Source of the DNA: an uncultured Clostridia bacterium
Lineage (GTDB): Bacteria > Bacillota > Clostridia > TANB77 > CAG-508
Length of the DNA stretch: 64,000 nt
Direction of reading: 5' to 3'
NCBI GenBank assembly: GCA_947626555.1
Contig: CANQSP010000001.1
Location: forward strand, 42-64,041
The notes beneath the pieces are model-generated. The model did not search any database. It worked only from the letters and a program-made list of their open reading frames with translations, and was not told where the DNA came from. Position 1 is the stretch's first letter. Every line of letters starts with the position of its first letter. Shown here piece after piece: positions 1 through 64,000 of this stretch. Made by a program: the position numbers and the translations under genes.

Positions 1-80
1 TAGAATTGCCAGACGTAATAGAAGCAATAAAATCATCTTTAGCCACAATGGTAGGTTGTATAACCTCAGTCTTTTTCATC
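1..80 (-). CDS. hypothetical protein, 5' end only (gene continues past window start)
   Basis: Minus-strand ATG (complement of 78-80) preceded by AAAGGAGAT RBS; N-terminus MKKTEVIQPTIVAKDDFIASITSGNS...; shares an upstream leader motif (TCTATTTCAATTGAAAGGAG) with the next gene. Confidence 0.4.
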
Positions 81-235
81 TTAAATCTCCTTTCAATTGA
101 AATAGATCATAACATATAATAAAATTTGCTAATATTATAGCATGATTGACATAAGTAGTCAATCTTATATAAAGAATTAGTTTAATATAAAATAGAGAAT
201 TCAAAATAAGAATTCTCTATCTAATAATGTTATTT

Positions 236-808
236 TTATTTAATAATGTCATTTTCAGAGGTATAAACTTTCCATAATCCATTTTCTTCTTGCACTTGAA
301 TAAATTCAGAATTATGATAGGCTATATTTGCAAATTCGCAAGGAATGATTAATTTACCATCATATGAATATAGGCCTTGTAAATGATTTTTATAAACGGT
401 AATTGTTTTAAAATCAAGTCTAATTTCATCAAATTGTATAGGAACAATAATTATGCCATCATAGGAATAAAAACCACATAGTGCATTATTATATACAATT
501 ATTCCTTCGAATACAGGTGTGATTCTTTTGAATTTATTAGGTACAATTAATTTGCCATCGTAAGAATAAAATCCATATAACTTATTTTTACAAGATATAA
601 TTCCGTTAAAATCTAGATAGATAGAATCAAATTCTATAGGCAGTATGAGAGTTCCATCATATAAGTAGAATCCACACAAATTTTCTTTATACACTATAAT
701 TCCTTCATCTTCTGGGAAAATCATGTCGAAATCTAAATTATTAATGTTAAAGATATTTGCAAGAACATCTAAAGATGGAAAATACTTTGAAAGTTGCCGA
801 TTATCCAT
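236..808 (-). CDS. WG-repeat-like protein (four to five ~35-aa repeats 'KNxLxGFYSYDGKLIVPxxFDxI')
   Basis: 190-aa ORF with strong AAAGGAG RBS; internal tandem repeats resembling WG/KWG-containing repeats; no TM. Confidence 0.55.
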   Translation of the reverse strand: MDNRQLSKYFPSLDVLANIFNINNLDFDMIFPEDEGIIVYKENLCGFYLYDGTLILPIEFDSIYLDFNGIISCKNKLYGFYSYDGKLIVPNKFKRITPVFEGIIVYNNALCGFYSYDGIIIVPIQFDEIRLDFKTITVYKNHLQGLYSYDGKLIIPCEFANIAYHNSEFIQVQEENGLWKVYTSENDIIK

Positions 809-1012
809 TATTTATATAACTCCTTTCAATTGAAATAGAAGTGTATTAAGTTACATATGCAAGCATTATAGCATAATATATAAAGCAAATCAACTTTTAA
901 TATCTATATTTTAAAGAGTAAATTTTTAAATATAGGAAAAAATATTATTGCTTACTTGTTTTTTATGTAAAAATATTATAAACTATTATAATATAAATGG
1001 GAGGATAAATTA

Positions 1013-1678
1013 ATGTATATAGTGATGTTAGGAAAGCCAGGCTCTGGAAAAGGTACGGTAGGAAACTTATTATCAAAAAAATTAAAAATACCTCATATAT
1101 CTAGTGGAGAACTATTTAGAAGTTATGTAAAAAAAGCTGGAAATATAGGAAAAGAAATAGATGAATATATATCAAAAGGAAATCTAGTTCCAGATAATTT
1201 GGCTATAAAATTAGTTGAAAAAAGATTATTAGAGCAAGATTGTGAAAAAGGTGTAATATTAGATGGCTTTCCAAGGACAAAGAGTCAAGCTATAGAATTG
1301 GATGATTTTTTGAAAAAGCGAAATAAAAAAGTAGATATAGCTATAGAATTAGATTTATCTGATAAAGATATAATAGATAGAATAGTAAAGAGAATGGTAT
1401 GTACCAATAAAGATTGTAGAGAAGTATATAATTCAGAATTTAAACCACCAAAGCAAGAAGGTATTTGTGATATATGTGGTAGCAAATTAGAAAAAAGAGA
1501 AGATGATGATGTAGAAACAGTAAGAAAAAGATTACAAAGTTATTATGAAACTTCAGCAGAATTAACGGATTATTATAAATCGCAACAATTGCTATATGCT
1601 GTAAAATTAAATTTACATTCAGGTAAAACATCAGAAGATGTAGCAAAAGAAGTGGAAGAATATTTGAAAGAAAAATAA
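1013..1678 (+). CDS. adk: adenylate kinase
   Basis: P-loop GKPGSGKGT, ISSGELFR, DGFPRT, CxxC...CxxC zinc LID; GGAGG RBS; position before map in ribosomal operon. Confidence 0.93.
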   Translation: MYIVMLGKPGSGKGTVGNLLSKKLKIPHISSGELFRSYVKKAGNIGKEIDEYISKGNLVPDNLAIKLVEKRLLEQDCEKGVILDGFPRTKSQAIELDDFLKKRNKKVDIAIELDLSDKDIIDRIVKRMVCTNKDCREVYNSEFKPPKQEGICDICGSKLEKREDDDVETVRKRLQSYYETSAELTDYYKSQQLLYAVKLNLHSGKTSEDVAKEVEEYLKEK

Positions 1679-1809
1679 AAGATTTTTTGCCATGGTTATA
1701 AAAATCTTGAATTTAGATATAGATAAAATTTTTAATAAGTCTATTTAAAGAAAATATTTATACAGATGCTTTATAAACCAAAATTACAGAGTAAAGGAAG
1801 GAAAAATTG

Positions 1810-2580
1810 ATGGTAACAATAAAATCAAAACAAGAAATAGAAAAAATGAGAGAAGCATGTAAGGTAGCATACTTAACACAAAAAGCTGTAGAAGAAGCTA
1901 TAAGACCAGGAGTATCAACATGGGAATTAGATAAAATAGCAGAAAATACAATGAGAGCAAATGGTGCTATTCCAGCGGAGAAGGGATATCCAAGTGGCGT
2001 GAAAGGAGTTCCTCCATTTCCGGGTTCAATTTGTGCATCTGTTAATGATGAAATAATACATGGAATTCCATCTAAAAATACCATTTTGAAAGAAGGAGAC
2101 ATAGTAAGTGTTGATTTAGTAGCATATAAAAATGGTTTTAATGGCGATTGTGCTAGAACTTACACAGTAGGAAAAGTAGATAGTGAAACAAAAAGATTAG
2201 TAGATATAACAAAACAAGCTTTTTTTGAGGGAATAAAATATGCTAAAAAAGGTAATAGAATAGGTGATGTATGCCATGCAATAGGTGAGTTTGTAAAGAA
2301 AAATGGATTTAGCATTGTAAAAGAATTTCAAGGTCATGGCATAGGAAGGCAAATGCACGAAGATCCAGGAATCCCCAATTATGGAAAAGAAGGTAGAGGA
2401 ATAAGACTAGAACCAGGGATGACGCTTGCAATAGAACCGATGGTTATATACGGTAGTGATGGTATTTTACAATTAGAAGATGGTTGGACTATAATAACAG
2501 AAGATGGTAGCAATGCGGCACATTATGAAAATACAATTTTAATTACAGAAAATGAACCAGAAATATTGACAATCTTATAA
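1810..2580 (+). CDS. map: methionine aminopeptidase type I
   Basis: M24 motifs (HGIGRQMHE, NTILITE); ORF track starts at TTG 1807, ATG at 1810 fits RBS GGAAGG. Confidence 0.93.
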   Translation: MVTIKSKQEIEKMREACKVAYLTQKAVEEAIRPGVSTWELDKIAENTMRANGAIPAEKGYPSGVKGVPPFPGSICASVNDEIIHGIPSKNTILKEGDIVSVDLVAYKNGFNGDCARTYTVGKVDSETKRLVDITKQAFFEGIKYAKKGNRIGDVCHAIGEFVKKNGFSIVKEFQGHGIGRQMHEDPGIPNYGKEGRGIRLEPGMTLAIEPMVIYGSDGILQLEDGWTIITEDGSNAAHYENTILITENEPEILTIL

Positions 2581-2751
2581 AAATATTATATACTATACTA
2601 GCTATTGTGTGTAAAACTATAAAAATTATGTACACATATTAATTTTTCTTAGATAAAATCAATAAAAATAGTAAAGTAGTTTTTAGAAAAATCAAATTTT
2701 CTTTTATAACTATTTATATGATTTTAGTAAATCGAAAGGAATGAAATTTAA

Positions 2752-2970
2752 ATGGCAAAAGAGGATGTTATAGAAGTAGAAGGAACTGTTGTTGAAACAT
2801 TACCTAATACTAATTTCAAAGTAGAACTTGAAAATGGACATCAAATATTAGCTCATATCTCTGGTAAGTTAAGAATGAATTATATAAAAATATTACCAGG
2901 GGATAAAGTTAGAGTAGAACTTTCACCATATGATTTAACTAGAGGAAGAATAACTTGGAGAGCTAAATAA
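2752..2970 (+). CDS. infA: translation initiation factor IF-1
   Basis: 72 aa [19 protein letters not shown]...RGRITWR, canonical S1-like IF-1. Confidence 0.95.
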
Positions 2971-3074
2971 TTTGAAATAAAACTTATTTAAATGCGAACA
3001 TTCTAATAATAATTACTTAAAAAATAGCAAAAAAAGTATATTAGGTACTATCAATTACAGGAGGTGTAATAGTA

Positions 3075-3188
3075 ATGAAAGTAAGACCATCAGTAAAGAA
3101 AATGTGCGAAAAATGCAAAGTAATTAAAAGAAAAGGTGTCATCAGAGTTATATGCGAAAACCCTAAACATAAACAAAGACAAGGGTAA
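3075..3188 (+). CDS. rpmJ: 50S ribosomal protein L36
   Basis: Unlisted small [40 protein letters not shown] (37 aa) with GGAGGTG RBS; canonical position infA-rpmJ-rpsM. Confidence 0.9.
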
Positions 3189-3379
3189 TTAAAAATAATT
3201 TAGATATTAGCACAAGTCTTGAGCGGCTGTAAGTTTTTTAAAACTTATAAATCAGATTTGTGTTTATATACATGTCTATGAGAAATTAAAAGATTGGGGT
3301 AGCTCCCAATGCATTTCACCTTTTATATTTCAAAAGGAGACAAACAATTAATAAAATAAAATTTGGAGGTGCTAAAAAA

Positions 3380-3751
3380 ATGGCTCGTATAGCAGGAGTA
3401 GATTTACCTAGAGAAAAAAGAGTAGAAATAGGACTTACATATATATATGGAATAGGTCTACCAACTTCTCAAAAAATATTAAAAGATGCTGGAGTAAATC
3501 CAGATACTAGAGTTAAAGACTTAACTGGAGATCAAGAGCAAGCAATAAGAAAAGCTATGGAAGGAATTGTAGTTGAAGGTGACTTAAGAAGAGAAGTAGC
3601 TTTAAATATTAAAAGACTTACAGAAATTGGTTGCTACAGAGGAATAAGACATAGAAAAAGTCTTCCAGTAAGAGGACAAAGAACAAAAACTAATGCTCGT
3701 ACAAGAAAAGGACCTAGAAAATTAGTAAGCAAAAGCAAAAAAGCAAATTAA
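3380..3751 (+). CDS. rpsM: 30S ribosomal protein S13
   Basis: [26 protein letters not shown]... Confidence 0.95.
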
Positions 3752-3837
3752 TTTTGGTGCATAAAATTATTATAAAAAAATCTAACTAATTTTAAAAAAT
3801 ATAAAAATTAAGTACAAAAAAGAGGAGGTAAACCTAA

Positions 3838-4236
3838 ATGGCAAAAGCTGTAACAAAAAGAACAACAACTAGAAGAAGAGATAGAAAAAACATTGAAAGA
3901 GGAATGGCTCATATTCATTCAACATTCAATAATACAATAGTTACAATAACAGATGTTCAAGGAAATGCAATTTCTTGGGCAAGTGCTGGAGAACTTGGAT
4001 TTAAAGGTTCAAGAAAAAGCACACCATTTGCAGCAGGAGAAGCTGCAGAAACAGCTGCAAAGGCAGCAATGGAACATGGTTTAAAAACTGTAGATGTTTT
4101 TGTTAAGGGACCAGGTTCAGGAAGAGAAGCAGCAATTAGATCTTTACAATCAGCAGGTTTGGAAATTAGTAGCATAAAAGATGTTACTCCAATACCACAT
4201 AATGGTTGTAGACCACCAAAAAGAAGAAGAGTATAA
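3838..4236 (+). CDS. rpsK: 30S ribosomal protein S11
   Basis: Conserved S11 sequence, GAGGAGG RBS. Confidence 0.95.
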
Positions 4237-4361
4237 AAAAGCTGAAAAATGGCAAAATATATAAAATGATAATTATAAAGAGCATAAAAATTAAAAAATG
4301 ATAATAAGCAGAAATAATATATAAAACTTTAGAAAGGAATAATTAAGGAGGGAAAAATAAA

Positions 4362-4988
4362 ATGGCAAGATATAAAGACGAACAATGCCGTATTTGCCGT
4401 AGAGAAGGTCAAAAGTTATTCTTAAAAGGTTCAAGATGTTATACAGATAAATGCAGTATTTCTAGAAGAAATTATGCACCTGGACAAAATGGACAAAAAA
4501 AGAAAAAACTTTCAGAATATGGTACTCAGTTAAGAGAAAAGCAAAAAACAAAAGCATTTTATGGAGTTGGTGAAAAACAATTCAGAAAATACTTTGATAT
4601 GGCTTCTAAATCAAGAGGAAAAACTGGTGAAGTTTTACTACAATTATTAGAAAGTAGATTAGACAATGTAGTATATAGATTAGGATACGGAAGTTCAAGA
4701 GCACAAGCTAGAATGCTTGTAACACATGGAGCTTTTGAAGTAAATGGAAGAAAGGTAGATATAGCATCATACTTAGTAAAAGCAGGAGATGTAATATCTG
4801 TAAGAGAAGTAAGAAAAGATAATGGAGCAATAAAATTAAACGTAGAAGAAAATGCAGGAAGACCTGTTCCAGAATGGTTAGAAAAAGATGCACAAAACTT
4901 AAGTGGTAAAGTTATAAGATTAGCATCAAGAGAAGATGTTGATATCCCAGTTGAGGAACACTTAATAGTAGAGCTTTACTCTAAATAA
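4362..4988 (+). CDS. rpsD: 30S ribosomal protein S4
   Basis: [31 protein letters not shown] zinc ribbon + S4 domain. Confidence 0.95.
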
Positions 4989-5125
4989 TGAGAAAACTTT
5001 AAACATTATATATGTACTTATAAAAAATATATATTATGTATTAAGAAGTAAAGTAATAGGGGTAAAATAGGGAAAATGGGCATAGAGCTAACCCAAACTT
5101 AGAACTTCTAAATTAGGAGGTAAAA

Positions 5126-6073
5126 ATGATAGAATTTGAAAGGCCAAATATAAAATGCTTAGAAATAGATAATGAGAACAATTATGCAAAATTTGTTTGT
5201 GAACCATTAGAGCGTGGTTATGGAGTTACAATAGGAAATTCTTTAAGAAGAATATTATTATCTTCATTACCAGGTGCAGCTATAACAAGCGTTAAAATTG
5301 AAGGCGTAGTTCATGAATTCTCTACAATACCAAATGTAGTAGAAGATGTACCTGAAATAATAGTTAATTTAAAAAGTGTAAGATTAAAACTTCATGAGAA
5401 TGAAGAAAAAATAATTAGAATAGACTATAAAGGCGAAGGAGAAGTAAAAGCTGGAGATATTATAACAGACTCTTCAGTGGAAATACTAAATCCAGATTTA
5501 CATATAGCAACACTTTCAGAGGGTGCACATCTTCAAATGGAAATGACAGTTGATATGGGCAGAGGATATAATTCTGCTGAAAAGAATAAAAAAGACAATC
5601 AACCTTTAGGAGTATTACCAATAGATTCAATCTACACACCAGTTAAAAAGGTTAACTATTCAGTAGAAAATACTAGAGTTGGGCAAATGGTAGATTATGA
5701 TAAATTAACAATAGAAGTTTGGACAGATGGAAGTTTAGCTCCATATGAAGCTTTAAGTTTAGCAGCAAAGGTTATGACAGGACATCTAGAGTTATTCATA
5801 GATTTATCAGAAACAGCAAAAAATACTCAAGTTATGGTAGAAAAAGAAGAGGACAAGAAAGAAAAAGTTCTAGAAATGACTATAGAAGATTTAGAGCTAT
5901 CTGTAAGATCATTTAATTGCTTGAAAAGAGCATCAATATCAACAGTAGAAGATATTACTAAAATGACACAATCAGAAATTATGAAAGTTAGAAATTTAGG
6001 AAAGAAATCTTTAGATGAAGTAACTGCTAAATTACATTCATTAGGTTTAGACTTTGCAAGTGAAGAAGACTAA
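5126..6073 (+). CDS. rpoA: DNA-directed RNA polymerase subunit alpha
   Basis: 315 aa, NTD/CTD conserved ([14 protein letters not shown]). Confidence 0.95.
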
Positions 6074-6097
6074 GAACAAAAAGGAAGGTGAAAAAAA

Positions 6098-6622
6098 TTG
6101 GCTATAAATAGAAAACTAGGTAGAAAAACAGATATACGTTTAGCAATGTTAAAAACTCAATTAACTGATTTAATTTTACATGAAAAAATAGAAACAACAG
6201 AAGCTAGAGCTAAAGAAGTTAAAGCTATGGCAGACAGTATAATTTCACTAGCTATCAAAGAAAAAGATAATTTCGAAACAGTAGATGTTAAAGTTGTAAA
6301 AGCAAAATTAGATAGCAAGGGAAATAAAGAAACTGAAATAGCAAAAAGCAAAAACGGTAAAGAATATTTGAAAGTAGTAAAAGAGACTACTACTGAAAAA
6401 AGACAAAAAGATATGCCATCAAGATTAAATGCTAGAAGAAAAATGATGAGAATGATGGATAAAGTTAAAGATGCAGAAGGAAATAAGGTAGATTTAACAG
6501 CTAAATTATTTAATGAGTTAGCTCCAAAATATGAAGGAAGAGTTGGAGGATATACTCGTATAATTAAAAAAGGTCAACGTAGAGGTGACGCTGCAGAAGT
6601 AGTTATATTACAATTAGTTTAA
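6098..6622 (+). CDS. rplQ: 50S ribosomal protein L17, long form with ~50-aa internal K/E-rich insertion
   Basis: TTG start after AAGGAAGGTG RBS; N-term ...[38 protein letters not shown] and C-term [25 protein letters not shown] are L17; 174 aa versus ~113-128 typical. Confidence 0.88.
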
Positions 6623-6691
6623 TATAATTTTACTATTTAAATGTTAAATTTAAATTATAATTAATATAAAAATATAAATTATGTATAATAA

Positions 6692-6722
6692 GAAGCCAAG
6701 TTTAAAACAAGGCTTTTTATTT
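6692..6722 (+). terminator. weak rho-independent terminator after rplQ
   Basis: AAGCC-loop-GGCTT followed by TTTTTATTTT. Confidence 0.35.
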
Positions 6723-6724
6723 TA

Positions 6725-6989
6725 AACTATTAGGGACGGGGTTAAATAGTTTAGTGGTAATAATTTTAACTATAAAAGCAAAACATTAATATATTATTTA
6801 TTTAGTAACATTTTGTGGGGACCAGCAAATTATAGCTTGTAAAAAAATTTATTTTGTAAAACTTGTTTTGCATAAATAAATTTTTAAACAAGCTATTATG
6901 TAGCTGGGAGTTACTAAATAAATAATATATTCACGTTTTGCAATAGAGTAATTAAACCACTAAACTATTTAACCCCGTCCCTAATAGTT
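6725..6989. mobile_element. MITE-like element copy A (family 1, single TIR pair), flanked by TA/TA
   Basis: Perfect terminal inverted repeats AACTATTAGGGACGGGGTTAAATAGTTTAGTG ... CACTAAACTATTTAACCCCGTCCCTAATAGTT; palindromic interior; no ORF. Confidence 0.8.
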
Positions 6990-7009
6990 TAATATTTTTA
7001 AAATAAGTA

Positions 7010-7038
7010 TTGACAAAACAAAAATTCGCATATATAAT
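7010..7038 (+). promoter_or_regulatory. sigma-A-type promoter for recN (TTGACA-17 nt-TATAAT)
   Basis: Perfect -35 (7010-7015) and -10 (7033-7038) hexamers with 17-nt spacer. Confidence 0.6.
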
Positions 7039-7088
7039 ACTAACATAGCAAACAAATATTTGCAGAAAATATTTTCGGAGGTATGTAT

Positions 7089-8717
7089 ATGATAACAACA
7101 ATAAATATTAAAAATATAGGTATTATAGATAGTTTAAGTATAGACTTAAATCAAGGTTTTAATGTTTTAACAGGTGAAACAGGAGCTGGAAAAACATTAA
7201 TAATAGATTCTCTTGGAATAATATCAGGTGGGAGATTTTCAAAAGAAATGATAAGAAAAGGTGAAAACCATTCATATATAGAGGCATGTATATATTTGCC
7301 AGAAAATGAATTATCTATAGATGGAAATATTATAGTATCAAGGGAAATATATGCAAATGGAAGAAATATGTGCAAAATAAATGGAAGATTAGTAACTGTA
7401 AATGAATTAAAAGAGTTTATGAAAAAAGTAATAGATATACATGGTCAAAATGATAATCAAACTTTGTTAGATAAAAATTCACATATTGCTTATTTAGATA
7501 GTTTCATTGGCGAAAAAGTAAAAAAGTTAAAGAATAATTATAGAGAATTATTCAATAGATATCAAGAAATACAAAATCTCTTAAAATTGAATTATGGAGA
7601 CGATAAAGAAAAACAAAGAAGATTAGATTTATTACGTTATCAATTCAATGAAATAGAAATTGCAAATTTAAAAGTAGGAGAAGATGAAAAGTTAGAAGAG
7701 CAAAGGAAGTTTATATTAAACTCAGAAAAGATAGCTGAAAATTTGGATATTTCTGACAATGCATTAAGTAATGGAGCAATAGATGGAATAAATGAAGCTA
7801 TTAAAGCATTAGAAAAAATAGAAACAATAGATGAAAAATATTCTCAAAAATTATCAGAATTAAAAAGTTCATATTATGAAATACAAGAAATTTCAAGAGA
7901 TATAAATAGTATGAAAGAAGACGTATATTTTGATGAAGAAGAAAGGAATGAAATAGAAACAAGGTTAGATTTAATATTTTCTTTAAAAAGAAAATATGGA
8001 AATAGTGTTGAAGAAATATTAGCATATAAAGATGAATTAGAAAAAGAAATAGAGCAAATAGAGAACATTGATGAGTATAATAATAAATTAAAAAAAGAGT
8101 TGAAAGAATTACAAAGTCAAATGGCGGAATTGGCAATGGAAATGGATAAAATTAGAAAAATATTTGCTAAAGATTTATCAGAAAAAATAAATAATGAACT
8201 TCAAGATTTAGAAATGAGAAATGCAAAATTTAATTGTAAAATAGACTTCAATGAAAACAATGAGTTTAATAAAAATGGGTTAAATAATGTTGAATTTTTA
8301 ATTGCTACAAATGTAGGAGATGAAGAAAAGCCACTAATAAAAATAGCTTCTGGAGGGGAAATGTCAAGGATAATGTTAGCAATTAAATCTGTATTATCAG
8401 ATGTAGATAAAGTACCTGTTTTAGTATTTGACGAAATAGATACAGGAATTAGTGGTAAAGCTGCTAAAGCAGTAGGAAGTAAAATAAAAAATATTGCTAA
8501 AAATCATCAAGTGCTATGTGTTACTCATTTAGCAAGTATTGCTGCAAAGGGAGATTATAATTATTTCATTAGCAAAAAGGTAGAAGGAAATACGACAAAA
8601 ACGCAAGTAAAACAATTAAATGAAAAAGAAATAATCGAAGAAATAGCAAGAATTGCCAGTGGAGATATTACAGAGGTTACAATAGAACATGCTATGGAAC
8701 TAAGAAAGTTAGCCTAA
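7089..8717 (+). CDS. recN: DNA repair protein RecN (SMC-like ATPase)
   Basis: N-term NVLTGETGAGKTLIIDSLG Walker A, coiled coil, C-term SGGEMSRIMLAIK signature / VLVFDEIDTGISG Walker B; ATG 7089 fits GGAGG spacing (ORF track start 7083). Confidence 0.85.
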   Translation: MITTINIKNIGIIDSLSIDLNQGFNVLTGETGAGKTLIIDSLGIISGGRFSKEMIRKGENHSYIEACIYLPENELSIDGNIIVSREIYANGRNMCKINGRLVTVNELKEFMKKVIDIHGQNDNQTLLDKNSHIAYLDSFIGEKVKKLKNNYRELFNRYQEIQNLLKLNYGDDKEKQRRLDLLRYQFNEIEIANLKVGEDEKLEEQRKFILNSEKIAENLDISDNALSNGAIDGINEAIKALEKIETIDEKYSQKLSELKSSYYEIQEISRDINSMKEDVYFDEEERNEIETRLDLIFSLKRKYGNSVEEILAYKDELEKEIEQIENIDEYNNKLKKELKELQSQMAELAMEMDKIRKIFAKDLSEKINNELQDLEMRNAKFNCKIDFNENNEFNKNGLNNVEFLIATNVGDEEKPLIKIASGGEMSRIMLAIKSVLSDVDKVPVLVFDEIDTGISGKAAKAVGSKIKNIAKNHQVLCVTHLASIAAKGDYNYFISKKVEGNTTKTQVKQLNEKEIIEEIARIASGDITEVTIEHAMELRKLA

Positions 8718-8981
8718 ACTATTAGGGACGGGGTTAAATAGTTTAGTGAATTGAATACTCTATTGCAAAACATTAATATATTATTTATTTAGTAACATTT
8801 TGTGGGAACTAGCAAATTATAGCTTGTAAAAAATTTATTTTGTAAAACTTGTTTTGCATAAATAAATTTTTTTTACAAGCTATTATGTAGTTGGGAGTTA
8901 CTAAATAAATAATATATTAATGTTTTGCTTTTATAGTTAAAATTATTTCCACTAAACTATTTAACCCCGTCCCTAATAGTT
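8718..8981. mobile_element. MITE-like element copy B (family 1), TA-flanked; its first bases complete the recN TAA stop
   Basis: Same TIRs as copy A; interior ~95% identical to A but with outer sub-segments swapped. Confidence 0.8.
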
Positions 8982-8997
8982 TAGTGATGTAAAAGAC

Positions 8998-9026
8998 TTG
9001 ATATATATGTAAAAAAATGGTATAAT
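8998..9026 (+). promoter_or_regulatory. promoter of the GC-rich island gene (TTGATA-17-TGgTATAAT, extended -10)
   Basis: -35 8998-9003, TG 9018-9019, -10 9021-9026; followed by GCACGC-N13-GCGTGC inverted repeat (9054-9079). Confidence 0.5.
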
Positions 9027-9094
9027 TATTATGTAATCTACAAAAAATAAAATAGCACGCCAATATAATTATAGCGTGCGGAAGGAGAAAACGG

Positions 9095-10270
9095 ATGGAC
9101 TGTAAAAGAAGTACTAAGGAGGATTTATTGTTCTTTTTTAAGTTTGTGCGGAAACGTGCAAAGAGGTTGCAGAGAAGATTGAAAAGGAAAATAAATCAAG
9201 GAATTCAGTGGCTTGATTATAACCTTTTCAATATAGTATTAAATATGGCAGCTATTTTTGCAGCAGCAATACTGGTCCCTTTAGTAGTCGCAGCAGGGCA
9301 GGAGGCTGAAGCCGAGAAAGTTGATAAGATTATGGAGAATTATACCCAGATGAGAGTGGGGGATTATATATATTTGAAAGAAAATTCCCCAGAAGAACAG
9401 CAACGACCAATAATAGTGATAAAATCTGGAACAGAAGAATTTCATCAAGAGGAACACATAATCCATACACAAGAGAGTGTAGAAGGAATTGAATTGATTT
9501 CTTCTGTTGGAGAAATTCCTCTTATGGCTAATCTAGAAAGCATTGAATCTCCCAGGGCTGAAACTCCAGCTGAGTCTCAAATTGAGGCTGAAACAGAAAC
9601 TCAAGCAGAGGCAAAGACCAGAACTGAAACACAACCTCAGACGGAACCTGAGACAGAGGCACCAACTAAGGCTGAAACGCAACCTCAGACAGAGGCACAG
9701 ACCGAAGCTGAAACAGAACCAAAAGAAACTCAGTCATCAGATGCCATATCTTCTAACCAAAGGGCGTGCAATGAATACGCGGATGCCTTACTGGAAGAGG
9801 GTGTAATTACTGAAGAAGAGGCAGAGATGATTAAAGCCAGAGGAAATGGACCAGAGAACCCGTGGATTTCCAATGTTTCTGAAAATGTAATTGGAAATTT
9901 GGCAGACGTAATGTATGCCGAAGCGGGAAATTTAATTTCTCTGGAAGGTTGGGCTAGAGGAAAAAGAGCTCTCCTACTTGTTGGAAGTGTGGTATGCAAT
10001 AGATACCATTATCCAACGTTAGGAAACTGTGATACTCTGGCTGAGATAATATCTCTTCCGGGAGCATACGCTTCTCGTACACAAAGGCGGATGGGAAAGC
10101 GATACTATATAAGCGATGGATATGCTTACATAGAAGATTGGGCCAGAGATTTATATACCTATGGTCCAATCGGCCCAAGGACACTCATATGGCAAGGACC
10201 AAGACAGGGAATTGTGTATGAGGTTATCCATGGGGAGTATTTCGGGGTGGATAAAAACCCACCATTCTAA
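9095..10270 (+). CDS. membrane-anchored protein with acidic T/E/Q-rich repeats and C-terminal SleB/CwlJ-type (Hydrolase_2) cell-wall hydrolase domain; compositionally foreign
   Basis: N-term basic stretch + TM (IVLNMAAIFAAAILVPLVVAAG), repeats ETQPQTEAQTEAETEP, C-term ...AEAGNLISLEGWARGKRALLLVGSVVCNRYHYPTLG...; codons GCC/CTG/CCC/GGG and visibly higher G+C than all neighbours. Confidence 0.7.
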   Translation: MDCKRSTKEDLLFFFKFVRKRAKRLQRRLKRKINQGIQWLDYNLFNIVLNMAAIFAAAILVPLVVAAGQEAEAEKVDKIMENYTQMRVGDYIYLKENSPEEQQRPIIVIKSGTEEFHQEEHIIHTQESVEGIELISSVGEIPLMANLESIESPRAETPAESQIEAETETQAEAKTRTETQPQTEPETEAPTKAETQPQTEAQTEAETEPKETQSSDAISSNQRACNEYADALLEEGVITEEEAEMIKARGNGPENPWISNVSENVIGNLADVMYAEAGNLISLEGWARGKRALLLVGSVVCNRYHYPTLGNCDTLAEIISLPGAYASRTQRRMGKRYYISDGYAYIEDWARDLYTYGPIGPRTLIWQGPRQGIVYEVIHGEYFGVDKNPPF

Positions 10271-10290
10271 TACTCTGAGGTACAAGGCTT

Positions 10291-10334
10291 AAAAGCAAGG
10301 AGAAAGCAATGCAATCTCCTTGCTTTCTCCGTTT
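10291..10334 (+). terminator. rho-independent terminator ending the GC-rich island
   Basis: AAGCAAGGAG-13 nt loop-CTCCTTGCTT then TCTCCGTTTT. Confidence 0.7.
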
Positions 10335-10556
10335 TAATAGTTAGTTTTTATATTAATTTTCCAATAAATTATAATAATTAATTTATAAAATGCAAAAAAT
10401 ATAATAAATAAAGGGTATGAACTAAAATGAAATATATAAAAATACATTTATAAAGTATTGAAGAAATAAAATGCCAATGATATAATAAATTAACATTATA
10501 TACAATATATTTTAATAGATATCAATAAAACAACAAGAAAGGAATTGATAATAAAT

Positions 10557-11987
10557 ATGAGAAAAACAAAAATAGTATGTACAATAGGACCAGCTACAGA
10601 AAAAGTTGAAATATTAAAAGAATTAATGAAACAAGGAATGAATGTTGCAAGAATTAATTTTTCACACGGTGGAATAGAAGAACAAAGAAAATATATAGAT
10701 GCCGTAAAGCAGGCAAGGCAAGAATTAGATTTACCAATAGCTTTACTATTAGATACACAAGGACCTGAAATAAGAACCGGAAAGCTTGAATATGCACCAG
10801 TAGTATTGGAAGCTGGAAATATATTTACTTTGGTAAATGAAGAAATAATAGGTGATAGTGCAAGAGTAAGTGTAACGTATAAAGAATTATATAAAGATTT
10901 AAAAGTAGGCTCTACAATTTTAATAGATGACGGAAAAATAGAATTAGAAGTAGTTGAAATAAAAGGAACGGATGTAGTTTGTAAAATAACGAATGGTGGT
11001 GAATTAGGTAATAGAAAAAGTATAAATTTACCAGGTACACATGTGAACTTACCATCTTTAAAAGATAAGGATATAAAAGATTTAATAGATGGATGTAAAG
11101 AAGATTTTGATTATGTAGCAGCATCTTTTATAAGAAATAAAGAAGATGTTCTTGCAATAAGAAATGTGCTAGATGAAAATGGTGGAAAGGATATTAAAAT
11201 TATATCAAAAATAGAAAATCAAGAAGGAATAGATAATTTTGATGATATATTACAAGTTTCAGATGGAGTTATGGTTGCTCGTGGTGATTTAGGAGTTGAA
11301 ATACCTTTTGAGGAAGTTCCAGTTATGCAAAAGAAATTTATACAAAAATGTAATGATGTAGGAAAACTTGTTATAACTGCAACTCAAATGTTAGAAACAA
11401 TGACAGTTAATCCAACTCCTACAAGAGCAGAAATAAGTGATGTTGCAAATGCTATATTTGATGTAACAGGAGCAATAATGTTATCAGGCGAAAGCGCAAT
11501 GGGAAAATATCCTGTAGAATGTGTAAAAACAATGGTTAGAATTGCAAATGCAGTTGAAAAAGATATAAGATATTGGAGAAGATATCAAAGAAGAGAGATG
11601 GATTTATCACAATTAGATTATGAATTTAATTTATGTCGTTCAGTTACATTAACTGCAATGGAAATGAATGCTAGGGCAATATTTGCATATACACAAACAG
11701 GAAATACACCTAGAATGCTTGCAAGTTTGTTACCTGCATGTCCAATATATGCGTTTACATCAAGTGAAAAAACATATAAACAATTAGCATTAGCTTGGAA
11801 TACTACACCTATTTTGATAAAAGATAAAATAGAACCAAATGATGTAATTTCAGAGGGGATAGAAGAAGCAATAAGAAGAAATTATGTAGAAAAGGGTGAT
11901 ATAGTTGTGCTTGCAGGAGGAGCATCTGTTATTGCAAATCGCCATGATGCAATAAATAGAACTATCGGTGGAGTTCTAAAAATATAG
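10557..11987 (+). CDS. pyk: pyruvate kinase
   Basis: MRKTKIVCTIGPAT..., FSHG, MVARGDLG motifs; ATG 10557 preferred over TTG 10545. Confidence 0.92.
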   Translation: MRKTKIVCTIGPATEKVEILKELMKQGMNVARINFSHGGIEEQRKYIDAVKQARQELDLPIALLLDTQGPEIRTGKLEYAPVVLEAGNIFTLVNEEIIGDSARVSVTYKELYKDLKVGSTILIDDGKIELEVVEIKGTDVVCKITNGGELGNRKSINLPGTHVNLPSLKDKDIKDLIDGCKEDFDYVAASFIRNKEDVLAIRNVLDENGGKDIKIISKIENQEGIDNFDDILQVSDGVMVARGDLGVEIPFEEVPVMQKKFIQKCNDVGKLVITATQMLETMTVNPTPTRAEISDVANAIFDVTGAIMLSGESAMGKYPVECVKTMVRIANAVEKDIRYWRRYQRREMDLSQLDYEFNLCRSVTLTAMEMNARAIFAYTQTGNTPRMLASLLPACPIYAFTSSEKTYKQLALAWNTTPILIKDKIEPNDVISEGIEEAIRRNYVEKGDIVVLAGGASVIANRHDAINRTIGGVLKI

Positions 11988-12102
11988 TTTTAACTAAACC
12001 AAAGAAATGAGATTCTTAAAGCTATAAATTATTAATAAAAATATTAAATGTATGAATATTTTAAAGAAAGTAATAAATAGTTATGGAAAGGAATAATTGT
12101 TT

Positions 12103-12496
12103 ATGATAGATATAAAAAATTTAATTGAAGTTGCAAAACAAGCAAGAAATAATGCTTATGCTCCATATTCAAATTATAAAGTAGGATGTGCTTTAGTTTC
12201 TAAAAATCGGAAAAGTTTTTTCTGGTTGCAATATAGAAAATGGTGGTATAATGTCAATTTGTGCTGAAAGAGTAGCCTTTTCGAAGGCAATTTCTGAAGG
12301 AGAAAAAAATTTTGAATGTTTACTGGTTTTAGGTGGAAAAGAAAATCTAATATATACTTCTCCATGTGGATATTGTAGGCAATTTATTTCAGAATTTTGC
12401 GATAAAAATTTTAAAATTTATATTTATTATGAAGATGGAAAAATTATTGAGAAGACTTTAGAAGAATTATTGCCAGATAATTTTGAATTAAAATAG
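12103..12496 (+). pseudogene. cdd: cytidine deaminase with +1 frameshift (inserted C at ~12208)
   Basis: N-part MIDIKNLIEVAKQARNNAYAPYSNYKVGCALVSKN then frame change; C-part (ORF 12251-12496) carries CAERVA...PCGYCRQ zinc motifs; deleting C12208 restores ...[27 protein letters not shown]. Confidence 0.8.
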
Positions 12497-12531
12497 ATAA
12501 TAAAATTGCTAAAAAAGAAAATCAAAAAAGT

Positions 12532-12570
12532 GAACCCTCCGTATTAAACCTAATATGAAGGGTTTTTTAT
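12532..12570. terminator. bidirectional terminator between convergent cdd and hlyIII
   Basis: AACCCTCC...GAAGGGTT stem with A-tract upstream and T-tract downstream. Confidence 0.5.
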
Positions 12571-12613
12571 ATATTCCATTTTTAATTTATAACTGTTTAG
12601 TAACATGTAAACG

Positions 12614-13276
12614 CTATATATATAATAGATATCTAAATATAAACCAATACTGGCAAAAACTACCTAGCATTACGAAAATATGAAATATTTCATGAAATCC
12701 AAAATACTTAGTAGTAAAAGGAGCTTTCTTTAGCCCATATATAACTCCTCCTATTGTATAGAATATACCGCCAGCTAATAACCATAGTAATGAAGAAGTA
12801 GCATTTAATTCATTAAAAGTTTTTAGTAAAGGATAAAGCATAATAACTACTAACCAACCCATTCCTATATAAATAGAAGTTGTAAGCCAACGAGGGGCTT
12901 TAATCCAAACAGCTGTGAAGATTGTGCCTAAAATAGCTAGTCCCCATACTATTCCAAAAATTGTCCAACCCCAAGGTCCACGTAATGGTCCTAAACATAT
13001 TGGAGTGTAGGTAGAAGCAATTAAAATATATATCATTATATGGTCAAATTTTTTTAATACTCTAGTTGCTCGTTCCTTTAAGTTTAAAAGATGATATAGG
13101 GAGCTAAAGGTGTATAAAAGAAGTAATCCTGTTCCAAAAACTATAAAAGTAACTATATCCCAAGCACCTTCTCCATATAAAGATGAATATACTATTAATA
13201 ATATTAAACCTACTAAAGCTAATATAGCACCTATTAAGTGAGAAATACCACTAACAGGGTCTTTTATTTTTTTCAA
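12614..13276 (-). CDS. hemolysin-III family channel protein (PAQR/HlyIII)
   Basis: 7-TM protein with HxxxH-like conserved histidines; likely TTG start at 13276 after GTAAGGAGTG RBS (ORF track extends to 13312). Confidence 0.75.
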   Translation of the reverse strand: MKKIKDPVSGISHLIGAILALVGLILLIVYSSLYGEGAWDIVTFIVFGTGLLLLYTFSSLYHLLNLKERATRVLKKFDHIMIYILIASTYTPICLGPLRGPWGWTIFGIVWGLAILGTIFTAVWIKAPRWLTTSIYIGMGWLVVIMLYPLLKTFNELNATSSLLWLLAGGIFYTIGGVIYGLKKAPFTTKYFGFHEIFHIFVMLGSFCQYWFIFRYLLYI

Positions 13277-13417
13277 TGAAATCACACTCCTTACAGTATG
13301 ATTATAGCACAATTTGCCAACATTTAAAACATTTTTTTAATCTAAAAGTATTTTTTTATGTATTCATGATATATTTAGCTTTTCATAATTGTATTTAATG
13401 TTGTTAGTGAAAGGAAA

Positions 13418-14401
13418 TTATTTATTATAATTAGACATTTCATGTATAATAAAGTTAAAAATATCATTACATGAACCTACAGCTGTGCAACCAGATGAAT
13501 AAGAATGTCCACCACCTTTTAATAATTTTCCTTCAGAAACAAGTTTACAGCAAATGGCATTTAAGTCAATGTTATTATTAAAAGTACGCAAAGAACCTCT
13601 AAACTCTCCATTATTATTTTCAATCAATAAAATTAAAGAAGAATATTTTATTGAATTTTGAAGTTCGGAGATGATAGCTTTATGATTAAGTGTATTCAAA
13701 CTTTTTTCAGAATCTAGCAAATCTTTTTGTAATAAATATGTGCAAAAAATAGAATTATTTGAAATGGAATGAAAACATCCTCTTTTTTTTGCAATTTCAG
13801 TTAACTGTATTGTTCTATCACTTGCAGAAGAAATTTTAGATGAAATAGAGTCTATATTAATATTAAGATTTTTCAGTTCATTTATAAGATTAATAGTTCT
13901 ATTTGTTATGTTTAAGGTTAAGTTGGATGTATCAGAGATTAAGCCTGTAGCAATGCACTCAAGAAATTCTTTTCTAGTACAATGTAAAGATTCATATATT
14001 ATACAAGTACAAGATGGAGCAGATGAATCAATAATACTATAAGTAGATTTTATTGATGTTTGTTCATGATGATCAAAACAAATAGAGGTTTTAGCATAAT
14101 TTAAAACATTAACACATTGTATTCTAGACATATTAGAGCAATCTACAACAATTACTACATCATATTGTTCTTTTTGGGGTTCTTTCTTTAAATTTTCAAT
14201 TCCTGGAACGAAGGAGAAATCGCTAATAAATTCAGGAATAATAATATCAATATTAGTAGCTTTTTTACCAATATCAATTAAATACCAAAATATTGAAAGG
14301 GAGCTGGAAATAGCATCTCCATCTGGCCTTATGTGAGTAATAATAGCAAAAGTTTCGGCTTTAGCAATAATTTTAGATAAATTAGTTAAAATGTTATTCA
14401 T
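13418..14401 (-). CDS. DHH/DHHA1 phosphoesterase, NrnA-like nanoRNase/pAp phosphatase
   Basis: HIRPDGDAISS (DHH motif I), CFDHH, GGGHSYSSG (DHHA1); second ATG (14401) aligns with NrnA N-termini. Confidence 0.75.
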   Translation of the reverse strand: MNNILTNLSKIIAKAETFAIITHIRPDGDAISSSLSIFWYLIDIGKKATNIDIIIPEFISDFSFVPGIENLKKEPQKEQYDVVIVVDCSNMSRIQCVNVLNYAKTSICFDHHEQTSIKSTYSIIDSSAPSCTCIIYESLHCTRKEFLECIATGLISDTSNLTLNITNRTINLINELKNLNINIDSISSKISSASDRTIQLTEIAKKRGCFHSISNNSIFCTYLLQKDLLDSEKSLNTLNHKAIISELQNSIKYSSLILLIENNNGEFRGSLRTFNNNIDLNAICCKLVSEGKLLKGGGHSYSSGCTAVGSCNDIFNFIIHEMSNYNK

Positions 14402-14560
14402 ATAGACCTCCATTTATAAAGTTAAGTTAAAAATCAACTATATTATAAATGAATAAAATCCTTTATACAACAAAAAATAACATTTTTTTGCAATATTAAT
14501 TTTATATAATATAAAGAATTTTATTTTCAAAATACGGTGTCAGCATTTTACCGAAGAATG

Positions 14561-14589
14561 TTGACTTTTGTCATAAAATTTAATAAAAT
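14561..14589 (+). promoter_or_regulatory. promoter of giant surface-protein gene (TTGACT-17-TAAAAT) overlapped by palindromes
   Basis: -35 14561-14566, -10 14584-14589; inverted repeat GTCAGCATT...AATGTTGAC (14540-14566) and TGACttttGTCA (14562-14573) overlap -35. Confidence 0.5.
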
Positions 14590-14637
14590 TAAAGTGTATA
14601 CTATGCATAATATAGTATTAAGTGAAAATAAAAAAGG

Positions 14638-17600
14638 ATGATGGAGAATATGAAAAAAATAACATTTTTTTTAATTACTATGATTCTATCTTTAGCTGTT
14701 GCAACAAGTGTAAATGCAGTAGAAAATATAGAATTAAAAACTTCTAAAGATAAAGTAAATTTAGGAGAAGAAATTATAGTTTCATTAGACTTAAATATAG
14801 AAAATAAAGAGGAAACATCTTTATATGCTTATACTGCGAAGTTAAGTTATGATAAGGATGTTTTTGAAGTAATTGATGAATCTGATTTTGAAGAAAGTGA
14901 AAATTGGTCTGATATTACTTACAATAAAAGGAATAACAAATTTGCATTGATTAATAAAAAAGGAGAGACCGACGAAAGTATTTTAAAAATCAAGCTAAAA
15001 GTTAGAAAAAATGCTACCCCTGGAAATACTTCTATTACTGTAAATAGTATTACTGCATCAGATGGAAAAAAAGACATACCAATAGAAGGCAAAACAGTTG
15101 ATGTTATGGTAATAAAAACTGGGCTAGCAGAAGGTGAAAGCATTCCGTTAAATAAAACAAATGAAGTTGTAGAAGATACATCCAATATTGAAGTGGGAAA
15201 AGATTTCTCATGGATTGCTTATATACTTATAGCCTTAATAATTGTTATATTCATATTCACAATCTATTATTATATAAGTAGTAAAAAAAGAAATACTTCA
15301 AAAAATAAGAGAATCACAATTATGGTAGCATCTATTATAATTTTAGTTATTTTATTAATTACTACGATAATTCTGTTAACTGATAAAAAAGCAGATGTTA
15401 ATAAAGACGGTAAAGTTGATTATGATGATACAAAAGATATAATAGAATATTTGTTAGAAATAAAAAATCCACAAGAAGATGAAAATTTAAGTGATAAAGA
15501 TATAAACAAAGATGGACAGATTACAATAGGGGATGTTGCAGCATCTACTAATCAAGCAACAAATCAAGACTATCATGCTAATGTAAATGGCTCAAATAAT
15601 AACAGTAATACTAATGGAAGCACTAATAATCAAAGTAGTGAAGCTAATGCGAGCAAGCCAAATAACCCAAGTAATTCAACTAATCCAAGCGAACCAAGTA
15701 ATCCAAACGAACCAAGTAACCCAAGTGGTTCAACTAATCCAAATGAACCAAGTAATCCAACCAATCCAACCGAGCCAAGTAATCCAGCCAATCCAAACGA
15801 ACCGGACAATCCAGATAATCCAAACATCCCAAGTGAACCAACTAAGCCAGATAATCCTAATACCCCAAGTGACCCAACTAAACCAGATAATCCAAACACT
15901 CCAAGTGAACCTACTAAACCAGAAGAGCAATACTCATCAGTTGTAGAAACTACAACAGTAAGTAACCTTACTCCAAAGAAAGGTCAAGAAATAACATTAG
16001 ATTTATATATTGATGTAACACCATATACTGAAATTGAAGCTATTGAAATAGAAGGAAAATCGTATAAAGTAACAAAGGTTGAAGAACCTTCTGTAAGAAT
16101 AGCAAGTCTTGTACCAGTGAAATTTAAAGCAATTGCATCAAACATAAACGGAGGAGAAAATAATCATTATAAGGTAACAATACAAGCACCAACATCAGCA
16201 GGGGTACAGGATATACATATTACAAAAATAGAATTAGATAATGGAAAGAAAGTAAGTATAGACTATAGTGTTAAAGTAGATGTATTAAAAGATGCACCTA
16301 AAGTAAATGATTTTTATATTGATGATAAAAATGAGATTCCAGAAATAAGTTTTAACATTGAAGATTCAGATGGTGCTTTTAAAGGTGGAAAATTTAGTAT
16401 TACTGATGTAGATGGCAATGTTGTTTTTGTGTCAGAGAATATAAAAGTAGGTAAAAATACATTTAGTGCAAACTTAGAGGATGGAAAAACTTATCATTAT
16501 GATTTAGTAGCTGATTATGACTTAGACCATGATTATTTTGCTGAGAATATTGCGCCAAATCATAGAGAAGAAAAAGATTTTATAGATGATATTATTGAAG
16601 ATGAAGAAGGAAATCTTGAATTTACGAGAGAATATAATTTCTTAAGTAAAAATATGATGATAACTCCAGAAGTATCTAGTGAAGATGAACTAATACTTTC
16701 ATTTGAAAATGGTGCAGAATCATATTATAAAGTAACTTATGTAAAAGTAAATGGAGTAGAATATGAAGTTAAATTAGAAAATGGAAAATATATAACCAAA
16801 TTAAAGAAAGGAAGCAAAGGAAACAATACAATAACAGTAGAATCTGTTAAACTTGAAAATGGACATATTTTTACAGTTAATCAAACTTTTAGCTATGTAT
16901 ATTTAAAAGATAAACCAACAATAGGAGATATAGAAGTTAAATTAGAAGAAGGTAATTTGCATGTAAGTGCTCCTATAACGGACCAAGATAATACAATAAA
17001 AAGTGTTCAAGTTAAAATTAAAGACCAAAATGGAAATGTAATTAAAACAGAGAAATTAAATAAAAATTCAAATAATGGTTTATATTTGAATGATATAGAA
17101 ATAGATGTATCTGGAAAATATACAGTAGAAGTAGAAGTAACCTATGATTTAGGAAATGGAAAAGAAAATAAAGTAAGTAAAATATATGCTAAAAATATTA
17201 CTGAACCAATAAAGGCAACTATTTTAAAAGAACAATCTAGTATGGCTGAATATGCTACTAGAGGGAAAAAAGTAGAAGCAATTTATACTATAGAAGATAA
17301 TACAGAAAAAGAAGTAACCCATATAACCATAAATGGAGTAAAAATACCTGCAACTAAGTTAAGCGATGAAAAATATAAAGTAGAATTTTTAGCACCTAGT
17401 GAAAGACCACAAAATGGTAAAACTACAATAATAGCATCAGAATTATATTATAAAGATGAAGTAGAGCCAATAGAAGTAGAATGTGCATTTGAAATTGAAA
17501 TATTAAAATCTGTACCTACTATTGAAGATTTGCATATAAATGATTCAAGAGAAAAGCCAGAAATAAATTTTGTGCTTGTTGATGCTGAAAATGCCTTTAT

Positions 17601-20600
17601 AAGTGGAAAAATAATTATTACAGATGAGAATGAAAATAAAGTTACAGAAATAGAAATGTCTTTAATTGATACAGAAAATGGAATACAAACATATACCTTA
17701 GACAATATAGAGCAGGGTAAAGGCTATGAAATATCAATAGAAGCAACATACGATTTAGATATAGATAGAACAAATAATAAAAATGAAGAAACCAAAATAA
17801 TTAAAACTCATAAATTTAAAATTGAAAAAGATTATGAATTTACATTAAGTGATTTTAAATTTATAAACATAGAAAATGAAAAAGTAACTTTACAATTTAC
17901 AAGCACCAATAAAACAGAATATATTATTGAAAAAGTTGAAATAGAATTAAACGGAATTAGACATGAATATAAAGTTATAAAAAACGGAGATAATTATACA
18001 ATAGAAATTCCATTAACTGATATAAATAATACAAGAACAGAATTGACACTAGAAGAAGTTATATTAAGTAATTTAAAAGAATTTAACAGAGAAACGGATT
18101 TTGAATTATTTAGTAGCTTAGAAAAACAAGTAATATTTAAAAACAAGCCTACGGCAACAATAGGAAATGTTATAGTAAATGAAGAAGAAACACAGATAAT
18201 TGTAAGCAATATTAGTATAGAAGATACAGATAATGCATTACTTTCAGATAAACTTACAGTACAACTAAGAGATATAAATGGTACAGTTGTGGATAGTAAA
18301 AATATTAGTAGAACTGATACAGCAGTAACATTTGATTATAATAAAGCAGGAGACTACAAAGTAGTCATAGTTGCAGATTATGATATTGTTGACTTACAAA
18401 ATCATACAAATGAAGAGATTGCACAATCATCTATTATAACAATACATATAAAAGCAGAAATTATTAACAGCGAATTTAATAAATATCCAAACAAGAAAGA
18501 GCAAATGACAATAAAATACACAATAAAAGACAACACAAATAAAGATGTAACAGCAATTTATTTTAATGATATAAGGGTTGATGCAGTAAAACTAGGAGAA
18601 GATTTATATGAAGTAGTATACATTGCTCCAACAGAACATGGAAAGAAGTCAATTACTGCTAGTGAATTATATTATGGTGAAGAAGAAGTAGATGTAGTTG
18701 ATAAGAATGATGAAATAGATGTATTAAAAGATAAGCCAATAATTTCTAATTTTAAAGTTGTTACAGCAGGAGATAAGCCTAAGGCAACATTCGATATTAT
18801 AGATACTGATAATTCTTTTGTAGACGGAAAAATTATTATTAAAAATAAGGCTAATGATTCAATTAAAGAAGTTATAATTGTAAAAAATGATACAGGAATT
18901 ATAACAGAATATGAACTAGAAATTGATTCATTTGAACAATATGAAGTTAAATTACAAATAAATTATGATTTAGACTCTAATATTTTACCTTCACAAGGAG
19001 AAAATGATAATGTAGGAATACTTGAACAAGTTATAGAAATTGTTGAAGATATACAACCTTCTAAATTACAAATAAATGACTTAAAACTAAAAGAGGTAAA
19101 TGAAGAACAAGAAACAATAACACTAGAATTTACAAGCAAAAATCCATCTAAACATCATATAGCAAAAGTTAAGTTAGAGGGAAAAGAAGAAGAATTCTAT
19201 GTAACATATGATGAAGCAAGCGATACATATACATTAGTTTTACCATATAATAATGGAGAAAAAGAAACAATAACAATAGAAAAAGTTATTTTGGATAATG
19301 ATACACAAGATGAAGTAATTCTAGAGGAAAAAGCAAGTATCGAATTATTTAAAACAAAGCCTACAGTTCAAGAATTACGAGCTACTTATAATAAAGAAAC
19401 CAAAGTTATAAGTGCAACATTACTTATTAAGGATACGGATAATATAGTTACTAAGGCTTATGCTAAAGTTATTTGTCCAGATGGCGAAGAAAAGACTCAA
19501 GAAGAAGTTACATTAGAAAATAAATCAGGAGAGGTAACATTTGAAAATATAACTAAGGCTGGAACATATAAAGTTGAAATATTAGCAGACTTTAATGCAT
19601 TAGATGGAAAAATACATAATTCCGAAACTCTTGAATTAGAAGATAATGTAACAGATGAAGTATATGTTGAGATAAAAGTTAATGCAGTTTCTACAATAGA
19701 ACTTTCTAATAAGTATCCAGAAAAAGGTGGAACTGTTCAAGTAACATACAACATTGAAGACAATACAGATGAAAAAATAACAGCTATAGAGTATGGTGCA
19801 ACACATATAGCAAATAATCTTGAAGAGATAGACGGAAATTATAAAGCTATTCTTGGAGAGGAATTTACAGCTCAAGCAGGTGTAAGTACACTAAAAATAA
19901 CAAAAATACATTATGGAGATAAAATAATAGATGTAACACATGAGGGTGACAAGATAGATGTTTTAAAAGAAAAAATTTCATTTAATGAAAATACATTTAC
20001 TTCTACAGAAAATTTAGAAAAATCAACTGTTGCATTTACATTTGATATTATAAACCCTGATAATGCAATTATAGATGGAACAGCTTCTGTAGGAGAAAGT
20101 ATACAGAATTTTTCAAAAGCTCAGAATACATTAATATTTAATGTGGAAAAAAATAAAACATTAGAATTATTAATTAAAGTAAATTATGACAGAGATACAA
20201 ACACAATAGTTGAAGATGAAAATAAAAATGTTGAAACGTTAACAGTTGTAAAAGAATTTTCTTTAGATGAAGATATGGAATTTGATATAACGGATATATA
20301 CACAAGTAAAGTAAATACTGAAACATTACAAGAAACAAACACACAATACTTTAATAAAGGAGAAGAATTTAGAGTAAACTTTAAAACTGCTACAAATTCA
20401 GCACTTAAAGTATCCTACGTAACAATTGGTGGAACGAAATATAATGCACAAGAAATAAATAGTGAAGCAAACATAGAAGAAGTTGAAGGATACTATGCAA
20501 TTGTTAAAGCATCAGAAAGTGAAAAAGGAGTAAAAGAATTAAACATAGATTCTGTTACTTTATCAGATGGAAAAGTTATAACACTTGAAAATAAAAACTT

Positions 20601-23600
20601 AAAATATGAAATATTAAAAGATAAGCCTATTATAAATACATTTAATGTAAGCAATATAGGAACAGATGTCAATATTTTAGTAGATGTACTAGATCCAGAT
20701 GATGCATTAAAAGAGACGGCAAAAGTCACAATAACAGACAATTCAAATGGAGAAGAATTATTTAATAGCCCAATTATAAAAGGTACAAATCATTATGAAT
20801 ATAAAGCAGAACTTAATAAAGAATATTTAATTAAAGTTATAAATGGATATGACTTGGATTCAAATGAACTAAATGTTGGAAGTGAAAACTTAAATGTATA
20901 TGAAGAACTATATACACAACAACTTTTAAAAATAGAGGATACGGCTAAATTTTCAGCAGTTCATGTAACAGTACCAAGTATTGTAACAGATGATGATGAA
21001 AACGTAATACTAACTTTTGAAAATGTATACCAATCAATTTATGATGTTAAAGAAGCTACTATAAATGGAATTCCATATACAGTCACAAAAGAAGATAATG
21101 TATACAAAGTAGTTTTAGAAAAAGGAGAAAAAGGTGACAATATATTAAAATTTACATCAGTAAAGCTTTCAAATGATTCTGTATTTGAAGTTAATAGAAA
21201 TATAAAATATTTATATGAAAATGTAAGACCAATAGCTGAAAATATAGAAATAAATGAAGTTCGTAGTGAAGATATGGTAAAAGCTACATTTACAGTTAAT
21301 GATAAAGATGAAGCAACTGAAAAACTATATGCAAGGTTATACAATAGTAATGGAGTTCAAATAGAAGAAACTGAATTAGACAAAAATGCTACAGAAGTTA
21401 GTTTCTCATTGCCAAAAGCATATAAATATAGTATTGATATTTTAGCTGATTATGATAAAGGTAATGGAACAAATTATGAAAAAATTGTAATTGGTTCTAA
21501 AGTTCACGAAGTTGGACCGGTTGTAGAAATAACTGAATTTAAAACAGAAGATAAAAAATTCTTTGAAAAAGATGAAGAAAACGTAAAACTTATATATAAA
21601 ATAAATACAAATATAGATGAGAATGTAAGACTATTTAGAATAAATGGAGTAACATATGATGCAGAAAAAATAGATACGGATACTTATAGAGTGTTATTTG
21701 ATGGTGTTGGAAATCAAGGAGGAACTTTAACTTTAGAAGTACAACAGATTGTATTTGAGAAGACAATGCATAAATTAGAAAACTATTATAAGTCAACTAT
21801 TGAAGTCTTGAGGCAAAAGCCAGAAGTTTCACAGGTAATAGCCGAAAATAAAGATGGCAAATTCGAACTATCATTTAAAATGAAAGATGATGATGAGGCT
21901 CTAACAGGAAACATTAATTTAAGAATACTAGACGAAGAAGAACAAGTTTATTTAGAAGAAAATATACAATTAAATGATAAACAATATAATAAAATTATAG
22001 ATAATTTACAATTTAATAAGGATTACAAGATAATTATAACTGCAAATTATGACTTAGATGGTGATTTAACAGGTAATGGTAATGAATATACAGGTGAGCA
22101 ACTTTTAGAACAAACAATTAAGGTTGAAAATAATATAGAGTACAACTTTAAATTTAGTGATTTTGGACTTATGACTCCAGATATGCCATTAGCATGGCCA
22201 GGATATCCATTATATTTACAATTTATAAGTACAAACGATTCTCAATATAAAGTAGACTCAATTGTTTTAAATGGAGTAGGATATAAAGTTGAAGAAATGT
22301 ATGGATTATATATGATATCAGAATATATTCCTGAAATAAAAAGTGGTATTCAAGAAGTTAAAGCAGAAAAAGTAATATTAAGTAATGGTAAAGCTTTTGA
22401 TATAAATGGTGAGGAAAATAAAGCTAAATTTGAAGTATTAAGAGATTATCCTAAGGCTAGTATTTTATCAATGACAGAAGATACAGAAAGAGGAAAACTA
22501 AAGATTGTATTTCAAATTCGAGATGATTTTAATACAATTAAGGATCCTACAGATATTAAAGTTTTAATATATAGTAGTGACTCAGATGAACCATATCAAA
22601 CCAAAAAAATCTCTATAGGTGATACAGAAGTTGAACTTGATACACCATTAGCCTCTGAATATGTTATAGAATTTTTAGCTGATGCTACAGTTTCAGAATT
22701 GATGCCTGAATATAACCAATTAAACTCTAAATTAGTTGAAAAAACATTTGAAGCTAAACAAAGTACTGTTATTACAGAAGTAAAACCAGAGACATATTAT
22801 CCTGAAAAAGGTGCAATTTTTGGAGTAAATTATAAGATTTTAACATTAAGTAAGAAAAAGGTAGTTGCAATAACTATAAATGGACAGAGAAGTATAGTTG
22901 ATGAAAATGGTACAAATACTTATAAAGCATGTCTTTCAGCAAATAATGAAGCAGGTTTAATGACATTTACAACATCTACAATAGAATTTGAAGATGGGTC
23001 AACAGTTGATTTTAAAGCAAGTGACCAAGTAGAAGTAATAAAAGAATTACCAATAATTACAAATCTTACAAGAACAGATAATTTTGATGAAAAATCTGCA
23101 ACATTTACATTTAATGTAGAAGATCCTGATGGAATAATAAATGAAGGTGGAACATTTAAAGGAAGTATTAATGGGCAAAATAAAGATTTAAATATTGGTG
23201 AGAATTCTATGACATTTACAAATCTAACGCCTAATGCCAATATAGAGTTCAATGTTATTGGTACTTATGATTTAGATACAAATGCATTAAATAGTGTTAC
23301 AGGAAAGAATGATAATAATCATATAGGAGATAAAATCTTTACAAGACAATTCTTATTTACTGAAAATAATGACTTATATAGAGTTACAAAACTAGAAACA
23401 CAAAAAAATAATAAACAAAATACTTATTTTGAAAAGGATGATGAAATAAGACTAAAATTTAACTTTATTTGGGTAGATGACACATATGTAGAAAAAGCAA
23501 AAGTTAACGGAGAAACTTATGATGCTTACAAAAATGGCGAAGATTATACTATTGTTTTAAATAAAATGACCGATGTAGGAATACATGAAATTAAATTAGA

Positions 23601-26600
23601 AAGCATTAAATTAAGCAATGGTAAAGAAATACCACTTAAAGAAAATAATATTGTAAAAATAGAAATACTAAAAGATAAACCTTCAATGAGTAAATTTAGT
23701 TTTAATGATAATGACAAAGATATTTCTTTAAATATTACTATATTAGACAAAGATAATGCTATTCCAGAAAACAATCAACTTGATATTGAAGTACTTGACG
23801 AAAATAATAAAAATGTTTGTTCTGAAAAATTAAATGTAGGAGAAAACACGGTTACATTTAATAAAAATGATAGTAATAGATATTTAATAAAAGTTATAGC
23901 TTCTTATGATAGAGATACAAATGAAATAGATCAAAACTCTAATGAAATTAAAAATGGTGAAATTGCATTTGAAAACATTAATATAAATGAACGTAAATAT
24001 GAATTAAAAGACATTACAAATATTGATGTATACCACTTCTCAGAAGACGGAAACGTTGAAAAGACTAATACTATAGAATATAGTAAAATAAATAGCTATA
24101 AAGAAACTTATATAGTAAAAGTAGAAATGAAATCTCTACCATCATATTATGGAAAGATAGAAGAATATAGGAATGAAAATGGTAAATTAGTATTTACTCT
24201 AAGTAATGAAAATATAATTTTATACAATAATGATGAACCAACTGAAAAATGTGACATAGTTTATGGAACAATAGTAGGTGATATAGCTACTAAAGAAGAC
24301 ATCTATTCTTTAAATGATAGTAGTCCAGAAGGACTATATATTCCTGATTATAATAGAATTAGCAAATTACAAGGATTTAGTACAGAGAAACATAAATTAT
24401 ATCATAACTTAAATAAATTAATGCCATTTTATGATTCTAAATACTTAGTAAGAGACGGAGAAAAAATAGAAAAAGAAAATATATTAAATACAAAACTAAT
24501 AAAAGAAGTAATTCCTGTAAATAAAAATGGTGAAGCGGTTATTGCAGTTTCAACAGATGATTACCAAAATTTATCAAGCATAAAAGTAATATTTGATGAT
24601 GACGAAATGAAAAAATATAATATTGAGTTTAATGAATATTATAGTGGAATAGCATCATATATTATTCCAGAACTAGGAATTGAATATAACTATAATAATT
24701 ATGTTATAAAATCAGATGCTAGAATTATAAAGGATTTAAAAGATACAATAAGTAAATTCAACTATAGAACTGATTTAGATGTATTAACAGCAGATTTAGA
24801 TAGTAGAATTTATAGAGAATATTACGAAGATACATTAAAACAAGAATTTGATGATTTTATTAAAAAATTATTAGTTAGCAAAAATTATAGTGTAGTAATA
24901 GAAAGTGATACCTATAACGAACTAATTAAAAAGGACTTATTAAGTGAAACAACTTTAATGAAATGGATATATGCATACAATTATATTCATCGTTGGTATT
25001 CTTTCGATATAGATGGCTTAAAGATGAGTGATATACTTGTATTTAAAGGTAATTTATTAAATAAACCTACAACAATAGAAAGCATATCTCAAGATGTTTT
25101 AAGCGGAAATATAACTACCTATTCAACAGGAGAATTCTATAAAAATAAATTAGCACAATACACAGGACAACAAGATGTATTTGAATTTGTAAAATATTAT
25201 GTGCAAAAATATGCGGAAGACAAAAATATAGAGACTTGGTATAGAGATAATGTTCCAGGTATAGTTGTAGAAGCACAATGTATAAATAAAGAAGTACAAT
25301 ATTCACTATGGCATAATTTAAGTATAAATGTAGGAAAGTATAATAAATATGTACTTGTACTTCTAACACTTCCAGATGATGCAGCATATATAATTTCAAA
25401 TCCAACATCTATATTGTTCGGATCTCAAAGAACATACGTACAAAATCCTAAAGATCCAGTACAAAGAGCTAAGTTACAAGCATTAGCTGATAGTTTTGCT
25501 AATGATGTATCAAAATTCTTCTCAACACTTTCAACATTTGTATCAATTGAAGAGATGAATAGAATGAGTACGGTGCATTTAGATACATTATTAACATATG
25601 TTGATGGAGGTACTGGTTCAAGAGTTGTTCAAAAACCTTTAACGACACAAGAGCCATTCCATAAAAACTTCTGCGAAGTTTTAAATGATTGGACAATTTT
25701 GAAAGGAGCTGGAGCATACTGTGGCGGAGGTAGTGTATACTTTGTTTATGAAGATGCATTACGTGCATACTCAGTATGGACTCATGAAAATGCACACTTA
25801 GGAGCATTCCAGAATTTGCTATGTGGTGGATGCAGAAATAGAATTATAAGAGAAGATATGCCTGATGGAAATATAACGCAAGGTTCAGGAGATGGTGGAA
25901 TAAGCTTTAACTTAACTTATGATTATGACAAAAATGCTTTAGTTACTACAAATTTAACAACGGAAAGAATAAATACTCCTGAAAAAATGAAGCAATTCTA
26001 TAGCAGATTGATAGATACAAGTGATTTCTTAGATTATATTGAAGCTAAAGCATTCTTACAGTTAAATGCTGAACAACAAGCTAAATTATGCTTACAAGTG
26101 TCTTATCCGAAAGGATCAGGTCAATATATAGATGGAGAAATAACTAAATACGAAAAAATAGATAAAGAAAAAATTGAAGCAATGCATTTAGATGATGTTC
26201 ATGATTTATGGACAAATCAAATAGTAATGGTGCCTGGTGTAACAGAAAGAACAATGACACCAAGTCTGTATGGAGGAGATTCAATATACACAAGACATTG
26301 GTATCAACCATATAATGACAATGGTAGAGCTGATTCATATAGTTTTAAATGGTTAGCATTTGAAATGATTGCAACAGGAGGATATAAGGAGGGCTATAGA
26401 TATTGGTATGGTAGCAACGGAGGAAAAATAAAAAATGATTTACAATCATTAAGAGCAATTACTAAAAATGAAAATATGACATTTGAACAATATAAAATAG
26501 ACAGATATAATAAGATGCAGAATAACTGGGAGAATATGAAATTCTTTGATGCAACTGAAGTACAAAAAGAATACTTAGAAGCATTAAAGAAAGATGCAGA

Positions 26601-28215
26601 AGAAAATGATAATAAACTTACAAATAGTACAGCTGTTAAAAGAAAATATTATTATATGGTAAAACAAGGAACAGATGATTTTAGACAAGAGATATTTGAC
26701 TATGTGCCAGAAAAAGTTGAATCTAAAGAGTATGTTTCTACAGCAAAAGAATTTGTTGATGCATGTAAATTAAAATCAAGTAGCACAATTTACTTAGAAA
26801 AAGATATTGATTTATCTGAATACGATACAGGAAGTGCTATTGTAACAAATGCATTTACTGGAACAATTGAAGGTCAAAATAATACAATAACAGGACTTAA
26901 ATTACCATTATTTGCATCATTGTCAGGGGCAACTGTTAAAGATTTAATTATAGACGATTCTACTATAATTATAAATAGTACAGATATAGGAGCATTAGCT
27001 AAAACAATGACAGGAACAGAGTTAAATAATATTACTATTAAAGGTTTATTAATGAGTTCTAAAAATAACAAACAAGTGGGTGCTTTAGTTGGTTCTGCTT
27101 ATAACTCAAATATTAAAGATTGCCATGCTATTAATGTAAATGTATTTGGTTCAACTAGAACAGGAGGACTTATAGGATATGCTGTAAATAATTGTACTAT
27201 TGAGGAGAGTACTTCGAATGCAACAGTAACAGCTACAGCTGATGCAGCGGCAGTACTTGTAGGAGAGTGCAACAGTTCAACTATAAAAAATTGCTATGCA
27301 ATTGGAAGTATTAATGTATCTAGTGCAGCAAATTATGCAGGTGGAATTGTAGGCTGGGCTGATGGCACATCTATACATAATAATTATGCTAAAGTTTCAG
27401 TATCTGCAGTTAAGAGTAATTCGGGTGTATTTAGTGGTACTATTAGAAATAAATTTGATGTTCAAAATAATATTGCTATAGCAAACGGACTTTCACATGT
27501 TAATATAGGGCTATTCGATAACGATACTGAAGCAAGTAAAATGAATAGTAGTGATACATTTAAAAATAATTATGAAATAGCAAATGGATTTACAGGTAAA
27601 ACAAGTAGTGCAAGAGGAGTAAAAGCAGAAAAAATTAAATCAATGACAATACAAGAACTTACAAAGGAATTCATGCAAGAAAATTTACATTGGGATGAAA
27701 AAATATGGAACTTGGATTCTCTTGAGGAAGGTGGCTTACCAACATTAAGAAATCACGATCCAAATAAATCAGAGAGTGCATTAATATTAATGAATGAATC
27801 TAATAAATTAGATTCACTAGATGAGTTAAAAGTTAATGATGAAGAAGTTGTGAATACTATTGAAGACACAAACATAGTCGACACTAATACGCTAAATACA
27901 GCAAATGAAATAAATAATACAAATATGCTAAATGAGGCAAATGAGACAAATGAAATAAATAATACGAATGTGCTAAATGAAGCGAGTACGACGAATGAAA
28001 TAAATAATACGAATATGCTAAGTGAAGCAAGTACGACGAATGAAATAAATAATACGAATATGCTAAGTGAAGCAAATACGACGAATGAAATAAATAATAC
28101 AGATATTCTAAATGAAAAGAATACAAACAACATAGTAGATAGCAATACTTTGGAAGAGAAAAGCGAAAATGAAGTAATTAGTGATACAGTTAATAGTATA
28201 GAAACAACTGAATAA
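14638..28215 (+). CDS. giant (4525-aa) multidomain surface protein: signal peptide, cohesin-like domain, two TM helices, type-I dockerin, P/N-rich linker, ~13 tandem ~290-aa modules, HExxH zinc-metallopeptidase (M26/IgA-protease-like) region with GLUG-type Gly-rich repeats, C-terminal 15-aa tandem repeats
   Basis: MKKITFFLITMILSLAVATSVNA signal (probable start ATG 14650); DVNKDGKVDYDD / DINKDGQITIGD Ca-loop pairs; recurrent ...VLKDKP...YDLD module boundaries; WTHENAHLGAF; GGLIGY/GGIVGW/GALVGS repeats; single uninterrupted ORF. Confidence 0.85.
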   Translation: MMENMKKITFFLITMILSLAVATSVNAVENIELKTSKDKVNLGEEIIVSLDLNIENKEETSLYAYTAKLSYDKDVFEVIDESDFEESENWSDITYNKRNNKFALINKKGETDESILKIKLKVRKNATPGNTSITVNSITASDGKKDIPIEGKTVDVMVIKTGLAEGESIPLNKTNEVVEDTSNIEVGKDFSWIAYILIALIIVIFIFTIYYYISSKKRNTSKNKRITIMVASIIILVILLITTIILLTDKKADVNKDGKVDYDDTKDIIEYLLEIKNPQEDENLSDKDINKDGQITIGDVAASTNQATNQDYHANVNGSNNNSNTNGSTNNQSSEANASKPNNPSNSTNPSEPSNPNEPSNPSGSTNPNEPSNPTNPTEPSNPANPNEPDNPDNPNIPSEPTKPDNPNTPSDPTKPDNPNTPSEPTKPEEQYSSVVETTTVSNLTPKKGQEITLDLYIDVTPYTEIEAIEIEGKSYKVTKVEEPSVRIASLVPVKFKAIASNINGGENNHYKVTIQAPTSAGVQDIHITKIELDNGKKVSIDYSVKVDVLKDAPKVNDFYIDDKNEIPEISFNIEDSDGAFKGGKFSITDVDGNVVFVSENIKVGKNTFSANLEDGKTYHYDLVADYDLDHDYFAENIAPNHREEKDFIDDIIEDEEGNLEFTREYNFLSKNMMITPEVSSEDELILSFENGAESYYKVTYVKVNGVEYEVKLENGKYITKLKKGSKGNNTITVESVKLENGHIFTVNQTFSYVYLKDKPTIGDIEVKLEEGNLHVSAPITDQDNTIKSVQVKIKDQNGNVIKTEKLNKNSNNGLYLNDIEIDVSGKYTVEVEVTYDLGNGKENKVSKIYAKNITEPIKATILKEQSSMAEYATRGKKVEAIYTIEDNTEKEVTHITINGVKIPATKLSDEKYKVEFLAPSERPQNGKTTIIASELYYKDEVEPIEVECAFEIEILKSVPTIEDLHINDSREKPEINFVLVDAENAFISGKIIITDENENKVTEIEMSLIDTENGIQTYTLDNIEQGKGYEISIEATYDLDIDRTNNKNEETKIIKTHKFKIEKDYEFTLSDFKFINIENEKVTLQFTSTNKTEYIIEKVEIELNGIRHEYKVIKNGDNYTIEIPLTDINNTRTELTLEEVILSNLKEFNRETDFELFSSLEKQVIFKNKPTATIGNVIVNEEETQIIVSNISIEDTDNALLSDKLTVQLRDINGTVVDSKNISRTDTAVTFDYNKAGDYKVVIVADYDIVDLQNHTNEEIAQSSIITIHIKAEIINSEFNKYPNKKEQMTIKYTIKDNTNKDVTAIYFNDIRVDAVKLGEDLYEVVYIAPTEHGKKSITASELYYGEEEVDVVDKNDEIDVLKDKPIISNFKVVTAGDKPKATFDIIDTDNSFVDGKIIIKNKANDSIKEVIIVKNDTGIITEYELEIDSFEQYEVKLQINYDLDSNILPSQGENDNVGILEQVIEIVEDIQPSKLQINDLKLKEVNEEQETITLEFTSKNPSKHHIAKVKLEGKEEEFYVTYDEASDTYTLVLPYNNGEKETITIEKVILDNDTQDEVILEEKASIELFKTKPTVQELRATYNKETKVISATLLIKDTDNIVTKAYAKVICPDGEEKTQEEVTLENKSGEVTFENITKAGTYKVEILADFNALDGKIHNSETLELEDNVTDEVYVEIKVNAVSTIELSNKYPEKGGTVQVTYNIEDNTDEKITAIEYGATHIANNLEEIDGNYKAILGEEFTAQAGVSTLKITKIHYGDKIIDVTHEGDKIDVLKEKISFNENTFTSTENLEKSTVAFTFDIINPDNAIIDGTASVGESIQNFSKAQNTLIFNVEKNKTLELLIKVNYDRDTNTIVEDENKNVETLTVVKEFSLDEDMEFDITDIYTSKVNTETLQETNTQYFNKGEEFRVNFKTATNSALKVSYVTIGGTKYNAQEINSEANIEEVEGYYAIVKASESEKGVKELNIDSVTLSDGKVITLENKNLKYEILKDKPIINTFNVSNIGTDVNILVDVLDPDDALKETAKVTITDNSNGEELFNSPIIKGTNHYEYKAELNKEYLIKVINGYDLDSNELNVGSENLNVYEELYTQQLLKIEDTAKFSAVHVTVPSIVTDDDENVILTFENVYQSIYDVKEATINGIPYTVTKEDNVYKVVLEKGEKGDNILKFTSVKLSNDSVFEVNRNIKYLYENVRPIAENIEINEVRSEDMVKATFTVNDKDEATEKLYARLYNSNGVQIEETELDKNATEVSFSLPKAYKYSIDILADYDKGNGTNYEKIVIGSKVHEVGPVVEITEFKTEDKKFFEKDEENVKLIYKINTNIDENVRLFRINGVTYDAEKIDTDTYRVLFDGVGNQGGTLTLEVQQIVFEKTMHKLENYYKSTIEVLRQKPEVSQVIAENKDGKFELSFKMKDDDEALTGNINLRILDEEEQVYLEENIQLNDKQYNKIIDNLQFNKDYKIIITANYDLDGDLTGNGNEYTGEQLLEQTIKVENNIEYNFKFSDFGLMTPDMPLAWPGYPLYLQFISTNDSQYKVDSIVLNGVGYKVEEMYGLYMISEYIPEIKSGIQEVKAEKVILSNGKAFDINGEENKAKFEVLRDYPKASILSMTEDTERGKLKIVFQIRDDFNTIKDPTDIKVLIYSSDSDEPYQTKKISIGDTEVELDTPLASEYVIEFLADATVSELMPEYNQLNSKLVEKTFEAKQSTVITEVKPETYYPEKGAIFGVNYKILTLSKKKVVAITINGQRSIVDENGTNTYKACLSANNEAGLMTFTTSTIEFEDGSTVDFKASDQVEVIKELPIITNLTRTDNFDEKSATFTFNVEDPDGIINEGGTFKGSINGQNKDLNIGENSMTFTNLTPNANIEFNVIGTYDLDTNALNSVTGKNDNNHIGDKIFTRQFLFTENNDLYRVTKLETQKNNKQNTYFEKDDEIRLKFNFIWVDDTYVEKAKVNGETYDAYKNGEDYTIVLNKMTDVGIHEIKLESIKLSNGKEIPLKENNIVKIEILKDKPSMSKFSFNDNDKDISLNITILDKDNAIPENNQLDIEVLDENNKNVCSEKLNVGENTVTFNKNDSNRYLIKVIASYDRDTNEIDQNSNEIKNGEIAFENININERKYELKDITNIDVYHFSEDGNVEKTNTIEYSKINSYKETYIVKVEMKSLPSYYGKIEEYRNENGKLVFTLSNENIILYNNDEPTEKCDIVYGTIVGDIATKEDIYSLNDSSPEGLYIPDYNRISKLQGFSTEKHKLYHNLNKLMPFYDSKYLVRDGEKIEKENILNTKLIKEVIPVNKNGEAVIAVSTDDYQNLSSIKVIFDDDEMKKYNIEFNEYYSGIASYIIPELGIEYNYNNYVIKSDARIIKDLKDTISKFNYRTDLDVLTADLDSRIYREYYEDTLKQEFDDFIKKLLVSKNYSVVIESDTYNELIKKDLLSETTLMKWIYAYNYIHRWYSFDIDGLKMSDILVFKGNLLNKPTTIESISQDVLSGNITTYSTGEFYKNKLAQYTGQQDVFEFVKYYVQKYAEDKNIETWYRDNVPGIVVEAQCINKEVQYSLWHNLSINVGKYNKYVLVLLTLPDDAAYIISNPTSILFGSQRTYVQNPKDPVQRAKLQALADSFANDVSKFFSTLSTFVSIEEMNRMSTVHLDTLLTYVDGGTGSRVVQKPLTTQEPFHKNFCEVLNDWTILKGAGAYCGGGSVYFVYEDALRAYSVWTHENAHLGAFQNLLCGGCRNRIIREDMPDGNITQGSGDGGISFNLTYDYDKNALVTTNLTTERINTPEKMKQFYSRLIDTSDFLDYIEAKAFLQLNAEQQAKLCLQVSYPKGSGQYIDGEITKYEKIDKEKIEAMHLDDVHDLWTNQIVMVPGVTERTMTPSLYGGDSIYTRHWYQPYNDNGRADSYSFKWLAFEMIATGGYKEGYRYWYGSNGGKIKNDLQSLRAITKNENMTFEQYKIDRYNKMQNNWENMKFFDATEVQKEYLEALKKDAEENDNKLTNSTAVKRKYYYMVKQGTDDFRQEIFDYVPEKVESKEYVSTAKEFVDACKLKSSSTIYLEKDIDLSEYDTGSAIVTNAFTGTIEGQNNTITGLKLPLFASLSGATVKDLIIDDSTIIINSTDIGALAKTMTGTELNNITIKGLLMSSKNNKQVGALVGSAYNSNIKDCHAINVNVFGSTRTGGLIGYAVNNCTIEESTSNATVTATADAAAVLVGECNSSTIKNCYAIGSINVSSAANYAGGIVGWADGTSIHNNYAKVSVSAVKSNSGVFSGTIRNKFDVQNNIAIANGLSHVNIGLFDNDTEASKMNSSDTFKNNYEIANGFTGKTSSARGVKAEKIKSMTIQELTKEFMQENLHWDEKIWNLDSLEEGGLPTLRNHDPNKSESALILMNESNKLDSLDELKVNDEEVVNTIEDTNIVDTNTLNTANEINNTNMLNEANETNEINNTNVLNEASTTNEINNTNMLSEASTTNEINNTNMLSEANTTNEINNTDILNEKNTNNIVDSNTLEEKSENEVISDTVNSIETTE
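15655..15930 (+). repeat. ~18-bp tandem repeats encoding PSNP(N/T)EP linker
   Basis: ccaagtaatccaaacgaa-type units, in-frame inside giant gene. Confidence 0.7.
27904..28128 (+). repeat. five 45-bp tandem repeats encoding NEINNTNMLSEASTT
   Basis: Near-identical 45-bp units at C-terminus of giant gene. Confidence 0.8.
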
Positions 28216-28247
28216 CTAAAGGAGAGCGTCCTAGAATACAAACTCGA

Positions 28248-28282
28248 AAACAAAAATTCCAGTGAGAGATTGCTGGAATTTT
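28248..28282. terminator. terminator between convergent giant gene and cotJC
   Basis: AAATTCCAG-loop-CTGGAATTT stem + TTTTGC. Confidence 0.65.
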
Positions 28283-28330
28283 TGCTTTGGGTTTCCTATT
28301 ATTTTAGGACACCTTCTTATTTTAGTAAAA

Positions 28331-28777
28331 TTATTGGCAATTACAACTATTATTGTTGTCGCACATTTTTTTAGAGCAATTAGACATATAGAATTTCTTT
28401 TCAGCCAATTTATCTTGTACTCCACGAAGAGCTTCTCCAAATCTTTGGAAGTGAACAATTTCTCTTTGACGTAAGAAACGAAGTGGATCTAATACATCTG
28501 GGTCATCTCTACATAAATCTATTAATTTTTCATAAGTTGCTCTTGCTTTTTGCTCTGCTGCTAAGTCTTCTTGAAGGTTTGCAACAGGGTCACCTTTACA
28601 AGCAATATATGCTGCTGTCCATGGGGTTCCAGAAGCGGATACTGGGTATACATCTACACCATGGTCTGTATAATATGCGCCTAATCCTGCTTTTTCTATA
28701 TCTTCAGGACCAACACCTTCTGTTAATTGATGAACTATTGAACCTACCATTTCTAAGTGAGCTAATTCTTCTGTACC
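28331..28777 (-). pseudogene. cotJC: cotJC 3' segment (Mn-catalase-like spore coat protein CotJC, residues ~71-218), separated from its 5' segment by a 5-kb element
   Basis: Translation begins abruptly at HGTEELAHLEMVGSIVHQL... (Mn-catalase signature) with in-frame TGA immediately upstream; no start or RBS. Confidence 0.8.
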
Positions 28778-28919
28778 ATGATGTTGTCAATCATAATAAT
28801 CCTAAAAAAAGTAATACTTTCTATCTATTATTGTCTAAGGAAAAATTACACAATTAAAAGTATCTTTTTTATCACTATTACCATATTATATATTACTATT
28901 TATGAAAGAAGGAGATTTT

Positions 28920-29729
28920 ATGTTTTTTATTCCATCAAATGATAATGCAAATATAGCGGTTTATGAATTAAATCCAAATGCATATAAAACGATAGTTTTA
29001 ATACATGGTTGGCCTTTATCACACAAAATGTTCGAATATCAGCTACCAGATTTAATAAGAAATGGTTATAGAGTTATAAGTATTGATATAAGAGGATTTG
29101 GAAACTCTGATGTAACAAGTGATGGATATAATTATAATCAATTTGCAACTGATTTATATTATGTAATATATGCTTTAAATTTATCAAATTTTGATTTACT
29201 AGGTTTTTCAATGGGAGGAGCAATTGCTACAAAATACATGCAAATGTATAATGGATATGGTGTTAGAAAATTATGCTTATTAGATTCTTCTGTTCCTTCA
29301 TATTCAAAAACAACAAATAATCCATATGGTCAAACAATACAATCTACCAATGATTTAATAAATCTAGGATATAATGATAGACCAGTTTTAAATGAAAATT
29401 TCGGAAATATGTTTTTTTACAAAAGACCTTCTGATGCGTTTAAAAATTGGTTTCAAAATTTAAGCAATAGTGCTTCTGGAATAGGAGAAATGAATTCTTT
29501 AATTGCTCTTAGGGATGAAGATATATTTGATTCGTTAAAATATATTCATATTTCAACAGCTATTTTTCATGGAAAGGAAGATAGAATATGTCCTTTTCCT
29601 ATGGCAGAAATTATGCATAATAATATTCGTTCTTCAATTTTGTTTCCACTTGAAAATGCTGGGCATGGTGCATTTTATGACGTTAAAGATGAATTTAATA
29701 GGTCTTTAATAAAATTTTTAAATTATTAA
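28920..29729 (+). CDS. alpha/beta-hydrolase fold protein (element cargo)
   Basis: HGWPLS oxyanion region, GFSMGG nucleophile elbow, C-terminal His; AAGGAGA RBS before ATG 28920. Confidence 0.7.
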   Translation: MFFIPSNDNANIAVYELNPNAYKTIVLIHGWPLSHKMFEYQLPDLIRNGYRVISIDIRGFGNSDVTSDGYNYNQFATDLYYVIYALNLSNFDLLGFSMGGAIATKYMQMYNGYGVRKLCLLDSSVPSYSKTTNNPYGQTIQSTNDLINLGYNDRPVLNENFGNMFFYKRPSDAFKNWFQNLSNSASGIGEMNSLIALRDEDIFDSLKYIHISTAIFHGKEDRICPFPMAEIMHNNIRSSILFPLENAGHGAFYDVKDEFNRSLIKFLNY

Positions 29730-29801
29730 TTTAATTATGAAAATCCGTACCATAATGTTGTCAATTAAAAAAATTTAGGGCTATTTGCTGTATAAAATAT
29801 A

Positions 29802-30335
29802 AGTTCACTGAGTGTACTTAATGAAATACACTTAGTGAACTTTTTATTTTATGCTTTAATTTTATATTCAACACTTTTTTCTTCTAATAACTTGAAATTA
29901 CAACTTACAAATATGGGGGATACTTTTATAAGTACCCCCTAATTTTTCAGGAAACTCGTTTATAGTTAAACTAAAGGCTCGTTTCTAACCTAATGTTCAA
30001 TAGGATATTTGTTTATAGAATTTTCATTCTAAAGGCTCATATCTAACCTAATGTTTAAATTGCACTTGTTTATGAAGTTAATCAAAGGTTCGTGCTAACC
30101 TAGTTTATTTGATAAATTGCTTTACCAATATTAGTATATTCATTATACTATATTTTATTTACAAAATCAAAACTTATACACAAATTCTAATTCAAAATTT
30201 GTATTCACTTAGTGTATTTTTTTCAATTCATTTAGTGAACGAAATTATTACACCTAGTGAACTTTTCGGTTCATTTAGTGAATTTTAGTACTCTGATAAG
30301 TTTTTTTTAGCAATACATTCGGTGAATTATTGCAT
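29802..30335. promoter_or_regulatory. array of 7 palindromic operator-like sites (consensus TTCACTtAGTGAA) plus three ~50-bp iterons (29957-30112)
   Basis: Sites at 29803, 29827, 30205, 30228, 30252, 30270, 30316; iterons GTTTATnnn...AAAGGCTCGTnTCTAACCTAATGTT x3; 900-bp non-coding tract upstream of recombinase. Confidence 0.5.
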
Positions 30336-30475
30336 CATTTTTGCATAACTTTTTTGCTCACTTCTCAATTCTCTTTGCCTTTTATCTTCTTTGAATTCTT
30401 CTACTGTCCATTTCTTTACTTGTCTTGGGCATTTTTTTGTGTTTATTTTCATAAATTTTAAAGAGGCGATTTAAT

Positions 30476-30613
30476 ATGGTAATAGAAGAATATACGATTG
30501 AAAATACAAAGATAAAATTTTATGATGACTGTATTGTAGCAGATACTGTTACTCAAAAAGAATATATAGATAACATTATTATTAATTTAATACAAAATTC
30601 TCCTTTGTTGTAA
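30476..30613 (+). CDS. small hypothetical protein (45 aa) upstream of recombinase; candidate directionality/regulatory factor
   Basis: AAAGAGG RBS 9 nt before ATG; MVIEEYTIENTKIKFYDDCIVADTVTQKEYIDNIIINLIQNSPLL. Confidence 0.3.
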   Translation: MVIEEYTIENTKIKFYDDCIVADTVTQKEYIDNIIINLIQNSPLL

Positions 30614-30676
30614 TTTGGCATATTTTCTTATATAATGTTTACAAGTTAAAGACAAATTACAAGGAAAGGAGGAAAT

Positions 30677-32239
30677 GTGCAAAATGATGGCACATATGCA
30701 ATATATTTAAGAAAATCAAGAGAAGATATTGAAGCAGAAAAATACGGAGAAGGCGAAACTTTAGCAAGGCATGAAAAGATTTTAACTACTTTAGCAGAAA
30801 AAAGGAATTTACATATTTCAAAAATTTATAGAGAAGTTGTAAGTGGCGAAACAATTAGCGAAAGAAAAGAAATGCAGAAACTTCTTAAAGATGTTGAGAA
30901 TGAAAAATGGACAGGTGTTTTGGTTGTTGAAGTAGAAAGGTTGGCTCGTGGAGATACAGCAGACCAAGGTATAGTATCAAAAGCATTTAAATATTCGCAT
31001 ACAAAGATTATTACACCTGTTAAAACTTATGATCCAGATAATGAATTTGATGAAGAATATTTTGAATTTGGATTGTTTATGTCTAGAAGAGAGTATAAAA
31101 CAATAAATAGGCGTCTGCAAAGAGGTCGTGAGATTTCAGTCCAAGAAGGTAAATTTGTAGGCAATATTGCACCTTTTGGTTATGATAGAGTTAAATTAAA
31201 AGATTCAAAAGGTTATACATTATCTATTAATGAAAATGAAGCACTTATTGTTAAAGAAATATTTAGGTTATATACTTTTGAAAATAATACTATTAGTTCA
31301 ATTGTAAAGCAGTTAAATAATATGAATTTAAAGCCTAGAATTTCTAATGAATGGACGATTTCTACTGTTAAAGAAATTCTTTCTAACCCAACATATATTG
31401 GTAAATTAACATGGAATAGAAGAAAACAAAAAAAGAAAACTAAGAATGGACATATTATAATTTATAGACCACGCAATAAAGATTATTTAATTTATGATGG
31501 ACTACATGAACCTATTATTGATAATAAAACATGGGAATTAGTTCAAGAAAAAAGAAAGCAAAATACTCCAAAAGCAAAGCATAGTTATCAAATTCAAAAT
31601 CCACTAGTAGGACTAGTATTTTGTGAAAAATGTGGAAAGCCAATGCAAAGAAGACCTTATAACAAAGCCAATAAACCTGCAACTCTTATGTGCTCTAATT
31701 CTGTATGTAATAATATAAGTTCTAAACTTTATATTGTTGAAGATAAAATAATTGAAGCTTTGGAAATATGGCTTGAAAATTATAAAGTAGATTATGAAAT
31801 TAAAGACAATTTAAAATCTAATAACAATGAAATAATAAAAAAGTTCATTACTACAAATAAGAAAGAGTTAAAAAAAGAAAATATTAAACTTAATAAAATT
31901 TATGACTTTTTAGAAAATGGTATTTATAATAAAGAAGAGTTTATAAATCGTTCAAAGGCTATTAAAGAGAATATAGAAATTTTAGAAAATAAGTTAAAAG
32001 AGTATAATTCTTTATTGGAAGATAATGCTAAAATAAAAAATGAAAAAGAAACAATGATACATAAACTAAAGAATGTTTTAGATTTATATTATAAATTAGA
32101 AGTAGCTGAAGATAAAAATATTTTACTAAAAAGTATTGTTACTAAAATTACCTATTTAAAAACTAAAAAATCCATAAAAAAGGGTTCTAATCCAACTGAT
32201 TTTGAATTGCATATATATCCTAAAATACCTAAAAGTTAA
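30677..32239 (+). CDS. large serine recombinase (resolvase catalytic domain + recombinase domain + zinc ribbon + coiled coil)
   Basis: GTG start 4 nt after GGAGG; N-term YAIYLRKSREDIEAEKYGEGETLARHEKIL (catalytic Ser region), central recombinase domain, CEKCGKPMQ...CSNSVCNN zinc ribbon, C-terminal coiled coil. Confidence 0.88.
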   Translation: MQNDGTYAIYLRKSREDIEAEKYGEGETLARHEKILTTLAEKRNLHISKIYREVVSGETISERKEMQKLLKDVENEKWTGVLVVEVERLARGDTADQGIVSKAFKYSHTKIITPVKTYDPDNEFDEEYFEFGLFMSRREYKTINRRLQRGREISVQEGKFVGNIAPFGYDRVKLKDSKGYTLSINENEALIVKEIFRLYTFENNTISSIVKQLNNMNLKPRISNEWTISTVKEILSNPTYIGKLTWNRRKQKKKTKNGHIIIYRPRNKDYLIYDGLHEPIIDNKTWELVQEKRKQNTPKAKHSYQIQNPLVGLVFCEKCGKPMQRRPYNKANKPATLMCSNSVCNNISSKLYIVEDKIIEALEIWLENYKVDYEIKDNLKSNNNEIIKKFITTNKKELKKENIKLNKIYDFLENGIYNKEEFINRSKAIKENIEILENKLKEYNSLLEDNAKIKNEKETMIHKLKNVLDLYYKLEVAEDKNILLKSIVTKITYLKTKKSIKKGSNPTDFELHIYPKIPKS

Positions 32240-32317
32240 AGTCTTTGATTATTTTGTTGAATGATAGTAAAAAATATAGTAAAATAAGTAAAATATAATT
32301 TATAAAGGGAGAAAAAA

Positions 32318-32821
32318 ATGAATCAAAATTTATATGAAGAATTAATTAAAAGAAAAAATGGGGGAGAAAAGTTAGATTGGAGCTCTATAACCAAAGAAGA
32401 ATTAGAAAATTTATTTGAAGAACATAGCGACAGTATGATAGCTGAACTATATAATATAACCAAATCACAAGTAATCAATAAAAGGAGAGAGTGGGATATA
32501 AAACAATATAATTATTTATTAAAAAATTTTCTAAAAGATGATAAAAATGATATTTTATTAAAAAATTTAAACCAAGGTTCTAAAGATAGATTATTAAATA
32601 AAAAAAATATAGACACTATTGCAATAGCTTTAACACATTATTTATTTAGAAATGGACCTGTAGAAGATATGCATAGTAGCGGAAAATTATCTCAAAATGA
32701 TATGAAAACGCTTAACAAATTTATGGTAAATAGAATAGCTGGGTTACTACAAACTATAAATAGAGAAGAATGGCTAAAATTAGAATTATTGTTAAATTAT
32801 TATAATACATTTTCTCGGTAA
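32318..32821 (+). CDS. hypothetical protein with N-terminal HTH-like segment (element cargo)
   Basis: AAGGGAG RBS; IAELYNITKSQVINKRREW resembles sigma-r4/HTH; no confident family. Confidence 0.4.
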   Translation: MNQNLYEELIKRKNGGEKLDWSSITKEELENLFEEHSDSMIAELYNITKSQVINKRREWDIKQYNYLLKNFLKDDKNDILLKNLNQGSKDRLLNKKNIDTIAIALTHYLFRNGPVEDMHSSGKLSQNDMKTLNKFMVNRIAGLLQTINREEWLKLELLLNYYNTFSR

Positions 32822-33135
32822 AGATTGGGATAAGCCGGTTGCAGATACAAAAGAAATAGATTTAGAATATAAAAAGTTTTTAGATAAAATTTAATTTACA
32901 GTCAATAAACAAAGTTATAATTTGGTTGGTTTTTGAGGCTATTCCAATTACAAATAACTTATATTTTTAGCTATTGACAACATATTGGTATGCATTCTTT
33001 TGTATCACAATATTGTCAATTTGAAGAATTAAAGGCTTTTGGCTGTAAAATTTTAATAATTTTAAAGAAAAATCTAAGGTTTGATTGAAAAATGCATATA
33101 TATGTAGTACAATGATTTTCGAAAGGAAAGATTTA

Positions 33136-33549
33136 ATGCAAGAAAAAGAATACATAGAAATTGGTAAATTAAATACAGAACTTTTTGAAAAAATTGGTGA
33201 GCATTTAATAACAAATGAAGTTATTTTTACTTATGAGAGAATGAATCATGTTAAAACAAAAAGAGTTCAATTATTTAATGAGGTAAAAGGTATTTTGCCA
33301 GATGTTTTATATAATCCAGATTACATATATAAAGATTGGAACAACAGAAATAATACATTAGTATTGATTAAATCTATAGATGAGAAGTTGAACCTAAATG
33401 TAGTATTAAAAATTGCTATATTAAATGATGATAAGCATACCAAAAATTCTATAATAACTATGATAAAAATAGGTAATAAAACTTTTAACAAAATAAAAAG
33501 AAACAAAAAAGCTAATTTATTATTTGAAAAACTAGACATTTATGAATAA
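33136..33549 (+). CDS. hypothetical protein (element cargo)
   Basis: ATG 33136 after GAAAGGAAAG RBS (ORF track 33085); no recognisable domain. Confidence 0.4.
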   Translation: MQEKEYIEIGKLNTELFEKIGEHLITNEVIFTYERMNHVKTKRVQLFNEVKGILPDVLYNPDYIYKDWNNRNNTLVLIKSIDEKLNLNVVLKIAILNDDKHTKNSIITMIKIGNKTFNKIKRNKKANLLFEKLDIYE

Positions 33550-33790
33550 AAGTTGTATAATTAAAGTACAATATAGAATAGTTATTTGAGGTGGTAAATT
33601 GTGTCAACCACGCACCCTATGGGTCAAAAGAGATGTAGGAAATGATACACCTACCAAATAACTAACAATCGAAAAAAGGGCTATGGAAACATAGCTCTTT
33701 TACTTATTTTACAACATTATAAATTTCTTCAAACACTGCTGGTCTTTTAGAATAGTCTTGTCTTTAGCTATTGACAACATATTGGTACGT

Positions 33791-34013
33791 ATTCTTCTGT
33801 ACCTATATCATTTAAAGTTGCTTTAGAGTTTTGGTCTGGCATTCCGAATCTTTGAGATAAATATCTTAAAGAAGCTGAAAGCTCTCCATCAGGGCCACCG
33901 TATTGAGAAATTATAAATTTAGCAAGTCTTGGATTTGGACATTTTATATTGATAGGATATTGTAATACTTTGTTATAAGTCCACATTAAAAATTCCCCCT
34001 TTCCCATGGCCAT
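33791..34013 (-). pseudogene. cotJC: cotJC 5' segment (residues 1-74) truncated by element insertion
   Basis: MAMGKGEFLMWTYNKVLQYPINIKCPNPRLAKFIISQYGGPDGELSASLRYLSQRFGMPDQ...DIGTEE then reads into element (YVPICCQ*); overlaps cotJB stop as in cotJ operons. Confidence 0.8.
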
Positions 34014-34360
34014 GGTTCTTCAAGCCATCTCCACTTATTACATGGAAAATAGATAGAAAGAGGTCCATAAACCTTTTGATATTTTTCCTTTAAATCTTTA
34101 AGCTTCTTTGAATATTCTTTATGAAGACAAATAGCTCTTTCGTCATCTGGGTGAGTATTTAAATATTCAGAAATATCAACAACAGCGAAATCTAAAGCAC
34201 GAATTTTATTAAGCATTTCATCTCTTTGCATTTGCTTTTCTCCACAATTATTATCATTTTGCATATTAGTAAATTCATAAGAATAAGTTGAAACTGCAGG
34301 TGATTGATTATTTGAAGAACAACAGCAGTTACAATTTCTGTTTTCGCAATCTTCTAACAT
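33986..34360 (-). CDS. cotJB: spore coat protein CotJB with Cys-rich N-terminal extension
   Basis: GGGGAGGG RBS 9 nt upstream; ...MLNKIRALDFAVVDISEYLNTHPDDERAICLHKEYSKKLKDLKEKYQKVYGPL matches CotJB; N-term CENRNCNCCCSS. Confidence 0.8.
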   Translation of the reverse strand: MLEDCENRNCNCCCSSNNQSPAVSTYSYEFTNMQNDNNCGEKQMQRDEMLNKIRALDFAVVDISEYLNTHPDDERAICLHKEYSKKLKDLKEKYQKVYGPLSIYFPCNKWRWLEEPWPWERGNF

Positions 34361-34710
34361 TTGTTACATCCCTCCCCAATAGTATTTGTAGCTTCTATAA
34401 AAGCATTTTCTTCTAATGATTGACAAGGTGAATAAGGATTTACAAGTTCAGGGAAGATTGTTCCCATTTTTAATCCAACACTAGGAGTAAAAGTTTGATT
34501 CATTGTTTGAATTGGAACATAACTTTGACCAAACATTGGATTAGCTGGAAATACAGATGGTGCTTCATCAAATCCACAACCACAGTCATCATTGTCATTA
34601 TTTGCTGAGTAATAATCTGCTTTAATACCACAGTTACTACAAGCAGTTTCTATAATGTCACTATTATAATTTTGCTGACAACAACATTTTTTATATTTGC
34701 AATTATACAT
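34354..34710 (-). CDS. cotJA: spore coat protein CotJA with Cys-rich N-terminal extension
   Basis: AGGAGG RBS; ...SYVPIQTMNQTFTPSVGLKMGTIFPELVNPY matches CotJA core; N-term CKYKKCCCQQNY; overlaps cotJB start. Confidence 0.75.
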   Translation of the reverse strand: MYNCKYKKCCCQQNYNSDIIETACSNCGIKADYYSANNDNDDCGCGFDEAPSVFPANPMFGQSYVPIQTMNQTFTPSVGLKMGTIFPELVNPYSPCQSLEENAFIEATNTIGEGCNKC

Positions 34711-34858
34711 TTTTAATCCTCCTTATTAAGTTGTATAGTACATAATATGTAGTAAAATCAAGAATTGTGTATAAAACGTATAAAAAAAGTCGAATTAATA
34801 ATTTAAAAATATATTAATTAAGGTATAAATATGATATTATAAAAGAGGGAGGTATATA

Positions 34859-35281
34859 ATGAAAAGAATAGTATTTATTATAATAGGGGTATTAGTTATT
34901 CTCTTTGGTATAGCAAATATGTGCATGAATATAGATGCTTTAATGAATTATGAATTGGAATCAAAAAATGTATGGATTACTTCTGAAGTTTATGAAAAAG
35001 GACAAGATTCAATCTATTCATCTTATGTAACATATGATGATCATAATGGAGAACAGGGAATTTTATATACAGATAGCCTTTCAAAAGGAGATATGGTTAC
35101 AGTATATAGAAATAAAAATAGTTATGATAAAAGTGATAGTACAAATGGATGGATATTATCTAGTAGCGGAACAATTGGAAAATCTATATTAGCATTAATT
35201 ATAGATAGTATATTAATAATTATAGGAAGTATTGTATTATATAAAAATGTAAAAAATAAAAATATTAAAGATAAAATATAA
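34859..35281 (+). CDS. small membrane protein (TM - beta-rich domain - TM; DUF3592-like)
   Basis: GAGGGAGG RBS; N- and C-terminal hydrophobic helices. Confidence 0.4.
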   Translation: MKRIVFIIIGVLVILFGIANMCMNIDALMNYELESKNVWITSEVYEKGQDSIYSSYVTYDDHNGEQGILYTDSLSKGDMVTVYRNKNSYDKSDSTNGWILSSSGTIGKSILALIIDSILIIIGSIVLYKNVKNKNIKDKI

Positions 35282-35396
35282 ACGAAAAATGTCGAAATAA
35301 CAAGAAAATTATGTTAATTATTTTTATAATATGTCTGGACTTTTTATTCAATTTGTTATAAAATATAAGATAGACCGTTAAAAAGGAAGGATGTAA

Positions 35397-36698
35397 ATGT
35401 CTAGTATAAGAGATGAATACAAAGTACAAAAAAGTTCTATACAAGAATCTTATGAAAGACAATTAATTTTAAAATTAAATAAAGAATACGAGGATATTTC
35501 AAACAATGCATTTGTTATGATAACAAATTATTTTAAAGAATTATATCCAGAAGTAGTAATCGAAGAACCAAAAGCTAGGGAGAAATCACCTAAAAGTTTA
35601 TATGGAAAAATAAAAAACTTACAAATAGAAAGAATATCAAAATTATTTGTAGTAGGAGAAGTGAAAGATTCTGAAAAAGAAGAACTTTTAAATTTATTAA
35701 TTGAAAGAGTGCACGAACATAAGGAATTAAAACAAAATGTAATAAACTATATACAACAATTAATATATGATGATATAAATGCAATTAACATAGAGGAATT
35801 TTTAGCTAAAGTTATTGAAACAAATTTAAGTGCAAGTACAAAAACAGCATTGCTTAGAATTTTGAAACATAAAGTGGAAGAAAGTAATTTACCAAATAAA
35901 TCAAATATATTGCAACAGTTAGAAAACAAATATGGAAGTACAAGAGCCAAAATTACAGGAAAAGTAGAAGATGACTTACTAAGATATGAAACTATAAATA
36001 TGTTGAGAAATGATGCAGAAAAAAGAGAAAATTTATATGATGTGCAAGATTACTTAAGAGCAAAAGATTTAAGGGGAATGAAAATTGTAATTTGCGATAT
36101 ACCACAGAATTTTCAAACTGAAAATGAAAATTTAAGAAAATTATTAGAACGTAGGGAATTAGCATCAAATCCAGAAATAAAAAAGAAATACAATAATGAG
36201 AGTATAATAGAATTAAGTAAAGAATTTGTAGATAGACTTTCAGCAAATAGTAAACTATTAGAAGCAATGAATGTAGAAGTTATAAAAGATTCAAGAAAGC
36301 ATAAAAATAAAACCAATGGTTATATAGCAGATCATATAAAATTTCAATCTAAAAAAGATAAAACATATTGCTTTGAATTGCAAGTTAAATCTGTATATGT
36401 AGAAGAAATAGCAAAGGGAAATGGAAGTGCATCACACAGTAAAAGACCAGGTAAAGAAAGAGTTTTACCTGTTATAGGTGTGGGCGTAAATTTTATAAAA
36501 GAATTACAATATGTTTTGCCAAAATACACTTTAATAACGCAAAAAGAAGGTACATATATTGCACGAAAATGTTCTTTATTAGAAAATACAAAAATGTTTT
36601 TTCAAAATCAATTAAAGCCAAATACAAAAGAATATGAAGAAGTACAGAATATTATAACTGAATATGAAGAAAATCAGAAAGAAGCATTATTGCAATAA
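35397..36698 (+). CDS. RelA/SpoT-synthetase-fold nucleotidyltransferase (small-alarmone-synthetase-like) with ~150-aa insertion
   Basis: AREKSPKSLYGKIK (G-R-V-K-S motif region), DLRGMKIVICDI, GYIADHIKF...YCFELQVKS...SASHSKRPGK align to RelQ/RelP synthetase motifs; 433 aa. Confidence 0.6.
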   Translation: MSSIRDEYKVQKSSIQESYERQLILKLNKEYEDISNNAFVMITNYFKELYPEVVIEEPKAREKSPKSLYGKIKNLQIERISKLFVVGEVKDSEKEELLNLLIERVHEHKELKQNVINYIQQLIYDDINAINIEEFLAKVIETNLSASTKTALLRILKHKVEESNLPNKSNILQQLENKYGSTRAKITGKVEDDLLRYETINMLRNDAEKRENLYDVQDYLRAKDLRGMKIVICDIPQNFQTENENLRKLLERRELASNPEIKKKYNNESIIELSKEFVDRLSANSKLLEAMNVEVIKDSRKHKNKTNGYIADHIKFQSKKDKTYCFELQVKSVYVEEIAKGNGSASHSKRPGKERVLPVIGVGVNFIKELQYVLPKYTLITQKEGTYIARKCSLLENTKMFFQNQLKPNTKEYEEVQNIITEYEENQKEALLQ

Positions 36699-36781
36699 TT
36701 TAATAAAAATAATAAGTAGAGAATATTTTATCTTAAGACGAGTTAAAAAATGAAAAATAGCATGTGTAGATAAATTATTCT

Positions 36782-37516
36782 CTATCCTAATTTTATAATT
36801 GCATGGATGTTCTTTTCATCAAAACTTTTTACTGTAACAAAATAATCATTATCAATTAAAGAACACATACATTTTAAAGTGTCTCCTAATTTGGCACTTT
36901 TTTTATACATTATTTCAACATTATTAAAAATACAGTTTTTATAAATGTCATAAGGCAAGGCTTCATAAGCTAGGTCCAAATAATACAAATTATGCATATG
37001 TTCATTAATATCAATTACATGTCTTGGAACAGTATAATTTATAGTATTTAAAAATGAAGAAGGTTTATCTAATTTTGAAAATTCTATTTCATCGAATACA
37101 GATTTATTTTCTGATTCATATTTTGAAATAACATTATCATCTAATTTTACAAGACCTTTATTAATATCAATTAAGGACCATTTAGAAGAGGCTATTGCTT
37201 TAAGTTTTCCATCTTTACCGTACATTTCGAAATCACGGTAAGAGTAAAATTTAAATGGGTTTCTAGACCAAGTATTTACAATAACATCTTCGCCATAATT
37301 TGGTCTATCTATTACTTTTAATTTCCAATGTAATAAAACCCAACTTAAATGAGTTCTTTCAATATCATTAATTCCATATCCCACTTTATCTGAATGAAAA
37401 CTTGCAATATCTTCAAAAAATCCTAAGATTGATTTATTTGATATTTTACAATTTATATCTATATCTTTTAATCCGATTGTATATTTATGCTCAATTATTG
37501 CCAATTTGAAAATCAC
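36782..37516 (-). CDS. acyl-ACP thioesterase (FatA/FatB family)
   Basis: Two hot-dog halves, conserved NxWxRN... pattern (VNTWSRNPFKFYSYRDFEMY); 244 aa. Confidence 0.75.
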   Translation of the reverse strand: MIFKLAIIEHKYTIGLKDIDINCKISNKSILGFFEDIASFHSDKVGYGINDIERTHLSWVLLHWKLKVIDRPNYGEDVIVNTWSRNPFKFYSYRDFEMYGKDGKLKAIASSKWSLIDINKGLVKLDDNVISKYESENKSVFDEIEFSKLDKPSSFLNTINYTVPRHVIDINEHMHNLYYLDLAYEALPYDIYKNCIFNNVEIMYKKSAKLGDTLKCMCSLIDNDYFVTVKSFDEKNIHAIIKLG

Positions 37517-37755
37517 CTCTTTTTAAAATAATAAATTTTGCTTATATATAAAATGTAATAAACACATCTTATAATATCACAAAACAAAATGTAATAATAG
37601 ACTAATTAGAAAAAATATGGTAAAATTAAAAGCAAGTTGCTATAACTTCTGGTTGATAGTATAAAAATTTATTATAATTTTTTGCTGTAAGTTAGAGTTT
37701 AATTAATATTGAAAGAATATGTTTATAAAATAAACTATTATACGAGGAAATAAAT

Positions 37756-38659
37756 ATGTTTATAAAACAATATATAAATTGCGAAATATGTCCGCATAAA
37801 TGTAAAGTAAATAGATTAGAAGGTAAAATAGGAAGATGTAAGTGTAATGATAAAATAAAAATAGCACTTGCATCTATACACATGTATGAAGAACCATGTA
37901 TAAGTGGTAAAAATGGTTCTGGGACGGTATTTTTTTCTAATTGCAATATGAATTGTAAATTTTGTCAGAATTATGAAATAAGTCAAGAGTCAAAAGGATA
38001 TGAAATAGAAATAGAAGATTTAGCTAAAATTTTTTTAGATTTACAGAATAAAGGTGTAAATAATATAAATTTAGTAACACCTACAACGTATGTATATCAA
38101 ATTATTGAAGCAATAAGAATCGCAAAAGGGGAAGGGCTTGAAATACCTATTATATACAATTCTAATGCATATGAAAGAGTAGAGACCTTAAAGGACTTGA
38201 AGCGGGTATATAGATGTCTATTTACCAGATTTAAAGTACTTTTCTGAAGAGATGGCAAAAAAATATTCTAATGTAACAAATTATTTTGAAATGGCAACAA
38301 AGGCAATACAAGAGATGATTAATCAAGTAGGTGCTCCAAAATTTGATGAAAATGGAATTATACAAAAGGGGGTTATGATAAGACATTTAGTTCTTCCAAA
38401 TCATATATTAAACACAAAACATATTTTAAAGTGGATAAAAGATAATATAGATGAAAATGTGTATGTGAATGTTATGGCACAATATTTCCCAACATATAAA
38501 GCAAAGGAAGATGAACTTATTAATAGAAAATTAACTAGAAGAGAGTATAATGAAGTTCAGGAATATTTTTATTTGCTAAATTTCAAAAATGGATATATGC
38601 AAGAGTTGGGAGAACATGAAGAAGAATATGTGCCAAATTGGGAATGCTCAAGCATATAA
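37756..38659 (+). pseudogene. radical SAM activase-family gene (PflA-like, CxxxCxxC) with +1 frameshift (inserted C at 38203)
   Basis: CNMNCKFC cluster; ORFs 37756-38247 and 38252-38659 are one gene: deleting C38203 gives ...TLKDLKGYIDVYLPDLKYFSEEMAKKYSNV... Confidence 0.75.
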
Positions 38660-38776
38660 AAATACATAAAGAAAAATGTCGAATTTTGCTTGTAAAAGTA
38701 AAGTGATTGTGATAAACTTACCGTGTAAATTTTTAATAACTTTTATAACATTATTATGTTAAAAGGAGGGAAATGT

Positions 38777-39928
38777 ATGCGGTCAAGAGTGATAGCATCA
38801 ACAAAGGTAGGTTATGAACTTCCTATCGAGGAAGCAATCGAGTTTTCAGGCAAAGAAGCGGGTATTTGCTATATGCCTGATACGGTGGACGAGATTTTTA
38901 ACGAGCCGACAGAAAAAACGATGAAAAGGGTTATGGGAAACATGGCGTCTAACCATCATAGTGTGTTTGGACATGTTAGGTATAACTTTGTATTTGAGGA
39001 TATTCCGAAAATATTAGCTATGTTTCTTAATAACGAGAAGGTATACGACACTTCTGAGAAGTCGGCAAGGTTTACTAAAATGAAACCTTCAAAAGACGAA
39101 AAAGAGCTGTATGAGAAGTGGATTGAAATTTTTAAAATTCGTATACATGAGTTGTATCCTGACATCAAAGAAAGGCAATTAGGGAGACTTGCCCAGGAAA
39201 ATGCACGCTATTTAATTAGTGTATTTACGCCGGCAACGGTCATGGGCTATTCGGTTACCTTTCAACAGTTCAGCTATATTCTTCATTTTATGGAGGATTA
39301 CATTCAAAAAGAGGAAGATACAGAGTTTAATAAGTTGCTTAAACCGTATTTACAGGAATTTGTGGATATCCACGCTAAATTTAAAGTGGAAGGAATTAAC
39401 CCAGATTCCAAAAACAGAAAGCTTGCCTTATTTTCAAAGGTACGAAGAAAAGAAGAATGGGGAGAAAATTATTGTTGCAACTATTTAGCAACATTTTCTC
39501 AAGAAGCACAAGGAATGCGTCACAGAACAACGAAAAATGAAATTTATGAGTATTCTTTGTATTCAAATCTGTTTTTCACACCTCCTTGCATTAGAGGAAC
39601 GGCGTTGGAGGAAAAGTGGTTAGATGATATTAGAAGTCTTTCCAAGAATTTCCCGCAGGGAAAGTTAGTTCTTGTTAACGAAAGAGGTTCAGTAGAAGAT
39701 TTTGTGCAAAAATGCAAGGAACGCTTATGCGGATGTGCACAGCTTGAAATTGCACTTCAGACAAAGAGAACTTTAGAAGAATATTTAAGAAATACAAAAG
39801 AAACAGATGAAAGAGTATACAACTACCTTTTACAGTATGCAAATGGCGCAAGGTGTACGTTCCCAGATTATACATGTAATAAGCCTTGTATCTGGGGAGC
39901 CAAAGGTGCGTTTGAAAGGTTAGTGTAA
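38777..39928 (+). CDS. ThyX-like (flavin-dependent thymidylate synthase family) protein, divergent long paralog 1
   Basis: HHSVFGH (cf. HExxxEH), SEKSARFTKM (cf. SxxSxRY), ENARYLISVFTPAT (cf. ARxxLP) but RHR replaced by NNEK, RHR found ~180 aa downstream; ATG 38777 after GGAGGG. Confidence 0.5.
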   Translation: MRSRVIASTKVGYELPIEEAIEFSGKEAGICYMPDTVDEIFNEPTEKTMKRVMGNMASNHHSVFGHVRYNFVFEDIPKILAMFLNNEKVYDTSEKSARFTKMKPSKDEKELYEKWIEIFKIRIHELYPDIKERQLGRLAQENARYLISVFTPATVMGYSVTFQQFSYILHFMEDYIQKEEDTEFNKLLKPYLQEFVDIHAKFKVEGINPDSKNRKLALFSKVRRKEEWGENYCCNYLATFSQEAQGMRHRTTKNEIYEYSLYSNLFFTPPCIRGTALEEKWLDDIRSLSKNFPQGKLVLVNERGSVEDFVQKCKERLCGCAQLEIALQTKRTLEEYLRNTKETDERVYNYLLQYANGARCTFPDYTCNKPCIWGAKGAFERLV

Positions 39929-39936
39929 TAAAAAGT

Positions 39937-39975
39937 TAGGGACTTGCTAGCAAACTTGTTGGCAAGTTCCTTATT
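39937..39975 (+). terminator. terminator after ThyX-like 1
   Basis: GGGACTTGCTAGCAAACTTGTTGGCAAGTTCC near-perfect palindrome + T-run. Confidence 0.5.
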
Positions 39976-40154
39976 GTTTGCTAAATGTGCAAAAATATTA
40001 AGCCAAAATAACAGAAAAATAACGAAAAGTAATGCAAAAGTACTTGACAAAATTGAAAAAATAGTGTAAAGTATAATAGCATTACAAAAGAGCAAGGGTA
40101 AATAAAATAATTTTAAGGATTATTTTTTTGTGCCTTATGGAAGGATGGTAGGAA

Positions 40155-40502
40155 ATGGAGAAAAACGTTAAAGTAAGTATGCTATGTGAAATATATGGCA
40201 AGCTTTTAACTAAAAAACAGCTTGAAGTCTTAACAGACTATTATAATAATGACCTATCACTTTCTGAAATTGCTGAAAACAATAAAATAACAAGGCAAGC
40301 TGTTAGAGACATTATAAAGAAAGGGGAGAATAAACTTTTCGAACTAGAAGAAAAGCTTTTGTTTATGAAAAAGATGATGGAACAAGAACAAAAATTACAA
40401 GAAGTTTTAAATGAACTAAGTAAAATAGAAGACACATCTTCTGACAAGAAAATTGAAAAGATTTTAAATCATGTAAGAAAAGAATTAAGTTGTTTAGTTT
40501 AA
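40155..40502 (+). CDS. ylxM: YlxM/UPF0122 HTH protein upstream of ffh
   Basis: 115 aa; conserved position and sequence (LTKKQLEVLTDYYNNDLSLSEIAE). Confidence 0.85.
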   Translation: MEKNVKVSMLCEIYGKLLTKKQLEVLTDYYNNDLSLSEIAENNKITRQAVRDIIKKGENKLFELEEKLLFMKKMMEQEQKLQEVLNELSKIEDTSSDKKIEKILNHVRKELSCLV

Positions 40503-40547
40503 TATCTTAAAAACTTCTAAATAACACATAAGATGGGAGGATTAAAG

Positions 40548-41900
40548 ATGGCATTTGAGGGATTATCTTCAAAACTTCAAGATATAACAAGAAAATTAAG
40601 AGGTAAAGCGAGAATTACAGAGTCAGATTTAAAAGATATGCTAAGAGAGGTTAAATTAGCATTATTAGAAGCTGATGTTAACTATAAAATAGTAAAAGAT
40701 TTTATAGCAACAATACAAGAAAAAGCTTTAGGTCAAGATGTGCTAAAATCTTTAACTCCAGGTCAACAAGTAATAAAAATAGTAAAAGATGAACTAATAG
40801 AACTTTTAGGTGGACAAGAGAGTAAAATTAACTTTACACCTAATCCTCCAACAATTATAATGTTGGTGGGTTTGCAAGGTTCAGGTAAAACTACTACAGC
40901 AGGAAAGCTTGCAAACATATTAAGAAAACAGGGGAAAAAGCCATTATTAGTTGCATGTGACGTGTATAGGCCAGCTGCTATTAAACAATTACAAGTTGTT
41001 GGTAGCCAGCTTTCAATACCAGTATATGCAAACGAAAATTCAAAAGATGTTGTTCATATAGCAAAACAGGCAGTAAGTGTTGCAATTAGTAAGTTGAATG
41101 ATGTTGTAATACTAGATACAGCAGGTAGACTTCATATAGATGAAGAATTAATGCAGGAACTAAAAAATATAAAAGCAAATGTTAGACCACATGAAATATT
41201 ATTAGTTGTAGATTCTATGACAGGTCAAGATGCAGTAAATGTTGCTACTTCATTTAATGAAAGTGTAGGAATAGATGGAGTTGTTTTAACAAAATTAGAT
41301 GGTGATACTCGTGGTGGAGCTGCTCTATCTGTAAAAAAAGTTACAGGAAAGCCTATAAAATTTGCAGCAATAGGTGAAAAACTAAGCGATATTGAAGTAT
41401 TTAGTCCAGAAAGAATGGCATCAAGAATCTTAGGTATGGGAGATGTACTTTCAATTATAGAAAAAGCGGAAGAAGCATTTGATGAAGAAGAAGCTAAGAA
41501 AATTGAGGAAAGTTTAAAAAAGAAAGAATTTGATTTAGAAGACTATTTAACTCAATTAAGACAAGTAAAGAAAATGGGTTCATTTTCATCACTTTTAAAA
41601 ATGATACCAGGAATGGCAAACATAAATGACTTAAAAGTGGATGATAAAGAGTTTGTTAGAATAGAAGCAATGATTTGTTCTATGACTAAGGAAGAAAGAA
41701 AAAATCCTAGATTATTAAATGCTAGTCGCCGAATAAGAATTGCCAAAGGAAGCGGAACAAGTGTGCAACAAATAAATCAATTTATGAAATCTTTTGAAAT
41801 GACACAAAAAATGATGAAAAAAGTACAAAATGGAAAAGGTGGATTAAAAAATATGATGAAAAACTTTAATCCAAATGACCTTAAACAGTACATGAAATAG
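40548..41900 (+). CDS. ffh: signal recognition particle protein Ffh
   Basis: GLQGSGKTTT, DTAGR, TKLDGD GTPase motifs + M domain; ATG 40548 after GGGAGG. Confidence 0.95.
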   Translation: MAFEGLSSKLQDITRKLRGKARITESDLKDMLREVKLALLEADVNYKIVKDFIATIQEKALGQDVLKSLTPGQQVIKIVKDELIELLGGQESKINFTPNPPTIIMLVGLQGSGKTTTAGKLANILRKQGKKPLLVACDVYRPAAIKQLQVVGSQLSIPVYANENSKDVVHIAKQAVSVAISKLNDVVILDTAGRLHIDEELMQELKNIKANVRPHEILLVVDSMTGQDAVNVATSFNESVGIDGVVLTKLDGDTRGGAALSVKKVTGKPIKFAAIGEKLSDIEVFSPERMASRILGMGDVLSIIEKAEEAFDEEEAKKIEESLKKKEFDLEDYLTQLRQVKKMGSFSSLLKMIPGMANINDLKVDDKEFVRIEAMICSMTKEERKNPRLLNASRRIRIAKGSGTSVQQINQFMKSFEMTQKMMKKVQNGKGGLKNMMKNFNPNDLKQYMK

Positions 41901-42015
41901 TTATATTAGATTTAGCTCATATAAATTATTTTTTAAATTCATATATGAGTGAAATTAATATATAAATTTAGTTTTTAATTTTAAAATATATATATTTTAT
42001 TTGGAGGTGAAAATA

Positions 42016-42249
42016 ATGGTAAAAATTAGATTACAAAGAGTTGGTGCTAAAAAAGCTCCATTTTACCATATAGTAGTTGCAGATTCTAGAGTAGCTAGAG
42101 ATGGAAAGATAATTGAGCAAATTGGAACATATGATCCAATGACAAATCCATCTAAAATAGTTCTAGATAAAGAAAAAGTAGCAACATGGATAAAAAATGG
42201 TGCAAAACCAACTGATACGGTAAAAGCTTTAATAGATAAAGTTAAATAA
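42016..42249 (+). CDS. rpsP: 30S ribosomal protein S16
   Basis: [25 protein letters not shown]; ATG 42016 after GGAGGTG. Confidence 0.93.
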
Positions 42250-42353
42250 TTAATATGATACCTAAAGATATTTAATAAAGTAAAAAAATAGAGTTATAAT
42301 ATTAAATTACAATAAAGTAAGAATTATTATAAGCTTAAGTAGGAGGAATCCTA

Positions 42354-42587
42354 ATGAAGGAAATTTTAGAAATAATAATAAAGAATCTTGTAGAAGATGA
42401 AAACTCAGTATCTGTAACAGAAAAAGAAGAAAATGGAACAATTATTTTAGAAGTAAAAGTATCAGATAAAGATATGGGAAAAGTAATTGGAAGACAAGGA
42501 AGAATTGCAAAAGCAATAAGAACAGTAATGAAATCAGTATCAGCCAAAGAACATAAAAAAGTTAATGTTGAATTTTTAGATAATTAA
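42354..42587 (+). CDS. KH-domain RNA-binding protein (YlqC/UPF0109)
   Basis: VIGRQGRIAKAIRTV KH motif; conserved operon position. Confidence 0.85.
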   Translation: MKEILEIIIKNLVEDENSVSVTEKEENGTIILEVKVSDKDMGKVIGRQGRIAKAIRTVMKSVSAKEHKKVNVEFLDN

Positions 42588-42596
42588 GAGGTATTT

Positions 42597-43106
42597 ATGC
42601 AGAAGTATTTAGAGGTTGGTCAAATTGTAAATACATTTGGAGTAAAGGGTTATGTAAAAGTAAAGCCATTTACAGATGATATTAAAAGATTTGAAGAGTT
42701 AAAAACAATATATATTTGCAGAAAAAATGAAATGGAGCAAGTTCAAATAGAAGAGGTAAAATATCATAAAGATATGGTTCTGTTAAAAATAAAAGGAATA
42801 GAAGATTTAACAGAGGCAGAAAAGTATAAAGGTTTATTTTTAAAAATAGACAGAAAAGATGCTAAGAAATTACCAGAAGGAACTTATTTTATTGCAGATT
42901 TAATAGGCTTGGAAGTGTACTCAGATAATGAAGACTATTTAGGAAAAGTAGATGATATATTTCCAGCTGGAAGTAGAGATGTATATGTTGTTAAAGATGA
43001 GTCAGGCAAGCAATTATTACTTCCGGGAATACCAGATGTTATAAAAAAGATTGATTTAGAAAATGAAAGAATAATAGTTCACTTACTTGAAGGTTTAGTA
43101 GATTAA
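42597..43106 (+). CDS. rimM: 16S rRNA processing protein RimM
   Basis: N-terminal conserved GxxxxxxGxKGxVKV, PRC barrel; position. Confidence 0.9.
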   Translation: MQKYLEVGQIVNTFGVKGYVKVKPFTDDIKRFEELKTIYICRKNEMEQVQIEEVKYHKDMVLLKIKGIEDLTEAEKYKGLFLKIDRKDAKKLPEGTYFIADLIGLEVYSDNEDYLGKVDDIFPAGSRDVYVVKDESGKQLLLPGIPDVIKKIDLENERIIVHLLEGLVD

Positions 43107-43122
43107 AGAAAGAGGAAGAAAA

Positions 43123-43788
43123 ATGCAATTTGATGTGCTTACACTTTTTCCTGAAATGTTTGAACCAGTTAAACAAAGCATAGTAGGAAGAGCAGAGGAA
43201 AAGGGGCTAATAAGAATTAATTTAATAAATATTAGAGACTTTTCAAAAGATAAACATAAAAAAGTAGATGATACACCATATGGCGGTGGAGCTGGAATGG
43301 TTATGAGACCAGATGTTGTGTATGATGCATATTCTTCTATAAAAAATAAGGAAAATGCAAAAATGATTTATTTGTCTCCACAAGGAAATGTATTAAATCA
43401 AAAAAAAGTAGTAGAACTATCTAAACAAGAACATATAATTTTACTTTGTGGGCATTATGAAGGTATTGATCAAAGAGTTATAGATGAGATTGTAGATGAG
43501 GAAATATCAATAGGTGATTATGTACTAACAGGAGGAGAACTTCCTGCAATGGTACTTATAGATTCAGTAAGTAGATATGTAGAAGGCGTTTTAGCAGAAG
43601 AATCAACGAAAGAAGAATCATTTAGTGAAAATCTTTTAGAGTATCCTCAGTATACAAGACCAGAGGAATTTAGAGGTAAAAAGGTTCCAGAAGTATTAGT
43701 GTCTGGACACCATCAAAATATTCACAAATGGAGAAAAGAAAAGTCGTTAGAAATAACAAAACAAAAAAGGCCAGATTTATTAAAATAA
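43123..43788 (+). CDS. trmD: tRNA (guanine37-N1)-methyltransferase
   Basis: MQFDVLTLFPEMF..., DDTPYGGGAGMVMRPD SPOUT motifs. Confidence 0.93.
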   Translation: MQFDVLTLFPEMFEPVKQSIVGRAEEKGLIRINLINIRDFSKDKHKKVDDTPYGGGAGMVMRPDVVYDAYSSIKNKENAKMIYLSPQGNVLNQKKVVELSKQEHIILLCGHYEGIDQRVIDEIVDEEISIGDYVLTGGELPAMVLIDSVSRYVEGVLAEESTKEESFSENLLEYPQYTRPEEFRGKKVPEVLVSGHHQNIHKWRKEKSLEITKQKRPDLLK

Positions 43789-43858
43789 TTTGGAAAAATT
43801 AGGCGCCATCGTCAAAGGCGATGCGACACTTAAGTATATATGAAAGGAGAATATCGAA

Positions 43859-44497
43859 ATGGATATTATAAAATCAATAGAACATGAACAATTAAAAAAT
43901 AAAATTCCTGACCTTCATGTAGGTGATACTGTTAGAGTACACCAAAAAATAAAAGAAGGAAACAGAGAAAGAATACAAGTATTTGAAGGAATAATAATAA
44001 AGAAACAAAATGGGGGAGTTAATGCTACATTTACTGTAAGAAGAATATCTTATGGTGTAGGTGTAGAAAAAACATTCTTAATTCATTCACCATTAGTAGA
44101 AAAAGTTGAATTAGTTAGAGTTGGAAAATCTAGAAGAGCAAAATTATATTATTTAAGAGATAGAGTTGGAAAGTCTGCTAAGACTAGAGAAAATTTAGCA
44201 GCTAGAATAGAAGACAAAGAAATAACTGTTAAAGAAGATTTAGTAGAAGAAGTTCCAGAAGAGACAACTGTAGAAACTAAGAATGATGCTACAGAAAGTG
44301 CTAAAAGTGAAACTACTGCAAAAGAGAGTACTGAAGTTAAAGAAGCTACTAAAGTGGAAGAAAAAGTTGAAGTTAAGGAAGATGCAAAAGTAGAATCAGC
44401 TCCAGAAGAAGCTCCAGCAGTTAAAACAGAAAAACCAGTAGAACAAGAAGTTGTAGATACAGTTAAAGAAGAAAAAGTAGATGAAGTAAAAGATTAG
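43859..44497 (+). CDS. rplS: 50S ribosomal protein L19 with ~100-aa acidic K/E/T-rich C-terminal extension
   Basis: Residues 1-115 canonical L19 ([25 protein letters not shown]...), then low-complexity tail [24 protein letters not shown]...VDEVKD in same ORF. Confidence 0.88.
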
Positions 44498-44507
44498 AAT
44501 TCGAAGG

Positions 44508-44546
44508 CAAATAAACCTAAATTGAATTTGGGTTTATTTGCTTTTT
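44508..44546 (+). terminator. rho-independent terminator after rplS
   Basis: GCAAATAAACC-loop-GGGTTTATTTGC + TTTTT. Confidence 0.8.
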
Positions 44547-44584
44547 GATTATTAAAATTACAAAGGAAAATGGAGGAGTATAAA

Positions 44585-45505
44585 ATGGAAAAAAAGTCAA
44601 ATACAGTATGGATAATAACAACAGTATTATTAATATTAATAATATTTGGCTTATTAGCTTATATTTTTTGGGGTTTCATTAATGATAAAAATGAGAATAT
44701 TAATGAACAGATATTATCAGAGGTAGAAGAAAATATAAATCAAAATAAAAAAGACCAGTTATTAATAAAATCTGAAATCTATACTACTGACTTAAACCAA
44801 AATAATGACAAAGAAGAAACGCAAATTAATTATTATGGAAATGCTAAAGAAAAATATGATGGTAAAGACTTTAGAGCATATACATACAACAAGGTAGAAA
44901 TAGTAGTAAAAGAATCTGAAAAAACAAATTCGTTAATTGTAGATGGAAATTTTACAGTTTCTAATATTGTAGATATTAGTAAAGATGATCATTTTTCTGA
45001 AATAGTACTTATGGAAGAGGTAAGCGACGAACAATATAAAGATTCAATATTTATAGAGTATGATGGAAAGACATTAAAAACGATTAAAGTAAATTATGCT
45101 GATGATTCAATAAAAACGTATAACTATATGAATAATATGGATAAGGAAGTTCAATATATAAGTAATGGTAAAGATGGTAAAATGGAAATTTCAGATGGTG
45201 AAAATTATGTAACAGTAATTTCTCAATTAGGAAAAATGGAAAAGTATGTATTAAATGAATCACATGAATTTGAGTTGGAAGAGTGTAAACTTATATATGA
45301 CAAAGACTTTTATCAAGATAATTTGAAAGAAGTACAAAGTAGTATAAAAGTTTATGATGACGCAAATTTATCTTCAGAGTCTTATGGAGCACAGGAAGTA
45401 TCAAATATAGAAGTGCTTGAAGTATTGGATAATTGGCTAAAAGTAAAATTAAAGTCTACAGGAGTAATTACATTTGCATATATAGATGATATTAAGGATT
45501 TATAA
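44585..45505 (+). CDS. hypothetical N-terminally membrane-anchored protein
   Basis: GGAGGAG RBS 6 nt before ATG 44585; single TM (VWIITTVLLILIIFGLLAYIFWGF) then soluble domain. Confidence 0.45.
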   Translation: MEKKSNTVWIITTVLLILIIFGLLAYIFWGFINDKNENINEQILSEVEENINQNKKDQLLIKSEIYTTDLNQNNDKEETQINYYGNAKEKYDGKDFRAYTYNKVEIVVKESEKTNSLIVDGNFTVSNIVDISKDDHFSEIVLMEEVSDEQYKDSIFIEYDGKTLKTIKVNYADDSIKTYNYMNNMDKEVQYISNGKDGKMEISDGENYVTVISQLGKMEKYVLNESHEFELEECKLIYDKDFYQDNLKEVQSSIKVYDDANLSSESYGAQEVSNIEVLEVLDNWLKVKLKSTGVITFAYIDDIKDL

Positions 45506-45546
45506 AAATATATACTAAATAAATTTATTTAAAATACTTTTTAACA

Positions 45547-45590
45547 AAAAATAGAGAATATTTTACTATTAATAAAATGTTCTCTATTTT
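45547..45590. terminator. bidirectional terminator between convergent genes
   Basis: AAATAGAGAA-loop-TTCTCTATTT flanked by A/T runs. Confidence 0.6.
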
Positions 45591-45613
45591 TAACTTTTTT
45601 GTATAAAAAATAC

Positions 45614-47995
45614 TTATTTTGACAATTCTGCGTATTTTTTTAATTTTTCATAGACTAAATTATTGATACTTCCAGCAGGGAATTTTCCTTTTGAGTCTTT
45701 TTTTCCACCAGGAACACCTGTTAAAATTTCAATTCCTTCATCTATGTTAGAAATAGGGTATATATGGAATTTGTTTTCTTTAACTGCATTAAGTACTTCA
45801 TCTGATAGAGTTAAATTTTTTACATTCTGGATAGGTATCATAACTCCATGTGAACCATCTAAGCCTCTTAATTTGCAAATTTGGAAGAAACCTTCTATTT
45901 TATCATTTACACCACCAATAGGTTGAATTTCACCTTTTTGATTTACAGAACCAGTAACAGCAATAGATTGATTAATTGGAATTCCTGAAAGACTAGAAAG
46001 TAGGGCATAAAGCTCAGTACTAGAAGCACTATCACCATCTACACCATTGTATAGTTGTTCAAAGCATATACTAGCTGTAAGAGATAAAGGAATGTCTTGC
46101 GCAAATTTTTCTCCTAAATATGCACTTAATATAAATACACCTTTTGTATGAGAAGAACCAGAAAGTTCTACTTCACGTTCTATATTTATAATTCCATTTT
46201 TACCTGTATAAGTATTGGCTGTAATTTTTACAGGTTTACCAAATGTATAATCTCCAATAGTCATAATAGTTAAGCCATTAATTTGTCCTACTTTAAATCC
46301 AGAAGTATCTATTAAAAGAGTATTATCTTGTATCATTTCCAAATATTTGGCATCATATTTTTTTATTCTTTCGATTCTTTCTTTTAAAGCTTTATCTACA
46401 TATTCTGCAGATACTACTTTTTTCTTATCCATTAAAGCCCATGTTCCAGATTCACCTACTACTTCTGCTAAATCGTTAAATCTAGTAGACAATTTTGTTC
46501 TATCCTCAGATAATCTACTTGCGTATTCAACAATTTTTGCAACTGCTGTTTTATCTAAAGGTGGAAGATCTTCTTGTTTGCAAAAACCACATATAAATCT
46601 AGCGAGTTTTACTTTATTTTCAGTAGTATTTGGAGCATCATCTTCAAATTCTACTTTAATTTTAAATAATTTCTTAAAATCATTATCCATAGCAAGAAGT
46701 GTTTGATATATAGCTTCACTTCCAATTAAAATAACTTTTAAGTCTAAAGGAATAGGTTCAGGTTTTAATGAAACCATTACCATAGAGCTACGTTGGTCTG
46801 CTGTATTTTCAATTGCAATTTCTTTTACACGTAAAGCTTTTTTTAAAGCATCATAACAAATACCATTTGAAAGCAAATCATTTGCTTGGAAAATAATATA
46901 ACCACCGTTTGCATTTTGCATAAGTCCTGGTTTTAGCATAGTATGGTCAGTTTTTAAAGCACCATAATAATTCTCATATTCTAATTTTCCAAATATATTG
47001 TGATAAGAATAATTAGAATCCATAATTACAGGAGCACCTTGTAAATTACTATTATCTACAAATAAATTAACTCGATAATTTAACCAAGGTTTTGGCATTT
47101 CAGGTCTTGGTGCAGATGCTTGTTGATGTTTAATATTATCATCTCTATTAATGAATAAAGGAATATTTTTTAAAATATCTTGCTTTATATCATTTAAAAA
47201 TTTATTAATTTTTTTATTTCTTTTATATTTAGATTTTATATAGTTTATGTGTGTATTAACTGTAAGAAGAGCAATATTTGATTGCCAATCATCAATTCTT
47301 TTATCAGATGCTCTTTCAATTTCTTTAATTTTGCTAATAACCTCAATAATTTGCTGTTGAACAATATTAGATTTTTCCTCAAAATCCTTTTTTACGTCTT
47401 CATCTAATTTATCAAATTCATCTTCTTCAATGGTTTTTCCATCTATAACAGGCATCATGTAAATACCATTTTGAGCAGATTTTACCTGAAAACCATATTT
47501 TAAAGAGTCTAAATTTAATTTTTCAAGTAAAGAAGCACGTTTAGCTTCAAATTCTTGCTTGATTATACTTTTTTCTTTCTCAAAGTCATCATTATTAAAA
47601 GTTTTAGTAATATCTGTACGGATTTCTTTTATAAAAGTATCCATAGTTTCTTTAAATTCTTTACCTTGACCAGCAGGGAAAGAAACAGCAATAGGTTCAT
47701 TCGGATTGTCAAAATTATATATATAACACCAATCTGAAGGAACTTTTTTCTTTTTTGATAGTTCATCTAAATAATTTTTTGCATACATGGTTTTACCAAC
47801 ACCGCTAGGACCTTCCATATATATGTTATATCCTTTAACATTAACATTAACACCAAAATCTAATGCCTTAATACCTCTATCTTGACCTATACCTGTACTA
47901 ATAGGTTCTAATTCAGAGGTATCTTTAAAATCAAATATATCAGGGTCACATACGACCTTTAAATCCTTATAAGATAGTTCATTTCCTTTTTTCAT
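45614..47995 (-). CDS. Lon-like ATP-dependent protease (AAA+ module + S16 peptidase domain; LonC-type)
   Basis: GPSGVGKT Walker A; C-terminal DGDSASSTELYALLS...GGVNDKIEG Ser-Lys dyad region. Confidence 0.75.
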   Translation of the reverse strand: MKKGNELSYKDLKVVCDPDIFDFKDTSELEPISTGIGQDRGIKALDFGVNVNVKGYNIYMEGPSGVGKTMYAKNYLDELSKKKKVPSDWCYIYNFDNPNEPIAVSFPAGQGKEFKETMDTFIKEIRTDITKTFNNDDFEKEKSIIKQEFEAKRASLLEKLNLDSLKYGFQVKSAQNGIYMMPVIDGKTIEEDEFDKLDEDVKKDFEEKSNIVQQQIIEVISKIKEIERASDKRIDDWQSNIALLTVNTHINYIKSKYKRNKKINKFLNDIKQDILKNIPLFINRDDNIKHQQASAPRPEMPKPWLNYRVNLFVDNSNLQGAPVIMDSNYSYHNIFGKLEYENYYGALKTDHTMLKPGLMQNANGGYIIFQANDLLSNGICYDALKKALRVKEIAIENTADQRSSMVMVSLKPEPIPLDLKVILIGSEAIYQTLLAMDNDFKKLFKIKVEFEDDAPNTTENKVKLARFICGFCKQEDLPPLDKTAVAKIVEYASRLSEDRTKLSTRFNDLAEVVGESGTWALMDKKKVVSAEYVDKALKERIERIKKYDAKYLEMIQDNTLLIDTSGFKVGQINGLTIMTIGDYTFGKPVKITANTYTGKNGIINIEREVELSGSSHTKGVFILSAYLGEKFAQDIPLSLTASICFEQLYNGVDGDSASSTELYALLSSLSGIPINQSIAVTGSVNQKGEIQPIGGVNDKIEGFFQICKLRGLDGSHGVMIPIQNVKNLTLSDEVLNAVKENKFHIYPISNIDEGIEILTGVPGGKKDSKGKFPAGSINNLVYEKLKKYAELSK

Positions 47996-48161
47996 TAGTT
48001 GCTCCTTTCAAAATTACAAATACGTTTAAATATTTTTAAATATTATTTAAATATTATTTTAATATTATATATTAGAAATTATATATTAGAAAAATATGGA
48101 GTTAAAAATCAAGTCATTAGGATTAAAATATTCAAAATGCAAGATATAAAAATTAAATAAA

Positions 48162-48608
48162 TTAAAAATATAAAGTCATTATAATTGCATTTTCTTTACC
48201 ATCATAGTATTTTTTTCTAACACCGACATTCTTAAAACCAAATTTTTCATATAAATGTATAGCTATTTTATTATTTTCATTGACTTCTAGGGTAATTAAA
48301 GAGCAGTTCTTTTTAGAAAATTCGATTAATTCACGAAGTAGGGAAGAAGCAACACCTTTATTTCTATAATCTTTTCTTGTTACTATATTCATAATATTTG
48401 CTTCATCTAGAATTCTCTTTATACCTGCAAAACCTACAATCTCATCAGAAACACTAGAAGATTTTGCTACAAAATAACTAGAATTAGTATTTACAATTTC
48501 TTCTTTTAATATTTCATAATTCCAAAAATTATCAAAATCTTTTTGCAAATTATCTTTAATAGATTCTAAATCACTAATTTTCATTTGTGAAATCTCTATG
48601 TTCAGCAT
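48162..48608 (-). CDS. rimI: ribosomal-protein-alanine N-acetyltransferase (GNAT)
   Basis: GNAT motifs (RNKGVASSLL), downstream of tsaB. Confidence 0.8.
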   Translation of the reverse strand: MLNIEISQMKISDLESIKDNLQKDFDNFWNYEILKEEIVNTNSSYFVAKSSSVSDEIVGFAGIKRILDEANIMNIVTRKDYRNKGVASSLLRELIEFSKKNCSLITLEVNENNKIAIHLYEKFGFKNVGVRKKYYDGKENAIIMTLYF

Positions 48609-48672
48609 AGTTAATTTTTAACCCCCGTCCCAAATTGTCCCATTTGTCTCAATTGGGGACAGTCCCCAATTG

Positions 48673-49446
48673 CTACTTTTCTCCTTCTAAAGCACGTTCC
48701 GCTTGAGATTTTCTTAAATATAAAGGAGTAACTGAATTTGAATCTCCATATAAACCTTGTTTATATTTGTAATAAGCACATTTTCCAATGCTTATACTGT
48801 TTTCGCTGTTAAGAGCTTCCATAACAAAGATTGATTTTGGTAATTTTTCTAAAATATTATATTTATATGATACAGAACCATCACCAACAAAAATAATAGG
48901 TCTTGAAGAATATTTTTTATCTAAATATTCTATCATTTGATTAATATTAAAAGCTTTAACATTTTCAATAGGTCTATAATGATTTTCATTTTCTTTAGTA
49001 GATGTTTTATCATCAAATTTTTTATCATCAAATTTTTCATCGTTAAATTTTTCAAATAGTCCGAAATAAACATTATCGTTTTTTGCATCTATTAATGAGC
49101 ATACAAGGTCAGTTTCATCTTTAAAATAAGATTTATTAACATTATGTGCTAGACCTTCTAATGAGCTTACAGAAACAACAGGTTTATTTGTAACATCAGC
49201 AAAGGCTTTTACTGTAGAAACTGCAATACGGACTCCTGTAAATGAACCAGGACCAATAGAACAAGCAAATAAATCAATGTCATTAATTGTGATATTTTGA
49301 CTTTTTAATATTGTATCTATAAGAGGCATTAGCTTTTGAGAATGTGTTTTTGTGTCTGTAATATGGTTCTCTATTATTACCTTTAAGTCATCTAATAAAG
49401 CAACTGAACATACATTTGATGATGTAGTAATGGCTAAAATTTTCAA
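48673..49446 (-). CDS. tsaB: tRNA t6A biosynthesis protein TsaB (YeaZ), with ~35-aa D/K-rich insertion
   Basis: MKILAITTSSNVCSVALLDD..., SIGPGSFTGVRIAVSTVKA; insertion FNDEKFDDKKFDDKTST. Confidence 0.85.
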   Translation of the reverse strand: MKILAITTSSNVCSVALLDDLKVIIENHITDTKTHSQKLMPLIDTILKSQNITINDIDLFACSIGPGSFTGVRIAVSTVKAFADVTNKPVVSVSSLEGLAHNVNKSYFKDETDLVCSLIDAKNDNVYFGLFEKFNDEKFDDKKFDDKTSTKENENHYRPIENVKAFNINQMIEYLDKKYSSRPIIFVGDGSVSYKYNILEKLPKSIFVMEALNSENSISIGKCAYYKYKQGLYGDSNSVTPLYLRKSQAERALEGEK

Positions 49447-49667
49447 TCTACGTTCCTCCTAAATAATCATCATTTTACAAACATATTCTATATTAAGAAG
49501 TTGAATTTGTAAATAATTTGACGAAAAAAAGTTGTAGAAAAAATTACGGTATGATATAATGACGAAAATTGAAAAATATAGTATTTTTTTGATAATTATA
49601 AAGTTGAATCTAAAAATCTAAAGATGAAGAAAATAAATGTTTTAAAGTAAAAGGAGGAAATGTAGTA

Positions 49668-50861
49668 ATGAAAGTTAGAGTATTAGCATCAACAAAATTA
49701 GGTTATGAATTACCAATAGAAGAAGCTATTAAATTTTCTGGAACAGAGGCAGGAGTTTGTTATATGCCAGATGATATTGACGCACTTCTTAATGAAGATG
49801 AACAAAAAACAAATAAAAGGGCATCAATGACAATGAGTTCTGGACATCATAGCGTATTCGGACATAGCAAATATAATTTCGCTTTTGAAGAAATTCCTAA
49901 AATATTAGCAATGATTCTTAACAATGAAAAAGTATATGATACTTCAGAAAAGTCAGCGAGATATACAAAAATGAAACCTTCAAAGGAAGAAGAAGCATTA
50001 TATGAGAAGTGGATTGAGTTATATAGTAAAGAGATAGATAAAATATATCCACCAATAAATACTGAAGGCAAAACTGAAGAAGAAATAGAAAAAGCTCAAA
50101 AATCTAGAAGTACAGCTATAAGAAAAAAAGCCCAAGAAAATGCAAGATATCTAATAAGCGTATTTACACCAGCTACTACAATGGGCCATACTATTGATTT
50201 AAGGCAATTTAGCTATATATTGCATTGGATAGATGATTTTGTGAAAAATGCAGAAAATACAAAGTTTAATGAACAGTTAAAACCAATACTATCTGAATTT
50301 GTAAATATGTGTGAAAAATATAAAATAGATGGAATTAATACTGATGTAAAACATAGAAAACTTTCATTATTTACCGATATAGAAAGAGAAGACGAATGGG
50401 GAGAAAATTATTGTACTACATACATTGGAACGTTTGCAGAACTTGCACAGGCTCAAAGGCATAGGACTATTTCTTATGAAATGAGTTTATTACCAGAACC
50501 ACAATTTTTTGTTCCACCAATTATAAAAGGTACAGAACTTGAAAATGAATGGCTAAAAGATATTTCTTCATTAGCAGATAGATTCCCACAGGGTATGTTA
50601 ATAAAAATAAATGAAAGAGGAACAGTGGAAAATTTTGTACTTAAGGGTTATGAACGTTTATGTGGAGAGGCACAATTAGAAATTGCACATCAAACAGATG
50701 AAACAATGAAAAAATATTTACAGAATACAAAAGACGTTAAACCTAGAGTATATGATTATTTAAAACAATATTCAAATGGTGCAAGATGCACATTTCCAGG
50801 GTTTAAATGTGTAAAACCATGTATATGGGGCGCAAAAGGTGCTTTAAATAGAGTATTTTAA
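49668..50861 (+). CDS. ThyX-like protein, divergent long paralog 2 (~60% identical to 38777-39928)
   Basis: Same motif set (HHSVFGH, SEKSARYTKM, ENARYLISVFTPAT, late RHRT). Confidence 0.5.
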   Translation: MKVRVLASTKLGYELPIEEAIKFSGTEAGVCYMPDDIDALLNEDEQKTNKRASMTMSSGHHSVFGHSKYNFAFEEIPKILAMILNNEKVYDTSEKSARYTKMKPSKEEEALYEKWIELYSKEIDKIYPPINTEGKTEEEIEKAQKSRSTAIRKKAQENARYLISVFTPATTMGHTIDLRQFSYILHWIDDFVKNAENTKFNEQLKPILSEFVNMCEKYKIDGINTDVKHRKLSLFTDIEREDEWGENYCTTYIGTFAELAQAQRHRTISYEMSLLPEPQFFVPPIIKGTELENEWLKDISSLADRFPQGMLIKINERGTVENFVLKGYERLCGEAQLEIAHQTDETMKKYLQNTKDVKPRVYDYLKQYSNGARCTFPGFKCVKPCIWGAKGALNRVF

Positions 50862-51156
50862 TTCAAAGTTAGAATAATTTTATTTTTTATTATAGGTGCA
50901 TAAAGTTATTTACATATGCTATTATATTCTAAATTGTATATATCTGTTGAGTTTTTGTTATGTATTAAGTTTTTATGCTATTAATATAAATAGTTTATAC
51001 AAAAATAAGGCAACATTATACCTAAAGTTATTAATAGAACTACTTTATTTTATATAAATTGATTTTTATATAAGTTTGGTCTATATAAGTTTTTTATATA
51101 AATTTGGTTTTATATAGGTACTTTAGTTAAAATGTTAGCCTTATTTTTATGATAAA

Positions 51157-51405
51157 TTATTGCTGTGCCATGTATTTTTGTTTTGCAGTATCAACTTTAT
51201 TTTGTTCAGCGTTGTCTGTTTTGTACCAGCCTTTTTCTGCCATCATGTTATAAAGTTTGTTTTGGATGTTTAAAGATTCATTTAAAGCATCTTTAAAAGC
51301 AGTATGAACATCTTGTGATGTAGACTCTAATGCACCATGAAGATATAAATCGCAAACACCTTTAATTGTTAATAATTCACTTTCCATTAAATCTTTGTCT
51401 TCCAT
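51157..51405 (-). CDS. Coat F-domain spore coat protein
   Basis: ...LNIQNKLYNMMAEKGWYK matches Coat_F; own RBS AAGGAGGGG. Confidence 0.65.
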   Translation of the reverse strand: MEDKDLMESELLTIKGVCDLYLHGALESTSQDVHTAFKDALNESLNIQNKLYNMMAEKGWYKTDNAEQNKVDTAKQKYMAQQ

Positions 51406-51415
51406 AAGCCCCTCC

Positions 51416-51589
51416 TTATAATAAATTTAAAAATTTGTTATACAACCCTGCATGTTTCTGTTCTAATTCACTTAAATAATTAGAAAGATTAGGGTCTGTT
51501 AATTTTGCAGATGCATTTTGACTACATGTTTTCATAAAATTTTCATGTCCTAAAGCATCTTCAATGTACAATAGTTCTTTGCTTGTCAT
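51416..51589 (-). CDS. small Coat F-like spore coat protein
   Basis: MTSKELLYIEDALGHENF...; ATG 51589 after GGTGGTGA RBS (ORF track GTG 51601). Confidence 0.5.
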   Translation of the reverse strand: MTSKELLYIEDALGHENFMKTCSQNASAKLTDPNLSNYLSELEQKHAGLYNKFLNLL

Positions 51590-51735
51590 ATATATCACCA
51601 CCTACAAATATAATTGCCAAATTTGATAAATATATACATGCATTTAGCATATAATGGTAATAGAGTATTAAATATCAAATTATATTAAAGTAAAGCACTG
51701 TAAAATTTTGTGCATAGAGAAAGGAATGTGTTTAT

Positions 51736-52032
51736 ATGGATGGTAATTATGAAACGGTTATAAATACACCAATGGGAAATTTAAATACCAAAATACAATT
51801 AAGAACAAATGGTGATGAACTAAATGGAACTGTTAATATAATGGGAATGACAAATAATATAACAGGAGGAAAGGTAAATGGTAATAAGTGTTATTTTAAA
51901 GGAAGATTAAACAATAATGTTCTAAATTTGCAATATGAAATTGCGGGAGAATTAATAGGCAATATATTAAATATATGTGCTCGAACTAATATGGGGGAGT
52001 TTAAATTACAAGCAAGAAAAGTGAACTGTTAG
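51736..52032 (+). CDS. hypothetical protein (98 aa, Asn/Gly-rich)
   Basis: GAAAGGAA RBS; no recognisable domain. Confidence 0.35.
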   Translation: MDGNYETVINTPMGNLNTKIQLRTNGDELNGTVNIMGMTNNITGGKVNGNKCYFKGRLNNNVLNLQYEIAGELIGNILNICARTNMGEFKLQARKVNC

Positions 52033-52275
52033 TTAGATAAATTTGATTTAGCAAAATTGAAATTTTATTTAATTATGATAGATAAAAGGAATTTTAGTTT
52101 GAAAAATAGAAGAACATACTAGAAAAGATTTTTCTAGTATGTGTTATCAAAGAATTAATTTTATTTGTGAAATAAAAAGATGTTGAAAAATAAAAAAACA
52201 AAAAAATAGTAAAAAATATAGAATTCATGAAAAAAGTATGCTATTATATATAGTGTACTTTTTAATTTTAAATAT

Positions 52276-52351
52276 TGGGGTATCGCCAAGCGGTAAGGCA
52301 TCGGACTCTGACTCCGACATTTCCTAGGTTCGAATCCTAGTACCCCAGCCA
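52276..52351 (+). tRNA. tRNA-Gln (anticodon CTG), CCA encoded
   Basis: Acceptor TGGGGTA/TACCCCA, anticodon stem TCGGA/TCCGA with loop CTCTGAC, T-arm CTAGG-TTCGAAT-CCTAG, discriminator G + CCA. Confidence 0.85.
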
Positions 52352-52355
52352 AAAA

Positions 52356-52412
52356 GCAGGGTTTTGAAAGGTATTTCAAAAAGTATGAAATATATTCAAA
52401 ACCCTGCTATTA
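52356..52412 (+). terminator. long-hairpin terminator after tRNA-Gln
   Basis: GCAGGGTTTTGAA ... TTCAAAACCCTGC. Confidence 0.6.
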
Positions 52413-52728
52413 TTAGGTTGTAGGCTTTCAAACTTTTTTTGACCGATGTTCAAATATAATTGAAAACTTTTCGCACGGCTGTAAAATTTTACGTTAGATG
52501 GCGATAGAAAAGCAATTAGTTAGAAATATAAAACTAATGCTTTTTTTTTGCTTATATTACTTTTGTATCATCAATTAAGGGTCTTTTCTTTTTTATGTGC
52601 CATATTTAACAAGTATAAGAATAAATTATAAAAAATAGAAACATAATTAGAATAATAGAAAATATTGCATGATATAAATTAGCATTTTATATCTATAAAT
52701 ACTTATAAAAAGAAAGGATGAATATTGT

Positions 52729-53994
52729 ATGAAAGACTATTTAGGAATAGAAGACGTTAAGGCTATGGAGGTATTTGATTCAAGAGGAAATCCTACGGTT
52801 CAAGTAGAGGTAGTAACAGAAGGAGGATTTTCAGGTGTAGCAATAGTTCCATCAGGAGCATCAACAGGAAGTTTCGAAGCTATGGAATTAAGAGATGGTG
52901 ATGAAAGATTAAATGGAAAAGGAGTTCAAGTTGCAGTAAATAATGTAAATAAAAAAATAGCAAAGGCACTAAAAAAAATGAATGTGTATGAGCAAAGTAG
53001 AATAGACAGAATTTTAATAGATTTAGATGGAACGGAGAATAAAGAAAAATTAGGAGCAAATGCAATACTTGGAGCATCAATAGCTGTTGCAAAAGCAGCA
53101 GCAAATTCTTTAGGAATGAGCTTGTATAAATATTTAGGTGGAACAAATGCTAAAATATTACCTACCCCAATGATGAATATATTAAATGGGGGAAAACATT
53201 CAGATAATAACATAAGCATTCAAGAATTTATGATTATGCCTGTTAGTGGCAAAACTTTTAGAGAAAAGTTAGAAATGGGAGTAGAAGTTTATCATACTCT
53301 AAAGAAGATTTTAAAAGAAAAAGGATATAGTACAGCGGTTGGAGATGAAGGGGGTTTTGCACCAAACTTAGAAGGAGAAGAACAAGCGATAGAATTGTTA
53401 GTGGAAGCAATAGAAAAGTCAGGTTTTATTCCTAAAGATGACATTGCTATAAGTTTAGATATAGCAAGTACAGAAATGTATGATGAAGCAAAAAAAATAG
53501 GAAAAGATGGATATTACTTTTGGAAAAAAGATATCTTTAAAACAAAGGAAGAAATGATAGATTATATAGTAAATTTGACAGAAAAATATCCAATAATTTC
53601 AATAGAAGATGCTTTAGCAGAAGAAGATTGGGAATCATGGAAAATATTAACAGAAAGAATAGGAAACAAAATTCAATTAGTTGGTGATGATTTATTTGTT
53701 ACAAATACAAATAGATTACAAAAAGGAATAAATAATAAAGTAGCAAATAGTATATTAATAAAACCAAATCAAATTGGAACAATAACGGAAACATTAGATA
53801 CGATAGAGTTAGCAAAGAAAAATGGTTATACAACAGTAATATCTCATAGGTCAGGAGAGACTGAAGATACAACAATAGCCGATGTTGCAGTAGCTGTAAA
53901 TAGTGGTCAAATAAAGACAGGTGCTCCGTGTAGAACAGATAGAGTGGCTAAATATAACAGATTGCTAAATATTGAAGCAGAGCTAAACTATTAG
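52729..53994 (+). CDS. eno: enolase
   Basis: [15 protein letters not shown]..., SHRSGETED; stop TAG lies inside MITE copy C TIR. Confidence 0.95.
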
Positions 53995-54314
53995 GGACGG
54001 GGTTAAATAGTTTAGTACAACTATTAATTTATAAAGAGTTAAACTATTAGGGACGGAGTTAAATAGTTTAACAACTTAATTGTTATATAGCAAAACATTA
54101 ATATTATATATTTTGAAGTGATTCGTGGGGACCGTTTTAGAAAATGTTACGAACATGTGTGAGTTACATTTTCTTAAATGGGGCAACGCAAAAATATATA
54201 ATATTAAGGTTTTGCAAGTAATATGATTTAAATTTTGTTAAACTATTTAACTCCGTCCCTAATAGTTTAATTAAAAAATAAGTGCTAAACTATTTAACCC
54301 CGTCCCTAATAGTT
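53986..54314. mobile_element. MITE-like element copy C (family 2: nested, double TIRs), TA-flanked
   Basis: Outer TIR AACTATTAGGGACGGGGTTAAATAGTTTAG + inner TA-flanked element with TIR AACTATTAGGGACGGAGTTAAATAGTTTAAC; palindromic core with GTGGGGACC. Confidence 0.8.
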
Positions 54315-54421
54315 TAGCAAAATAATAAAATTGTGTTGAATATTGTATAATTTTGTAATATACTAAATAAAGAATTTGCGATACAATTAGTTTATCAAAC
54401 TGTGAAAGGAATGTTAAAATA

Positions 54422-56308
54422 ATGACAGAAAAGATATTGGATCAAATAAATGAGCCAAAAGATTTAAAAAAATTAGATTATACACAGAAGAATAAACTAG
54501 CAGAAGAAATACGAGAAGAAATAATAAACACTGTGTCAAAAACGGGAGGGCATCTGGCTTCTAATTTAGGAGTTGTAGAACTTACCATAGCATTACACAG
54601 TGTATTTAATATGCCAGAAGATAAAATTATATGGGATGTAGGGCATCAGACATATGTTCATAAGATTTTGACTGGAAGGAAAGATAAACTAGGAACTTTA
54701 AGGCAGTTAGATGGAATGGCAGGATTTCCAAAGTCAAAAGAATCTGAATATGATAGTTTTAATACAGGTCATAGCAGTACATCTATTTCAGTTGCTTTAG
54801 GAATGGCAAGAGCAAGAGATTTAAAAAAAGAAGAAAACAACATTGTCGCTGTAATTGGAGATGGTGCATTAACTGGAGGTATGGCATTAGAAGCATTAAA
54901 TGATGCAGGTAATAGTGAAACGAGGTTAATAATTGTTTTAAATGACAATGAAATGAGTATTTCTAAAAATGTTGGTGGTATTTCTACTTTTTTAACAAGA
55001 ATAAGAACAAGGAAGTTTTATAAAAAATCTAATAACTTTGTAAGAAAAATTTTAGAAAAAATCCCTAAGTTCGGTCCATTTGTTATAAGATTTGCAAGGA
55101 AAATAAAATATAGTTTAAAGCAACTTATGATTCCTAATATGTTTTTCGAAGATATAGGATTAAAATATTTAGGTCCAGTAGATGGTCATGATATAGAAAG
55201 AGTAGAATGGATTTTAAACTTAGCAAAAAAAGAAATTGGACCAGTCTTAGTACATATTATAACTAAAAAAGGAAAAGGATATAAACCAGCAGAAGATAAT
55301 CCAGACAAATTTCATAGTACTTCTAGTTTTGATATAAAAACAGGAAAAAGTAAAAATGAAAAGAAAAAGGATTATTCAGAAGTATTTGGAAATAAATTAG
55401 TAAAGCTTGCTAAGAAAAATAAAGATATTGTTGCTATAACAGCTGCTATGACTGATGGAACAGGTCTTTCAAAGTTCAAAAATGAATTTCCAAATAGATT
55501 TTTTGATGTTGGAATAGCAGAACAACATGCAATAACAATGGCAGCAGGGCTTGCAAAAGCTGGATTAAAGCCTGTAGTATCAATATATTCATCATTTTAT
55601 CAAAGGGGTTATGATCAAATAATACATGATGTATGTATTCAAAATTTGCCAGTGGTTCTTTGTGTAGATAGAGCAGGTATAGTAGGAAATGATGGAGAAA
55701 CACATCAGGGAATTTATGATTTATCATTTTTTAATATAGTTCCAAATTTAACTATTATGGCACCAAAGGATTTTGAAGAATTAGAACAAATGCTTGAATT
55801 TGCATTAAGTTTAAATTCACCTGTAGTTATTAGATATCCAAGAGGTGGAGAAGAGGCACAAAAGTTTGAAAAGCACGATAGAGTAGAATTGGGAAAGTCA
55901 GAAATTTTAGATAAAATAAAAAATAAAGAGCATATCAAAAGTACTAAAGCAACTATATTAGCAATAGGAAAAATGGTAGCAAGGGGAAAAGAAGTTGCAG
56001 AACAGTTAAAAGAAAAAAATATAGAAGCAGAACTTATAAATGTTAGATTTTTAAAGCCAATAGATGAAGAAACAATAAAAAAATCAATAGAAAAGACAAA
56101 AAGGGTAATAACTATAGAGGATAATATAATAAAAGGTGGATTAGGAGATGAGGTAAAGAATATTATATGTAAAAATGAAATAAAGGATGTAAAAATAAAA
56201 TGTTTTGGTTATCCAGATGAATTTATAAAGCATGGAAGTATGCAGGAGTTAGAGAAAATTTACGGATTAGATAAAGAAAGTATATTACAAGATAAAATAT
56301 GGGAATAA
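54422..56308 (+). CDS. dxs: 1-deoxy-D-xylulose-5-phosphate synthase
   Basis: GGHLASNLG, GDGALTGG TPP motifs; 628 aa. Confidence 0.95.
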   Translation: MTEKILDQINEPKDLKKLDYTQKNKLAEEIREEIINTVSKTGGHLASNLGVVELTIALHSVFNMPEDKIIWDVGHQTYVHKILTGRKDKLGTLRQLDGMAGFPKSKESEYDSFNTGHSSTSISVALGMARARDLKKEENNIVAVIGDGALTGGMALEALNDAGNSETRLIIVLNDNEMSISKNVGGISTFLTRIRTRKFYKKSNNFVRKILEKIPKFGPFVIRFARKIKYSLKQLMIPNMFFEDIGLKYLGPVDGHDIERVEWILNLAKKEIGPVLVHIITKKGKGYKPAEDNPDKFHSTSSFDIKTGKSKNEKKKDYSEVFGNKLVKLAKKNKDIVAITAAMTDGTGLSKFKNEFPNRFFDVGIAEQHAITMAAGLAKAGLKPVVSIYSSFYQRGYDQIIHDVCIQNLPVVLCVDRAGIVGNDGETHQGIYDLSFFNIVPNLTIMAPKDFEELEQMLEFALSLNSPVVIRYPRGGEEAQKFEKHDRVELGKSEILDKIKNKEHIKSTKATILAIGKMVARGKEVAEQLKEKNIEAELINVRFLKPIDEETIKKSIEKTKRVITIEDNIIKGGLGDEVKNIICKNEIKDVKIKCFGYPDEFIKHGSMQELEKIYGLDKESILQDKIWE

Positions 56309-56502
56309 CTCTATGCAATATAATGAAATTAATGCAATATGCTATAAGAGAAGGCGAATTTTGGACTGAAAAAACATAAATAGTAATTAAAAATTTAAAA
56401 AAGTATAATCAATAATAAAGTAATGAAAAATTGAAAAATCAAAATAAAGTAATATATTAGAGAAATTTTATATTAAAAGAAGATGATAATAAGAGGTAAA
56501 TT

Positions 56503-57300
56503 ATGGATTGGAAAAAAGATGACAATCAATTCTTAATGTCAAAAATAATAGATAAATTTAATCTTTGTGAAACTAGAAATAAAGTAGAAAATACAGATTT
56601 TTTAGATGAAAATCAAAAGCAATTAGTATACAATTTTTTACAATCTCAAAAATATAGGCACTATTTGTTTTATGGAGGTATAGAAAATGCTGAACGAAAT
56701 GTGCTTATAGTTTTTCCAGATAAATTGGAACGAGTTATTGAAAATGATGAGTTTGATTTTAATAATATTCTGGATGCTATAAGAATACAACTTCCAAATG
56801 AGTTGTATGGTAAATATGTTCATAGAAATTATTTAGGTGCACTAATGAAATTGGGAATAAAAAGAGAGAAAATAGGAGATATAGTTGTTAAAGAAGATGG
56901 GGCAGATATAATATTAAGTAAAGATATTACAAAGTTTGTATTAATTAATTTAGGTGAATTAATAAGATTCAAGAAAGCACAAATTACTCAAATAAAGTTA
57001 CAAGAAATAAGAATTAATGTAGTAGTTAAAGAAGTATTTCAAATTACAATTCCATCTATGAGACTAGATAATATTGTTTCGGAATTAATTAATTCTTCTA
57101 GAAGCAAAGCTGTTGAATTAATTTTAAATGAAAAGGTTTTTATAAATTATGAAGCAATAACAAAAACTTCAAAGGAAGTAAAAGAAAATGATAAAATTAC
57201 AATTAGAGGAAAAGGAAAATTTGAAATATTAGAAATAATGGGAAGTACAAGAAAGAACAAAATAATTTTAAAGGTATCACAAATTGGTGGAAAACAGTAA
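56503..57300 (+). CDS. S4-domain RNA-binding protein, YlmH-like
   Basis: C-terminal S4 fold (MRLDNIVSELINSSRSKAVELI); 265 aa. Confidence 0.6.
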   Translation: MDWKKDDNQFLMSKIIDKFNLCETRNKVENTDFLDENQKQLVYNFLQSQKYRHYLFYGGIENAERNVLIVFPDKLERVIENDEFDFNNILDAIRIQLPNELYGKYVHRNYLGALMKLGIKREKIGDIVVKEDGADIILSKDITKFVLINLGELIRFKKAQITQIKLQEIRINVVVKEVFQITIPSMRLDNIVSELINSSRSKAVELILNEKVFINYEAITKTSKEVKENDKITIRGKGKFEILEIMGSTRKNKIILKVSQIGGKQ

Positions 57301-57380
57301 AAATTTAAATGATTGATTTTAGGTTATAAAAAAATAAGCAAGATGTGAATAACAAAAGAAAATAAAGGGGGTATTTAAGA

Positions 57381-58982
57381 TTGAAAACTAAGTATATTTT
57401 TGTAACAGGAGGGGTTGTATCAGGATTAGGAAAAGGCATAACTGCGGCATCGTTAGGAAGGTTATTAAAAAATAGGGGATATAAGGTAGTAAATCAAAAA
57501 TTTGATCCATACTTAAATGTAGATCCTGGAACAATGAGTCCATACGAACATGGAGAGGTTTTTGTTACAGATGATGGCGCTGAAACAGATTTGGATTTGG
57601 GACATTATGAAAGATTTACTGATGAAAATTTAACAAAAAATTCAAGTATAACTATGGGAAAAATTTATCAAAATGTATTAGAGAGAGAAAGAAGAGGAGA
57701 TTATTTAGGTAAAACGGTTCAAGTAATTCCACATGTTACAAATGCTATAAAAGAGAAAATATATGCTTTTGAAAAAACAGATGTAGATATTGTAATAACT
57801 GAGATTGGTGGAACTGTAGGAGATATTGAAGGATTATCTATTATAGAGGCAATAAGACAAGTTGGAATAGAAAAGGATGTAGAAGATGTAATATATGTTC
57901 ATGTAACTTTATTACCATATATAAGTGGTTCAAATGAATTAAAATCAAAGCCAACTCAGCATTCTGTAAAAGAATTGCAATCTTTTGGAATAAAGCCAGA
58001 TATATTAGTTTGTAGAACAGAAGTTGATATACCAGATAATTTAAGAGAAAAAATAGCATTATTCTGCAATGTTAGGAAAGAAAGCGTTATAGCAAACAAA
58101 ACGGCATCTTGTTTATATGAGGTACCAATATTATTAGAGCAAGAAGGGTTAGCAAAAGAAGTTTGTAAACATCTATGCTTAGAAAAATGTGAGCCACATA
58201 ATGAAAAGTGGGAAGAAATGTTAAGTAAAATAAAAAATGCTTCTAATAACAAGATAAAGGTTGCGATAGTAGGAAAATATGTAAAGCTGGAAGATTCATA
58301 TTTGTCTGTTGCAGAAAGTTTAAAACATGCTGGTTTCGAAAATGGAGTTAATGTAAAGGTAGATTTTATAGATGCTGAATTAATAACTTCTAAAAATGCA
58401 AAGGATAAGCTAAAAGATTATTCAGCTATAGTAGTTCCTGGAGGTTTTGGCAATAGAGGAATAGAAGGAAAAATTCAAACTATAAAATATGCAAGGGAAA
58501 ATAAAGTCCCATTTTTAGGAATATGTTTAGGAATGCAAATGGTAGTTGTTGAATTTGCAAGAGATGTATTGAAATTAAAAAATGCAAATTCTGAAGAATT
58601 TGACGAATTATGTGAAGACCCAGTTATACATATAATGTATAGTCAAAAAGATGTGACTAAAAAAGGTGGTACTATGAGGCTTGGAAGCTATCCTTGTGTA
58701 ATAAAAAAAGGAACTCTTGCAGAAAAAGTATATAATCAAATTGAAATAAATGAAAGACATCGCCATAGATTTGAATATAATAATGATTATAAAGAGAGAT
58801 TAGAAGAAGCGGGATTAAAATGTTCAGGTGTATCTCCTGATGGCACTTTAGTAGAAATGGTAGAGCTAGAGCAGGACAAGCACCCATTCTTTATTGCAAG
58901 TCAATTTCACCCAGAATTTAAATCAAGACCAGATAGACCAGCGCCTCTTTTTGTAGGGTTAATAAAAGCTTGCTTGAAATAA
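57381..58982 (+). CDS. pyrG: CTP synthase
   Basis: TTG start after AAAGGGGGT; [17 protein letters not shown], glutaminase GICLGMQ. Confidence 0.95.
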
Positions 58983-59073
58983 AAAAGTTGAGTAAATATC
59001 CAACGTTTTTCAAAATGAATAAAAAACACCAAATTTGGAAATTATATTTTCAAGAAGAGGTGTTTTTATTTAT

Positions 59074-59778
59074 ATGAGAAAAAAAATAAAACAGAATTTT
59101 AAGAAAAATTTGAGATGTATAATAATATTAATTATGTTATTTGTAATGTTTATATCTTATAATGTATTTTTTAGAAATGACGAGATATATGCTCTTTCTA
59201 AATATGGTTCAAGAGGGTCAGAAGTAACACAAATACAAACAAAACTTAAAAGATGGGGGTATTATTCTGGAAGTATAGATGGAATATATGGAAGTAAAAC
59301 ACTAGAAGCTGTAAAATATTTTCAAAGAAAAAATGGTCTCACAGCAGACGGAATAGCTGGAACAAAAACGCTACAAGCAATGGGTATATATACATCATCT
59401 AATACAAGTTCTTCATCAAGTACAAACTCAAGTAATTTAAATTTGTTAGCAAGATTAGTGTATGGAGAATCAAGAGGAGAACCATACTCAGGTCAAGTTG
59501 CAGTAGCAGCGGTTGTATTAAATAGAGTGAAAAGTTCAAATTTTCCTAATACAATTTCAGGTGTAATATATCAATCAGGTGCTTTTGATGCTGTATCAGA
59601 TGGACAAATAAATTTGTCACCAAATAGTACAGCTATAAAAGCAGCTCAGGATGCTATAAATGGTTGGGATCCATCTTATGGAGCAATTTATTACTTTAAT
59701 CCAGCAACAGCCACCAACAAATGGATTTGGTCAAGACCTGCAACTGTAACAATAGGCAGACATAGATTTTGCAAGTAA
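59074..59778 (+). CDS. sleB: spore cortex-lytic enzyme SleB-like (signal/TM + PG_binding_1 + Hydrolase_2)
   Basis: YGSRGSEVTQIQTKLKRWGYYSGSIDGIYGSKTLEAVKYFQRKNGLTADG (PG-binding), ARLVYGESRGEPYSGQVAVAAVVLNRV (SleB domain); stop TAA shared with MITE D end. Confidence 0.8.
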   Translation: MRKKIKQNFKKNLRCIIILIMLFVMFISYNVFFRNDEIYALSKYGSRGSEVTQIQTKLKRWGYYSGSIDGIYGSKTLEAVKYFQRKNGLTADGIAGTKTLQAMGIYTSSNTSSSSSTNSSNLNLLARLVYGESRGEPYSGQVAVAAVVLNRVKSSNFPNTISGVIYQSGAFDAVSDGQINLSPNSTAIKAAQDAINGWDPSYGAIYYFNPATATNKWIWSRPATVTIGRHRFCK

Positions 59779-60106
59779 ACTATTAGGGACGGGGTTAAAT
59801 AGTTTAGCACAATTAGTAATTTATAAAGAGTTAAACTATTAGGGACGGAGTTAAATAGTTTAACAAAATTTAAACTATATTACATGCAAAACATTAATAT
59901 TATATATTTTTGCGTTGACCCATTTAAGAAAATGTAACTCACATATGTTCGTAACATTTTCTAAAACGGTCCCCACGAATCACTTAAAAATATATAATAT
60001 TAATGTTTTGCTATGTAACAATTAAGTTGTTAAACTATTTAACTCCGTCCCTAATAGTTTAATTAAAAAATAAGTGCTAAACTATTTAACCCCGTCCCTA
60101 ATAGTT
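59778..60106. mobile_element. MITE-like element copy D (family 2, nested); inner segment inverted relative to copies C and E
   Basis: Outer TIRs/spacers co-linear with C, inner ~260 bp is reverse complement of C interior. Confidence 0.8.
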
Positions 60107-60170
60107 TAGTTGACAAAGCAGTACATAAATGATAAAATGAAACGGAATTTAAGAATAGTTGGAGGGCTAA

Positions 60171-60671
60171 ATGATATTTTACCCAAAATTATATATAGAA
60201 AATGTTCAAAAAATAAAAATAGATTATTTAAAACAAAATAAAATTAAAGCATTAATACTGGATGTAGACAATACGTTGGTAGACTTTTATAAAAAAATGC
60301 CAGAAGGTACAAAACAGTGGTGTGAAAGTTTGAAAAAACAAGGAATAAAGTTTTGTATATTGTCTAATAGCAATAATATAGAAAAAGTAGAAAAAGTCGC
60401 AGGAGAATTGCAAATACACTATATATATTTAGCAATGAAGCCACTAAAAAGAGGGTTTAAAAAGGCTATAGATTATTTAAAAGAAAAACCAGAAAATATT
60501 GCAGCAGTAGGAGACCAAATCTTTACTGATGTAATAGGGGCAAATAGATGTAAAATTATGTCAATATTAGTAAAGCCATTAGAAGAAAAAGATATATTAA
60601 TAACAAGAATAAAGAGACCTTTAGAAAATTTTGTTATAAAAAGGTATTTGAAAAGTGTGAAAGATAACTAA
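60171..60671 (+). CDS. yqeG: YqeG-family HAD-IIIA phosphatase
   Basis: LILDVDNTL, GDQIFTDV HAD motifs; 166 aa. Confidence 0.85.
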   Translation: MIFYPKLYIENVQKIKIDYLKQNKIKALILDVDNTLVDFYKKMPEGTKQWCESLKKQGIKFCILSNSNNIEKVEKVAGELQIHYIYLAMKPLKRGFKKAIDYLKEKPENIAAVGDQIFTDVIGANRCKIMSILVKPLEEKDILITRIKRPLENFVIKRYLKSVKDN

Positions 60672-60689
60672 AGAAAAGGAAGGAAAAAG

Positions 60690-61442
60690 ATGTATATAAA
60701 TGAAATAAATATATTATACTATGTTCTTTTTGGTATAATAGGATTGTTTGTAGGACAATTTATAGATTGGTGTGATATACGTTTAGCGGAATATAAAAAA
60801 GTATTTTCAAAAGAATTTTTTACAGAATATAGGAAAATATTTAAGCCAAAATACATATTAATGTTTTCGACTGCTATAATATACATAGTTCTGTTATATT
60901 TATTTGGTAATAAAGAAGGAATTCTATATAAAATTGAATTTATAAAATATTTATTATTAACTCCTATGCTTATTTGTGCATTAGTAGTAGATTTAAAATA
61001 TCAAATTATACCGAATAGGCTAAATTTAACTTTACTTGAAGTAGGATTAGCTACTACATTTATACAGGGAATTTTGGATATAAATATAGCAATAAATATG
61101 CTACTAGGAGCTATTATTGGTGCTGGAGTTTTTTTGGCAATTACTGCAATAGGAGGTTTAATTGCTGGAAAGGAAGCAATGGGCTTTGGTGATATTAAAC
61201 TAATGGGGGCATTAGGATTATTTTTCGGATGGTTGAATATATTAGTAATTTCATTAATAGCTTTCTTATTAGGAGCAATAATAAGTATAATTTTATTAAT
61301 ATCAAGAAAAAAGAAAAAGGATGAATATATTGCCTTTGGACCGTTTATAGTAATTGCAACGTTTATAGTAATAATAGTACCTAATGAATTATTAATAAGT
61401 CTTTTATTGAAAATATTTACACTTGGAATGATAAATGCATAG
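60690..61442 (+). CDS. prepilin (type IV leader) peptidase, A24 family
   Basis: Polytopic membrane protein with GFGDIKL catalytic Asp region. Confidence 0.7.
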   Translation: MYINEINILYYVLFGIIGLFVGQFIDWCDIRLAEYKKVFSKEFFTEYRKIFKPKYILMFSTAIIYIVLLYLFGNKEGILYKIEFIKYLLLTPMLICALVVDLKYQIIPNRLNLTLLEVGLATTFIQGILDINIAINMLLGAIIGAGVFLAITAIGGLIAGKEAMGFGDIKLMGALGLFFGWLNILVISLIAFLLGAIISIILLISRKKKKDEYIAFGPFIVIATFIVIIVPNELLISLLLKIFTLGMINA

Positions 61443-61498
61443 TAGAAACATGAAAATATACACGTAGATATAATGAAAAGATGAAAGAAGGTGTTGTA

Positions 61499-62575
61499 AT
61501 GAATCCAAACATAAAGTGGTTAAGAGAAAAGATGAAATTATTAGATATGCAAGGAGCAATAATTTCAAATCCAGTAAATATAAGATATTTAACAGGAATA
61601 GTTGCAGAGGGAATATTGTTAATAACTAGAAAGGAAAATATATATTTAACGGATGGGCGTTATACAGAAGCTGTAAATAGTGTGCTAACAGTAGATGATG
61701 AAATTATAGTACATGAATTTAAAGATTTTTCAAATGATGAATATGAAAATTTCTTTCTTTTTTGTGAAAACGTAGGATTTGAAGGCGATTATGTGACATA
61801 TAATGGTTATAGAAACTTTATGCAAAGATATAAAATAAATAATCTTCAAGAGATGGAAAAAGTAATAGAAAAGCAAAGAATGATAAAAGATTCTGAAGAA
61901 ATAGAAAAAATAACAAAGGCTTGTGAAATTACAGACGAATGTTTTAAACATTTATTAGATTTTATAAAAATTGGAAAAACAGAAAAAGAAATTGCTATAG
62001 AAATAGAAACATATTTTAAAACTCATGGAGCAGATGGAGTATCATTTGATCCTATAGTAGCTTCAGGTAAAAATTCATCAAAACCGCATGCAGTACCTAC
62101 AGATAAAAGGATAGATTTAGGAGATGTAATAACAATAGATATGGGGTGCAAATATGAAGGTTATTGTTCAGATATGACAAGAACAATATTTGCAGGTTAT
62201 ATTCCAGAAGAAACCAAAAAAATCTATGATTTAGTATTAGATAATCAATTAAAAGTACAAGAAGAATTAAAAGAAGGAGCAAATGTTAAGACACTTACTA
62301 AAATGGTGGAAAGTTCATTTGAAGAAAACAATTATTCTTTAGTACATAGTTTAGGACATGGAGTAGGATTAGATATACATGAATATCCTTATTTAGCAAA
62401 TAAAAATGATTTTTTATTAAAAGATAAAATGGTGGTAACAAATGAACCAGGAATATATATACCAGAAAACTTTGGAGTTAGAATAGAAGATACTGTTTTA
62501 ATTACAAAAAATGGTTGTATAAATTTAACCAAATCAGACAAAAATTATATTATAGTAGATAAACAGCTAAACTAA
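61499..62575 (+). CDS. Xaa-Pro aminopeptidase / M24B family peptidase
   Basis: HSLGHGVGLDIHE, NEPGIY, RIEDTV metal ligands; ATG 61499 after AAGAAGGTG; stop TAA completed by MITE E. Confidence 0.85.
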   Translation: MNPNIKWLREKMKLLDMQGAIISNPVNIRYLTGIVAEGILLITRKENIYLTDGRYTEAVNSVLTVDDEIIVHEFKDFSNDEYENFFLFCENVGFEGDYVTYNGYRNFMQRYKINNLQEMEKVIEKQRMIKDSEEIEKITKACEITDECFKHLLDFIKIGKTEKEIAIEIETYFKTHGADGVSFDPIVASGKNSSKPHAVPTDKRIDLGDVITIDMGCKYEGYCSDMTRTIFAGYIPEETKKIYDLVLDNQLKVQEELKEGANVKTLTKMVESSFEENNYSLVHSLGHGVGLDIHEYPYLANKNDFLLKDKMVVTNEPGIYIPENFGVRIEDTVLITKNGCINLTKSDKNYIIVDKQLN

Positions 62576-62904
62576 TAGGGACGGGGTTAAATAGTTTAGC
62601 ACTTATTTTTAAGTTAAACTAATAGGGACGGAGTTAAATAGTTTAACAACTTAATTGTCATATAGCAAAACATTAATATTATATATTTTTAAGTAGTTCG
62701 TGAGGACCGTTTTAGAAAATGTTACAGACATGTGTGAGTTACATTTTCTTAAATGGGGCAACGCAAAAATATATAATATTCATGTTTTGCAAATAGTATA
62801 AATAAAATTTTGTTAAACTATTTAACTCCGTCCCTATTAGTTTAATTGTTACTTTATAAATTACGAATCGTGCTAAACTATTTAACCCCGTCCCTATTAG
62901 TTTA
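62570..62904. mobile_element. MITE-like element copy E (family 2, nested); all four TIR copies carry the CTAATAGG variant
   Basis: Left AACTAATAGGGACGG / right CCGTCCCTATTAGTT and inner TIRs share the same TATT->TAAT change. Confidence 0.8.
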
Positions 62905-62989
62905 AGTTATACTATTGATTTTTAACTATAAATGTGGTATTATGTATAAGATTAAATAAGATATGAAATAAAGAAAGGGGAATTAAATT

Positions 62990-63556
62990 ATGGCAGAAGT
63001 ATATATGGCAGGAGATTTTAGAAATGGAACAACATTTGAAATGGAAGGAAATGTATACAAAGTAGTAGAATTTCAACATGTAAAACCAGGAAAAGGAGCA
63101 GCTTTCGTAAGAACAAAATTAAAAAATGTAATAACAGGAGCAGTGTTAGAAAAAACATTTAATCCTTCAGAAAAATATCCAGGAGCAGAAATAGAAAAAA
63201 GAGAAATGCAATATTTATATAAAGATGGAGACTTATATTACTTTATGGATAACGAAACATATGAGCAAATTCCATTAAATGAAGATCAAATAGGAGATGC
63301 TTTAAAATATATAAAGGAAAATATGAGTGTTAAAATATTATCATATAAAGGAAAGGTTTTCTCAGTAGAACCACCAATGTTTGTTGAATTAGAAGTTACA
63401 TATACAGAGCCAGGTTTTAGTGGAAATACATCAACAACAGCAGGAAAACCTGCAACATTAGAAAATGGTTATGAAATATCAGTTCCATTATTTATAAACA
63501 TAGGAGATGTTATTAGAATAGATACAAGAACAGGCGAATATATGGAAAGAATATAA
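62990..63556 (+). CDS. efp: elongation factor P
   Basis: [19 protein letters not shown] (KPGKG loop), 188 aa. Confidence 0.93.
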
Positions 63557-63581
63557 ATTTAGAAAAGAGGATTTATAATAT

Positions 63582-64000
63582 ATGTCAGGCATAAGTGAAA
63601 ATTATAATAGGATATTATCTGAAATAGAACAAAAAATATCTAATCCAGATGAAAAAGAATTTGTAAAAAATAAAGTAGCAGAGTTAATGTTAATATTTAT
63701 GGATACTATTGATAAGATATCTGATGTTGTAGAAACAGAAATAGGTGATATACAAGAAAGACAAAAAGAGTTAAAATTAAATATGGAGAGTATATCTAAA
63801 AAAGTAAATAGAATTGAAGATGATATTTATGAAGATGATGAAGATTTTGATTTAGAGATAGTTTGTCCATATTGCAATCACGAGTTTGTGGCAGATTTAG
63901 ATGAAGAAAATAATATAAAAGATGAAGTAGAATGTCCAGAATGTCATAATATTATAGAGTTAGATTGGAACGAAGAAGATGAGGATGGTTGCTCAGGTTT
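63582..64000 (+). CDS. hypothetical protein with C-terminal CxxC...CxxC zinc ribbon (3' end outside window)
   Basis: AAGAGGA RBS; coiled-coil N-part then CPYCNHEF...CPECHN. Confidence 0.45.
   Translation, partial: MSGISENYNRILSEIEQKISNPDEKEFVKNKVAELMLIFMDTIDKISDVVETEIGDIQERQKELKLNMESISKKVNRIEDDIYEDDEDFDLEIVCPYCNHEFVADLDEENNIKDEVECPECHNIIELDWNEEDEDGCSG

Follow-up and report, generated by a model that had tools for sequence, protein, structure and literature searches.

The window, by which we mean the whole stretch of 64,000 nucleotides that was analysed, carries an insert of 5,013 bp (28778-33790) within cotJC, a spore-coat gene of a gut Clostridium. The break falls at codons 71-74 of this gene, which follows cotJA and cotJB in the interrupted operon (Table 1). 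As it stands, the 5´ segment reads seven further codons into the element and ends at a stop at 33768. When position 28777 is joined in silico to 33804, the reading frame is restored and an uninterrupted CotJC of 218 amino acids (…DIGTEELAHLEM…; Mn_catalase, Pfam E 3.9e-54) is obtained. In B. subtilis, the cotJ operon is sigma-E-dependent and active in the mother cell, and we assume mother-cell expression of cotJC here as well. The gene has reportedly been listed among integration targets.

Table 1. Features of the interrupted cotJ operon and its insert, with window coordinates
Feature	Position	Strand	Basis or remark
cotJC 3´ segment, codons 71-218	28331..28777	-	tblastn and translation; contiguous with 5´ segment in intact homologues
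attL	28744..28791	.	host B half-site, 13-bp core (28765-28777) and element P´ arm (28773-28791, GTACCATGATGTTGTCAAT)
Predicted crossover dinucleotide TC	28767..28768 (attL), 33793-33794 (attR)	.	core positions 3-4
Alpha/beta hydrolase (esterase/lipase-like), cargo	28902..29729	+	Pfam Abhydrolase_1 E 1e-24; PHROG esterase/lipase
Orphan internal P´ half-site GTACCATAATGTTGTCAAT	29747..29765	.	left flank lacks a P arm
Sigma-E-like promoter match GCATTTT-N14-CATAAATT	30429..30457	+	before 45-aa ORF; pattern match
45-aa ORF, candidate recombination directionality factor	30476..30613	+	just upstream of recombinase gene
Sigma-A-type promoter match TTGTAA-N17-TATAAT	30608..30636	+	before recombinase gene
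Large serine recombinase, 520 aa, SprA-like	30677..32239	+	Pfam, alignment; catalytic motif YLRKSRED
Cargo ORF, 167 aa	32318..32821	+	no Pfam match; also in L012 and L017
Internal complete attP-like site	32973..33020	.	P arm, core, P´ arm; same spacing as attP reconstructed from the ends
Cargo ORF, 154 aa, PBECR2/3 nuclease-like	33085..33549	+	Pfam E 5e-6 (at cut-off); phrog_29609 E 3e-19
Skipping-rope RNA (RF02924)	33581..33662	+	74.7 bits, gathering score 36.7
attR	33770..33825	.	element P arm (33770-33788, ATTGACAACATATTGGTAC), core (33791-33803) and host B´ half-site
cotJC 5´ segment, codons 1-74	33791..34013	-	
cotJB	33986-34360	-	Pfam CotJB E 1e-25
cotJA	34354-34710	-	Pfam CotJA E 6e-12
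Predicted attB junction of the window			…GAGCTAATTCTTCTGTACCTATATC…
Predicted attP junction of the window			…GGTACGTATTCTTCTGTACCATGATG…

The junction sequences described in an earlier, sequence-only reading of this DNA were found exactly where it had placed them. The 13-mer ATTCTTCTGTACC occurs exactly twice in the 64 kb, once at each end of the insert; allowing one mismatch, there are four matches against 0.13 expected from dinucleotide shuffles. Its reverse complement (GGT ACA GAA GAA T) does encode GTEE of CotJC, as had been proposed. Just inside the two copies lie perfect 11-bp inverted repeats, the arms. The arm 11-mer ATTGACAACAT or its complement is present four times against 0.09 expected, and all four occurrences fall within the insert, two of them terminal (28781-28791, minus strand; 33770-33780, plus strand) and two internal (29755-29765 and 32973-32983). 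The arms can be extended to 19 nt, 17 of which are complementary. Taken by itself, the 13-bp direct repeat carries no significance in a window as AT-rich as this one, which contains 765 pairs of 13-bp direct repeats 1-10 kb apart against about 120 in mononucleotide shuffles. It gains significance from its position at both break points of one gene, from the adjoining inverted arms and from the recurrence of both features in over 20 further genomes.

The recombinase has the domain set of a large serine recombinase (LSR): Resolvase (Pfam E 2.5e-14), Recombinase (1.6e-23) and Zn_ribbon_recom (2.8e-7). Its residues 9-511 align to SprA/YokA of SPbeta (PDB 9dxh, E 1e-48), and the catalytic motif aligns with YLRRSRQD of SprA. 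Wherever the LSR is at least 61% identical, the 45-aa ORF immediately precedes it, and the two are linked in all 22 loci whose upstream region is available. Its 126 protein clusters are nearly all 45-47 aa long and no match was found in Pfam, PHROG or PDB, the YotN fusion chain included. By analogy with GirX (42 aa) and CD1234, it is a candidate recombination directionality factor (RDF). ORF167 was rejected for this role, as it is found in only three loci. The sigma-A-type match before the LSR is kept in most loci. In the sigma-E-like match before the 45-aa ORF, the CATAAAT box hardly varies across 18 loci; the relaxed pattern gives four matches in 128 kb, where about two are expected.

The ends had been read as att arms of the kind of site used by LSRs. 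Both the SprA-like domains of the LSR and the contiguous attP-like copy inside the insert support their assignment as attL and attR of an LSR element. Circularisation of the insert would yield, as anticipated, an attP-type near-palindrome of about 48 bp, ATTGACAACAT-N10-ATTCTTCTGTACC-N3-ATGTTGTCAAT, to which the internal copy is identical at 41 of 48 positions. The attL site is kept in 16 loci. Occupied and empty alleles coexist in one related species, where L169 (occupied) and L174/L175 (empty) share 99.6-99.9% of nucleotides over about 10 kb. The empty attB, GTTCTTCTGTACC, has a single core copy and equals the left part of L169 attL (GTTCTTCAGTTCC) followed by the right part of attR (ATTCTTCTGTACC). 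At syntenic empty sites in other species, the two flanks overlap by 11 nt at the core. LSRs perform conservative exchange at a 2-bp centre and produce no target duplication. The description of the 13 bp as a duplicated host sequence has to be abandoned: its two copies differ in six relatives (L007, L008, L011, L012, L013, L166), and the occupied/empty pair identifies it as identity common to attP and attB. The left-hand copy is therefore partly element-borne, mimicking the host site.

Comparison of attL with attR, together with the occupied/empty pair, supports the earlier suggestion of a crossover inside the repeat and thus inside coding sequence. Core positions 2-6 (TTCTT) form the stretch always identical between attL and attR of the relatives compared, and in the heterologous junction of L003/L010 divergence starts after ATTC. 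The outer 11-mers and the inner GGTAC/GTACC are symmetric about one and the same point, which falls between core positions T3 and C4. Strand exchange can be placed within TTCTT, most likely at the TC, which on the coding strand reads as GA in the second Glu codon. Judged in silico, the sites are those of a serine integrase, short and with an imperfect dyad around a non-palindromic central dinucleotide. According to the zinc-ribbon-domain rule for LSRs, the outer arm motif is shifted 5 bp inward in attB relative to attP; with this shift, 5/8 matches were counted by eye in both B half-sites, which is no more than chance may give in AT-rich DNA.

Related elements are widespread. In all 21 species-level Clostridia genome loci with a related LSR (76-95% identical over the best-matching segment), one end of the element or both ends join cotJC at residues 70-78, and 44%-identical relatives in Paenibacillus and a Lachnospiraceae adjoin the same position. 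Elements of the family measure 3.3-7.5 kb, and their universal genes are just two, the LSR and the 45-aa ORF (12/12 complete elements). The occupied allele is very frequent in one abundant species, with the small ORF in 828 indexed blocks against a handful of empty contigs. The carriers' cotJC halves read intact except in L017 (frameshift at attR by a 1-nt insertion), L015 (split N-terminal matches) and L002 and L004 (C-terminal part ending near codon 111); L030 has a frameshifted LSR.

For cotJC rebuilt from interrupted genomes, dN/dS is about 0.15, and for the LSR about 0.11. The dS of the LSR (0.60) is lower than that of cotJC (1.08) and their distances are uncorrelated (r 0.18), showing that the elements move between species; intact cotJC halves are therefore no proof of reconstitution. 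Given the same low correlation, we rejected the argument that the element has resided long in its host and diverged along with it. For the window's strain, neither an excised allele nor an intact cotJC from its own species was found, the best match being 92% identical. A strict pattern for the family attP junction, a mark of circular forms or tandems, had no match in JGI metagenomes and IMG/VR, and a loose one returned 120 chance matches, in which neither the core nor a related LSR was present. No GTEE-like core lies within the 2-2.5 kb flanks examined around the closest phage integrases, those of phiIBB_Pl23 and PhiS63, so these phages probably use other targets.

Among the ORFs of the insert there are no phage structural, lysis or replication genes and no relaxase, Mob or conjugation domains. 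Only the LSR matches a PHROG of phage function (integrase); the remaining ORFs fall into esterase/lipase families or families without assigned function. PADLOC gave no matches on the window's own cargo, and neither the insert nor L166 showed convincing ToxI-like antitoxin arrays when searched for tandem repeats. Relatives do carry defence and addiction genes (AbiQ/ToxN, PDC-S05/RhuM and a weak pVip-like radical SAM match). The skipping-rope RNA is followed 3´ by a terminator-like hairpin (33674-33701); in L012 and L013 the RNA has the same place, behind the homologue of ORF154.

Read from its sequence, the insert is a composite, decayed tandem of family units, in which the internal attP-like site and the orphan half-site are fossils of junctions; this composite make-up is new here. 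Relative to the L012 element, window positions 30433-33751 are circularly permuted about the internal site, and L017 has an equivalent junction. Behind the orphan half-site, the left-end sequence canonical for the family extends to about 29868.

We consider it probable that the insert is a non-phage integrative element, placed by its own LSR in the GTEE codons of cotJC and excised in the sporulating mother cell. The LSR would recognise the attP and the cotJC attB, which have 13 bp in common, and conservative strand exchange at one central dinucleotide would generate attL and attR. Synthesis of the LSR would proceed from the sigma-A-type promoter, and that of the 45-aa protein, as RDF, would start in the sporulating mother cell from the sigma-E-like promoter. 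The two proteins would recombine attL with attR, releasing the whole composite as a circle; cotJC would be rebuilt in the terminal mother-cell genome and the element kept in the forespore. By analogy with skin, SPβ and gin, reconstruction of cotJC by mother-cell excision is the most likely function.

Conceivably, though not very likely, the insert is instead an ordinary integrative element for which cotJC is a dependable landing site; the gene would stay broken and excision would serve horizontal transfer, not development. Passage between species, the defence and addiction cargo of relatives and the decayed copies (L017, L030) all agree with this, and transfer explains the presence/absence polymorphism equally well. 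A permanent knockout could also be tolerated, since in C. difficile cotJC-type catalases are dispensable for coat assembly (PMC11222575). Yet most carriers keep both cotJC halves intact at the dN/dS given above, the occupied allele prevails in one abundant species, and no relaxase, conjugation or phage structural genes were seen in an element of 3.3-5 kb. Sporulation-timed excision, moreover, has been reported for skin (B. subtilis, C. difficile), SPbeta, vfbin, vrin and gin.

It is improbable that we are dealing with a Tn4451/Tn5397-like transposon, whose LSR alone excises and inserts, the 45-aa ORF having nothing to do with directionality. Strict specificity for a single site in 21/21 genomes differs from the insertion at many, loosely preferred sites expected of such a transposon, and the 45-aa ORF is tied to the LSR in every locus examined, even though the insert resembles these transposons in being small, non-phage, clostridial and served by a single LSR. 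The predicted coding-strand crossover, GA, is also that of TnpX; the closest characterised relatives, however, are RDF-using integrases (SprA) and phage integrases (PhiS63, 42%). The insert has no mobilisation gene, and its internal attP-like sites persist unresolved beside attL and attR, as expected of a direction-controlled integrase. Chance matches or an assembly chimera, suggested by the abundance of 13-mer direct repeats in this AT-rich window, are hardly credible: the structure recurs in three further independent assemblies (99.7-99.99% identity) and in the other genomes of the family, the arm 11-mer far exceeds its expected number, and for a related element a same-species empty site is known.

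The developmental reading has close precedents. With its place inside the coding region of a sporulation gene, a frame restored on excision in silico and a natural intact allele in the species carrying a related element, the insert belongs to a known kind, the sporulation-gene intervening elements (skin, SPbeta, vfbin, vrin, gin, yin), and no new mechanism is revealed. The gerE-intervening gin of B. cereus ATCC 10987 (GirC and GirX) is likewise a non-phage element in a mother-cell sporulation gene, with a 9-bp common core and, compared by description, an RDF about as small as the 45-aa candidate of the insert, the 42-aa GirX, which lacks a conserved motif (PMC5595907). It differs in target and in having three LSRs, against one here in a gut Clostridium. 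In skinCd of C. difficile, the recombinase CD1231 has a constitutive sigma-A promoter and the RDF CD1234 a sigma-E promoter with a short leader (PMC5025042), an arrangement that the promoter pattern matches of the insert resemble. Unlike the insert, skinCd is prophage-like and interrupts the regulator sigK, gating development; cotJC is a structural/enzymatic coat gene, and in the insert the small ORF immediately precedes the LSR gene, both reading from one strand. SPbeta (SprA/YokA with SprB/YotN), source of the closest solved LSR homologue with the common motif YLR(K/R)SR(E/Q)D, interrupts the spore-envelope gene spsM, rebuilt in the mother cell (PMC4191935, PMC5499854), but is a functional temperate phage (PMC4191935), in contrast to a 5-kb element without phage genes. 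Over 98% of its length, the LSR shares 42% identity with the integrase of PhiS63 of Clostridium perfringens; this functional sigK-intervening prophage also targets a sporulation gene (PMC3442830), but is a complete phage with another target gene.

To the known kind, the present elements add a well-defined, very small and widespread family in abundant, mostly uncultured gut Clostridia. They provide in silico attP, attB, attL and attR, a crossover narrowed to 2-3 bp and a natural pair of occupied and empty alleles, and their minimal two-gene core may represent a compact integrase/RDF pair. As the family carries anti-phage and toxin-like cargo and accumulates in tandem, it also bears on the spread of defence genes among spore formers.

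A more tentative idea, which we regard as rather unlikely, is that the cotJC site acts as an accretion platform, where units, some of them without recombinase, are joined head-to-tail via attP-type junctions. Such recombinase-less units may include a 0.75-kb unit of the PBECR-like ORF and skipping-rope RNA, or a hydrolase unit, and re-integration through the internal attP may reshuffle them. If true, this would be an LSR-based, cassette-like array of defence and cargo genes within a sporulation gene, removed only from the mother cell. The SCC islands of staphylococci, mobilised by Ccr LSRs, accrete head-to-tail at one chromosomal site and contain internal att copies and recombinase-less units, comparable with the two internal sites of the window and with L017; they differ in recombinase clade, in their target (the 3´ end of rlmH, which is not split) and in having no developmental link. 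A platform with reshuffling would account for the same cargo standing left of the LSR in L012 and L013, where the ORF154 homologue occupies the left end of the element, and right of it in the window. The window's hydrolase gene is present in L005 and L010 at other positions.

The insert (28778-33790; 5,013 bp; GC content 25.0% versus 27.7% for the window) interrupts the spore-coat gene cotJC. Both junction strings proposed by the sequence-only reading match the window exactly. The 13-bp core ATTCTTCTGTACC occupies 28765-28777 and 33791-33803, with no third exact copy in the whole window. A direct repeat of this length is unremarkable by itself, since the window holds 765 pairs of 13-bp direct repeats spaced 1-10 kb, versus about 120 in shuffles; it is the position of the core, at the break points of the split gene, that makes it non-random. 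Residues 1-74 of CotJC are encoded by 34013..33791 and residues 71-218 by 28777..28331, both on the minus strand, with cotJB and cotJA directly upstream of the split gene. Joined in silico via one core copy, the flanks encode a 218-aa Mn_catalase/CotJC protein containing …NDIGTEELAHLEMVG…. The terminal arms, 19 nt long, are complementary at 17/19 positions, and, counting both strands, the 11-mer arm ATTGACAACAT is found four times in 64 kb (0.09 expected), always inside the insert. Three more independent metagenome assemblies show the identical layout at 99.7-99.99% identity. We regard it as nearly certain that this is a site-specific large serine recombinase (LSR) element with defined att sites, inserted precisely and conservatively.

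The surplus of short direct repeats in the window is mostly due to the gene of a 4,525-aa repetitive surface-type protein (14638-28215; Peptidase_M26_C according to the Pfam record of the source), whose end lies roughly 100 bp away from the cotJC 3' end. Copies of the core with one mismatch (ATTCTTCTGTTCC) lie at 9428-9440, far outside the element, and at 29284-29296, within the hydrolase gene; arm motifs adjoin neither, so these are probably chance matches.

Features of the insert and sequences of its attachment sites (attB, empty cotJC site; attP, junction of the circularised element; attL and attR, element-host junctions)
Feature	Position	Strand	Remarks
Alpha/beta hydrolase	28902-29729	plus	
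Internal P' half-site	29747-29765		followed by ~100 bp matching the family's canonical left end
Small ORF, 45 aa	30476-30613	plus	
LSR, 520 aa	30677-32239	plus	Resolvase, Recombinase and Zn_ribbon_recom domains
167-aa ORF		plus	no family assigned
Internal complete P-core-P' site	32973-33020		41/48 identical to the end-predicted attP, same spacing
PBECR2/3 nuclease-like ORF, 154 aa	33085-33549	plus	
Skipping-rope RNA	33581-33662		followed by terminator-like hairpin
attB predicted for window (rebuilt cotJC)			GTGAGCTAATTCTTCTGTACCTATATCATT
attP predicted for window (circle junction)			TTGGTACGTATTCTTCTGTACCATGATGTTG
attB, abundant species			GTTCTTCTGTACC
attL, abundant species			GTTCTTCAGTTCC
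attR, abundant species			ATTCTTCTGTACC

Next, we looked for empty sites. Intact CotJC 90-92% identical to the rebuilt protein is common, and at five intact cotJC loci (one syntenic) alignment of both flanks from the window shows an overlap of 11 nt at the core. More decisive than these genes of other genomes is a natural pair of alleles in one abundant species, for which the index lists the small ORF in 828 blocks. Its occupied contigs (L166-L173) and empty contigs (L174-L177), some of them from one study, share 99.6-99.9% identity across some 10 kb. Comparison of their sites reveals that attB consists of the left part of attL and the right part of attR. The exchange therefore falls within positions 2-7 of the core, which bears out the proposed crossover inside the repeat. 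The same composition overturns the idea of a duplicated 13-bp host sequence: the repeat reflects identity between attP and attB, and the element carries in a close copy of the GTEE codons itself. With other relatives included, the stretch always identical between junctions shrinks to positions 2-6, TTCTT; at a heterologous junction in two contigs (L003, L010) divergence begins immediately past ATTC, and one symmetry centre, between T3 and C4, is common to the outer 11-mers and to the inner GGTAC/GTACC pair. From these three observations we infer that the crossover is TC (28767-68 and 33793-94), the GA of the second Glu codon.

Every gene of the insert lies on the plus strand, and phage structural, replication, mobilisation or conjugation genes were not found among them. 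Residues 9-511 of the LSR align to SPbeta SprA/YokA (PDB 9dxh, E 1e-48), with which it has the catalytic motif YLR(K/R)SR(E/Q)D in common. Its nearest phage relatives include the integrase (42%) of PhiS63, a functional sigK-intervening phage of C. perfringens (PMC3442830).

Skipping-rope RNA (RF02924, 75-77 bits) is found together with ORF154 at three loci (window 33085-33701, L012 7028-7607, L013 4632-5208), always 3' of this nuclease-like ORF (phrog_29609) and before a terminator-like hairpin. The link between this RNA and a neighbouring protein has been called a 'compelling association' (Weinberg et al. 2017, PMC5737381), and the two might together form a toxin/RNA module.

A family scan, with one genome per species and LSR identity measured over the best-matching segment, yielded 21 loci with LSRs 76-95% identical, all in MAGs of gut Clostridia (mouse, rabbit and others). 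At all 21, at least one junction with cotJC lies at residues 70-78. Arm sequences are conserved in the family, with …GCTA-ATTCTTCNGTNCC-ATGATG(T/A)TGTCAAT for attL and TTTAGCT-ATTGACA(A/T)CAT-N8-NN-ATTCTTCNGTNCC-(A/T)ATATCA for attR. LSRs of Paenibacillus lacisoli and Muricoprocola aceti, only 44% identical, adjoin the same cotJC codons, so the association between LSR and target is an old one; the Muricoprocola arm is also related. The 12 complete elements (3.3-7.5 kb) have only two universal genes, the LSR and, immediately 5' of it, the small ORF, which is present at 22/22 loci where the upstream region was available. The small ORF forms 126 protein clusters, nearly all of 45-47 aa, and has no match in Pfam, PHROG or PDB. 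All other genes are variable cargo, including AbiQ/ToxN, PDC-S05/RhuM and a weakly pVip-like radical SAM protein in relatives. In the very common gut species of L166-L173 (4886-6764), the cotJC element carries AbiQ/ToxN (PADLOC E 3e-45) and a 234-aa ORF; the latter is absent from L168, and cargo thus differs inside one species.

The insert itself is composite, a feature absent from the sequence-only reading and added by the present analysis. The hydrolase unit lies outside the internal half-site and its left-end sequence. Window 30433-32922 matches positions 7752-10233 of the related locus L012, and window 32994-33751 matches its positions 6937-7695; window 30433-33751 thus corresponds to an L012-type element in circularly permuted order, whose attP is the internal site. 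An equivalent internal junction occurs in L017, with a decayed second LSR. Such internal sites are fossils of head-to-tail joining, and the predicted near-palindromic attP thus exists as contiguous DNA. They may have arisen by tandem integration, by integration of a dimer or when an incoming circle recombined homologously, with deletions afterwards. Rebuilding of cotJC is achieved solely by the outermost sites, attL x attR.

Further sequences lie in the left part of the insert. The stretch 29904-30170, with 30-nt repeats at 29971 and 30029, shows 80-87% identity to L006 3072-3336 and L011 11056-11321, both located outside the cotJC elements, and to sequence adjoining the LSR of L021. It has the appearance of a small module of its own, mobile or repetitive. 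Palindrome arrays of the TTCAC-N4-5-GTGAA type (GTTCACTNNGTGAAC), which may be operator or binding sites, recur close to the left ends of family elements (window 29794-29849 and 30194-30290; L008 ~1065-1110; L017 ~9935-9975). In a 4.9-kb contig from another sample of the same strain (L038), group II intron-like sequence with an RVT_1 ORF on the opposite strand (1-1300) replaces everything left of window 29909.

In B. subtilis the cotJ operon is expressed in the mother cell. On the model of skinCd, SPbeta and gin (PMC5025042, PMC5499854, PMC5595907), the LSR would be transcribed from a conserved sigma-A-type promoter (TTGTAA-N17-TATAAT, 30608-30636), the small ORF, as candidate directionality factor, would be produced in the mother cell, and both together would excise the whole composite, restoring cotJC in the terminal cell only. 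Upstream of the small ORF lie a conserved hairpin with a T-run, seen in most relatives, and a sigma-E-like match (GCATTTT-N14-CATAAATT, 30429-30457), a pattern with four matches in 128 kb versus about two expected.

We consider developmental excision of this kind reasonably probable. It is favoured by a dN/dS of about 0.15 for cotJC rebuilt from interrupted genomes and by predominance of the occupied allele in the abundant species. Against it stands horizontal movement of the elements, evident from an LSR dS (0.60) below that of cotJC (1.08) and from uncorrelated LSR and cotJC distances. The dispensability of cotJC-type catalases in C. difficile (PMC11222575), a few decayed copies (L017, L030) and the fact that no excision product was seen for the window's strain also count against it.

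In L017, an extra base right after the attR core (13002-13040) would frameshift the rebuilt cotJC, and the second LSR is in fragments (11740-12266). The LSR of L030 (8001-9559) has two frameshifts and is oriented towards the opposite element end.

Sporulation-gene intervening elements with an LSR are a known kind of system, to which this element belongs. Closest in organisation are gin, being non-phage with a tiny directionality factor, and, by promoter logic, skinCd; SprA of SPbeta is closest in recombinase sequence. A passage in a preprint (10.1101/2021.11.22.469490), citing Abe et al. 2013, counts cotJC, gerE, yaaH and yhbH among the frequent targets of integration, and the target is therefore not new in principle. 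Among the open-access papers searched, none connects cotJC with an intervening element, and the family appears uncharacterised. Contributions of the present work are a core of two genes, limits on the crossover point, a naturally occurring pair of alleles, and the fossils of tandem joining and of attP.

For serine-recombinase elements, the cotJ operon seems to act as a hotspot with multiple sites. Further LSR genes lie between cotJB and the cotJC start in L002 (12822-14267), L011 (14208-15647) and L021 (3610-4683), all unrelated (24-27% identical), and in L029 (8001-9461), a 42%-identical relative. An unrelated LSR gene (24%) stands just past a cotJC 5' fragment in L014 (10382-11500), where no cotJB is visible. 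The 3' part of cotJC ends near codon 111 in L002 and L004, in L002 close to yet another LSR gene (2287-3258). In L003 (10014-17548) and L010 (7075-14134), ATTC|GTGAAACCCATAAGG follows the right P arm in place of cotJC. Past this junction the two MAGs share 7 kb at 99.9% identity despite their differing cotJC elements, and RadC, SHOCT and a resolvase fragment are encoded there; either a heterologous element in tandem or a rearranged segment joined at the crossover could account for the junction.

What the first reader, a model, noticed from the sequence alone, without database searches (positions are those of the whole stretch)
29747..33020. Extra att-like sites inside the element: a complete palindromic site at 32973-33020 and a lone half-site at 29747-29765
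ATTGACAACATATTG-gtatgcattcttttgtatca-CAATATTGTCAAT (32973-33020) is ~90% identical to the reconstructed attP. It sits ~790 bp inside the right end, just upstream of ORF 33136-33549. GTACCATAATGTTGTCAAT (29747-29765) copies the left arm ~970 bp inside the left end, just after the hydrolase gene. The inner pair would delimit a ~3.2 kb core (repeat array + recombinase + HTH ORF). This suggests nested or tandem acquisition (core element plus flanking cargo), or accessory recombinase-binding sites controlling directionality.
Basis: seen in the sequence. Interest (0 to 1): 0.55.

Follow-up and report, generated by a model that had tools for sequence, protein, structure and literature searches.

The report
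Leftover attachment sites in composite element
The extra recombination-site copies inside this 5-kb element that splits the spore-coat gene cotJC are real, and they are most likely the seams left where related mobile elements were joined end to end and then partly decayed, not extra control sites.

Summary
A 19-nt arm (ATTGACAACATATTGGTAC) occurs five times in the window, all inside 28773-33788. Two copies are the outer attL and attR of a large-serine-recombinase (LSR) element that splits cotJC. Two form a complete 48-bp palindromic site at 32973-33020. One is a lone arm at 29747-29765.

Comparison with about 40 related loci from animal-gut Clostridia shows what the inner copies are.

- The lone arm and about 100 bp to its right match the left end of simple relatives, where that end abuts cotJC.
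- The inner site's right arm plus the nuclease/RNA module is 93% identical to the left end of a 3.3-kb relative (L012).
- The outer attL plus hydrolase matches the left end of another relative (L059).

At least ten complete relatives have only two arms. One (L017) is an independent tandem with its own inner attP-type site and a decaying second recombinase gene.

So the window holds a composite: a hydrolase unit, a complete recombinase unit and a nuclease unit. The inner sites are junction relics. The inner full site carries substitutions at positions invariant in 43 terminal half-sites. The lone arm lacks a crossover core and a partner arm. "Tandem acquisition" is supported; "accessory directionality sites" is not.

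This is a known kind of phenomenon (accretion) in an apparently undescribed cotJC-intervening family. Interest is moderate.

The parts
28331..28777 (-). cotJC 3' part (Mn-catalase family), ending in the 13-bp direct repeat
   Evidence: Pfam Mn_catalase, E 2e-24. Joining it to the 5' part gives an intact 218-aa ORF.
28765..28791 (.). Outer attL: 13-bp direct repeat ATTCTTCTGTACC (28765-28777) overlapping the P' arm 28773-28791
   Evidence: Homologous to attL of many relatives.
28792..29746 (+). Unit E_a: hydrolase cargo. Discrete cassette 28868-29735; alpha/beta-hydrolase CDS 28920-29729
   Evidence: Pfam Abhydrolase_1. The same cassette boundaries recur in L060, L061, L062 and L005. attL plus hydrolase is contiguous with L059 at 82.6%.
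29747..29765 (-). Lone P' half-site: relic left arm of the recombinase-bearing unit E_b
   Evidence: No deviation at the 14 conserved arm positions. With its flank it aligns to the attL arm and left end of L002, L003, L004, L008, L009, L011, L012, L013 and L018. No core or partner arm lies to its left.
29766..29860 (+). Conserved left-end flank of E_b, with two TTCACTNAGTG motifs (29804-29839)
   Evidence: Alignment A1; motif enrichment.
29861..30203 (-). Orphan type III antitoxin (ToxI-like) repeat region with a toxN 3' remnant; the toxN body is missing
   Evidence: 94.6-96.5% identical to the region upstream of ToxN genes in L069 and L080.
30476..30613 (+). orf45, conserved directly upstream of the recombinase in the close relatives whose contig covers that region; candidate directionality factor (inferred)
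   Evidence: tblastn hits in L001-L005, L007-L019 and L032 and in L036-L038 and L040.
30677..32239 (+). Large serine recombinase, 520 aa
   Evidence: Resolvase + Recombinase + Zn_ribbon_recom; PHROG integrase, E 1e-99.
32318..32821 (+). ORF167: variable right-end cargo, function unknown
   Evidence: No Pfam or NCBIfam hit. Present at the right end of L012, L017-E2, L083, L084 and L080.
32973..33020 (.). Inner complete attP-type site: P arm 32973-32991 (right end of E_b), 10-bp core GCATTCTTTT, P' arm 33002-33020 (left end of E_c)
   Evidence: The flanks match the right end of L017-E2 and the left end of L012. Substitutions at invariant positions: T19; T9 and A16.
33021..33769 (+). Unit E_c: PBECR2-like nuclease ORF 33136-33549, skipping-rope RNA 33581-33662, terminator 33674-33701, and about 20 bp of family right-end flank
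   Evidence: Pfam PBECR2; Rfam RF02924, 74.7 bits; 92.8% identical to the left end of L012; alignment A2.
33770..33803 (.). Outer attR: P arm 33770-33788, core, and direct repeat 33791-33803
33791..34013 (-). cotJC 5' part, starting in the 13-bp direct repeat; cotJB and cotJA lie upstream on the minus strand (33986-34710)
   Evidence: Pfam Mn_catalase, CotJB and CotJA.

Best explanation
The 5-kb insert in cotJC is a composite of three units from one family of cotJC-targeting large-serine-recombinase elements. They were joined head to tail at their attachment sites and then partly decayed.

The three units.
- E_a (28773-29746) is a left arm plus a hydrolase cassette.
- E_b (29747-32991) is a complete unit of minimal size. 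It has a left arm with conserved left-end sequence, a ToxI-like remnant, orf45, the recombinase, ORF167 and a right arm.
- E_c (33002-33788) is a left arm, a PBECR2-like nuclease gene, a skipping-rope RNA, a short right-end flank and a right arm.

The two inner sites.
- The complete palindrome at 32973-33020 is the E_b/E_c seam. It is an attP-type site (P-core-P'), which arises only from a circular form or from site-specific joining.
- The lone arm at 29747-29765 is the E_a/E_b seam. The partner arm and the crossover core have been lost there.

How the element works now (inferred). Only the outer pair can restore cotJC. The recombinase, probably with a small directionality factor (orf45 is the candidate), recombines attL with attR at the central TC. 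This removes the whole composite as one circle and rebuilds the GTEE-LAHLE codons of cotJC, as in other sporulation-gene intervening elements. The inner full site is carried along passively and is probably weakened. The lone arm cannot recombine.

Shown and inferred. Shown: the anatomy, the homology of each seam to ends of simple relatives, the absence of inner sites in most relatives, the independent tandem, the in-silico reconstitution of cotJC, and an intact attB in L060. Inferred: the order and mechanism of joining, and the present inactivity of the inner sites. One possible route for joining is attL x attR recombination between two occupied chromosomes. Another is integration of a fused circle.
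For: 1. Five arms cluster in the insert against 0.03 expected.
2. Window 29744-29795 (up to 29868) aligns with the attL arm and element left end of L002, L003, L004, L008, L009, L011, L012 (88%), L013 and L018. There that end directly abuts cotJC. Homology with those relatives starts at the arm, and cotJC is replaced by the hydrolase 3' end.
3. Window 32994-33751 is 92.8% identical to L012 4937-5695, the left end of a simple 3.3-kb element: attL-PBECR-orf45-LSR-ORF167-attR. So ORF167-site-PBECR in the window is the arrangement expected in that element's circular form.
4. Window 28601-29731 is contiguous with L059 6658-7812 at 82.6%, running cotJC-core-arm-hydrolase.
5. L017 is an independent tandem with arms at 3498(-), 7850(+)/7879(-) and 11002(+). 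Its first unit has an intact LSR. Its second has only LSR fragments plus ORF167. Its inner junction aligns with the window's inner site and left-end flank.
6. L003 and L010 have an unrelated element joined right after the P arm plus TCAT plus TC, which is the centre of the palindrome.
7. Complete relatives L002, L007, L008, L009, L011, L012, L013, L036, L037 and L063 have two arms only.
8. In 43 terminal half-sites, columns 7, 10, 15, 16 and 19 are invariant. The window's inner P arm has T19. Its inner P' arm has A16 and T9. L017's inner P' arm has C10. The lone arm has no deviation.
9. Deleting between the 13-bp repeats gives an intact 218-aa CotJC. L060 has an uninterrupted core in cotJC.
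10. Both cargo cassettes occur elsewhere without arms. The hydrolase is chromosomal in L060. PBECR plus RNA is chromosomal in L067, L068 and L072.
11. The same composite, with identical arms, is found at 99.7-100% identity in six other assemblies.
Against: - No simple history fits all details. E_a has no right arm, and the sequence left of the lone arm is not a clean recombinase product: ATCC instead of TTCT, with no TC before it.
- E_c might be a deletion derivative rather than a unit that ever existed alone. No solo mini-element was found.
- The two P arms of the window share a private ATATT variant, absent from the other 41 terminal arms. This hints at copying within this lineage rather than independent origin.
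- L080 shows that hydrolase, toxN/toxI and ORF167 can also be linked without intervening arms, so ordinary homologous or illegitimate recombination contributed.
- Canonical large serine integrases are not known to integrate into an occupied attL or attR.
- Nothing here tests activity.
Confidence: 0.8

Rival explanations
1. The inner complete site is still an active secondary attP. After the composite is excised, the circle could re-integrate through either attP-type site and so permute module order. Alternatively, inner site x attR could release E_c as a mini-circle, which would make E_c a cargo-only unit mobilised in trans by the recombinase. This rival concerns present function and is compatible with the composite origin.
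For: - The site has full architecture (19 + 10 + 19) and the same central TC.
- The PBECR and hydrolase modules sit on different sides of the core in different relatives: PBECR on the left in L012, L013, L061, L062 and L063; hydrolase on the right in L010.
- Heterologous tandems joined exactly at the crossover dinucleotide show that occupied sites do get used.
- CcrAB serine recombinases are reported to recombine non-canonical site pairs (PMC5595907, discussion, read).
Against: - The site has three substitutions at positions invariant or nearly invariant in 43 terminal half-sites, and arm complementarity falls to 14/19.
- No solo mini-element and no permuted version of this same composite was found. 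Six other assemblies all show the identical arrangement.
- No complete attP-type site was found in the metagenome or viral collections.
- Canonical large serine integrases recombine only attP x attB, or attL x attR with a directionality factor (established knowledge).
Confidence: 0.15
2. The inner sites are accessory recombinase-binding sites that regulate excision, for example by setting directionality, autoregulating the recombinase or aiding synapsis. This would resemble arm-type sites of tyrosine integrases or the accessory subsites of res.
For: The lone arm is a perfect consensus half-site and would be expected to bind a recombinase subunit. The sites bracket the recombinase gene.
Against: - The inner sites are absent from at least ten complete relatives with 76-86% identical recombinases.
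- Their flanks are homologous to element ends, so their position is explained by history.
- The inner full site is decaying at invariant positions.
- Large serine recombinases are not known to use accessory sites (established knowledge).
Confidence: 0.04
3. The composite arose as a tandem duplication of a single element, through sister-chromosome attL x attR recombination or integration of a dimeric circle. Complementary deletions then removed parts of each copy.
For: That reaction is canonical and yields an inner attP. The two P arms share a private variant and the TTTAGCT flank.
Against: - The duplicated left ends are only 78% identical, and the three P' arms are of different types: CATGG, TATGG and TGTGA.
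- The right-end flanks are of different types: ORF167-type at 32973 and general type at 33770.
- The core is closest to L005 (88%), whereas the PBECR module is 93% identical to L012.
- This history needs several exactly complementary deletions.
Confidence: 0.08
4. The inner matches are chance similarity in AT-rich DNA.
For: None beyond the low sequence complexity of the region.
Against: There are 4 hits against 0.03 expected. Homology extends 30-100 bp beyond the arms and recurs in many loci.
Confidence: 0.01

Closest known systems
Sporulation-gene intervening elements excised by a large serine recombinase plus a small directionality factor (skin in sigK, SPbeta in spsM, gin in gerE; PMC5595907, PMC4191935, PMC5025042)
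   Same: A small non-phage insert lies inside a mother-cell sporulation gene. It carries a large serine recombinase, a palindromic attP with a central dinucleotide, and a short repeat at both junctions, and precise removal restores the ORF. The gin element was itself proposed to be a composite.
   Different: The target is cotJC, for which I found no published intervening element. Excision during sporulation is untested here. No directionality factor is identified; orf45 is only a candidate. The internal att-type seams seen here are not mentioned in the discussion of the gin paper, the only part read.
Tandem accretion of integrative elements with decayed, cis-mobilizable partners (ICE/IME/CIME of streptococci; Pavlovic 2004 and Bellanger 2011, as reviewed in PMC5704250)
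   Same: Units sharing att specificity sit in tandem at one target and are separated by internal att sites. One unit keeps the recombinase, while the others are decayed cargo-only units. Whole-composite excision is possible.
   Different: Those systems use tyrosine integrases, whose attR contains the whole target. They also transfer by conjugation. Here the enzyme is a serine recombinase, the internal site is a full attP-type palindrome, no transfer genes are present, and one seam has lost half its site.
SCC composite islands (SCCmec-ACME/COMER) built by Ccr large serine recombinases (PMC7029739; PMC5595907 discussion)
   Same: Serine-recombinase elements are stacked at one chromosomal site. 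Several direct-repeat and att copies delimit modules, and some modules lack their own recombinase.
   Different: The recombinase is not a Ccr: CcrB scores 97 bits against a cutoff of 900. The target is cotJC rather than rlmH. The elements are ten times smaller, and alternative excision has not been shown.
Tandem lysogens (polylysogeny) with an internal attP between prophage copies
   Same: An internal P-core-P' site lies between units in direct orientation.
   Different: The units here are different, diverged and mostly decayed, and they are not phages.

Membership tests
Sporulation-gene intervening element (skin/SPbeta/gin type) | Inserted inside the coding sequence of a sporulation gene | tested here: met
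   cotJC (Mn_catalase) is split into 28331-28777 and 33791-34013. cotJB and cotJA lie upstream.
Sporulation-gene intervening element (skin/SPbeta/gin type) | Encodes a site-specific (large serine) recombinase | tested here: met
   Resolvase + Recombinase + Zn_ribbon_recom, 520 aa.
Sporulation-gene intervening element (skin/SPbeta/gin type) | Precise removal at short repeats restores an intact gene; empty sites exist | tested here: met
   In-silico joining gives a 218-aa CotJC. L060 has an uninterrupted core.
Sporulation-gene intervening element (skin/SPbeta/gin type) | Excision occurs in the mother cell during sporulation and needs a directionality factor | not testable with these tools
   Needs culture, PCR or in-vitro assays. 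orf45 is only a positional candidate.
Composite element formed by tandem accretion (CIME/ICE-like, SCC-composite-like) | Three or more att-type sites in the same orientation that delimit modules | tested here: met
   attL, lone P' arm, inner P-core-P' site and attR.
Composite element formed by tandem accretion (CIME/ICE-like, SCC-composite-like) | Each module end is homologous to the end of an element that occurs on its own | tested here: met
   E_b left end matches the left ends of L008, L009, L012 and L013. E_c left end matches L012. E_a left end matches L059. E_b right end matches L017-E2.
Composite element formed by tandem accretion (CIME/ICE-like, SCC-composite-like) | Recombinase-less modules keep both att ends (definition of a cis-mobilizable element) | tested here: inconclusive
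   E_c has both arms, though with weakened positions. E_a has only its left arm.
Composite element formed by tandem accretion (CIME/ICE-like, SCC-composite-like) | Alternative excision products that use internal sites | not testable with these tools
   Scans for a complete attP-type site in the metagenome and viral collections gave 0 hits. This is not a test of activity.
SCC elements | Ccr-family recombinase | tested here: not met
   CcrB scores 97 bits against a cutoff of 900, and CcrC 67 against 900.
SCC elements | rlmH (orfX) target | tested here: not met
   The element is inserted in cotJC, not rlmH.
Accessory recombinase-binding sites | Conserved presence and position among homologous elements | tested here: not met
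   Ten complete relatives have only terminal arms.

The most novel reading that the evidence does not exclude
cotJC in gut Clostridia may act as a cassette platform. Cargo-only units bounded by palindromic recombinase arms (hydrolase; nuclease plus skipping-rope RNA) would be captured, stacked, permuted and released in trans by a large serine recombinase. That enzyme would have to recombine attP-type sites with already occupied attL or attR sites. This would be an SCC- or integron-like array inside a developmentally excised sporulation-gene insert.
Probability: 0.12. Interest if true: 0.65.

Novelty: new member of a known kind. Interest (0 to 1): 0.4.

Why it matters
The work turns a puzzling pair of extra sites into a readable history. 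A family of small serine-recombinase elements that split cotJC is widespread in animal-gut Clostridia. The searches made here found no description of it. These elements stack at one crossover point and then lose their redundant recombinase genes.

This gives a natural series for asking how large serine integrases, which are valued as strictly directional genome-engineering tools, come to build tandem arrays. The series runs from simple elements, to a tandem with a decaying second copy, to the composite seen here.

It also supplies 43 natural half-sites, plus three naturally weakened ones, that map which arm positions matter. For annotation, the point is practical: only the outer pair defines the excisable unit.

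Tried and rejected
- **Scans for a complete attP-type site.** I searched for ATTGACANCATNNNGGNANNNATTCNTNNGTNNCNNNANNNTGTCA in metagenome contigs and viral contigs and got 0 hits. So I found no circular forms and no further tandems that way.
- **Search for a solo mini-element.** I looked for cotJC interrupted only by the PBECR or the hydrolase unit, using the contexts of the closest homologues. None was found. PBECR occurs in simple full elements (L012, L013, L061-L066) or as an arm-less chromosomal cassette (L067, L068, L072).
- **Degenerate partner arm.** I looked to the left of the lone arm. Only 9 of 29 positions match by eye, and the alignment shows the hydrolase 3' end instead.
- **Clean integration into a pseudo-site.** Rejected for the lone arm: the 4 nt before the arm are ATCC, not TTCT, and no TC precedes them.
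- **Homodimer duplication.** Rejected as the sole history (see rivals).
- **The window as a simple circular permutation of an L012- or L062-type element.** Considered, because the module order PBECR, hydrolase, core is colinear. With three modules only two cyclic orders exist, so this carries no weight.
- **Promoter or terminator role for the inner palindrome.** No U-tract follows it, and no convincing -10 follows the TTGACA inside the arm (and inspection).
- **Defence or family assignment for ORF167 and orf45.** Nothing usable came back.
Full report
**1. What is in the sequence**

The region lies in a minus-strand cotJA-cotJB-cotJC operon. cotJC, of the Mn-catalase family, is split in two. 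Its 5' part ends at about 33791 and its 3' part resumes at 28777.

A 13-bp direct repeat, ATTCTTCTGTACC, sits at both junctions (28765-28777 and 33791-33803). Deleting one repeat and everything between them gives an intact 218-aa CotJC that reads ...LNDIGTEE|LAHLEMVG....

The 5-kb insert carries these genes:
- an alpha/beta hydrolase;
- a 45-codon ORF;
- a 520-aa large serine recombinase (LSR) with Resolvase, Recombinase and Zn-ribbon domains;
- a 167-aa ORF with no family assignment;
- a 137-aa PBECR2-like nuclease ORF.

**2.

The 19-nt arm ATTGACAACATATTGGTAC has four matches with up to 3 mismatches in the 64-kb window. Only 0.03 are expected, and 0 of 100 shuffles reach four. A fifth copy has 4 mismatches. 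All five lie within the insert:

| Position | Role |
|---|---|
| 28773-28791(-) | attL arm (P') |
| 29747-29765(-) | lone arm |
| 32973-32991(+) | inner site, P arm |
| 33002-33020(-) | inner site, P' arm |
| 33770-33788(+) | attR arm (P) |

The reconstructed outer attP is a 19 + 10 + 19 palindrome. The inner site has the same architecture but matches it at 41 of 48 positions (85%), with arm complementarity of 14/19 against 17/19. Similarity runs beyond the arms on both sides.

**3. Relatives**

One scan of species-representative genomes and one of metagenome contigs with the recombinase gave about 26 close relatives, at 76-95% amino-acid identity. All come from uncultured gut Clostridia of mice, rabbits and other hosts. 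Wherever the flanks are on the contig, the element splits cotJC at the same codons. Context look-ups for the hydrolase, PBECR and ORF167 homologues added about 25 more loci.

L060 has an uninterrupted core in cotJC (ccatttctaagtgagcaaGTTCTTCTGTACCtatatcattt), which is an empty attB.

Complete simple elements (L002, L007, L008, L009, L011, L012, L013, L036, L037, L063) are 3.3-5.2 kb and have exactly two arms. Their common core is orf45 plus the recombinase. The space between the left arm and orf45, and between the recombinase and the right arm, holds variable cargo.

**4. What the lone arm is**

Window 29744-29795, and up to 29868 in some cases, aligns with the attL arm plus the element's left end in L002, L003, L004, L008, L009, L011, L012 (88%), L013 and L018.

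In the multiple alignment, the arm, the flank TTAAAAAAATTTAG-GCT-TTGGCTGTAAAA and the following TTCACTNAGTG motifs are shared. To the left of the arm, the relatives have cotJC plus the core ...AATTCTTCT. The window instead has the hydrolase 3' end plus 17 bp.

So the lone arm is the genuine left end of the recombinase-bearing unit (E_b, 29747-32991, 3.2 kb). That is the size of the smallest simple relatives. It lacks the crossover core and a partner arm, so it cannot be a recombination substrate.

**5. What the inner complete site is**

Its right arm and everything up to 33751 is 92.8% identical to L012 4937-5695. In L012 that stretch is the left end of a simple element with the order attL-PBECR-orf45-LSR-ORF167-attR.

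Its left arm, with the flank ...ATTACAAATAACTTATAT-TTTAGCT, matches the ORF167-type right end seen in L017.

ORF167-[P-core-P']-PBECR is therefore the arrangement expected across the attP of a circular L012-like element. The inner site is an attP-type seam between E_b and a third unit, E_c (33002-33788). E_c ends in about 20 bp of the family's right-end flank plus the attR arm.

**6. What the left unit is**

Window 28601-29731 (cotJC, core, arm, spacer, hydrolase) is contiguous with L059 6658-7812 at 82.6%. So the outer attL plus hydrolase is the left end of yet another family member, whose recombinase is about 60% identical and inverted.

The hydrolase cassette has fixed boundaries (28868-29735). 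It recurs in several positions:
- directly upstream of orf45 in L005 and L062;
- downstream of the recombinase in L010;
- after PBECR in L061 and L062;
- on the chromosome, away from an intact cotJC, in L060.

**7. Independent tandems**

L017 has arms at 3498(-), 7850(+)/7879(-) and 11002(+). Its first unit has an intact recombinase. Its second has only recombinase fragments (aa 199-255 and 397-519), an orf45 stub and ORF167. Its inner junction, ATTGACAACATCAAGGAAC-TCATTCTTTG-GTTCCGTGAGGATGTCATT, is followed by the conserved left-end flank.

In L003 and L010 an unrelated element begins right after the P arm plus TCAT plus TC. That is the centre of the palindrome, and it marks TC as the likely crossover dinucleotide.

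L080 combines an inverted-recombinase element with a decayed window-like part. That part holds a truncated hydrolase, an intact toxN, toxI, the last 35 bp of a recombinase gene, and ORF167.

Stacking followed by loss of redundant recombinase genes is therefore recurrent at this site.

**8. State of the inner sites**

Across 43 terminal half-sites, positions 7, 10, 15, 16 and 19 of the arm never vary.
- The window's inner P arm has T at position 19.
- Its inner P' arm has A at 16 and T at 9 (C in 42 of 43).
- L017's inner P' arm has C at 10.
- The lone arm has no deviation.

The inner P' arm is otherwise of the ATTGTGG type that accompanies PBECR-first elements (L062, L063). This is what relaxed selection on a seam would give, and it argues against a conserved function.

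The same composite, with identical arms, occurs at 99.7-100% identity in six other assemblies (L074-L079). It is therefore fixed in this species rather than an assembly artefact.

**9. Mechanism**

*Shown:*
- the anatomy above;
- the homology of each seam to element ends;
- the rarity of inner sites;
- the empty site in L060;
- the restored ORF.

*Inferred from established knowledge of large serine recombinases and from the gin, SPbeta and skin systems (PMC5595907, read):*
- The recombinase, with a directionality factor, recombines attL x attR at the central dinucleotide.
- This removes the whole 5-kb composite and restores cotJC, presumably in the mother cell.
- The inner attP-type site rides along.

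*How the units were joined cannot be decided.* Three routes are compatible:
- attL x attR recombination between two differently occupied chromosomes;
- integration of a fused circle;
- non-canonical use of an occupied site.

The seam at the lone arm is not a clean recombinase product, and L080 shows that ordinary recombination also shuffles these modules.

**10. Comparison with known systems**

The locus works like tandem accretion with decayed cis-mobilizable partners (PMC5704250) and like SCC composite islands (PMC7029739). It is not a member of either. The recombinase is not a tyrosine integrase or a Ccr, the target is cotJC, and no transfer genes are present.

It does fit the class of sporulation-gene intervening elements on every feature testable here. 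Two literature searches found no described cotJC-intervening element.

**11. Verdict**

- The tandem-acquisition reading is supported.
- The accessory-site reading is not.
- The phenomenon is of a known kind, in an apparently undescribed element family. Interest is moderate.

Noticed in passing
window 33581-33662 (+), with promoter-like TAGACA-17-TATAAT at 33533-33561 and terminator at 33674-33701: A skipping-rope RNA (Rfam RF02924, 74.7 bits against a gathering score of 36.7) lies directly downstream of the PBECR2-like ORF. The stretch from the ORF's stop through the terminator (about 165 nt, including the RNA) is almost invariant between the window, L012 and L013, while the ORF is 88-93% identical. 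The ORF-plus-RNA pair (window 33051-33702) also occurs as an arm-less cassette at unrelated chromosomal sites (L067, L068, L072). Weinberg 2017 (PMC5737381) reported that this orphan RNA associates with a nearby protein. The pair may be a two-part module such as a nuclease with an RNA partner.
   Followed up: partly
window 29861-30203 (minus strand); L069 2-805; L080 5910-6759; L011 8523-9321: The 'repeat array' holds three copies of about 27 nt (CTAAAGGCTCGTTTCTAACCTAATGTT, 58-nt period) plus the hairpin GGGGGTACTTATAAAAGTATCCCC. It is 94-96% identical to the region just upstream of ToxN-family toxin genes in L069 and L080 (Pfam ToxN_toxin, E 2e-37). It looks like a type III antitoxin RNA array whose toxin gene has been deleted in the window. 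Only the last codons remain (...SCNFKLLEEKSVEYKIKA*).
   Followed up: partly
window 29804-29839 and 30204-30282: There are six copies of a near-palindromic motif, TTCACTNAGTG (13 strand-hits in the window against 3.4 expected, 11 of them here). They flank the antitoxin-like region and are conserved at the left end of L002, L008, L009 and L017-E2. They may be operator sites; the binding factor is unknown.
   Followed up: partly
L003 8014-8060, L010 7075-7120, L004 6057-6110, L059 3305-6807, L002/L006/L011/L014 beyond the cotJC 5' part: The cotJ operon is a hot spot for several different recombinase elements. An unrelated element is joined exactly at the same central TC (L003, L010). Another is inserted 13 nt further along (L004). 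Another lies inside the cotJC 3' part and carries a HepT/MNT pair (L059). Others replace cotJB upstream of cotJC.
   Followed up: partly
L021, L030, L051, L059, L080: A sub-family with about 60-70% identical recombinases sits in cotJC in the opposite orientation: the recombinase-proximal arm lies next to the cotJC 3' part. The arms are near-perfect palindromes, so only the core sets orientation. In L030 and L051 the recombinase reading frame is broken into three pieces.
   Followed up: no
L077 1-1301, against window position about 29908: One otherwise 99.7% identical copy of the composite diverges at the toxN deletion point. It runs into a reverse-transcriptase gene (RVT_1) with GTGCG at the end of the element on the minus strand. 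This is probably a group II intron insertion polymorphism.
   Followed up: no
window 32973-32991 and 33770-33788: The two P arms of the window share a private variant (ACATATTGG), not seen in the other 41 terminal arms compiled. The three P' arms are of three different common types. No joining model I considered explains this.
   Followed up: no
window 30440-30476 and alignment A3: The sequence just upstream of orf45 (a hairpin plus T-run, then TCATAAATTTTAAAGAGGCGAT) is nearly invariant in all relatives. CATAAATT resembles the -10 element of mother-cell sigma factors. This would fit sporulation-timed expression of orf45 and the recombinase, but it is untested.
   Followed up: no
L060 3105-4028 and 5656-6160: In a genome with an intact cotJC, the hydrolase cassette (91.7% identical) lies about 1.6 kb away on the chromosome. 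It is preceded by a 50-bp remnant of the skipping-rope terminator. This suggests either capture of a chromosomal gene by the elements or a decayed element left behind.
   Followed up: no

Follow-up and report, generated by a model that had tools for sequence, protein, structure and literature searches.

The window analysed here, a stretch of 64,000 nucleotides from a rabbit-gut Clostridia bacterium, carries five copies of a hairpin-forming repeat, some nested one inside another and some turned around relative to each other. What kind of element are they, which enzyme moves them, and how do their segments come to lie in either orientation? A search of the window with the conserved 27-bp unit (AACTATTAGGGACGGGGTTAAATAGTT) found 16 copies, where 0 are expected by chance. 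They make up five elements, A to E, each with TA on both flanks (5/5):

Copy A, 6725-6989, no strand assigned: simple element of 265 bp, with units at 6725-6751 and 6963-6989.
Copy B, 8717-8981, no strand assigned: simple element of 265 bp, core oriented as in A, sub-terminal arms swapped.
Copy C, 53986-54314, no strand assigned: two-tier composite of 329 bp, outer units at 53986-54012 and 54288-54314.
Inner element of C, 54042-54267, plus strand: 226 bp, TA-flanked, with GTGGGGACC on the plus strand.
Copy D, 59778-60106, no strand assigned: composite of 329 bp, outer units at 59778-59804 and 60080-60106.
Inner element of D, 59834-60059, minus strand: 226 bp, TA-flanked, reverse complement of the C inner element at 218/226 positions.
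Copy E, 62570-62902, no strand assigned: composite of 333 bp, outer units at 62570-62596 and 62876-62902.
Inner element of E, 62617-62842, plus strand: 226 bp, TA-flanked, oriented as the C inner element (210/226).

The unit has an invariant TA directly on its inner side and can be drawn as a 7-bp stem (AACTATT/AATAGTT) with the loop AGGGACGGGGTTA. This small hairpin is imperfect and weakly supported, because variants in the outer half of the unit's stem are not compensated within the same unit (106 pairs). Whole elements can form long hairpins: folded as single-stranded DNA, copy A gave −82.6 kcal/mol (z = −17.3) and copy C −97.4 kcal/mol (z = −20.8), the latter with two stacked stems. The interior of A contains the inverted repeat CAAAACATTAATAT and a core with GTGGGGACC. 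Copies C, D and E have four units each in a ++-- arrangement and consist of a 226-bp element within the central TA of an element of ~100 bp. In C, the outer spacers lie at 54013-54041 and 54268-54287, and the inner units (54042-54068 and 54241-54267) are of the GGAG variant.

A preliminary description of the locus had proposed this nesting, and stand-alone relatives of both tiers exist, at 0.87-0.94 identity for the inner elements and at a weaker 0.63-0.80 for the outer shell. The inner segment, put there at ~260 bp, is 226 bp long, with 172 bp between its units. That of D is inverted relative to that of C, as described, but is not its exact reverse complement, the two being 8 SNPs apart. The outer parts, said to be co-linear throughout, are so in C and D, whereas the shell of E is reversed; over its full length E matches D in reverse complement (304/333), so that D and E represent one architecture and C alone has the other relative orientation. 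Two finer details were confirmed. The substitution giving AACTAAT occurs in all four units of E (4/4), and the sub-terminal segments of A and B are swapped (left arm of A against the reverse complement of the right arm of B, 26/27; right arm of A against that of the left arm of B, 18/22) around a co-linear core (128/135).

The units belong to a much larger family. At least 106 unit pairs were found in ~0.7 Mb (712 kb) from three sister genomes, and at least 251 unit matches (about 250 units) in 642,063 bases (~0.64 Mb); at least 115 unit groups occur in 80 sequences, with 58 simple and 24 nested among the matches listed. The sequences scanned are fragments of the genomes, and these totals are lower bounds. 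The interior between units is cargo-agnostic and ranges from 10 bp to 1.1 kb. GGGACG is nearly invariant, with one change in 212 units. Despite about 15 unit variants, the two arms of 98 of the 106 pairs are perfectly complementary, in line with the concerted evolution suggested earlier; all pairs together hold 10 arm mismatches, whereas shuffling gave 134 on average and never (0/2000) a count as low.

The boundaries of the units are equally regular. TA adjoins 105/106 units on the outer side and 106/106 on the inner side, and solo units flanked by TA also occur. Insertion takes place at YTAR, with complementary flanks (80/104 at position 3). An ORF end is abutted by 44 of 73 elements, compared with 2.9% of random TA sites: the final base of the TAA stop that closes the ORF at 7083-8717 is also the first base of copy B, and the first base of copy D completes the TAA stop of the ORF at 59035-59778. 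The site orthologous to that of A is empty in L079 and has a single TA; the one orthologous to that of B holds an element of 227 bp there, from the other size class.

Among the matches listed for the 712 kb, inverted units separated by more than 330 bp bracket one gene only, a 252-aa ORF. This locus (L054, 4806-5936; L090, the window's own strain, 3758-4937) sits outside the window, between fhs and groES, and is bracketed at the same place in two species. The protein matches Pfam Y1_Tnp (1.7e-13), carries HUH and YxxxNPV motifs and can be aligned to Escherichia coli TnpA-REP (4ER8) across the HUH and Y motifs. Its best NCBIfam match is REP_Tyr_transpos (NF047646), with 66 bits, below the curated cut-off of 80 bits, versus 23 bits for IS200. 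The C-terminal extension of ~110 residues gave no significant Pfam match to an HTH domain, and a few homologues carry PF13545 or PF13412. The order fhs-RAYT-groES is conserved at 85% and at 45% protein identity, and no paralogue above 48% identity turned up in the protein database. We read the RAYT-like gene as single-copy, vertically inherited and syntenic in the sequences examined.

Homologues of this RAYT in other Clostridia, at 42-46% identity, are also flanked by inverted repeats, and these have a GGGAC(G/A)G motif. The flanking repeat in L097 (AAAGATGATTTT-AGGGACGGGGGTA-AAAATCATCTTT) differs in its stem, and its loop is nearly the same, with one extra G; that in L098 is GGGGACGGAG. The motif reads AGGGACGG in the window lineage, GGGGACGG in L098 and AGGGACAG in L095 and L099.

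Because the bracketed gene is a RAYT-like Y1 transposase and the repeats flanking its homologues carry the GGGAC motif, we regard A to E, with a probability of about 0.72, as non-autonomous hairpin-forming REPIN-type elements of a RAYT/TIRYT system and not as IS630-type MITEs. The nested elements described earlier are real, but the label of MITE does not fit them in the usual sense of dependence on a DDE transposase, the bracketed gene being of the Y1 HUH kind. From the sequences we infer that the RAYT would recognise the GGGAC-containing unit on single-stranded DNA, and cut and join at the TA next to it. This could allow any TA-bounded module to be cut out and moved to a YTAR site; stop codons would be frequent targets, restored by the first A of the element. 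On this reading, C, D and E go back to the insertion of a 226-bp member into the central TA of one of ~100 bp, and composites, once formed, spread as wholes. Templating of one arm from the other would explain why the arms are always of the same variant.

The likeness to REPIN-RAYT systems (Bertels & Rainey 2011; PMC3116915; PMC5581495) extends to short palindrome-containing units whose inverted pairs form long hairpins, to compensatory changes between the arms, to a high extragenic copy number and to a Y1 transposase gene that is flanked by its own units and is apparently single-copy and vertically inherited. The spacer is variable in both, the interiors here measuring 10-240 bp and not forming a fixed spacer. 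The systems differ in that the units described here lack the 5′ GTAG (GT[AG]G) tag and start with AACT, have an invariant TA on both sides, and are nested in two tiers instead of being clustered in tandem. The host is a low-GC member of the Clostridia and not a proteobacterium, and the protein scores below the NCBIfam cut-off for RAYTs.

TIRtrons or TIRYTs, also known as RAYT Group 1 or subclass 2.1 (Di Nocera 2013, PMC3733652; Quentin 2018, PMC6006769), combine a RAYT-like gene with terminal inverted repeats in place of GTAG REPs, as here, and their G-rich motif, published as GGGGWSAS, is partially matched by AGGGACGG/GGGGACGG. Group 1 has been reported in Clostridia, and in some TIRtron/TIRYT families the repeats are scattered singly, as dimers or in groups (PMC3733652; PMC6006769). 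Published TIRYT cases show only moderate or no amplification, however, and REP-like sequences were not found near the gene in subclass 2.1 (PMC3733652; PMC6006769), whereas at least about 250 units are present here in 642,063 bases. The C-terminal HTH of that group (Bac_DnaA_C, HTH_23 or HTH_28) has no significant match in the protein studied here, and nesting, flipping and stop-codon targeting are not described for it. IS200/IS605 elements were considered and rejected: they lack TIRs and have a many-copy transposase, whereas the ends here are identical inverted units, the IS200 profile scores 23 bits and the gene occupies a conserved locus. The sub-terminal hairpins of IS200/IS605 differ, moreover, between the two ends.

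Bacterial MITEs derived from IS630/Tc1 include RUP of Streptococcus pneumoniae, and Correia/NEMIS is a TA-duplicating MITE without a known transposase. If A to E were IS630/Tc1-mariner MITEs, a DDE transposase encoded elsewhere would bind the 27-bp TIRs, insert at the TA of CTAG/TTAA and duplicate it; nesting would be self-insertion and the RAYT captured cargo. Perfect terminal inverted repeats of 27 bp, lengths of 60-340 bp, variable cargo, an intergenic position next to gene ends and a palindromic CTAG/TTAA-like target with complementary flanks all agree with such an origin. Two flanking TAs, compared with a single TA at the empty site, fit duplication of the TA, or just as well an element that brings one TA with it; canonical Y1 elements cause no target duplication. 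Units often lie at gene ends, where they could bracket some gene by chance, and the RAYT match falls short (66 versus 80 bits), with no C-terminal HTH detected. Against this, the one bracketed gene in the 712 kb (matches listed) is a Y1 transposase of just the RAYT kind, bracketed at the same locus in two species, and neither next to any unit nor between inverted units was a DDE gene found in that sequence. The invariant inner TA (106/106), the TA-flanked solo units and the co-variation of arms across many variants are unexpected for IS630 ends. Chance capture does not explain why repeats with the GGGAC(G/A)G motif flank RAYTs as distant as 42-46% identity. An IS630 origin, with a DDE partner elsewhere in the genomes, seems improbable to us.

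The REPIN-type reading has also to accommodate changes in orientation, which are not confined to the window. The sites orthologous to that of E in L017 and L013 hold simple elements of 226/227 bp in opposite orientations; L017:4296 and L013:2738 are 0.66 identical in the same orientation and 0.96 in reverse. Other flipped orthologous pairs are L025:1904/L033:2285 and L005/L051, and the composite classes contain both relative orientations. The flipping of segments between inverted repeats that had been proposed from the window is real and recurrent. Of all copies, the ortholog ranked first or second in similarity, and since paralogues are almost as similar as orthologues, a flip at an orthologous site stands for in-situ inversion or replacement. 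Shell-less derivatives of composites are likewise present at orthologous sites.

Under the REPIN-type reading, the differences between C and D/E and between the arms of A and B would reflect repeated flips of segments lying between inverted repeats. These might arise by recombination or template switching between the inverted arms, by hairpin-templated copying, or by excision and re-insertion at the same TA. Parvoviruses provide a mechanistic analogy, and no more than that: their terminal hairpins exist as flip/flop isomers made by an HUH nuclease in hairpin transfer. As there, an imperfect palindrome occurs in two mutually reverse-complement forms in association with an HUH nuclease, and copying of arm from arm would keep the arms perfectly complementary. 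The parvoviral hairpins cap linear viral genomes that replicate by rolling-hairpin synthesis, whereas the elements here are chromosomal and internal.

A bolder version, which we hold only tentatively and consider rather unlikely as a whole, is that the lineage has a mechanistically distinct type of REPIN-RAYT system, highly active and in a Firmicute host. Its Y1 nuclease, Group-1/TIRYT-like, would act on single-stranded DNA and cut at both of the TAs that flank the 27-nt GGGAC unit. Solo unit, doublet, interior alone, outer shell arm and whole composite would each be a movable module, open to excision, exchange, nesting or re-joining in either orientation, and an arm would be renewed with its partner as template, by analogy with parvoviral flip/flop. 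It would then be a natural modular system still making isomers of orientation and content within populations, and would offer a sequence-level handle on how RAYTs move REPINs, an issue standing since 2011.

Mobilisation of REPINs by RAYTs has been inferred, not demonstrated; the well-populated REPIN-RAYT systems are proteobacterial, and RAYT Group 1/TIRYT genes have few or no amplified repeats (PMC3116915; PMC5581495; PMC6006769). Here, a Clostridial RAYT-like gene occurs together with a very large, young-looking population of cognate units. Their anatomy is legible (unit-flanking TAs, solo units, doublets, nested composites, shell-less derivatives, arm co-variation and flips) and constrains the mechanism, pointing to putative cutting at TA guided by the GGGAC hairpin and to arm-templated copying. 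Insertion into stop codons that the repeats themselves restore bears on the annotation of gene ends in such MAGs, whose assemblies break at these repeats because of the type of repeat they are.

The flips between sister species are recurrent over evolutionary time and are not a demonstrable on/off switch. The preliminary description had raised phase-variable inversion at single loci, in which a site-specific recombinase or the RAYT would frequently turn the inner segment of C, D or E around within a population and so control the neighbouring genes. The flipped segment is bounded by inverted repeats, flips are frequent between close species, and one L080 contig end joins the site of C to an inner element in the opposite orientation. 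That end carries the exact inner sequence of D, with its SNPs, after 74 bp that do not differ between C and D, at ~5x coverage, and is on these grounds probably a repeat-induced misjoin. In most assemblies of the strain from other samples the orientations are fixed: C is identical in L086/L088 (another sample) and has the same orientation in L089, and D has an exact copy in L080, with which a partial copy in L082 agrees. Promoter-like sites in the elements are at chance level, and the gene downstream of D has its own promoter at 60110-60138, outside the element. The gene tables list no recombinase among the neighbouring genes, and the elements have no match in Rfam. An invertible promoter switch of the fimS or hin type was rejected on these observations. 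That flips occur throughout the family, at numerous unrelated loci, also speaks against locus-specific regulation, and we consider a phase-variable switch very unlikely.

Equally unlikely is that short-read graph assembly mis-oriented segments between inverted repeats: coverage of the source assemblies is low (4-5x) and two cases are suspect, the L080 contig end and a near-perfect palindrome of 165 bp in L090 versus 263 bp in L092, but the inverted repeats, at 33-36 bp, should be shorter than typical short reads, the 8 SNPs between C and D recur exactly in assemblies of independent samples, and similar flips occur at many loci in three MAGs, each with its own substitutions.

The 31-mer of the preliminary description, allowing up to three mismatches, has 16 matches in the window (0 expected), and a looser pattern for the unit core finds the same 16 and nothing further. 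These 27-bp units, each with a 7-bp stem and a GGGAC-containing loop, bound five elements, with TA directly outside both ends in 5/5. The window (G+C 27.7%) carries housekeeping and sporulation genes of Clostridia type; a single ORF of 4525 codons (14638-28215, +) probably encodes a giant surface or repeat protein.

Element A, 6725-6989, 265 bp, one inverted unit pair
Element B, 8717-8981, 265 bp, one inverted unit pair
Element C, 53986-54314, 329 bp, four units (++--)
Element D, 59778-60106, 329 bp, four units (++--)
Element E, 62570-62902, 333 bp, four units (++--)

C, D and E are composites in which an inner element lies within an outer shell. Each inner element measures 226 bp, in place of the ~260 bp first proposed, and has TA on both sides. 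Stand-alone relatives exist both of the inner elements (close, 0.87-0.94 identity) and of the reconstructed outer shells (weaker, 0.63-0.80; L063:1133/L015 group), so the nesting described earlier is real, with the shell family mostly occupied. The inner part of D had been taken as the exact reverse complement of those of C and E, with co-linear outer parts. It is indeed reversed relative to C, with 218/226 positions identical and hence not exactly, and the inner element of E matches that of C in the same orientation (210/226); the outer shell of E is reversed too (long arm right, short arm left), and the reverse complement of E is identical to the whole of D at 304/333 positions. Since this likeness includes the shell, D and E represent one relative arrangement and C alone the other. 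The swapped sub-terminal arms of A and B were recovered (26/27 and 18/22 in crosswise comparison, with co-linear cores, 128/135), as was AACTAAT in 4/4 units of E. In both long size classes the core has runs of G on one and the same strand, GTGGGGACC and ATGGGGCAAC (54118-54126, 54203-54212 and 6815-6823). These runs are unable to pair mutually and make the strands asymmetric within elements that are otherwise palindromic.

A unit-core scan of one genome per species yielded at least 79 loci, nearly all of which, among the matches listed, come from three rabbit-gut MAGs ("uncultured Clostridia bacterium"). The window is not one of these but represents a sister species, syntenic with them at 82-96% nucleotide identity. 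The sole match outside such MAGs among those listed, a tandem GTCCCTATTTAACTCC x2 including the unit core in a Sedimentisphaerales MAG (L020 725-765), may be chance or a related motif of another phylum; a JGI metagenome scan with the unit pattern gave 0 matches. The listed loci and the window comprise 115 unit groups: 58 simple pairs, 24 nested composites, the rest being solo or truncated units. The lengths of simple elements group at 64-65, ~100-139, ~180-190, 224-232, 243-248 and 262-270 bp, and composites are either short-in-short (n=19, 203-231 bp) or 226-in-short (n=5; C, D, E, L007 and L030; 329-338 bp). Many MAG contigs terminate inside these repeats, with a unit at most ~100 bp from the end (L036, L050, L063, L071, L032, L045 and others), making the family a major source of assembly breaks in these genomes.

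Despite ~15 unit variants, 98/106 unit pairs are perfectly complementary, with 10 mismatches in total; shuffling gave 134 on average and never as few as 10 (0/2000). All variation is held by unit positions 5-8 and 15-20, positions 9-14 (GGGACG) being essentially invariant. TA is found on the outer side of 105/106 units and the inner side of 106/106; beyond the outer TA comes Y at the left end and R at the right end, the two being complementary in 80/104, and ~4 more bases pair inside the inner TA. Units, TA and these paired bases thus make up a constant stem of ~33 bp, everything enclosed within it being variable. Folded as single-stranded DNA, C forms two stacked stems (-97.4 kcal/mol, z = -20.8), and A reaches -82.6 kcal/mol (z = -17.3). 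Copying of one arm from the other, by quasipalindrome template switching or hairpin-primed synthesis, would best account for the co-variation of the arms; selection for pairing is the alternative. Genuine solo units with TA on both sides are also present, some kept between species; 27-bp examples are L045 5663-5689 / L053 667-693, L065 799-825 / L035 5921-5947, L074 7301-7327 and L054 6440-6466. Solo units lie frequently at stop codons, and the occurrence of some at orthologous sites of two species indicates that single units persist or remain after partial excision.

In the 712 kb examined, every inverted unit pair spaced by more than 330 bp encloses the same gene, which encodes a protein like the REP-associated tyrosine (Y1 HUH) transposases, or RAYTs. 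This 252-aa ORF matches Pfam Y1_Tnp (1.7e-13) and aligns with E. coli TnpA-REP (4ER8) over the stretch that holds the HUH and Tyr motifs (E = 0.015). Among NCBIfam models, "REP-associated tyrosine transposase" scores highest (66 bits, under the cut-off of 80), and the IS200 model reaches 23 bits. The C-terminal 105 residues gave no significant Pfam match to an HTH. An ortholog from the same samples as the window's strain (P0002, 85% identical) has fhs on one side and groES on the other, with perfect units enclosing it (L090 3758 and 4911); beyond it, RAYT relatives are at most 48% identical. The order xse-fhs-RAYT-groES-groEL is kept around P0007 (45% identity), and two other homologues have a dnaE-RAYT-ychF locus in common, which indicates long vertical inheritance. 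Inverted repeats with the same motif flank 5/5 distant RAYT homologues examined.

L054, 4806-5936, RAYT-like ORF of 252 aa between inverted units
L097, flanking repeat AAAGATGATTTT-AGGGACGGGGGTA-AAAATCATCTTT, stem different, loop nearly identical (one extra G)
L098, flanking repeat ...GGGGACGGAGCAA
L095, flanking repeat ...TTTAGGGACAGGCCCC
L094, flanking repeat ATTTTAGGGACGCCCT...
L099, flanking repeat CCAATTAGGGACAGTCCCTAATTGG, also at two more sites of that locus

The repeat CCAATTAGGGACAGTCCCTAATTGG is dispersed in the genome of its RAYT homologue (L099 2730, 6872, 7409, 8297). It is related to CAATTGGGGACTGTCCCCAATTG, a second, fully palindromic repeat type that stands beside a degenerate unit in a sister MAG (L047 ~7100-7140).

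A RAYT gene bracketed by units is the REPtron/TIRtron pattern known for RAYTs and "TIRYTs"; Group 1 / subclass 2.1 enzymes are known from Clostridia, with a G-rich repeat motif and with repeats amplified little or not at all (PMC3116915, PMC3733652, PMC6006769). We read the elements as a family of REPIN-like repeats whose partner in these Clostridia is a TIRYT/Group-1-like RAYT, and whose members nest, consist of modules bounded by TA, target stop codons and flip frequently. The original label of MITE is not supported, given units that bracket a Y1 RAYT-like gene and the same motif in the repeats flanking its homologues. The main rival, an IS630-type element, was first suggested by the TA/CTAG pattern, a TA/YTAR signature being classic for that type; it was dropped as the main reading once units were found bracketing the RAYT gene, and we consider it unlikely.

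From this anatomy we infer that the RAYT-like enzyme would recognise the GGGAC unit on single-stranded DNA and cut and join at the adjoining TA. By analogy with the IS200/IS605 chemistry of IS608, such cutting and joining would yield TA on both sides of an element, and one TA when the site is empty, with no true duplication. The L079 ortholog of A's site is empty, with a single TA. Cutting at TA would further explain why units have a TA on their inner side, why they also occur solo, how shells are lost and why interiors are indifferent to cargo.

Comparison of the many copies, as proposed in the preliminary description, revealed both orientations within composite classes, with clear calls in two classes only: C and L030 against D, E and L007 in the 226-in-short class, and L004 and L015 against L029 and L072:5298 in one short-in-short class. 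Clustering of short-in-short composites by inner identity merged 15 into one class, a weak discrimination because these sequences are AT-rich and near-palindromic. With cores co-oriented, both arrangements of the sub-terminal arms are seen among members of the 226 family (L007 versus L027/L017/L018; L076 versus L078) and among those of the 262-270 family (A versus B; L014 versus L035), so the internal inverted repeat CAAAACATTAATAT is also a flip site. Orthologous sites are flipped as well, which, with the complementarity of the unit pairs, upholds the earlier suggestion of recombination or concerted evolution. At E's site, the interior common to L017 (226 bp) and L013 (227 bp) lies in opposite orientations (0.66 when aligned in the same orientation versus 0.96 in reverse), with flanks and AACTAAT units shared; L025:1904/L033:2285, L005/L051 and L014:2492/L047 are further flipped pairs, and five others are unflipped. 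Ranked among all copies by similarity, the ortholog comes first for two flipped pairs and second for one; this favours inversion in situ, although paralogues match almost as well. Possible routes to a flip are excision followed by re-insertion and, between inverted arms, recombination or template switching.

Content changes too. At E's site the window has a composite where both sisters have simple elements, the composite L004:1558 has as its counterpart the simple element L042:433, which shares 94% identity with the inner part of that composite, three different structures occupy D's site among orthologs, and B's site has a 265-bp element in the window versus a 227-bp element in a sister. Shell-less forms show chimeric unit variants: in L017 the left unit is of outer type and the right unit of inner type, and in L042 units of outer type enclose an interior of inner type. 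Judged from these sequences, such units fit a loss of shell arms by deletion between directly repeated units. Downstream of groEL in the window's strain, a 263-bp element of one sample (L092 5294-5556) is replaced at the same site in another sample by a 165-bp near-perfect palindrome (L090 7207-7371), whose left arm is now the complement of the right arm and whose core is gone; this is either arm-to-arm conversion or assembly fold-back, real polymorphism being inseparable from misassembly at ~5x coverage.

The sample assemblies argue against the phase variation suggested earlier. A contig from another sample (L086/L088) has an identical C, in a third sample (L089) C keeps its orientation, and D is exact in L080 and matching in L082; the same strain is present in all these samples (L080 and the window are 100% identical over 9669 bp). 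The sole exception is the start of L080 (1-290; ENA ERZ27249684 NODE_3078; window 54032-54320), which joins C's right flank to an oppositely oriented inner element. This inner element is exactly that of D and is preceded by 74 bp identical in C and D; a repeat-induced misjoin is probable, and a real conversion or flip in that sample, also considered, is inseparable from misassembly at the ~5x coverage. Promoter-like sites are no more numerous in C and D than chance predicts (counts equal to shuffles), a terminator scan of both found none, and a promoter switch was dropped on these grounds. The gene downstream of D has its own promoter outside the element, and no recombinase is found among neighbouring genes. 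A structured-RNA gene was likewise dropped, as no Rfam family fitted the elements, either when the entire window was scanned at gathering thresholds or when C and A were scanned by E-value; the weak matches that came up are eukaryotic and spurious. Elsewhere in the window, 33581-33662 (+) is a skipping-rope RNA (Rfam RF02924; 74.7 bits versus a gathering score of 36.7).

The elements have a marked preference for gene ends: 44/73 with sufficient flank lie directly at the end of an ORF of 100 codons or more, versus 2.9% of random TA sites. In 33 cases the flanking TA and the first A of the element form a TAA stop, as at B and D (8715-8717, 59776-59778). C and E lie a few codons short of the ORF end, and the unit supplies the stop (53986-53994, 62570-62575). 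The element end thereby restores or supplies a stop in two of three frames, as TA+A = TAA or as xTA AAC TAT TAG (TAA in the AAT variant). For nested insertions, targeting of a TA in the apical loop is unsupported as stated: in folds of 24 reconstructed outer shells, whose apical region is weakly structured, the TA was fully unpaired in 7/24 and in a hairpin loop in 6/24. At C, the final two residues of enolase are apparently altered, from AELAK to AELNY.
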